A program made the position numbers and the translations under genes. A DNA stretch of 13,678 nucleotides, from the NCBI GenBank assembly GCA_020847115.1, contig JADLCO010000136.1, positions 1 through 13,678 of the forward strand, in the 5' to 3' direction. Under the pieces are notes generated by a model, which was not told where the DNA came from, made no database searches, and worked only from the letters and a program-made list of their open reading frames with translations. The number at the start of each line of letters is the position of its first letter. The first letter of the stretch is position 1. Source of the DNA: Pseudomonadales bacterium (GTDB lineage Bacteria; Pseudomonadota; Gammaproteobacteria; Pseudomonadales; Porticoccaceae). Shown in pieces: positions 1 through 13,678 of the stretch.

Positions 1-1
1 A

Positions 2-271
2 CCCAAGTTCGTCGCCGCGATCGACGCCGGGCGCTGCATCGGCTGTGGCCGCTGTTTCCGCGTCTGCGGGCGCGATGTGCTGCAGATGGTGGGATTGACC
101 GAGGACGGCGAAAAAATTCCGGTGGGCGCGGTCGGCGACGAGGACGACGACGAGGAGTACGAGCGCAAGATCATGACCATCGCCAACCAGATGAACTGCG
201 TCGGCTGCGAGGCCTGCTCCAAGATCTGTCCGAAGAAGTGCTACACCCACACCCCCATGGAGGCACCCTGA
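2..271 (+). CDS. fdxB: nif-specific ferredoxin III, 2x[4Fe-4S] type (5' end outside window)
   Basis: The frame of ORF 77..271 stays open to the window edge (PKFVAAIDAGRCIGCGRCFRVCGRDVLQM...). Two C-x2-C-x2-C-x3-C motifs (CIGCGRCFRVC and CVGCEACSKICP) are separated by an acidic insert (GDEDDDEEYE), the layout of nif ferredoxin III. It lies directly upstream of nifQ. Confidence 0.85.
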   Translation, partial: PKFVAAIDAGRCIGCGRCFRVCGRDVLQMVGLTEDGEKIPVGAVGDEDDDEEYERKIMTIANQMNCVGCEACSKICPKKCYTHTPMEAP

Positions 272-891
272 TGACGGCGGCGCCGGCGCTGCGCAGCGAA
301 GGCACGGGGCTCGCGGGGCGGCTGCTGGCCAGCGCCCGCGATCCCGGACAGCCCGAAATCCTGGCGCTGGCGCACGGCATCGCGCTCACCTGGGGCTGGT
401 CACTGGGGCCGGCGGGCGGGGTGCTGGGGCTCGATCGCGAGGCCAGCCGGGCACTGCTCGCGGCGGTGTTTCCCGCTGCGGGCCCGCTGCTCGACGATTT
501 GCCCGCACCATCCGCAGCGGCAGATAGAGATCGCGCCGACGAATTCGCCGATCTGCTCGGCCTGCTCCTGGCGCATCGGCTGCGCCCCAACCGCGACGGC
601 GAGTGGCTGGCGCGCGCGGTGGCCGCGGGCTGTCTCGGCGACAATCACCTGTGGGAGGACCTGGGCCTGCCGAGCCGGGCGCAGCTGTCCGCCCTGCTCG
701 ATGCCTGGTTTCCGGCGCTGGTCGCGCGCAATGCCTACAACCTGCGCTGGAAGCGGTTTTTCTACCGCCAGCTCTGCGAGGCCACCGAGATCCGCCTGTG
801 CAAGGCGCCGAGCTGTGGCGTGTGCAGCGACTACGCCGCCTGCTTCGGCGGCGTTGCGGCGCCGGCAGCGATCGGGAGCGCCGCGCCATGA
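271..891 (+). CDS. nifQ: NifQ (molybdenum processing for FeMo-cofactor)
   Basis: The C-terminal CKAPSCGVCSDYAAC matches the NifQ Cx4Cx2Cx5C signature, preceded by the conserved LGDNHLWEDLGL...RWKRFFYRQLC block. ATG 271 overlaps the fdxB stop (TGATG). The GTG at 238 in the ORF track would overlap fdxB by 34 nt and is not preferred. Confidence 0.9.
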   Translation: MTAAPALRSEGTGLAGRLLASARDPGQPEILALAHGIALTWGWSLGPAGGVLGLDREASRALLAAVFPAAGPLLDDLPAPSAAADRDRADEFADLLGLLLAHRLRPNRDGEWLARAVAAGCLGDNHLWEDLGLPSRAQLSALLDAWFPALVARNAYNLRWKRFFYRQLCEATEIRLCKAPSCGVCSDYAACFGGVAAPAAIGSAAP

Positions 892-1322
892 GCGCGCAGC
901 CGGCGGCGGATGGTATTGCATTGTTCGCGCACATCGGCGGTGCCGCCACCATCGACCGCCTGGTGGAGGTGTTCTACGCGCGCATGGACAGCCTGCCCGA
1001 GGCCGCCACCATCCGCGCCCTGCACCCGGCGGATCTGGGCCCGGTCAAGGAGGTGCTCAAGCGCTATCTCGGCGAGTGGCTGGGCGGCCCGCCGCTGTAC
1101 TCGGCCGAACGCGGCCACCCGCGCCTGCGCCAGCGGCATCTGGGCTTTCCCATCGGCGCAGCCGAACGCGACGCCTGGCTGCTGTGCATGCGCGGCGCGC
1201 TCGACGAGACCGTCGCGGATACTGCGGCACGCGAGGCGATTTACGAACGCATGGCGGGGCTCGCCGACTGGATGCGCAACCGCGACGGCAATCCCCACGA
1301 CACTGGCGGGGCGCGGCCCTGA
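888..1322 (+). CDS. glbO: Group II truncated haemoglobin (HbO/GlbO family), 144 aa
   Basis: The real start is ATG 888 inside ORF 603..1322 and overlaps the nifQ stop (ATGA). ERGHPRLRQRHLGFPI...ERDAWLLCM closely matches my recollection of M. tuberculosis HbO (RGHPRLRMRHAPFRI...ERDAWLRCM). Proximal His, Trp G8 and Tyr B10 (VFYARM) are present. Confidence 0.9.
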   Translation: MSAQPAADGIALFAHIGGAATIDRLVEVFYARMDSLPEAATIRALHPADLGPVKEVLKRYLGEWLGGPPLYSAERGHPRLRQRHLGFPIGAAERDAWLLCMRGALDETVADTAAREAIYERMAGLADWMRNRDGNPHDTGGARP

Positions 1323-1346
1323 AGCAGACTTCGGCATGCATCCGGC

Positions 1347-1362
1347 GCGCCCGTGTGGGCGC
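1347..1362 (+). other. Perfect GC hairpin GCGCCC-GTGT-GGGCGC in the glbO / sagB-like spacer
   Basis: A 6-bp all-G:C stem with a 4-nt loop, read directly from the sequence, 25 nt after the glbO stop. No U-tract follows, so it is not a canonical intrinsic terminator. It could be a processing or stability element or a weak attenuator. Confidence 0.25.
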
Positions 1363-1449
1363 AAGCCGCAGCGTCGTACCACCGCTGCCGGGCGCCGGCG
1401 CTGGCCGATTACTGTCGCAGAGAGTTTGCGGCGATCGCGGATTTGCCGC

Positions 1450-3093
1450 ATGACTGCCATGAACGCCTACGCCACCGTACTCCGCTACCACGAGCGCACG
1501 GTGCACCGCTTCGCGGCTTACGCGCGCGGCCCGGAAACCCTGGACTGGGACGCGCAGCCGGCGCCGTTTCGCCGCTACGAGGGCGCCCCGGTGCAGGTGC
1601 TGCCGCTTTGCGCCGCGCGCTTCGAGGCGCCGTTTTCGCGCCTGCAACAACCGGTGCAGGGGCCGGCGGCTCAAGCCGGGCCAGACGCGCTCGGCGCGCT
1701 GCTGCAGCTTTCGTTCGCCATCTCGGCGTGGAAATCGAACGGCGTCGAGCGCTGGGCACTGCGCGCCAATCCCTCCAGCGGCAACCTGCATCCGACCGAG
1801 GTCTATGTGCTCGCCCACGGCATCGCAGGGCTCGCCGACGGCGTGCACCACTACCGCGCCGAGGACCACGCACTGGAACGCCGCGCCGTCTGGCCGCCGG
1901 GCGACGGGCCGCCGGGGCTGTATCTGGGTTTGAGTTCGGTGATCTGGCGCGAGGCCTGGAAGTACGGCGAGCGCGCGTTTCGCTACTGCCAGCTCGACGT
2001 CGGCCAAGCCGTGGCCTGCGTCGCCCATGCGGCCGCGCTGCTCGGCTGGCGGGTGGAAGAAGCTCGTTTGCCGCACGCGGCACTGGCGCGGCTGCTGGGG
2101 CTCGACCGCCACGGTGACTTCAGCGCCGGCCGGCGCGACGACGTCGAGCGCGAGGAGCCCGAGCTGCTGCTGGCGCTGCGCAGCGATCCCGCCGTTCCCG
2201 GTGACACCGGCGCGGCGCTGCCGGCACGCACCGAGGGCGCCAACTGGCACGGCCGCGCCAGCGCGATCGACCGCCACCCGATGTACCGCTGGCCGATCAT
2301 CGACGAGGTGGTCGCCGCGACGGCGCTTACGGACGCCGAGTCATCCGCCGTTGCCGTCGAGGCGGGTGAACTTGCGCGGCCGCCGTTCGAACCCGCCGGC
2401 GGCGAGCCCGGCGCGGTGGCGACCATTCTTGGCCGGCGCAGCGGCCAGCGCTACGACATCGATGGCCGTATGCCCGAGGCGACGTTTTTTCGCCTGCTCG
2501 GTGCGACGCTGGCCCGGCCCCAGCCGCCGTGGCAGACCTTGCCCGATGTGGCGCACGGCGCGCTGCTGCTGTTCGTGCACCGCGTGGACGGCCTGACGCC
2601 GGGTCTCTACCTGCTGCTGCGCGATGCCGCGAGCGCGGCCGCGCTGCCGGCACGGCTCAAGCCCGAATTCGCGGCCGCGCCGCGCGTCGCCGGTTTGGCG
2701 CACCTGGACCTGCGCTGCCTCGGCACAGTCGAGCCGGCCGCGCTGCGCCGGGTGGCGCGCAGCCTGTGCTGCCACCAGGACATCGCCGCGACCGCCTGTT
2801 TTTCGCTCGCCATGCTGGCACCGTTCGAGCCCGTGGTGCGGGCCGATCCTGCCCGCTACCGCGCGCTGCTGCGCGCGGCCGGCCTGGTCGGCCAGGTGCT
2901 GTACCTGGAGGCCGAGGCACTCGGCTACCGCGGCACTGGCATCGGCTGCTACTTCGACGACGAGGTACATGCGCTGCTGGGTCTCGAGGATCGGCAGTGG
3001 CAAGTCCTGTACGCCTTCGCCGTCGGCGTGCCGCTGCTCGACGCGCGGCTCGAAACCACCGCGCCCTACGTTGGGCGCGATCTCGCGGCGTGA
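1450..3093 (+). CDS. Tandem nitroreductase-fold protein, SagB/ThcOx-type dehydrogenase family (about 547 aa)
   Basis: The N-terminus YHERTVHRFAAYARGPETLDWDAQPAPFRRYEGAPVQVLP is the typical SagB-type opening (YHxxTKH...LDWxxQPxPFKxY). A second nitroreductase-like half follows (ILGRRSGQRYD...GLYLLL...GIGCYFDDEVHALLGL). The start could be ATG 1450 or 1459, and neither has a clear SD. The in-frame region upstream has poorer codon third-position GC. Confidence 0.8.
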   Translation: MTAMNAYATVLRYHERTVHRFAAYARGPETLDWDAQPAPFRRYEGAPVQVLPLCAARFEAPFSRLQQPVQGPAAQAGPDALGALLQLSFAISAWKSNGVERWALRANPSSGNLHPTEVYVLAHGIAGLADGVHHYRAEDHALERRAVWPPGDGPPGLYLGLSSVIWREAWKYGERAFRYCQLDVGQAVACVAHAAALLGWRVEEARLPHAALARLLGLDRHGDFSAGRRDDVEREEPELLLALRSDPAVPGDTGAALPARTEGANWHGRASAIDRHPMYRWPIIDEVVAATALTDAESSAVAVEAGELARPPFEPAGGEPGAVATILGRRSGQRYDIDGRMPEATFFRLLGATLARPQPPWQTLPDVAHGALLLFVHRVDGLTPGLYLLLRDAASAAALPARLKPEFAAAPRVAGLAHLDLRCLGTVEPAALRRVARSLCCHQDIAATACFSLAMLAPFEPVVRADPARYRALLRAAGLVGQVLYLEAEALGYRGTGIGCYFDDEVHALLGLEDRQWQVLYAFAVGVPLLDARLETTAPYVGRDLAA

Positions 3094-3104
3094 AGGAGCC
3101 GACC

Positions 3105-3482
3105 ATGCCCGAAGGCACCTTCCGCTGTATTCCCGCCGCCGAGGCGCTCGCGTTCATGATCGCGGCCACCGGGCAGCAGCGCCCGTACCGCCTGTTCGAC
3201 ACGCGCGACGCCGGCAGCTACGCGCGCGGCCATCTGGCGCAGGCCGAGCCGCTCGCGGAGCGCGACCTCGGGCAGTGGATCGGCCGCCTGCCGCGTGCGC
3301 AGCCGCTCTTGATCTACTGCTACCACGGCCACGCCAGCCAGGTGTTCGCCAAGGCCTTCGCCGACTTCGGCTACACCGAGGTCTACAGCATCGACGGCGG
3401 CTTCCAGGCGCTGGCGCAGGCCGCGGACCAGGCCCGCGCGGCGCCGCCGGCCGGTGTCACCTGGTCTCCACCACAGCCATAA
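3105..3482 (+). CDS. Single-domain rhodanese (GlpE-like sulfurtransferase), 125 aa
   Basis: The active-site loop CYHGHAS resembles E. coli GlpE CYHGNSS, within a rhodanese fold context (LIYCYHGHASQVFAKAFADFGYTEVYSIDGGFQAL). An AAGGAG SD lies at 3093-3098. A rhodanese (rhdN) after nifQ is known in Azotobacter vinelandii. Confidence 0.85.
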   Translation: MPEGTFRCIPAAEALAFMIAATGQQRPYRLFDTRDAGSYARGHLAQAEPLAERDLGQWIGRLPRAQPLLIYCYHGHASQVFAKAFADFGYTEVYSIDGGFQALAQAADQARAAPPAGVTWSPPQP

Positions 3483-3500
3483 ACCCGAGGAGTCCCCGCC

Positions 3501-3734
3501 ATGGCCATGACCGCAGCGCAAATCGAAATCCTGCTCAAAAGCGCTTTTCCCGATGCAGTGATCGAACTCACGGACACCGCCGGTGACGGCGACCACTGGC
3601 GTGCGCGCATCGTGTCGGCGGCGTTTCGCGGCAAGACGCGCGTGCAACAGCACCAGCTGGTGTACGGCGCGATCGGCCCCGAGATGGGCGGCGCGCTGCA
3701 CGCGCTGGCGCTGCACACCGAAGTTCCCGCCTGA
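3501..3734 (+). CDS. BolA-family protein, 77 aa
   Basis: Size and sequence fit BolA/IbaG (LTDTAGDGDHWRARIVSAAFRGKTRVQQHQLVY...LHALALHT, with the conserved C-terminal His). A GAGGAG SD lies at 3487-3492. It sits immediately upstream of a CGFS glutaredoxin, the known BolA partner. Confidence 0.8.
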   Translation: MAMTAAQIEILLKSAFPDAVIELTDTAGDGDHWRARIVSAAFRGKTRVQQHQLVYGAIGPEMGGALHALALHTEVPA

Positions 3735-3761
3735 GCTCACGCCCACCAAGGAGAACCCGCC

Positions 3762-4097
3762 ATGACCACGTCCGCCCCCGGCCCGGTTGCCGAGCACATC
3801 GGCGAACTCCTCGCCACGCACGACATCCTGCTGTTCATGAAAGGCGTCCCGGCGGCGCCGCAGTGCGGCTTCTCGCAGGCCGTGGTGCAGGTCATGAGCC
3901 AGCTCGGCGTGCGCTACGCCGCCGTCAATGTGCTCGCCGACGACGCGATCCGCGAGGGCATCAAGGCGTACTCCAACTGGCCGACCATCCCGCAGCTCTA
4001 TATCAAGGGCGAGTTCATCGGCGGCTGCGACATCGTGCGCGAGCTGTTCGCAAGCGGCGAGCTCCGGCAGCTGCTTGCGCAGAAAGGACTCGGCTGA
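3762..4097 (+). CDS. grxD: Monothiol glutaredoxin, Grx4/Grx5 (CGFS) family, 111 aa
   Basis: CGFS active site. WPTIPQLYIKGEFIGGCDIV is the canonical monothiol Grx motif. An AAGGAG SD lies at 3748-3753. Confidence 0.92.
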   Translation: MTTSAPGPVAEHIGELLATHDILLFMKGVPAAPQCGFSQAVVQVMSQLGVRYAAVNVLADDAIREGIKAYSNWPTIPQLYIKGEFIGGCDIVRELFASGELRQLLAQKGLG

Positions 4098-4134
4098 ACG
4101 CCGCGCGGACCTCTGGAACCACCGGATACCCAAC

Positions 4135-4473
4135 ATGAACTTCACCACCCTCTGCACCACCGACGCCGTGCGCGAAGGCGGCATGGGCCTGTTCCAGGTC
4201 GGCAAGAAAAGCGTGCTGCTGGTCTGGCCGGCCGGCGGCGAGCTCAAGGCCTACCGCGGCCGCTGCCCGCACGCCGACATGCCGCTCACCGAGGCCAGCT
4301 TCGATGGCCGGGCGGTGGTTTGTCCGCATCACCGCTGGGGCTTCGATGCCGGCAGCGGCAAGTGCGTGACACACCTGGTGCGCAATGCGCTGCACCCGTA
4401 TCCGCTGCGCATCGCGGGCGACGCGATCCAGGTCGACGTCGGCCCGGTGAAGCCGCCGCGCCCGCTGGCCTGA
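4135..4473 (+). CDS. Small Rieske [2Fe-2S] domain protein, 112 aa
   Basis: CPH-x16-CPHH (RGRCPHADMPLTEASFDGRAVVCPHHRWGFD) fits the Rieske C-x-H-x15-17-C-x-x-H motif. ATG 4135 lies within ORF 3928..4473. Confidence 0.85.
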   Translation: MNFTTLCTTDAVREGGMGLFQVGKKSVLLVWPAGGELKAYRGRCPHADMPLTEASFDGRAVVCPHHRWGFDAGSGKCVTHLVRNALHPYPLRIAGDAIQVDVGPVKPPRPLA

Positions 4474-4478
4474 CGCCG

Positions 4479-5322
4479 ATGGCGATGCCCGCCGATCTCG
4501 TCCAGACCGAGCCGGGGCTGGCGGTGCTGCGCATGGCGGCGCTGCTGGCCGAAGACGACGGCGCGCTCGACGAGGATCTGCTCGACGCCATGGCCGAGCA
4601 CACCGCGCGCGGTGCGCTGCACGCCACGCCGGCGGCGGCCATGTGGCCGGAATTGCGGCGGGGCCTCATGGCGCGCGCCGTCGCGCATGCTGGCGGCGCT
4701 GCGCCTGTCGGGCGCACTCGGCGCGGTGCTGCCGGAAGTCGCGGCGCTGTTCGGCGTGCCGCAGCTCGGCGCCGACCAGGCCGGCGTCGACATCGGCCTG
4801 CACACGCTGAACGCGCTGGCCGACGCCGCGCGCTGCGACGCGCCGCTCGAGGTGCGCTTTGCGCTCCTGGTGATGAACGTCGGCAAGTCCGACTCGCCGC
4901 CCGAGCACCTGCCGGTGCACTACCGCCACGTCGAGCGCGGCGGGCCGCGCATCGCGGCGATCTGCACGCGCCTCGGCGTGCCGGCAGCGTGTCGGGAGCT
5001 GGCGCTGCTCGCGCTCGGCGAATGCGAGCGCGTGCACCGCGTGTCCGAGGTCCGCGCGGGCCCGGTGGCGGCCATGCTCGAACGCCTGGGCGCCTTCGAT
5101 GCGCCAGAACGCTTCGCAGCCCTGATGCAGGTGTGCGCCTGCGACTACCGCGCCCACGGCGAGGGTTTCGGCCCGATCTATCCGAAGGCCGAGCTGCTGT
5201 ACACGGCGCTGCACGCCTGTCGGGGCGTGGCAGGCGACGCCGGTGATCTCGACGTGGCGCGCGCGCAGGCGATCGCCACGGCGTTTCGCTCGCAGCGCTG
5301 GTCGTCGGCCGGCCATGTCTGA
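4479..5322 (+). pseudogene. CCA-adding-enzyme (Cca) paralogue lacking the nucleotidyltransferase head, with a degenerate HD motif. The reading frame changes at the GCGCGCGC run 4671-4678
   Basis: In the frame of ATG 4479, EPGLAVLRMAALLA...HATPAAAMWPELRRGLMA is colinear with E. coli Cca DPLRVLRVARFAAR...[16 protein letters not shown]. In the frame of ORF 4612..5322, LPEVAALFGVPQ...VDIGLHTL...VRFALLVMNVGK...PPE...LGVP matches [12 protein letters not shown]...IDTGIHTL...VRFATLCHDLGK...PPE...LRVP. The codon third-position GC signal switches frame at about 4670-4680. If the break is genuine, the product would be either a truncated protein or one starting at ATG 4687. Confidence 0.6.
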
Positions 5323-5343
5323 CAGCGCGTCCGGACCCCGCCC

Positions 5344-5976
5344 ATGGCCATGAAGTTCTACATGACGCCCGGCTCCTGCTCGACCGGCATCCACATCCTG
5401 CTGGAAACGCTGGAGCTGCCGTTCGAGGCCTGGGTGCTCAACCTGCCGGCTGGCGATCACCTGAAGCCCGAGTACCTCGCCATCAACCCGCGCGGCACCA
5501 TCCCGACGCTGGTACCAGACGACGGCCCGGCGCTCACCGATTTCCGCTCGATCGCGCTGTGGCTCGCGGAGCGGTATCCGCGCGCCAGGCTGCTGCCGGA
5601 CGAACCGCCGCTTGCGGCGCGCGCGGTCGAGCTGCTCGACTTTGCACTGGGTCAGCTGCACGGCGAGGGCTTCACGCGCATCTTCACTGCCGAGCGCTAC
5701 CTTGCCGCGCCCGGTGCGCGGGCGCAGGACGACGTCGTGGCGCACGGCCGCGAGATCGTGGCGCAGGCGTTCGCGGCGCTCGAAAAACGCCTGCCGGCCG
5801 ACGGCTATGCGGTCGGCGAGCGCTTCACCGTCGCCGACGCCGCGCTGTTCTACAACGAGTTCTGGGCCGACAAGGTGGACATCCCGCTGCCGCCGCGCGT
5901 GGCGGCGCACTACCGGCGCCTGCGCGCGCTGCCGGTGGTGCGCCAGGTGCTCGCCGAGGAGGGGTATCGTTCGTGA
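5344..5976 (+). CDS. Glutathione S-transferase (beta-class-like), 210 aa
   Basis: An N-terminal thioredoxin-like GST domain with the SCS motif (TPGSCSTGIHILLE, compare E. coli Gst GACS) and INPRGTIPTL (compare the GST xNPxGxVP motif). The C-terminal helical domain contains FTVADAALF. Alternative start at ATG 5350. Confidence 0.85.
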   Translation: MAMKFYMTPGSCSTGIHILLETLELPFEAWVLNLPAGDHLKPEYLAINPRGTIPTLVPDDGPALTDFRSIALWLAERYPRARLLPDEPPLAARAVELLDFALGQLHGEGFTRIFTAERYLAAPGARAQDDVVAHGREIVAQAFAALEKRLPADGYAVGERFTVADAALFYNEFWADKVDIPLPPRVAAHYRRLRALPVVRQVLAEEGYRS

Positions 5977-6296
5977 CATCTCCGCTGGAGACCCTGTCGA
6001 TGTGCGACGAAGCCGGCGGGCGCGAACGCTATTTCCTCACCTATCGCGGCACCCGGCTGCCGCTGCAGTTGACGCAGGAGCTGCCCACCGGCGCGCTGCG
6101 TCATCGCAACACCTACATCCGGGCGCGCTACGATGGGCTGGACCGCCTGATCCGCTGCGAAAAACTGGTGTACGGGGAAGTCGAAATGATCCACGCCTAC
6201 GAGTACGATCCCGCCGGTCGGCTGTGCCGCGCCATCATCACGGTCGGCGACGAAGAACCACGGACGCTGTACCTCGACGCGGAGTCTCTCCCATGA
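5973..6296 (+). CDS. Hypothetical protein (about 98-107 aa) with a YD-repeat-like motif
   Basis: High third-position GC throughout. GTG 5973 overlaps the GST stop (GTGA); the alternative start is ATG 6000. The stop overlaps the apaG start (ATGA). It contains YEYDPAGRL, which resembles the YD/Rhs repeat core YxYDxxGRL. I do not recognise a family with confidence. Confidence 0.6.
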   Translation: MTSPLETLSMCDEAGGRERYFLTYRGTRLPLQLTQELPTGALRHRNTYIRARYDGLDRLIRCEKLVYGEVEMIHAYEYDPAGRLCRAIITVGDEEPRTLYLDAESLP

Positions 6297-6676
6297 ACGA
6301 TACCCTCACCCGTGACATCCGCGTGATTGCCGAGCCGCGCTTCCTGCCCGAGCAATCGGATCCGTCATCCAGCCGGTTCGTGTTTGCCTACCGGATCACC
6401 GTGCGCAACGAGGGCGCGGTCCCGGTGCGGCTGCTGTCGCGGCACTGGGTCATCACCAATGGCGAGGGCGCCGTGGAGGAAGTGCGCGGGCCGGGGGTGG
6501 TGGGTTGCCAGCCAAAGATCGAACCGGGAAGGGAGTTCCAGTACACGAGCGGCTGCCCACTCGACACGCCGATGGGCACCATGCACGGCAGTTTCCAGAT
6601 GGTGACCGCGGCCGGGGAGGCGTTCGATGCCCGCATCGCGCCGTTCCGGCTGGTGGTGCCGAACGTGCTGAATTGA
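6293..6676 (+). CDS. apaG: ApaG (DUF525) protein, 127 aa
   Basis: The typical ApaG sequence is present: FVFAYRITVRNEG...RHWVITNGEG..EEVRGPGVVGCQPKIEPGREFQYTSGCPL.TPMGTMHGSFQM. ATG 6293 lies inside ORF 5612..6676. Confidence 0.9.
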   Translation: MNDTLTRDIRVIAEPRFLPEQSDPSSSRFVFAYRITVRNEGAVPVRLLSRHWVITNGEGAVEEVRGPGVVGCQPKIEPGREFQYTSGCPLDTPMGTMHGSFQMVTAAGEAFDARIAPFRLVVPNVLN

Positions 6677-6742
6677 CCCGGGGCGCGCGGCGGTGGGGGT
6701 CGCGCGATCCGGCGGCACGGTCGCCGCTGCTGTTGAACGGGG

Positions 6743-6982
6743 CTATAGCGGGATGCCGAAATAGTCCTCCTCCGTGCCACCCCAGATCTGATGCAACGCC
6801 AGGGCATCGCGCCATTTCGCGAGCTCTTCCGTCTCCGCCGGGCGGTGGGAAATGGCGCCGCCCGGATTTTTGCCCAGCAAAAACGCCTTGCCGTTGCGAA
6901 TGAAGCGGCCGAGCGCCTTGGCGTCGGTGGGTCGCACCACGCAGCGCGGTGCGCCGTCGACCAGGATGGTGGTTGGCAACAT
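6743..6982 (-). CDS. Hypothetical small protein, 79 aa (last gene of the minus-strand operon)
   Basis: An internal ATG (6982) of ORF 6743..7072 is preceded by GGGGAGA (SD-like). The sequence is MLPTTILVDGAPRCVVRPTD...WGGTEEDYFGIPL. By my hand count 15 of 80 codons end in A/T, clearly more than in neighbouring genes. No family recognised. Confidence 0.55.
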   Translation of the reverse strand: MLPTTILVDGAPRCVVRPTDAKALGRFIRNGKAFLLGKNPGGAISHRPAETEELAKWRDALALHQIWGGTEEDYFGIPL

Positions 6983-7003
6983 GGCCCGATCTCCCCGAGA
7001 GAG

Positions 7004-7028
7004 GCTGAATCTTCCCGTAGCCGAATCT
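7004..7028. repeat. Imperfect direct repeat GCTGAATCT / GCCGAATCT with 16-nt period in the 61-nt spacer
   Basis: Read directly: 7004-7012 gctgaatct and 7020-7028 gccgaatct (8/9 identical), flanked by gagaga...tctct. It lies in the spacer between the Cys-rich gene stop (7044) and the ATG at 6982. Confidence 0.3.
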
Positions 7029-7043
7029 CTGCGCGCTTCGCTT

Positions 7044-7256
7044 TCAGCCCGCCGCCCGCATGGCGTGGGCACCGCACTTGCGGCAGGTGTCGAGCACGTC
7101 GAAGGCCTGCTCGGTGCAAGTGCCCTGGTTCTGCTTGCAGCCGCGCGCGCCGCACTCGCCGCACCGGTACAGGGTGCCGTTGCATTGCTGGCCGGCCTTG
7201 CGCGTGCCGGCGCACAGGGGCTGGTCGGACTTGAGCTGGTCGTAGGCGAGTGCCAT
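7044..7256 (-). CDS. Small cysteine-rich protein, 70 aa, 8 Cys, zinc-ribbon/rubredoxin-like knuckles
   Basis: This is the last 70 codons of ORF 7044..8036, starting MALAYDQLKSDQPLC.... Cys lie at positions 15, 25, 32, 35, 40, 47, 58 and 61, with two CxxCG knuckles (YRCGECG, DTCRKCG). Only 4 of 71 codons end in A/T by hand count, so it is strongly coding. An ACGGAG SD lies inside the end of the upstream gene, with a 5-nt gap to the DUF364 stop. Confidence 0.75.
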   Translation of the reverse strand: MALAYDQLKSDQPLCAGTRKAGQQCNGTLYRCGECGARGCKQNQGTCTEQAFDVLDTCRKCGAHAMRAAG

Positions 7257-7261
7257 GGGGT

Positions 7262-8044
7262 CTACTCCGTGGTGGGGGATGAACGGCCGCCGAGCGGCGC
7301 CAGCGCATAGCCCGCGCCGCCCTCGAACAGCCGCGTGCCGCCGCCCTCGGCGACGGTGCGGCGCAGCTGTTCCGGATCGGTGACCTGCACGCCGGCGAGG
7401 TAATCGATGCCGAACTCGGCGAGCTCCGCCAGCCAGGGCGTGCCGGGGCCCATCAGCACCGTGGTGGCGTTGCGGGCGAGCTCCGCCAGCCGCGGAAAGG
7501 TCTTGTTGGCAAGGCTGCTTGCGGTCAGGAACACCCAGTCGGCTTCGGGCAGCAGGTACTCGCAGGCCGGGTCCGGCAGGTCGCCTGCTCCCGGCTGGCG
7601 CTCCAGTACCACCAGATCCGCGCCGGCGGCCAGTGTCTCGAGGCCCGGGTAGCGGCCGATCACCACCACCCGCCGGCCGCCGAGCAGCGGCAGGAAATGC
7701 GCGAACACGGCGAGGTTGCCGGGCCCCGCGCCGACCAGCGGCCGGGCACGGGCGAGCAGGGGGTTGTCCGGGGTGTTGATCACGGCGTTGACGGCAGCGA
7801 GGCCCAGGCTCGCCGCGTGTGGGTCCCAGTCGCGCAGCCGGGCGGCGAGGTCCGCTAGCGGCTGGCCCACCAGCGTGCCCGGCCAGGGCAGGGTGCGCGG
7901 CGCGGCGGCCGGGGTCATGGCGAGGCCCGTGCCCCGGGGGCTGCGGCACAGCGTCCACACCAGCCCCATCACCACCTCTTCGGCAGGGTCGTCCGCGCCG
8001 GCGACGCGGTCCAGCAGCAGGTCGTAGACGGACCACGGGTTCAT
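7262..8044 (-). CDS. DUF4213/DUF364 protein (Rossmann-like 'putative heavy-metal chelation' family), 260 aa
   Basis: The N-terminal VVMGLVWTLCRSPRGTGLAMT is DUF4213-like. The C-terminal RVVVIGRYPG...LVVLERQP..GDLPDPACEYLLPEADWVFLTASSLANKT...VLMGPGTPW...GIDYLAGVQVTDPE...AEGGGTRLF matches my recollection of the PF04016 pattern. Confidence 0.85.
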   Translation of the reverse strand: MNPWSVYDLLLDRVAGADDPAEEVVMGLVWTLCRSPRGTGLAMTPAAAPRTLPWPGTLVGQPLADLAARLRDWDPHAASLGLAAVNAVINTPDNPLLARARPLVGAGPGNLAVFAHFLPLLGGRRVVVIGRYPGLETLAAGADLVVLERQPGAGDLPDPACEYLLPEADWVFLTASSLANKTFPRLAELARNATTVLMGPGTPWLAELAEFGIDYLAGVQVTDPEQLRRTVAEGGGTRLFEGGAGYALAPLGGRSSPTTE

Positions 8045-8071
8045 CGCGGCAGCGCGGCGCGCGGGCGATGT

Positions 8072-8872
8072 TCAGGCCGCATCGATCGCGCCCCGGTGCA
8101 GTGCCCGGATCACCTCGGCGCCGACCTGGTCATCCGGATCGAGTTCGGCGAGCTTGTCGAGCAGCGTCCGGCTCTGCTCGGGGTCGCCGCGGCGCAGGCG
8201 GATGAAGGCCAGGGCCTTGAGACTGAACAGGTAGAAGCGCGCTGGGCCCGCGGCCGGCGACCAGGGTGCGGCGGCGCGCGACAGCGCCCGCCAGTCCGCC
8301 GCGAACCCGCCCTGAGCCGCGGCCGCCGCCAGACCGTCGCGGGTGGCGGCTTCGGCCTCGGCCAGTCGATTGCGATGGAACAGGAACTTGTAGCGGGCGA
8401 AGTGGACCGCCAAGGCGCCGGGATCGGCGCGCGCCGCCTGCTCCAGGCGGCGTTCGGTGGCTCCCGCGTCGGTGGCCAGGCTCGCGGCCGCCTCGGTCAG
8501 GGCGGCGTCGGTGGCGGCGCGCAGTGCCGCGCCATCTGCCGGGCGTTTGGCCACCGCCGGCAGCGGCGGATGTTCGGTGCCGGGTGATGTCGGGAGCGGG
8601 AAGTGGTTGGCGATGATCGCCGGCAGATCGGCGGGCGTCACGCCGTTGTAGAGCACGCCCTCGGGATAGAGCAGCAGCGCCGGTCCCTGATTGCAGGGGC
8701 TCGGGCAGCCCTTGAATTCCACCGCTACGCTGGGCCACAGCCGGCGCCGGTCGATCTCATCGACGACCGCCTGCAGCAGCGTCAGCGCTGCCGCGTCACC
8801 GCCACTGCCGTGCGCATGCCCCGGCGGGCACTGCTGGGTACACACCAGGATGCGCGACTGGGCGGTGGCCAT
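8072..8872 (-). CDS. Thioredoxin-like [2Fe-2S] ferredoxin domain fused to an Ala-rich helical (TPR-like) C-terminal domain, 266 aa
   Basis: The start ATG 8872 is 5 nt downstream of the fixX stop. The rest of ORF 8072..9199 overlaps fixX and is not coding. The N-terminus is RILVCTQQCPPGH...VEFKGCPSPCNQGPALLLYPEGVLYNGV, with Cys at 11, 15, 56 and 60 (C-x3-C-x40-C-x3-C). This echoes the Cys11/14/24/56/60 layout of the Clostridium pasteurianum thioredoxin-like 2Fe-2S ferredoxin. The C-terminal about 170 aa are helical repeat-like (FYLFSLKALAFIRLRRGDPEQSRTLLDKLAELDPDDQVG). Confidence 0.7.
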   Translation of the reverse strand: MATAQSRILVCTQQCPPGHAHGSGGDAAALTLLQAVVDEIDRRRLWPSVAVEFKGCPSPCNQGPALLLYPEGVLYNGVTPADLPAIIANHFPLPTSPGTEHPPLPAVAKRPADGAALRAATDAALTEAAASLATDAGATERRLEQAARADPGALAVHFARYKFLFHRNRLAEAEAATRDGLAAAAAQGGFAADWRALSRAAAPWSPAAGPARFYLFSLKALAFIRLRRGDPEQSRTLLDKLAELDPDDQVGAEVIRALHRGAIDAA

Positions 8873-8877
8873 GGTGG

Positions 8878-9171
8878 TCAGCCGAACTTGAACAGGATGC
8901 CGAAGCCGCCGCGGGGATATTCCCAGTCGACGTTGCGGAATTCGGTGCAGATCACCCGGCAGGTGCCGCATTCCAGGCAGCCGTCGGTGATCAGCGTCAC
9001 CGCGCCGTTGCCCTCGGCGGTATAGCAGCCGGCGGGGCAACAAGTGGTGCATTGCTGCGCCTGGCATTGGCTGCGGCACACGTCCGGATCCCGGATCTGG
9101 ATGTGCGGCCGGCCGGCATCCACCTTGTAGCGGTTCTGAAACAGTTTTTCTTCGACATTCACGCGCATCAT
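8878..9171 (-). CDS. fixX: FixX ferredoxin-like protein, 97 aa
   Basis: MMRVNVEEKLFQNRYKVDAGRPHI...CPAGCY...GCLECGTCRVIC...WEYPRGGFGILFKFG is the typical FixX sequence. Its start overlaps the fixC stop (ATGA). Confidence 0.93.
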   Translation of the reverse strand: MMRVNVEEKLFQNRYKVDAGRPHIQIRDPDVCRSQCQAQQCTTCCPAGCYTAEGNGAVTLITDGCLECGTCRVICTEFRNVDWEYPRGGFGILFKFG

Positions 9172-10466
9172 TCGAACGCCCTCCACAGGCGGAACGCATC
9201 GCCCATCATGCCCAGCCAGCCGCGCCGCCCGGCGAAGGCGCGGCGCACCTCGCGCTCCTTGCTCTTCTTGTCGACACCGTCGACCTTGACCCACTGGTGT
9301 GCGGCCAGGGTGATCAGCTCGGGATAGAGCGTGAAGAAGTGCGGACTGCGGTGCAGCGCCGCCGGCAGCCGGCGGTATTTCTTCAAATCCTTCATCACGA
9401 AACTGTCGTCCAGCCGCTGCTTGTAGCCGGCCAGGTTGGCGGCGCTGAACGGCTGGCCCGCCGCGTGCAGATCGATGGCGGTCTCGGCGGCCAGTCGGCC
9501 CGAGGTCATGGCCAGGTTGGAGCCCTCGCGGTGCACCGCGTTGACCAGCCCGGCGGAGTCGCCGGCGATCATCCAGCCGTTGCCGTAGAGCTTCGGAATG
9601 GCGTCGTAGCCGCCCTCGGGAATCAGGTGGGCGACGTACTCCTTGACCTCGGCGCCTTCCAGCAGCGGGCGGATCGCCGGGTGTGCCTTCATCTCCTCGA
9701 GCATCACATAGGGCGGGATCTTCTGTGCGGCGAAGTCCGACAGCATGCAGCCGACGCCGATGGTCAGGCTCTCCTTGTTGGTGTAGAGAAAGCCCGTTCC
9801 TATCATGCCCTTGGTGATCTTGCCCACCATCTCGATGGCGACGCCCTCGTCGCCCTTCACGTTGAAGCGCGGCTCGATGATCTCGGGGGCGAGGAACAGG
9901 GTTTCCTTGACCGCGAGCGCCACGTCCTTGGGCTTGAGCTCGGGGTGGAAGCCGGCCTTGCGCGCCAGCGTGGAATTGACGCCGTCGGCCAGGATCACCA
10001 GATCGGCGTAGATGGCGCCACCCTCGCGGTCGGTCAGCACGCCGGCCACGCGGTCGCCGTCGAAGATCAGCTCGCGCACCGTGGTCTCGCAGATCACCAG
10101 GCCGCCGGCGTCCTGCACCTTCTTCGAGAACCACTTGTCGAACTGGGCGCGGACGATGGTGTAGCGGTTGTAGGGCGGGCGGTTGAAGGCTTCGGCGCGG
10201 TAGTTGCCGCCGACGTAGGCTTCGTCGTCGAGCAGCCAGCCGCGCTGTTCAATCAGGTAGCGCTCCAGCGGCGCGTCGTCGCGGAAGTCGGGAATGATGC
10301 GCTCCAGGGCGTCGGCGTAGAGGATCGCGCCCTGGACGTTCTTCGAACCCGGCGTTTCGCCGCGCTCGATCTGCAGCACCGACAGGCCGGCCTTGGCCAG
10401 GGTGTAGGCGGCGGCATTGCCGGCCGGTCCGGCGCCGACCACGATGGTGTCGAATTTCTCGTGCAT
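9168..10466 (-). CDS. fixC: FixC, ETF-quinone oxidoreductase-like flavoprotein, 432 aa
   Basis: An N-terminal FAD-binding motif (DTIVVGAGPAGNAAAYTLAKAGLSVLQIERG), the right length and its position between fixB and fixX. A GGGAGA SD lies upstream. Confidence 0.95.
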   Translation of the reverse strand: MHEKFDTIVVGAGPAGNAAAYTLAKAGLSVLQIERGETPGSKNVQGAILYADALERIIPDFRDDAPLERYLIEQRGWLLDDEAYVGGNYRAEAFNRPPYNRYTIVRAQFDKWFSKKVQDAGGLVICETTVRELIFDGDRVAGVLTDREGGAIYADLVILADGVNSTLARKAGFHPELKPKDVALAVKETLFLAPEIIEPRFNVKGDEGVAIEMVGKITKGMIGTGFLYTNKESLTIGVGCMLSDFAAQKIPPYVMLEEMKAHPAIRPLLEGAEVKEYVAHLIPEGGYDAIPKLYGNGWMIAGDSAGLVNAVHREGSNLAMTSGRLAAETAIDLHAAGQPFSAANLAGYKQRLDDSFVMKDLKKYRRLPAALHRSPHFFTLYPELITLAAHQWVKVDGVDKKSKEREVRRAFAGRRGWLGMMGDAFRLWRAFE

Positions 10467-10479
10467 GGCGTGTCTCCCG

Positions 10480-11568
10480 TCAACCGGCTTTGCGTGCCAC
10501 CGCCAGGTGTTGGCGGAAGGCTTCGGTCAAGGCCGGCAGAACCTGCAGGGCATTGCCCACGATGCCGTAGGTGGCGAAGTCGAAGATGGGCGCGTTGGGG
10601 TCGTTGTTGATGGCGATGATCACGTCGGCGCCCTCCATGCCCACCCGGTGCTGCACCGCGCCGGAGATGCCGGCGGCGATGTAGAGCTTGGGCCGCACCG
10701 TCTTGCCGGACTGGCCCACCTGGCGGTCGAGCTCCACCCAGCCGGCCTGCACCACCGGCCGCGAGGCGCCCACCTCGGCGCCGAGCACCCGCGCCAGATC
10801 CCAGACCAACTGGAAATTCTCGGGGCTTTTCAGGCCGCGGCCGCCGGAGACGATGATGTCGGCAAACGGCAGTTGCGGCCTGTCCTGGCGGTTGTCGGGG
10901 ATGTAGTCCAGCACCTTGGTGACGATGTCGGTTTCGATCAGGTGCAGGGGCTGCTCGATGATCGGCCCGCTGCGGCTCTCGTCGTAGCTGGCCATGGGCA
11001 TCACCCGCGGGCGCACCGTGGCCATCTGCGGCCGGTAGTTCAGGGTGAGGATGGTGCACAGCAGGCTGCCGCCGAAGGTGGGGCGGGAAGCCGCCAGACT
11101 GCGGTTCTCGGGGTCGATATTGAGCTCGGTGCAGTCGGCGGTGAGCCCGGTCTGCAGCGTGGTGGCCACCGAGCCCGCCAGGTCGCGGCCGAGCGTGGTC
11201 GCGCCGAGCAGCAGGATCTCCGGCTGATGGGCGTTGACCAGCTCGGTGAGGCCCTGGGTGAAGGGCTGGTTGCGGTAATCCGCGAGCACCGGGTCCTCCA
11301 TCAGGTAGCAGCGGTCAGCGCCGTAGCGGAAGGCCTCGTGACAGAAGCGCCGCGTGTCCTCGCCCGGCGCCCCCATCACCACCCCGGACAGGGGTACGCC
11401 GAGCTGGTCGGCGAGCTTGCGGCCCTCGCCCATCAGCTCCCAGGACACGCTGTGCGCCTGGCCGCGCTCGTGCTCCACGAACACCCACACGCCCTGATAG
11501 GCGGCGAGTCGCGGATCCAGCTCGACCTTGCGGCCGGCGCGCTTGGCGGGTGCTTTGGCTTCGGTCAT
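10480..11568 (-). CDS. fixB: FixB, electron-transfer flavoprotein alpha subunit, 362 aa
   Basis: The real start is ATG 11568 inside ORF 10480..12249 ([14 protein letters not shown]...), 2 nt after the fixA stop. An ETF-alpha C-terminal FAD domain is present (VSGGRGL...[11 protein letters not shown]...[25 protein letters not shown]). Confidence 0.95.
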
Positions 11569-11570
11569 GG

Positions 11571-12425
11571 TCAGATGCTCCCGGTGGTGCCCGCGGAGAT
11601 GGCGCTCTCCAGGGCGGGGTGTTGCGTGAAGAGTTTGGCGATGAGGGTGACGGCGAGATCCTTGGGCGCGTTGCTCTCGCACTTGATTTGCTCGGCCTTG
11701 CTCGCCTTCGGCTGGGGGGCAAACACCTTGCTGACCACGGTCGGCGAGCCCTTGAGGCCGATCTTGGCGACATCCTCGATGCCGGCCGCGGCCTTGTCCC
11801 ACACCCGCACCGGGTGGCGCGCGGCGCGGAACATGCCGGCCTGGCTCGCAAAGCGCATCTCGTTGGTGCCTTCGAGCATGGTGATCAGACAGGGCAGGCG
11901 CGTCTGCAGCACCTGCACGCCGCCTTCGGCGCGGCGCTGGACGACGATTTCGCGCCGCTCGGTATCGACGCGGTCGACCTGGCTGACGTAGGTGAGCAAC
12001 TGCAGGTCGAGGCGTTTGGCGATGCCGGGGCCGACCTGGGCGGTGTCGCCGTCGATGGTCTGCTTGCCGCAGAACACCAGGTCCACCGCCATGTTGCGGC
12101 CGATCTGGCCGATCGCGCTGGCCAGCGCAAAGCTGGTGGCCAGCGTGTCGGAACCGGCGAAGGCGCGATCGGTGACCAGGATGGCGTCGTCGGCGCCAAA
12201 CGAGATCGCCTTGCGCAGCGCGGCCTCGGCGGGCGGCGGCCCCATGCACAGCACGGTGACCTGGGCGCCGTAGGTGTCCTTGAGGCGCAGCGCTTCTTCC
12301 AGGGCGAACAGATCGTAGGGATTGACCACTGCCGGCACACCCTGGCGCATGATGGTGTTGGTCACCGGATGGACGCGGATCTGCGAACTGTCCGGGACCT
12401 GCTTGATGCAGACGACGATGTGCAT
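11571..12425 (-). CDS. fixA: FixA, electron-transfer flavoprotein beta subunit, 284 aa
   Basis: [50 protein letters not shown] is the classic ETF-beta/FixA N-terminus. A GGAG SD follows directly after the nifW stop. Confidence 0.95.
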
Positions 12426-12437
12426 GTAACTGACTCC

Positions 12438-12767
12438 TCAGTGCCGTTGTGAGGGAAGGCTGGCGCGCAGCCTGTCGAGGCTGACGCGCTGGCCATCGGC
12501 GTCCTGGAACACCTTGAACACCTTTTCCCGGGCCGCGGTGGAATGGACGAAATCCTCGTAGGCGCGGACCAGCAGCGCCTTGCAGGTCTGCCCTTGGTCC
12601 GGTTCATCCAGAGCCTCGAGCTCGGCGCGCGCCAGGTATTGGCTGAAGCGCTTGAGGATGTGCAGGCGGTGCACCTGCACCACCCCCGGCTCGTAGGGAA
12701 TCTGGAAAAACGCCAGGAATTCCTCGGCGGCGGAAAATTCCTGCAGGGTGCGCAGCAGCTCGGTCAT
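12438..12767 (-). CDS. nifW: NifW, nitrogenase-stabilising/protective protein, 109 aa
   Basis: [38 protein letters not shown] is the conserved NifW N-terminal block. The start overlaps the nifV stop (ATGA). Confidence 0.93.
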
Positions 12768-13678
12768 GGCCGTACCTCGGCAGTGCCGGGCGCGGCGGCG
12801 GTGTGGCGCAGTTCAGTGTGGTGCAGTTCGGCGTGGAAGCGGCGCAGCTCCTCGGCTTCCGGCGGACGCTTGGCGAGCTGGGCATGAGTGCGCACCCGCG
12901 CCAGCAGCCGCTCGGCCTGGACCCGGGTCAGGGTGATGCCCAGCTCGCGCTGATAGGCGGCGCGCACGGCGTGTGCGCCGGAGTGCTTGCCGAGCACCAG
13001 GCGATGGCCGCGGCCGACTTCGGCCGGATCGAAGCTCTGGTAGTTCGGCGCGTGCTTGAGCAGGCCGTCGACGTGGATGCCGGATTCGTGGGTGAACACG
13101 CCTTCGCCCACCACGCTCTTGTTGGCCGCCACCGGGCGCCCCGAAGCGGCGGCGACCAGGCGCGACAGGTCGGGCAAGCGGCGGGTATCGACGCCGGTGG
13201 CGATGCCGTGCAGGTGGCGCAGCGCCATCACCACCTCCTCGAGGGGCGCATTGCCGGCGCGCTCGCCCAAGCCGTTGACCGTGGTGTTGACATGGGTTGC
13301 GCCGGCCAGCACCGCCGCCAGTGTGTTCGCCGTGGCGAGGCCGAGATCGTCGTGGGCGTGCATCTCCAGTTCCAGATCGACATGCTGGCGCAGCCGGGCG
13401 ATGGCCGCGCGGGTGGCGAAGGGATCCAGCACCCCGAGCGTGTCGGCGTAGCGCAGGCGCCGCGCGCCGCTGGCCTGGGCCCGCTCGGCGAAGCGCAGCA
13501 GGAAATCGGCGTCGGCGCGCGAGGCATCCTCGGCGCCGACGCTCACCTCGCAGCCGCGGTCGCGCGCCGCGCGCACGTGGCGGTCGATGGCGGCGAGCAC
13601 GAAGGCGCGGTCGCGGCCCAGCTTGCGCGCGATCTGCAGGTCCGAGGCCGGGATCGCCAGGTGCACGCAGGTGGCGCC
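12764..13678 (-). CDS. nifV: NifV homocitrate synthase (N-terminus outside window)
   Basis: The frame remains open to the window edge ([13 protein letters not shown]...), so the GTG 'start' at 13666 in the ORF track is internal. [47 protein letters not shown] and [11 protein letters not shown] are homocitrate/isopropylmalate synthase family motifs. The nif context supports NifV. Confidence 0.92.

What the first reader, a model, noticed from the sequence alone, without database searches (positions are those of the whole stretch)
6743..8872. fixABCX is extended by four uncharacterised co-oriented genes: a candidate Fix/nif-associated metallo-redox module
Directly after fixX come four genes on the same strand with gaps of 5, 27, 5 and 61 nt. 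They are a thioredoxin-like [2Fe-2S] ferredoxin fusion, a DUF4213/DUF364 'heavy-metal chelation' protein, an 8-Cys 70-aa protein and a 79-aa hypothetical. None belongs to the canonical nifVW-fixABCX set as I know it from Azospirillum- or Azotobacter-type clusters. All but the last share the extreme codon third-position GC of the fix genes, so they look native and co-transcribed. An Fe-S carrier, a putative chelation enzyme and a Cys-rich metal-binding peptide sit downstream of the nitrogenase electron-bifurcating complex. This combination suggests an undescribed role in electron delivery or in metal (Mo/Fe) handling for nitrogenase. The functional link is inference only.
Basis: partly seen in the sequence, partly recalled or inferred. 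Interest (0 to 1): 0.75.

Follow-up and report, generated by a model that had tools for sequence, protein, structure and literature searches.

The report
Nitrogenase accessory genes appended to fixABCX
Four real, conserved genes follow fixX in a nitrogen-fixation operon of an Immundisolibacter-like bacterium; three of their protein parts belong to an accessory gene set that travels with nitrogenase genes in many bacteria and whose function is still unknown.

Summary
Four co-oriented genes lie at 8872-6743 on the minus strand, after fixX, with gaps of 5, 27, 5 and 61 nt. All four are conserved and under purifying selection. On a 99.97%-identical 35.6-kb contig they end a nifV-nifW-fixABCX operon that is preceded by a NifA-binding site and a sigma-54 promoter, inside a large nif cluster.

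Gene 1 is not outside the known nif repertoire. Its N-terminus is a Shethna-protein-I (FeSI)-type thioredoxin-like [2Fe-2S] ferredoxin, fused here to a 7-helix TPR domain. The two halves are separate adjacent genes in I. cernigliae, Macondimonas-like MAGs, Sideroxydans and Paraburkholderia. The fused forms have moved one cluster ligand (Cys24 to Cys15).

The set is not Fix-specific. Ferredoxin, TPR, a ~125-aa protein and DUF364 follow nifENX-DUF269-DUF683-fdxB in methanotrophs, Chromatiales and Zetaproteobacteria. The pair follows nifVW without fix in one methanotroph. DUF364 orthologues also sit inside or beside modABC.

The 8-Cys protein and the 79-aa protein are tiny families confined to Immundisolibacterales.

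My best reading is a nif accessory module serving metal or cofactor supply, probably molybdenum handling, rather than electron bifurcation. The function itself is inferred, not shown. I rate it a new variant of a known kind, of moderate interest.

The parts
8072..8872 (-). Gene 1, 266 aa: a fusion of an FeSI-type thioredoxin-like [2Fe-2S] ferredoxin and a TPR domain. It starts 5 nt after the fixX stop.
8588..8872 (-). Ferredoxin domain (aa 1-95). Cys11, Cys56 and Cys60 are canonical ligands. Canonical Cys24 is Gly, and a new Cys15 gives a CxxxC motif.
   Evidence: HMMER alignments to 1f37 and 5abr. The Foldseek top hit is A. vinelandii FeSI 5abr, E 1.8e-5. The ligand pattern is seen in 9 fused against 4 unfused homologues.
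8537..8587 (-). Pro/Ala-rich linker (aa 96-112), predicted disordered. Its length varies from 0 to about 60 aa among fused homologues.
   Evidence: pLDDT is below 50 at residues 97-107. Alignment.
8075..8536 (-). TPR-like domain (aa 113-266) of seven helices. It is homologous to stand-alone 155-175-aa proteins encoded next to the ferredoxin in other nif clusters.
   Evidence: pLDDT is 90-98. Foldseek gives TPR hits with TMt 0.72-0.78. About 80 stand-alone homologue clusters were found. hhalign to the Paraburkholderia neighbour gives 99.9% probability. Pfam TPR hits fall below threshold.
7262..8044 (-). Gene 2, 260 aa: a DUF4213/DUF364 protein with an enolase-N-like domain and a Rossmann-like domain. 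It belongs to a tight orthologue group (55% identity or more) found in proteobacteria whose loci carry nif genes and in cyanobacteria.
   Evidence: PDB 3l5o, E 1.7e-35.
7044..7256 (-). Gene 3, 70 aa: a protein with 8 invariant Cys (C15, C25, C32, C35, C40, C47, C58, C61; two CxxC pairs). It starts 5 nt after the DUF364 stop. It follows DUF364 in 13 of the 14 distinct Immundisolibacterales-type loci examined; in the fourteenth (L013) the contig ends about 60 nt after DUF364.
   Evidence: (only 7 clusters in 5.8 billion proteins).
6743..6982 (-). Gene 4, 79 aa: a small alpha/beta protein (strand-strand-helix-strand-helix-strand) with no family or structural match. It is the last gene of the operon.
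   Evidence: 27 representative clusters in 1.84 billion; pLDDT 92.6.
8878..9171 (-). fixX, 97 aa, immediately upstream of the block.
9168..12425 (-). fixC (9168-10466), fixB (10480-11568) and fixA (11571-12425).
12438..13678 (-). nifW (12438-12767) and nifV (12764 to the window end, cut). These are the first genes of the operon. The promoter lies outside the window.
   Evidence: The NifA UAS and the sigma-54 -24/-12 element are on the 99.97%-identical contig L092.
6677..6742 (.). A 66-nt spacer between the convergent orf79 and apaG genes. It contains no convincing intrinsic terminator.
   Evidence: fold z-score -0.61.

Best explanation
The four genes are the 3' extension of a NifA/sigma-54-type operon, nifV-nifW-fixABCX-FdTPR-DUF364-Cys8-orf79, in an Immundisolibacter-like gammaproteobacterium.

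They are a lineage-specific assembly of a widely distributed nif accessory set: an FeSI-type thioredoxin-like [2Fe-2S] ferredoxin, its TPR partner (fused here) and a nif-type DUF364 enzyme. To these are added two small proteins restricted to the order Immundisolibacterales.

The set is not tied to FixABCX. In other diazotrophs it sits behind the FeMo-cofactor assembly operon (nifENX-DUF269-DUF683-fdxB), behind nifVW alone, or next to or inside modABC.

Inferred mechanism: the module serves metal or cofactor supply for nitrogenase. DUF364 is an enzyme with a nucleotide/SAM-type Rossmann pocket. It would act on, or make a ligand for, molybdenum on its way from ModABC to FeMo-co assembly. The ferredoxin would supply or remove electrons and be held on its partner by the TPR domain. 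The invariant 8-Cys protein would be a metal-binding partner of DUF364.

Shown here: gene reality, operon layout, homologies, the fusion and the conserved linkages. Inferred only: co-transcription, cluster binding, and every step of the biochemical role.
For: Operon:
- Gaps between the ten genes range from a 4-nt overlap to 61 nt.
- There is no minus-strand terminator and no good internal sigma-54 site.
- A NifA UAS (TGTCGCAAAATCGACA) and a GG-N10-GC element lie upstream of nifV on the 99.97%-identical contig L092, divergent from nifA-nifB.

Conserved linkage:
- The whole block follows fixX in L006-L015, L089 and L091.
- Ferredoxin plus TPR follow fixX in Sideroxydans and in Paraburkholderia pBN1.
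- Ferredoxin-(TPR)-c2-DUF364 follows nifENX-DUF269-Rop-like-fdxB in about 10 loci of Methylococcales, Chromatiales and Zetaproteobacteria; a Beggiatoa locus (L020) has fdxB-c2-DUF364 without the ferredoxin or TPR.
- A. vinelandii FeSI occupies the same position after nifENX and a 4Fe-4S ferredoxin (PMC8561814; PMC4465626).
- The gene fusion is Rosetta-stone-type evidence that the ferredoxin and the TPR protein work together.

Molybdenum link:
- L075 has modA-DUF364-modB-modC. modABC is divergent from DUF364 in L081 and L060, and lies 1.7 kb downstream in L041.
- A DUF364 gene in the M. maripaludis modABC operon is cofit with nifH under N2 fixation (bioRxiv 10.1101/2024.03.05.583561).
- STRING links DUF364 to Mo/V/W transporters (PMC2954201).

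Enzyme character: the only characterised DUF364 enzyme binds a SAM derivative (PMC12930334). The window protein is 35% identical to Dhaf4260 over its whole length.
Against: - No expression, genetic or biochemical data exist for any of these four genes.
- The published M. maripaludis phenotype may be polar, and it concerns a distant DUF364.
- About 55 cyanobacterial DUF364 orthologues are not within 10 kb of nif genes and, apart from a few modA/modB hits such as L060, not near mod genes.
- The organism already has nifQ, the known Mo donor.
- FeSI has no demonstrated partner and did not cross-link to MoFe protein (PMC8561814).
- The ferredoxin domain lacks one canonical ligand, so cluster binding is not assured.
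- Block composition is fluid within the order: the ferredoxin is absent in L006, L012, L014 and L015, and TPR is absent in L013. The parts may therefore not form one obligate machine.
Confidence: 0.55

Rival explanations
1. Fix-specific electron carrier. The ferredoxin-TPR protein is the dedicated acceptor of the low-potential electrons leaving FixX. It passes them to nitrogenase reductase, and the downstream genes assist that path.
For: The gene starts 5 nt after fixX. The same fixX-to-ferredoxin adjacency, with gaps of 10 nt or less, occurs in Paraburkholderia, I. cernigliae and Macondimonas-like MAGs. FixABCX is known to need a ferredoxin or flavodoxin acceptor (established knowledge; Ledbetter 2017, as cited in PMC12811062).
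Against: The same ferredoxin-TPR pair follows fdxB in the nifENX operon of methanotrophs and others whose loci show no fix genes. It follows nifVW with no fixABCX in L065. L006, L012, L014 and L015 keep fixABCX but have no ferredoxin at this site. A. vinelandii FeSI lies in the nifENX region, not next to fix (PMC8561814). From memory, thioredoxin-like 2Fe ferredoxins have midpoint potentials near -300 mV, which is marginal for Fe-protein reduction.
Confidence: 0.2
2. Oxygen or redox-stress protection. The ferredoxin-TPR protein, together with the small Cys-rich protein, binds and shields nitrogenase or its assembly intermediates in an aerobe. This would be analogous in purpose to FeSII or NifW.
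For: The hosts are aerobes. The block follows nifW and lies opposite an operon encoding truncated globin, glutaredoxin, BolA, rhodanese and a nitroreductase-family protein. The C. pasteurianum homologue binds MoFe protein (PMC8561814). The Trx-fold plus TPR architecture recalls the chaperedoxin YbbN, a weak Foldseek hit.
Against: FeSI did not cross-link to MoFe protein (PMC8561814). The idea does not explain DUF364 or its mod linkage. The YbbN match is poor (TM about 0.2).
Confidence: 0.1
3. Small-molecule or peptide biosynthesis. DUF364 uses SAM to modify the adjacent 70-aa Cys-rich protein, or to make an azetidine/aminocarboxypropyl-type chelator. On this view, DUF364 and Cys8 form a mini biosynthetic pair that merely resides in the nif cluster.
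For: The only characterised DUF364 enzyme is a SAM cyclase in a natural-product cluster (PMC12930334). DUF364-Cys8 adjacency with a 5-nt gap is seen in every locus of the order in which the contig extends beyond DUF364.
Against: Cys8 is conserved over its whole length with no leader/core pattern. It is absent from all other lineages that carry the orthologous DUF364. No transporter or tailoring genes accompany the pair.
Confidence: 0.1
4. Passenger genes. The four genes are unrelated hitch-hikers read through from the fix operon, with no role in nitrogen fixation.
For: No functional data exist. Cys8 and orf79 are narrowly distributed. Cyanobacterial DUF364 orthologues are not nif-linked.
Against: Linkage of the ferredoxin, TPR and DUF364 genes to nif genes recurs in at least three different arrangements across Beta-, Gamma- and Zetaproteobacteria. 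Selection is strongly purifying.
Confidence: 0.05

Closest known systems
Azotobacter vinelandii FeSI / Shethna protein I (Avin_01520; PDB 5abr) and the Clostridium pasteurianum [2Fe-2S] ferredoxin
   Same: Same thioredoxin-like ferredoxin fold and family: sequence E 6e-12, and top Foldseek hit with 34% identity. Both are encoded inside a nif cluster. Function is unknown in both cases.
   Different: Here the ferredoxin is fused to a C-terminal TPR domain. It scores far below the NCBIfam equivalog cut-off (57 against 195 bits). The canonical ligand Cys24 is replaced by Gly, with a new Cys15. It lies after fixX instead of after nifENX-fdxB.
Stand-alone nif-cluster TPR-like protein (unnamed; e.g. 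WP_095422929 of Paraburkholderia aromaticivorans pBN1, or the 162-aa gene of I. cernigliae)
   Same: Homologous to residues 113-266 of gene 1. It is always encoded directly after, or near, the FeSI-type ferredoxin gene.
   Different: It is a separate polypeptide elsewhere. The fusion is seen in only about 9 protein clusters.
DUF364 family: Dhaf4260 (PDB 3l5o), Streptomyces Orf5 methyl-azetidinecarboxylate synthase, and M. maripaludis MMP_RS02675
   Same: Same two-domain architecture. Identity to Dhaf4260 is 35% over the full length. Linkage to Mo transport and nitrogen fixation parallels the methanogen gene (bioRxiv 10.1101/2024.03.05.583561).
   Different: It belongs to a distinct, highly conserved orthologue group (55% identity or more from Gammaproteobacteria to Cyanobacteria). 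There is no radical-SAM methylase partner as in the Orf5 cluster. Its substrate is unknown.
E. coli YbbN/CnoX (thioredoxin fold + TPR chaperedoxin)
   Same: Same order of domains: an N-terminal Trx fold followed by C-terminal TPR.
   Different: There is only a weak structural match (TM about 0.2), no sequence homology and no Fe-S cluster in YbbN. This is an analogy of architecture only.

Membership tests
Thioredoxin-like [2Fe-2S] ferredoxin (FeSI / CpFd / Aquifex Fd4 type) | Thioredoxin-like beta-alpha-beta...beta-beta-alpha fold of about 100 residues | tested here: met
   The AF2 model has strands at 6-11, 49-54, 65-69 and 73-75, and helices at 26-42 and 80-90. The Foldseek top hits are 5abr, 1f37 and 1m2a, with probability 1.00.
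Thioredoxin-like [2Fe-2S] ferredoxin (FeSI / CpFd / Aquifex Fd4 type) | Four Cys ligands at the positions of FeSI Cys11, Cys24, Cys56 and Cys60 | tested here: not met
   Cys11, Cys56 and Cys60 are present. Position 24 is Gly. Cys15 is new and is present in all 9 fused homologues, while the 4 unfused ones keep Cys24. Ligand swapping between loop cysteines is documented for the C. pasteurianum protein (Golinelli 1996, title cited in PMC11138216; details from memory). Cluster binding therefore remains plausible but untested.
Thioredoxin-like [2Fe-2S] ferredoxin (FeSI / CpFd / Aquifex Fd4 type) | Score above the NCBIfam equivalog cut-off (NF041613, 195 bits) | tested here: not met
   The score is 57.4 bits. 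The protein is a family relative, not an equivalog.
Thioredoxin-like [2Fe-2S] ferredoxin (FeSI / CpFd / Aquifex Fd4 type) | Binds a [2Fe-2S] cluster | not testable with these tools
   This needs UV-vis/EPR of the purified protein and a C15S variant.
TPR repeat domain | Sequence match to Pfam TPR models above the gathering score | tested here: not met
   TPR_19 scores 20.6 bits against a cut-off of 25, and TPR_2 scores 18.4 against 27.
TPR repeat domain | Stacked helix-turn-helix pairs forming a right-handed solenoid | tested here: met
   There are seven helices between residues 113 and 265 with pLDDT 90-98. Foldseek matches STI-1, Sgt2 and designed CTPR proteins with TMt 0.72-0.78.
DUF4213/DUF364 (PF13938 + PF04016) | Both Pfam domains above the gathering score, in N-to-C order | tested here: met
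   DUF4213 scores 68.7 bits at residues 7-89, and DUF364 scores 137.6 bits at residues 114-247. PDB 3l5o matches with E 1.7e-35 over residues 3-244.
DUF4213/DUF364 (PF13938 + PF04016) | SAM-derived substrate binding and catalytic Tyr61/Glu204, as in Orf5 | not tested
The residues are known only from PMC12930334.
nifVW-fixABCX operon (as an added member) | Same strand, short gaps, no internal terminator or promoter | tested here: met
nifVW-fixABCX operon (as an added member) | NifA/sigma-54 control region upstream of the first gene | tested here: met
   A TGT-N10-ACA site lies at L092 3136-3151, and a GG-N10-GC element lies about 35 nt before the nifV ATG. L092 is 99.97% identical to the window. 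This is a sequence match only.
nifVW-fixABCX operon (as an added member) | Co-transcription under N2-fixing conditions | not testable with these tools
   This needs RNA-seq or RT-PCR.
Zinc-ribbon / rubredoxin-like small metalloprotein (for the 70-aa protein) | Two CxxC knuckles and a significant match to a known zinc-ribbon family | tested here: inconclusive
   CxxC pairs lie at 32-35 and 58-61, and four further Cys are invariant. There is no Pfam or NCBIfam hit. The best PDB profile hits are Rpb12 and L33, with E 0.055-0.11.

The most novel reading that the evidence does not exclude
The nif-type DUF364 protein is a SAM- or nucleotide-dependent enzyme that performs a so-far missing step in molybdenum trafficking to FeMo-cofactor. 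For example, it might make a small Mo-binding ligand or activate molybdate. The FeSI-type ferredoxin, an orphan since the 1960s, would be its dedicated redox partner, docked through the TPR domain. The invariant 8-Cys protein would be the metal carrier.
Probability: 0.15. Interest if true: 0.8.

Novelty: new variant of a known kind. Interest (0 to 1): 0.5.

Why it matters
Shethna protein I has had no assigned function since its purification in the 1960s, and DUF364 has only one characterised member, reported in 2026. This window and its relatives show three things.

- The FeSI-type ferredoxin has a constant TPR partner. The two are fused in this lineage, which points to a direct physical and functional pairing.
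- A tightly conserved DUF364 orthologue travels with the pair and with molybdate transporters.
- A cultured, sequenced host, Immundisolibacter cernigliae, carries the whole block.

Together these turn a vague 'nif-associated hypothetical' into a defined set of candidates for genetics and biochemistry on metal supply to nitrogenase. The result also corrects the view that the genes extend the Fix bifurcation system as such.

Tried and rejected
- Pfam and NCBIfam gave nothing for the 70-aa and 79-aa proteins.
- PDB profile searches gave only noise: MHC chains for orf79, and weak zinc-ribbon hits for Cys8.
- A 1183-aa hit to orf79 (P0236) is a TPR/CHAT repeat protein and was dismissed as a low-complexity match.
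- The search for an internal sigma-54 promoter gave no more hits than chance. Sigma-70 and terminator scans found nothing on the gene strand. The orf79/apaG spacer folds no better than shuffles.
- A megablast of the region against plasmids found only fixABC homology.
- I tested whether cyanobacterial DUF364 orthologues are nif-linked. They are not within 10 kb.
- The Azospirillum hits are a different DUF2478-DUF364 fusion next to tusA and were set aside.


Full report
**1. What is in the window**

The window is about 70% G+C. On the minus strand it carries a tightly packed gene row:
- nifV (12764 to the window end, cut)
- nifW (12438-12767)
- fixA (11571-12425)
- fixB (10480-11568)
- fixC (9168-10466)
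- fixX (8878-9171)
- four further genes at 8872-8072 (266 aa), 8044-7262 (260 aa), 7256-7044 (70 aa) and 6982-6743 (79 aa)

Independent gene calls on five near-identical (99.6-99.8% DNA identity) metagenome contigs give the same products. The row ends convergently with apaG (6293-6676, plus strand).

GC3 is 0.86, 0.92, 0.93 and 0.81 for the four genes. fixX has 0.83 and nifW 0.84. The last gene is therefore not compositionally foreign.

**2. Wider context and regulation**

A 35.6-kb JGI contig (L092) is 99.97% identical to the whole window. It shows the following layout:
- nifB and nifA, divergent from the operon
- nifV-nifW-fixABCX plus the four genes
- a convergent operon: nifE-nifN-nifX-DUF269-Rop-like-fdxB-nifQ-globin-nitroreductase-like-rhodanese-BolA-Grx-Rieske-211aa-GST-DUF6156-apaG

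Its nifA-nifV spacer contains a NifA-type TGT-N10-ACA site and a GG-N10-GC sigma-54 element about 35 nt before nifV.

Inside the window there is no better-than-chance sigma-54 site, no sigma-70-like site and no terminator on the gene strand. The spacer after orf79 folds no better than shuffles.

The simplest reading is one ten-gene NifA-dependent operon. Co-transcription is inferred, not shown.

**3. Gene 1 is an FeSI-type ferredoxin fused to a TPR domain**

Residues 1-91 match thioredoxin-like [2Fe-2S] ferredoxins:
- NCBIfam fdxn_Azotob, 1.4e-15
- Aquifex Fd4 1f37, 2.5e-12
- A. vinelandii FeSI 5abr, 6.3e-12

The AF2 model has mean pLDDT 85. Its best structural match is FeSI. Residues 113-265 form seven helices with pLDDT 90-98 and match TPR domains with TMt 0.72-0.78. 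The Pfam TPR scores stay below threshold.

FeSI (Shethna protein I) lies in the A. vinelandii major nif cluster after nifENX and a 4Fe-4S ferredoxin. It is induced 2.3-fold under N2 fixation and has no known function (PMC8561814; PMC4465626). So this gene is not outside the known nif repertoire.

A database search found only about 9 fused clusters but about 80 stand-alone TPR-like proteins of 150-175 aa. The two halves are separate, adjacent genes in:
- I. cernigliae, 107 aa plus 162 aa with overlapping reading frames
- Macondimonas-like MAGs
- Sideroxydans
- contig L090
- Paraburkholderia aromaticivorans pBN1, where hhalign gives 99.9% for the TPR part

The fusion is therefore recent and argues that the two proteins act together.

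All nine fused forms carry a new Cys15. Eight of the nine have lost the canonical ligand Cys24. All unfused forms keep Cys24 and lack Cys15. Loop-cysteine ligand swapping is known for the clostridial homologue (Golinelli 1996, cited in PMC11138216; details from memory).

**4. Gene 2 is a nif-type DUF364 protein**

Both Pfam domains are clear. Dhaf4260 (PDB 3l5o) aligns over the full length with E 1.7e-35. The closest relatives form a very tight group, at 55% identity or more.

A scan of one genome per species returned 388 relatives, and I examined the best 80.
- The nearest are Immundisolibacter, Macondimonas and related gammaproteobacterial MAGs (71-83% identity).
- Next come Methylococcales, Chromatiales, Beggiatoa, Zetaproteobacteria and Ectothiorhodospira.
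- About 55 are cyanobacteria. By their names, many come from genera known to fix nitrogen, including the spheroid-body endosymbionts of Rhopalodia and Epithemia. That last point rests on my own knowledge and was not tested.

**5. Neighbourhood survey**

I used tblastn with the window proteins and all-against-all clustering of ORFs in the 80 loci. Pfam labels were added and nif/mod queries. Five patterns emerged.

(a) All ten Immundisolibacterales-type loci, plus L089 and I. cernigliae, have nifV-nifW-fixABCX followed by the block.
- Composition varies. Macondimonas-like genomes have ferredoxin, TPR, a ~125-aa protein (c2), DUF364, Cys8, a 94-aa protein, a Rieske protein, an 81-aa protein and orf79.
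- L006, L012, L014 and L015 lack the ferredoxin. L013 lacks TPR.
- The window lineage lacks c2 and the Rieske segment.
- DUF364 followed by Cys8 is seen in every locus where the contig extends beyond DUF364; in L013 the contig ends about 60 nt after it.

(b) About ten loci of Methylococcales, Chromatiales and Zetaproteobacteria have nifE-nifN-nifX-DUF269-Rop-like-fdxB-ferredoxin-(TPR)-c2-DUF364. A Beggiatoa locus (L020) has the same row through fdxB, then c2-DUF364, with no ferredoxin or TPR hit.

(c) L065 has nifV-nifW-ferredoxin-TPR with no fix genes anywhere in the 20-kb locus.

(d) DUF364 is embedded as modA-DUF364-modB-modC in L075. It is divergent from modABC in Ectothiorhodospira (L081) and Scytonema (L060), and modABC lies 1.7 kb downstream in L041. 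In Methylococcus sp. EFPC2 it follows rnfE-rnfH-bfr-c2, 8 kb from nifH.

(e) Cyanobacterial orthologues have no nifB, nifE, nifN or nifX genes within 10 kb and, apart from a few modA/modB hits such as L060 (pattern d), no clear mod genes; weak ~30% modC hits look like generic ABC ATPases. In a spheroid-body genome the gene is flanked by secDF, pdhB and hisG.

Linkage to nif is therefore strong and recurs in several independent arrangements within Proteobacteria. It is not linkage to fix as such.

**6. Genes 3 and 4**

The 70-aa protein has only seven relatives among 5.8 billion clustered proteins, all from this order and including I. cernigliae. All eight Cys are invariant.

The 79-aa protein has 27 representative clusters among 1.84 billion, about five of them full-length. 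Its AF2 model is confident (pLDDT 92.6, strand-strand-helix-strand-helix-strand) but matches nothing in the PDB.

Substitution patterns show purifying selection on both. Neither has a family or a solved homologue.

**7. How it most likely works**

Shown:
- real genes and an operon-like layout
- a NifA/sigma-54-type control region
- the homologies
- the ferredoxin-TPR fusion
- conserved linkage to nifENX, nifVW, fixABCX and modABC

Inferred: the set is a nif accessory module for metal or cofactor supply. The arguments are as follows.
- Its alternative homes are the FeMo-co assembly operon and molybdate transport genes.
- A distant DUF364 in the M. maripaludis modABC operon is cofit with nifH under N2 fixation. 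The authors caution that polarity is possible (bioRxiv 10.1101/2024.03.05.583561).
- STRING links DUF364 to Mo, V and W transporters (PMC2954201).
- The only characterised DUF364 enzyme acts on a SAM derivative (PMC12930334).

On this reading, DUF364 would act on Mo or make a ligand for it. The ferredoxin would provide redox chemistry while held on its partner by the TPR domain. Cys8 would bind metal.

The main rival is a dedicated FixABCX electron acceptor. It fits the 5-nt junction and the Paraburkholderia, Sideroxydans and Immundisolibacter arrangement. It does not explain patterns (b) to (d), nor the relatives that keep fix but lack the ferredoxin.

Oxygen protection, a DUF364-Cys8 biosynthetic pair and pure passengers are less likely. 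The evidence for and against each is in the rival section.

**8. Comparison with what is known, and novelty**

The ferredoxin half is a divergent member of the FeSI family. One defining ligand position is not met, and the score is below the equivalog cut-off. The TPR partner, c2, Cys8 and orf79 have no names or literature that I could find.

DUF364 in nif or mod contexts has been noted only in passing (PMC2954201; bioRxiv 10.1101/2024.03.05.583561; bioRxiv 10.64898/2026.04.18.719408).

I class the finding as a new variant of a known kind: a nif-cluster accessory set built around an FeSI-type ferredoxin. The new elements are the fusion with a ligand shift, the constant TPR partner, the travelling DUF364 orthologue and two order-specific small proteins.

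Interest is moderate. No mechanism is demonstrated. However, the finding gives the orphan FeSI a testable partner and gives DUF364 a testable nitrogenase-related role, in a cultured host.

Noticed in passing
window 1-6676 (+ strand): The other half of the window is the tail of the convergent nifENX operon: fdxB (cut), nifQ (271-891), truncated globin (888-1322), a 547-aa nitroreductase-family protein (1450-3093), rhodanese (3090-3482), BolA (3501-3734), glutaredoxin (3762-4097), Rieske (4135-4473), a 211-aa protein (4687-5322), GST (5344-5976), DUF6156 (6000-6296) and apaG (6293-6676). Globin, the nitroreductase-like protein, rhodanese and Rieske also lie beside nifH in Methylococcus sp. EFPC2 (L095). 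This looks like a second conserved accessory set of unknown role.
   Followed up: partly
window 8828-8842 (codons 11-15 of gene 1); alignment A2: All nine fused ferredoxin-TPR proteins have a CxxxC motif (Cys11, Cys15), and eight of the nine lack the canonical ligand Cys24. All unfused homologues show the opposite pattern. This is a natural counterpart of the engineered ligand swap in the clostridial ferredoxin.
   Followed up: partly
L075 5456-8984: A MAG labelled Prochloron has modA-DUF364-modB-modC on one strand, with nifN-like, nifV-like and thioredoxin-like-ferredoxin-like genes upstream. The DUF364 is 54% identical to the window protein.
   Followed up: partly
L065 17265-19383: A Methylococcaceae genome has nifV-nifW followed directly by ferredoxin and TPR, with no fixABCX in the 20-kb locus. 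Its DUF364 lies 7 kb upstream.
   Followed up: no
L079 9613-10002; L095 1784-2143; L088 8483-8854: An unnamed protein of about 120-130 aa (c2, no Pfam match) is the commonest upstream neighbour of nif-type DUF364 (20 loci). It follows the TPR-like gene in Sideroxydans. It is absent from the window lineage.
   Followed up: partly
L053/L087 2466-5243; window 5344-6296: GST and DUF6156 genes lie next to c2-DUF364 in Methylocaldum. The same pair lies just beyond the block in the window. This recurring neighbourhood is unexplained.
   Followed up: no
L096 5485-6711 (Azospirillum lipoferum 4B plasmid AZO_p4): Azospirillum species carry a DUF2478-DUF364 fusion (33-37% identity to the window protein) next to a tusA-family gene. 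It is not nif-linked and appears to be a different branch of the family.
   Followed up: no
L049 9977-10750; L072: The reduced genomes of the N2-fixing spheroid-body endosymbionts of Rhopalodia and Epithemia retain the DUF364 orthologue among housekeeping genes (secDF, pdhB, hisG).
   Followed up: partly
L088 6534-6989: In Sideroxydans, a ferritin/rubrerythrin-like 151-aa gene sits between fixX and the ferredoxin, and a 189-aa unknown gene sits between the ferredoxin and TPR genes. modE-modABC follows about 1.4 kb downstream, after a porin gene.
   Followed up: no

Follow-up and report, generated by a model that had tools for sequence, protein, structure and literature searches.

The open reading frame at positions 7262 to 8044 of the window (the whole stretch of DNA analysed here, 13,678 nucleotides) codes for a DUF4213/DUF364 protein of two domains, one enolase-N-like and one Rossmann-like; the gene is intact and looks expressed. 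The protein is the Immundisolibacter-lineage ortholog of NafS (Avin_01550) of A. vinelandii and belongs to a monophyletic subfamily, which in the sampled genomes is found only where nitrogenase genes occur. Its gene is the eighth of ten in a tightly packed operon (nifV-nifW-fixABCX-FesI-like 2Fe-2S ferredoxin::TPR-DUF364-cys70-orf79, Table 1). With regard to function, we tentatively favor a cytoplasmic accessory enzyme in the molybdenum branch of FeMo-cofactor supply, which would be needed only conditionally; this reading is possible and falls short of probable.

The gene extends from an ATG to a TAG codon and encodes 260 amino acids. Both Pfam domains were found well above their gathering cut-offs, DUF4213 (PF13938) in the N-terminal part (residues 7–89; 68.7 bits, cut-off 23.5, E = 5.3e-19) and DUF364 (PF04016) in the C-terminal part (residues 114–247; 137.6 bits, cut-off 23, E = 3.1e-40), which confirms the family named in an earlier note on this DNA. 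NCBIfam contains no model matching the protein. In a phmmer search the protein matched PDB entry 3L5O (E = 1.7e-35), and its AF2 model (pLDDT 91.7, pTM 0.91) was aligned by Foldseek to 3L5O (E = 1e-25, TM 0.80–0.85) and to 3NPG (TM 0.71–0.80). The retrieval of over 1,400 homologues, with orthologs at 51 to 87% identity, identifies this frame as the coding one, and not the overlapping shadow ORF at 7044–8036 (330 amino acids), which, like the other overlapping ORFs, was without a Pfam family match. No fused or longer DUF364 forms were detected among proteins of 456 to 2000 amino acids, which is weak evidence.

In the phylogenetic tree, a clade of 45 rows, among them all orthologs of known genomic context, was split from 94 other DUF364 proteins with an SH-aLRT value of 99. 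The window protein pairs with P0020 inside this clade, referred to here as NafS-type. The DUF364 protein of A. vinelandii (locus L081, 8001–8732) is 54% identical to the window protein over the full length. The gene order at this locus, fesI (Avin_01520)-TPR-orf125-DUF364-15 kDa ORF-ModC-type ATPase, matches the order in a Tn-seq table (Avin_01520, 01530, nafQ 01540, nafS 01550, nafT 01560, nafK and nafJ, the latter described as ‘ABC transporter ATP-binding’), so that Avin_01550 (nafS) is assigned to DUF364 on the basis of gene order. The fesI gene has been described as Avin_01520 (PMC8561814) and nafT, with a 15 kDa product, as Avin_01560 (PMC9968304). In the 2026 Tn-seq supplement, transposon mutants in nafS showed fitness values of 1.00 to 1.16 on N2 (four carbon sources) and on urea, whereas nifH, nifD, nifE and nifV mutants fell to 0.15 to 0.5. 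These values exclude a role of nafS under standard diazotrophic conditions.

The host is an Immundisolibacter-like MAG (93% complete, 261 contigs). Its nif genes comprise nifV, nifW and nifQ in the window, nifENX and a DUF269 gene on contig C184 and a nifB fragment on contig C87; nifHDK were not found in the MAG. All genes of the operon are located on the same strand, with intergenic gaps of −4 to 61 bp. The embedding in a fix/nif operon, as claimed before, thus holds. The immediate upstream neighbor is the FesI-like ferredoxin::TPR gene and not fixX. The stop codon of this gene is located 27 bp ahead of the DUF364 start. Its ferredoxin half was matched by NCBIfam 2Fe-2S ferredoxin models with E values of 1.4e-15 and 6.3e-13, both below cut-off, and tblastn against A. 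vinelandii revealed 34% identity to FesI and 46% to the TPR protein. A scan for sigma-70 promoters and terminators gave no promoter-like or terminator-like site on the minus strand between 6300 and 9300. The sigma-54 pattern was matched six times (6.4 expected), with no match upstream of the DUF364 gene, and an Rfam search was without a match.

Table 1. Annotated features of the window, with position, strand and underlying evidence.
Feature	Position	Strand	Evidence
orf79, 79-aa conserved hypothetical protein, last operon gene	6743..6982	-	conservation in 4 related loci
cys70, 70 aa, 8 conserved Cys	7044..7256	-	coupling to DUF364 gene (predicted), conservation in related loci
NafS-type DUF4213+DUF364 gene	7262..8044	-	Pfam, 3L5O match, AF2, Foldseek, clade position
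266-aa fusion of a FesI-like thioredoxin-type [2Fe-2S] ferredoxin (N-terminal ~95 aa) and a TPR-like helical protein	8072..8872	-	NCBIfam, TPR matches, tblastn
fixX (ferredoxin-like)	8878..9171	-	NCBIfam FixX E 8.6e-21; ATGA overlap with fixC stop
fixC (ETF-quinone oxidoreductase-like flavoprotein)	9168..10466	-	Pfam DAO, FAD_binding_3, ETFQO_UQ-bd
fixB (ETF alpha)	10480..11568	-	Pfam ETF, ETF_alpha; ATG at 11568, 2 bp past fixA stop
fixA (ETF beta)	11571..12425	-	Pfam ETF E 1.7e-44
nifW	12438..12767	-	NCBIfam NifW 119.6 bits (cut-off 117)
nifV (homocitrate synthase), 5' end beyond window	12764..13678	-	Pfam HMGL-like, HCS_D2
nifQ (Mo donor for FeMo-co), opposite strand, distance to DUF364 gene 6.4 kb	238..891	+	Pfam NifQ E 1.1e-49; context only

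Two small genes follow the DUF364 gene. As read from the sequence, cys70 is translationally coupled to it; the cys70 start is located 5 bp past the DUF364 stop, and a GGAG motif is found 9 nt upstream of this start. All eight cysteines are kept in four related loci (77–81% identity). The same four loci contain orf79 (71–78% identity), the ATG of which is preceded by GGGGAG in the window. Neither of the two gene products belongs to a Pfam or NCBIfam family, and for cys70 the ESM Atlas returned unnamed clusters only. Among 5.8 billion proteins, cys70 was found in just seven clusters, including one of Immundisolibacter cernigliae. It was therefore rejected as a general partner of DUF364 and is seen as a novelty of the Immundisolibacter lineage, to which the Cys-rich peptide context put forward by the earlier note is confined. 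The fixABCX context does not extend to the family either; this linkage is present in only five of the best 80 loci, all of them closely related.

The residues G27, W30, G40, N86, G130, P133, E148, D155, P157, E162, T174, N180, K181, T182 and R185 are conserved in the NafS-type clade and in the majority of the 94 DUF364 proteins of the outgroup. This set includes cleft residues of 3L5O and the adenosyl-ribose residue Glu148. Six of the nine cleft residues given by Miller et al. 2010 (G37, G39, R42, N83, G129, E148, T174, D180 and T182) are kept in the window protein, as G40, N86, G130, E148, T174 and T182, while G39 is replaced by Ala, R42 by Pro and D180 by Asn, the latter being the majority residue among 139 family members. 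The NafS-type clade itself is marked by R50, Y132, W170, the glycines GGG234-236, F240 and Y246. No Cys or His is invariant among 30 orthologs; C33 is frequent in orthologs, but much of the wider clade has Val or Ala at this position. For this reason, the DUF364 protein is not a Cys- or His-based chelator itself, and heavy-metal chelation in the literal sense, mentioned earlier as a speculative role of the family, is not borne out. The interdomain pocket looks like an adenosyl- or SAM-binding one. The statement that the biochemical function of the family is unknown has been overtaken by a study of January 2026 on Orf5, a DUF364 protein of the bonnevillamide cluster of Streptomyces, which cyclizes 4''-methyl-SAM to cis-4-methylazetidine-carboxylate and MTA, with Tyr61 (cation-pi) and Glu204 as catalytic residues (PMC12930334). 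Orf5 is the only biochemically characterized DUF364 protein.

Phylogenetic profiling revealed a link to nitrogenase more general than the local gene context had indicated. In Gammaproteobacteria, nifH was found above cut-off in 10 of 10 ortholog-bearing genomes compared to 37 of 401 genomes overall (9%). For Cyanobacteria, 18 of 19 ortholog-bearing genomes were nifH-positive, the 19th containing nifD with 798 bits, compared to 59 of 301 overall (20%). Each of the 29 ortholog-bearing genomes sampled thus contained nitrogenase genes, even where the DUF364 gene is located megabases from nif. Naive Fisher p values are 1e-11 for Gammaproteobacteria and 4e-15 for Cyanobacteria, the genomes not being independent. 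The ortholog is carried by approximately 30% of the diazotrophs in both samples. Most cyanobacterial orthologs have unrelated neighbor genes; that of Synechocystis LKSZ1 is located within a horizontally transferred nif island, and the gene is kept in genome-reduced, N2-fixing diatom endosymbionts (L025, L041, L049 and L058). NifQ was rejected as a discriminating partner, as it is encoded in 34 of the 37 nifH-positive Gammaproteobacteria, with or without DUF364. This distribution bears on the idea that NafS-type proteins are SAM lyases or cyclases of secondary metabolism like Orf5, hitch-hiking in nif regions without any role in nitrogen fixation. The SAM-derivative lyase activity of the sole characterized family member would fit such a role, as would the lack of a diazotrophy phenotype in the A. 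vinelandii mutant. However, the presence of nitrogenase genes in every ortholog-bearing genome, the retention in reduced endosymbiont genomes and the separation of the clade from other DUF364 proteins all argue against it. Moreover, Orf5 belongs to an NRPS cluster and is accompanied by a B12-radical SAM C-methyltransferase (BnvC-like), whereas neither a methyltransferase of this type nor an NRPS was found among the scanned ORFs of the window. We consider this explanation very improbable.

Several orthologs are connected to molybdenum genes. In one cyanobacterial locus (L033), the DUF364 gene is located between modA (TIGR01256, 195 bits) and a modB/C fusion, and NafJ, which adjoins the nafS cluster of A. 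vinelandii, is a ModC equivalog (367 bits). In seven further loci (L035, L052, L062, L065, L069, L073 and L074), modA- or modC-like genes were found within 6 kb of the ortholog, and in one genome (G221) the ortholog is located directly upstream of nifQ. Approximately 65 of the 80 ortholog loci are without adjacent mod genes, and the window gene is neither in nor next to a mod operon; contig C250 encodes the modABC genes of the MAG but no DUF364 gene. In M. maripaludis, the DUF364 gene MMP_RS02675 is located inside the modABC operon and was cofit with nifH under N2 fixation, polar effects being possible (bioRxiv 10.1101/2024.03.05.583561). STRING ties DUF364 to transporters of Mo, W and V (Miller 2010). 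A participation in nitrogenase metal supply, as proposed before, is consistent with the proximity to molybdate transport genes or nifQ, while the nafS mutants of A. vinelandii speak against it in so far as laboratory diazotrophy was without a fitness defect.

The same neighborhoods would also be in line with a non-catalytic carrier, the Arg, Lys, Asn and Thr residues of which bind molybdate (or a different oxyanion or a metal species) in the pocket and which shuttles it from the transporter to NifQ/NifEN; the ‘chelation’ of the Pfam label would be understood in this way. The invariant polar pocket residues T31, R50, N86, N180, K181, T182 and R185 are of the oxyanion-binding kind, and the Pfam description and the genome-context argument of Miller 2010 point in this direction as well. 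On the other hand, the same pocket residues are conserved across DUF364 at large, to which the proven SAM-derivative lyase belongs, the Rossmann-like domain retains Glu148, a conserved Cys or His is lacking, and the cleft of the 3L5O crystal contained chloride and imidazole only (Miller 2010). A mere carrier is therefore doubtful in our estimation.

The gene neighborhood in Proteobacteria suggests another role. The typical proteobacterial DUF364 gene is located at the tail of a nifENX-...-fesI-TPR stretch, and about 20 of the 35 loci outside the cyanobacteria have the fixed string nifENX-DUF269-Rop-like-fdx-FesI-TPR-orf125-DUF364-NafT. NafS-type proteins might therefore act in maturation, protection or repair of the MoFe protein in oxygen-exposed diazotrophs, not specific for Mo, together with the FesI-type ferredoxin, the TPR protein and, in genomes that have them, NafQ/NafT, by making or removing a small molecule that is required while the cofactor site stands open or has suffered damage, e.g. 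upon loss of homocitrate. In favor of such a factor, NafT binds homocitrate-deficient MoFe protein (PMC9968304), the window operon begins with the homocitrate synthase gene nifV and nifW, FesI and TPR are fused directly upstream of DUF364 in the window, and the best 80 genome loci all stem from lineages with an aerobic or microaerobic lifestyle (Azotobacter, methanotrophs, Zetaproteobacteria, cyanobacteria, Immundisolibacter). Nevertheless, homologues of NafT and orf125/NafQ were not detected by tblastn in the window or its MAG, and those of NafT and orf125 were not detected in most cyanobacterial loci either. The TPR family, rejected as an obligate or specific partner, is far broader than DUF364 (28 of 37 and 38 of 60 nifH-positive genomes, many of them without DUF364). 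The embedding in a mod operon (L033) is left unexplained, and nafS mutants of A. vinelandii grown in air are without a phenotype. A repair factor is thus unlikely, although it retains an appreciable chance.

The accessory enzyme of molybdenum supply, our preferred reading, would act between uptake by ModABC and NifQ/NifEN. Its interdomain pocket would bind an adenosyl ligand, with SAM or a SAM-like compound as the most likely candidate; Glu148 at the end of Rossmann strand 2 is the putative ribose-binding residue, and the pairs Asp155/Glu162 and Lys181/Arg185 are placed such that they may hold an amino-acid or oxyanion group. By analogy to Orf5, the enzyme might catalyze a SAM gamma-carbon displacement, or a related conversion of a small molecule, by which a ligand or carrier for molybdate is made or processed. 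In Proteobacteria, the adjacent FesI-type ferredoxin::TPR protein is a likely redox or scaffolding partner. The enzyme may be needed only at low Mo or under oxygen stress, and such a conditional need would explain the dispensability of nafS in Mo-replete laboratory culture. The nifQ gene is likewise dispensable in Mo-replete culture. A more specific proposal, which we regard as a long shot, is that NafS-type proteins catalyze a new SAM-dependent reaction (aminocarboxypropyl transfer or cyclization, azetidine- or nicotianamine-like), the product of which binds or processes molybdate en route to NifQ/NifEN in oxygen-exposed diazotrophs. If true, this reaction would supply the step, so far undefined, that leads from molybdate uptake to the Mo-Fe-S species entering FeMo-cofactor.

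Intracellular molybdate processing ahead of NifQ/NifEN is a part of nitrogenase biogenesis still to be clarified and is of relevance for the transfer of nitrogen fixation to crops, for which the minimal accessory gene set is under debate. The analysis identifies nafS as encoding a DUF364 enzyme-like protein and the NafS-type clade as restricted to nitrogenase-bearing genomes in two phyla, even when unlinked to nif. With the one chemistry demonstrated in the family, SAM gamma-carbon displacement, which can be assayed directly, a domain of unknown function becomes a cheaply testable hypothesis.

The structural type of DUF364, Dhaf4260 of Desulfitobacterium hafniense (3L5O), shares 33% identity with the window protein in the structural alignment and is placed outside the NafS-type clade. 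The archaeal MMP_RS02675 is a mod-operon gene with the layout modA-DUF364-modBC, which it has in common with the L033 locus but not with the window gene. The closest known system is NafS of A. vinelandii, named and uncharacterized, the gene of which belongs to the major nif cluster, flanked by nafQ (Avin_01540) and nafT (Avin_01560); NafS shares with the window protein the clade, the invariant residues and the FesI and TPR genes upstream. In A. vinelandii, nafS follows nifENX, has NafQ, NafT and the ModC-type NafJ as neighbors, and fesI and the TPR gene (Avin_01530) are separate, whereas the window gene follows fixABCX and a fused FesI::TPR gene, is without NafQ/NafT and is succeeded by cys70 and orf79. 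The window gene itself is an ordinary member of the NafS-type clade.

The G+C content of the window is about 70%, and long shadow ORFs are therefore common in it. Among the ORFs overlapping positions 7044-8044, family support was obtained only for the minus-strand frame 7262-8044; the frame 7044-8036 (330 aa) is without any family match and was rejected as coding frame. The product of 7262-8044 contains a DUF4213 domain (PF13938, residues 7-89, E 5.3e-19) and a DUF364 domain (PF04016, residues 114-247, E 3.1e-40), both far over the gathering score, and matches the solved DUF364 structures 3L5O (E 1.7e-35) and 3NPG (E 5e-5) in phmmer searches. An AlphaFold2 model built with 30 orthologs as input (mean pLDDT 91.7, pTM 0.91) aligned to 3L5O with TM 0.80-0.85 and to 3NPG with TM 0.71-0.80, and no other structure exceeded TM 0.37 in a structure search with the model. 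The DUF4213/DUF364 assignment of the earlier note is thus borne out by both Pfam models and by the fold.

Its placement in a fix/nif operon was confirmed as well. The DUF364 gene is one of ten genes located head to tail on the minus strand, nifVW and fixABCX among them, with intergenic spacing ranging from a 4-bp overlap up to 61 bp. Judged from strand and spacing, it is co-transcribed with nifVW, fixABCX and the gene of a FesI::TPR fusion protein. Its stop codon is found 5 bp before the ATG of cys70, a small Cys-rich ORF, and the final stretch of the DUF364 sequence contains a GGAG. Between 6300 and 9300 the minus strand has no predicted sigma-70-like promoter or intrinsic terminator, sigma-54 consensus matches did not exceed chance level, and an Rfam scan gave no match. 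A plus-strand gene string, with nifQ first and apaG last (ending at 6676), converges with the operon. The sole terminator-like hairpin of the region (6838-6875, plus strand; 10-bp stem with nine G-C pairs, T-run), antisense within orf79, probably terminates this apaG operon, so that the convergent transcripts would overlap.

Genes of the window operon and of the corresponding Azotobacter vinelandii locus
Locus	Gene or product	Position	Strand	Remark
Window	nifV	12764 to window end	-	
Window	nifW	12438-12767	-	
Window	fixA	11571-12425	-	
Window	fixB	10480-11568	-	
Window	fixC	9168-10466	-	
Window	fixX	8878-9171	-	
Window	FesI::TPR fusion protein	8072-8872	-	266 aa
Window	DUF364 gene	7262-8044	-	Pfam
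Window	cys70	7044-7256	-	70-aa ORF, 8 Cys
Window	orf79	6743-6982	-	79-aa ORF
A. vinelandii (L081)	FesI	6792-7115		
A. vinelandii (L081)	TPR protein	7121-7621		
A. vinelandii (L081)	125-aa ORF	7618-7995		
A. vinelandii (L081)	DUF364	8001-8732		
A. vinelandii (L081)	~147-aa ORF	8738-9181		
A. vinelandii (L081)	ABC ATPase		opposite	ModC equivalog (NCBIfam), 367 bits vs cut-off 285

The metagenome-assembled genome (MAG) of the window, which is contig C136 therein, comprises 2.56 Mb in 261 contigs with 93% completeness. Neither nifH nor nifD was found in it, despite the presence of a nifB fragment, nifENX, nifV, nifW, nifQ and fixABCX. Since the MAG is fragmented, the assembly is the most likely reason, and a gap in assembly or binning probably accounts for the missing genes. 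C87 carries the 3' end of nifB, C250 modABC and C184 nifENX-DUF269. C184 also has a FesI-like gene that stands alone (5495-5758), and C87 a second TPR paralogue.

The earlier note had drawn attention to the Cys-rich peptide encoded downstream. The reading frame of cys70 and all eight cysteines (C-x9-C-x6-C-x2-C-x4-C-x6-C-x10-C-x2-C) are kept in four related loci (77-81% identity), and by this conservation cys70 is a real gene. Only seven clusters, each with at least 69% identity, were found in a collection of 5.8 billion proteins, and a homologue is carried by Immundisolibacter cernigliae. Pfam and NCBIfam gave no family, and the ESM Atlas returned unnamed clusters only, with no structural lead. 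The conserved hypothetical protein encoded by orf79 was found only in the same four loci. Both genes, downstream of the DUF364 gene in four of five close relatives (not found in L004), are additions of the Immundisolibacter lineage. The peptide is therefore real and conserved, but its restriction to this lineage rules it out as a general DUF364 partner. In the close relatives L002 and L003, a Rieske-like ORF, missing in the window, lies between cys70 and orf79.

For the DUF364 protein, 1,482 of the scored candidates from the 5.8-billion-protein collection are relatives with E <= 1e-3 (closest 87% identity), and a library of 1.84 billion representatives holds 1,347, of which 121 with E < 1e-30. 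Among 185,579 species genomes scanned, 97 loci were confirmed, the best 80 of which were analysed. The best genome locus, in an Immundisolibacter MAG, has 83% protein identity and identical gene order. The best 80 of the 97 loci include Immundisolibacter-like Gammaproteobacteria, A. vinelandii, A. beijerinckii, Billgrantia, Gynuella, many Methylococcaceae, Zetaproteobacteria, one Magnetovibrionaceae alphaproteobacterium and about 45 cyanobacteria (Calothrix, Fischerella, Scytonema, Xenococcus, Leptolyngbyaceae and others); no strict anaerobe was found among these 80. The diatoms Rhopalodia and Epithemia harbour N2-fixing endosymbionts with reduced genomes, which also have the ortholog. Many proteins of the nif-type subfamily (P0038, P0083, P0119, P0121 and others, 316-338 aa, e.g. 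of Methylocaldum) carry a conserved, helical-looking C-terminal tail of about 60-70 aa (RDRL..EM..WY....RFP..RLE....LS.LD), which the window protein does not have.

For the neighbourhoods, every ORF within 7 kb of the gene was clustered and cluster representatives were scanned against families. An upstream fixABCX is confined to close relatives, with fixC and fixX in all five (L002-L006). About 20 of 35 non-cyanobacterial loci show the order nifE-nifN-nifX-DUF269-Rop-like(DUF683)-4Fe4S ferredoxin-FesI-TPR-orf125-DUF364-~150-aa ORF, with a CCG/Fer4 protein or iscA-nifUSV often coming next. Most cyanobacteria have unrelated genes around it (AbrB, photolyase, methyltransferase, two-component proteins), and in four sampled cyanobacterial genomes (G428, G527, G601, G694) the gene is located 8-14 kb from nifH.

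A maximum-likelihood tree was calculated by quick search from 139 DUF364 proteins, namely representatives of 225-345 aa and context-known orthologs, leaving out rows outside this length range and most near-duplicate orthologs. A clade of 45 rows holding every context-known ortholog was separated from the 94 other DUF364 proteins (SH-aLRT 99, the only support measure used). The window gene is a NafS-type DUF364 gene and a member of this nitrogenase-linked clade. Profiling was based on even draws of 400 gammaproteobacterial and 301 cyanobacterial genomes rather than complete censuses. Besides the window's own MAG, ten gammaproteobacterial genomes of nine families have a strong ortholog (E <= 1e-79), and all ten have nifH over the curated cut-off, compared to 37 of 401 overall. 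A weak match (32% identity), a different paralogue, belongs to a genome without nifH or nifD. Of the cyanobacteria, 19 of 301 encode the ortholog and 18 of these nifH (background 59/301). The 19th, G549, has nifD (798 bits) and no nifH match at E 1e-90; its nifD matches fall into several pieces over about 34 kb (G549:C1:242086-276454), which would fit an interruption of nif genes by excision elements. Nitrogenase genes thus accompany the ortholog in 29 of 29 genomes from two phyla, even where megabases separate the gene from nif, in line with the nif association proposed before. Naive Fisher values (1e-11 for Gammaproteobacteria, 4e-15 for Cyanobacteria) are overstated by kinship among the genomes. 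Only about 27-31% of the sampled diazotrophs carry the gene, which is therefore accessory and not core. A long-branched subclade within the clade (P0148, P0150, P0152, P0268 and P0269; SH-aLRT 100) has lost the otherwise invariant E148, D155 and P157 and changed Y132 and N180, and may represent a derivative that is non-catalytic or has been re-purposed.

The window protein and its A. vinelandii ortholog share 54% identity over the full length. As gene order matches the published tags of fesI (Avin_01520, PMC8561814) and nafT (Avin_01560, a 15-kDa protein, PMC9968304), we infer that the A. vinelandii DUF364 gene is nafS (Avin_01550), annotated only as 'conserved hypothetical protein'.

Across 30 orthologs, 39 positions are invariant. 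Of these, G27, W30, G40, N86, G130, P133, E148, D155, P157, E162, N180, K181 and R185 are also kept in most of the 94 outgroup proteins, as are the nearly invariant T174 and T182. The conserved set includes six of the nine 3L5O cleft residues mapped by Miller et al. (2010), kept as G40, N86, G130, E148, T174 and T182; of the other three, G39 is Ala, R42 is Pro and D180 is Asn, the residue of most of the 139 family members. Miller et al. equated Glu148 with the acidic residue binding the ribose hydroxyls in adenosyl-binding Rossmann folds. R50, Y132, W170, GGG234-236, F240 and Y246 form the nif-type clade's own signature. No cysteine or histidine is invariant among the 30 orthologs, so that metal chelation by the protein via thiolates or imidazoles is unlikely. 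Nor is DUF364 biochemistry still wholly unknown: Orf5, a DUF364 protein, was reported in January 2026 to convert (4''R)-4''-methyl-SAM to cis-4-methylazetidine-carboxylate and MTA (Km 24 uM), with Tyr61 and Glu204 important for activity, in what its authors call the first functional characterisation of DUF364 (PMC12930334). The family is hence able to bind SAM-type ligands and to catalyse gamma-carbon displacement. Nicotianamine-type metal ligands are built by the same reaction class. For a gene of the nitrogenase-linked clade, a SAM lyase unrelated to nitrogenase is highly improbable, even with Orf5 as a catalytic relative.

The most likely function, put forward tentatively, is that of a conditionally required enzyme in the molybdenum branch of FeMo-cofactor supply, with a ligand that would be of adenosyl or SAM type. 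On a cyanobacterial MAG contig (L033:1-3315), a nif-type ortholog with 57% identity to the window protein lies within a molybdate transporter operon, between modA (TIGR01256, 195 bits) and a modB/modC fusion (TIGR02141, 245 bits). ModA- or ModC-like genes were detected within 6 kb in L035, L052, L062, L065, L069, L073, L074 and both Azotobacter loci. In a gammaproteobacterial genome (G221:C25:2794-4195) nifQ directly follows the ortholog on one strand, and in the window nifQ lies 6.4 kb away. Miller et al. (2010) listed STRING links of DUF364 to genes for Mo, W and V transport, and a DUF364 gene in the modABC operon of Methanococcus maripaludis shows cofitness with nifH during N2 fixation, polar effects not being excluded (bioRxiv 10.1101/2024.03.05.583561). 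A non-catalytic oxyanion carrier might be linked to the same transport genes, but is improbable in a family with a catalytic member. Against the molybdenum-branch enzyme it counts that most orthologs do not adjoin mod genes, and that the case for SAM use is one of analogy, drawn from the distant relative Orf5. The lack of a mutant phenotype in the conditions tested also counts against it: nafS insertion mutants of A. vinelandii have a fitness of 1.00-1.16 on N2 (glycerol, acetate, succinate, sucrose) and urea, compared to 0.15-0.5 on N2 for nifH, nifD, nifE and nifV mutants in the same table. A. vinelandii can therefore do without the gene in standard conditions.

The neighbouring genes bear on a further reading. 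In the fusion protein upstream of the DUF364 gene, the N-terminal about 95 aa are a FesI-type (Shethna protein I) thioredoxin-like [2Fe-2S] ferredoxin and the C-terminal part is a TPR-like helical protein. This Rosetta-stone fusion, shared with close relatives, argues that FesI and the nif-cluster TPR act together. The product of nafT, the next gene in Azotobacter, binds homocitrate-free MoFe protein (PMC9968304). A maturation or repair role together with FesI, TPR and NafT in oxygen-exposed diazotrophs is conceivable, though rather unlikely; FesI and TPR genes precede the DUF364 gene in 25 of the best 80 of 97 loci. The probability left over by these readings falls to some other function.

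In the literature on naf gene names, no description of nafS was found. Its identity as a DUF364 gene, the strict confinement of the clade to genomes with nitrogenase and its recurrent mod and nifQ links seem to be absent from the literature searched. The window gene itself belongs to known groups, the DUF364 family and the nafS orthologs. While fesI and the TPR gene (Avin_01530 in A. vinelandii) are separate and adjacent in A. vinelandii and methanotrophs, they are fused in the window.
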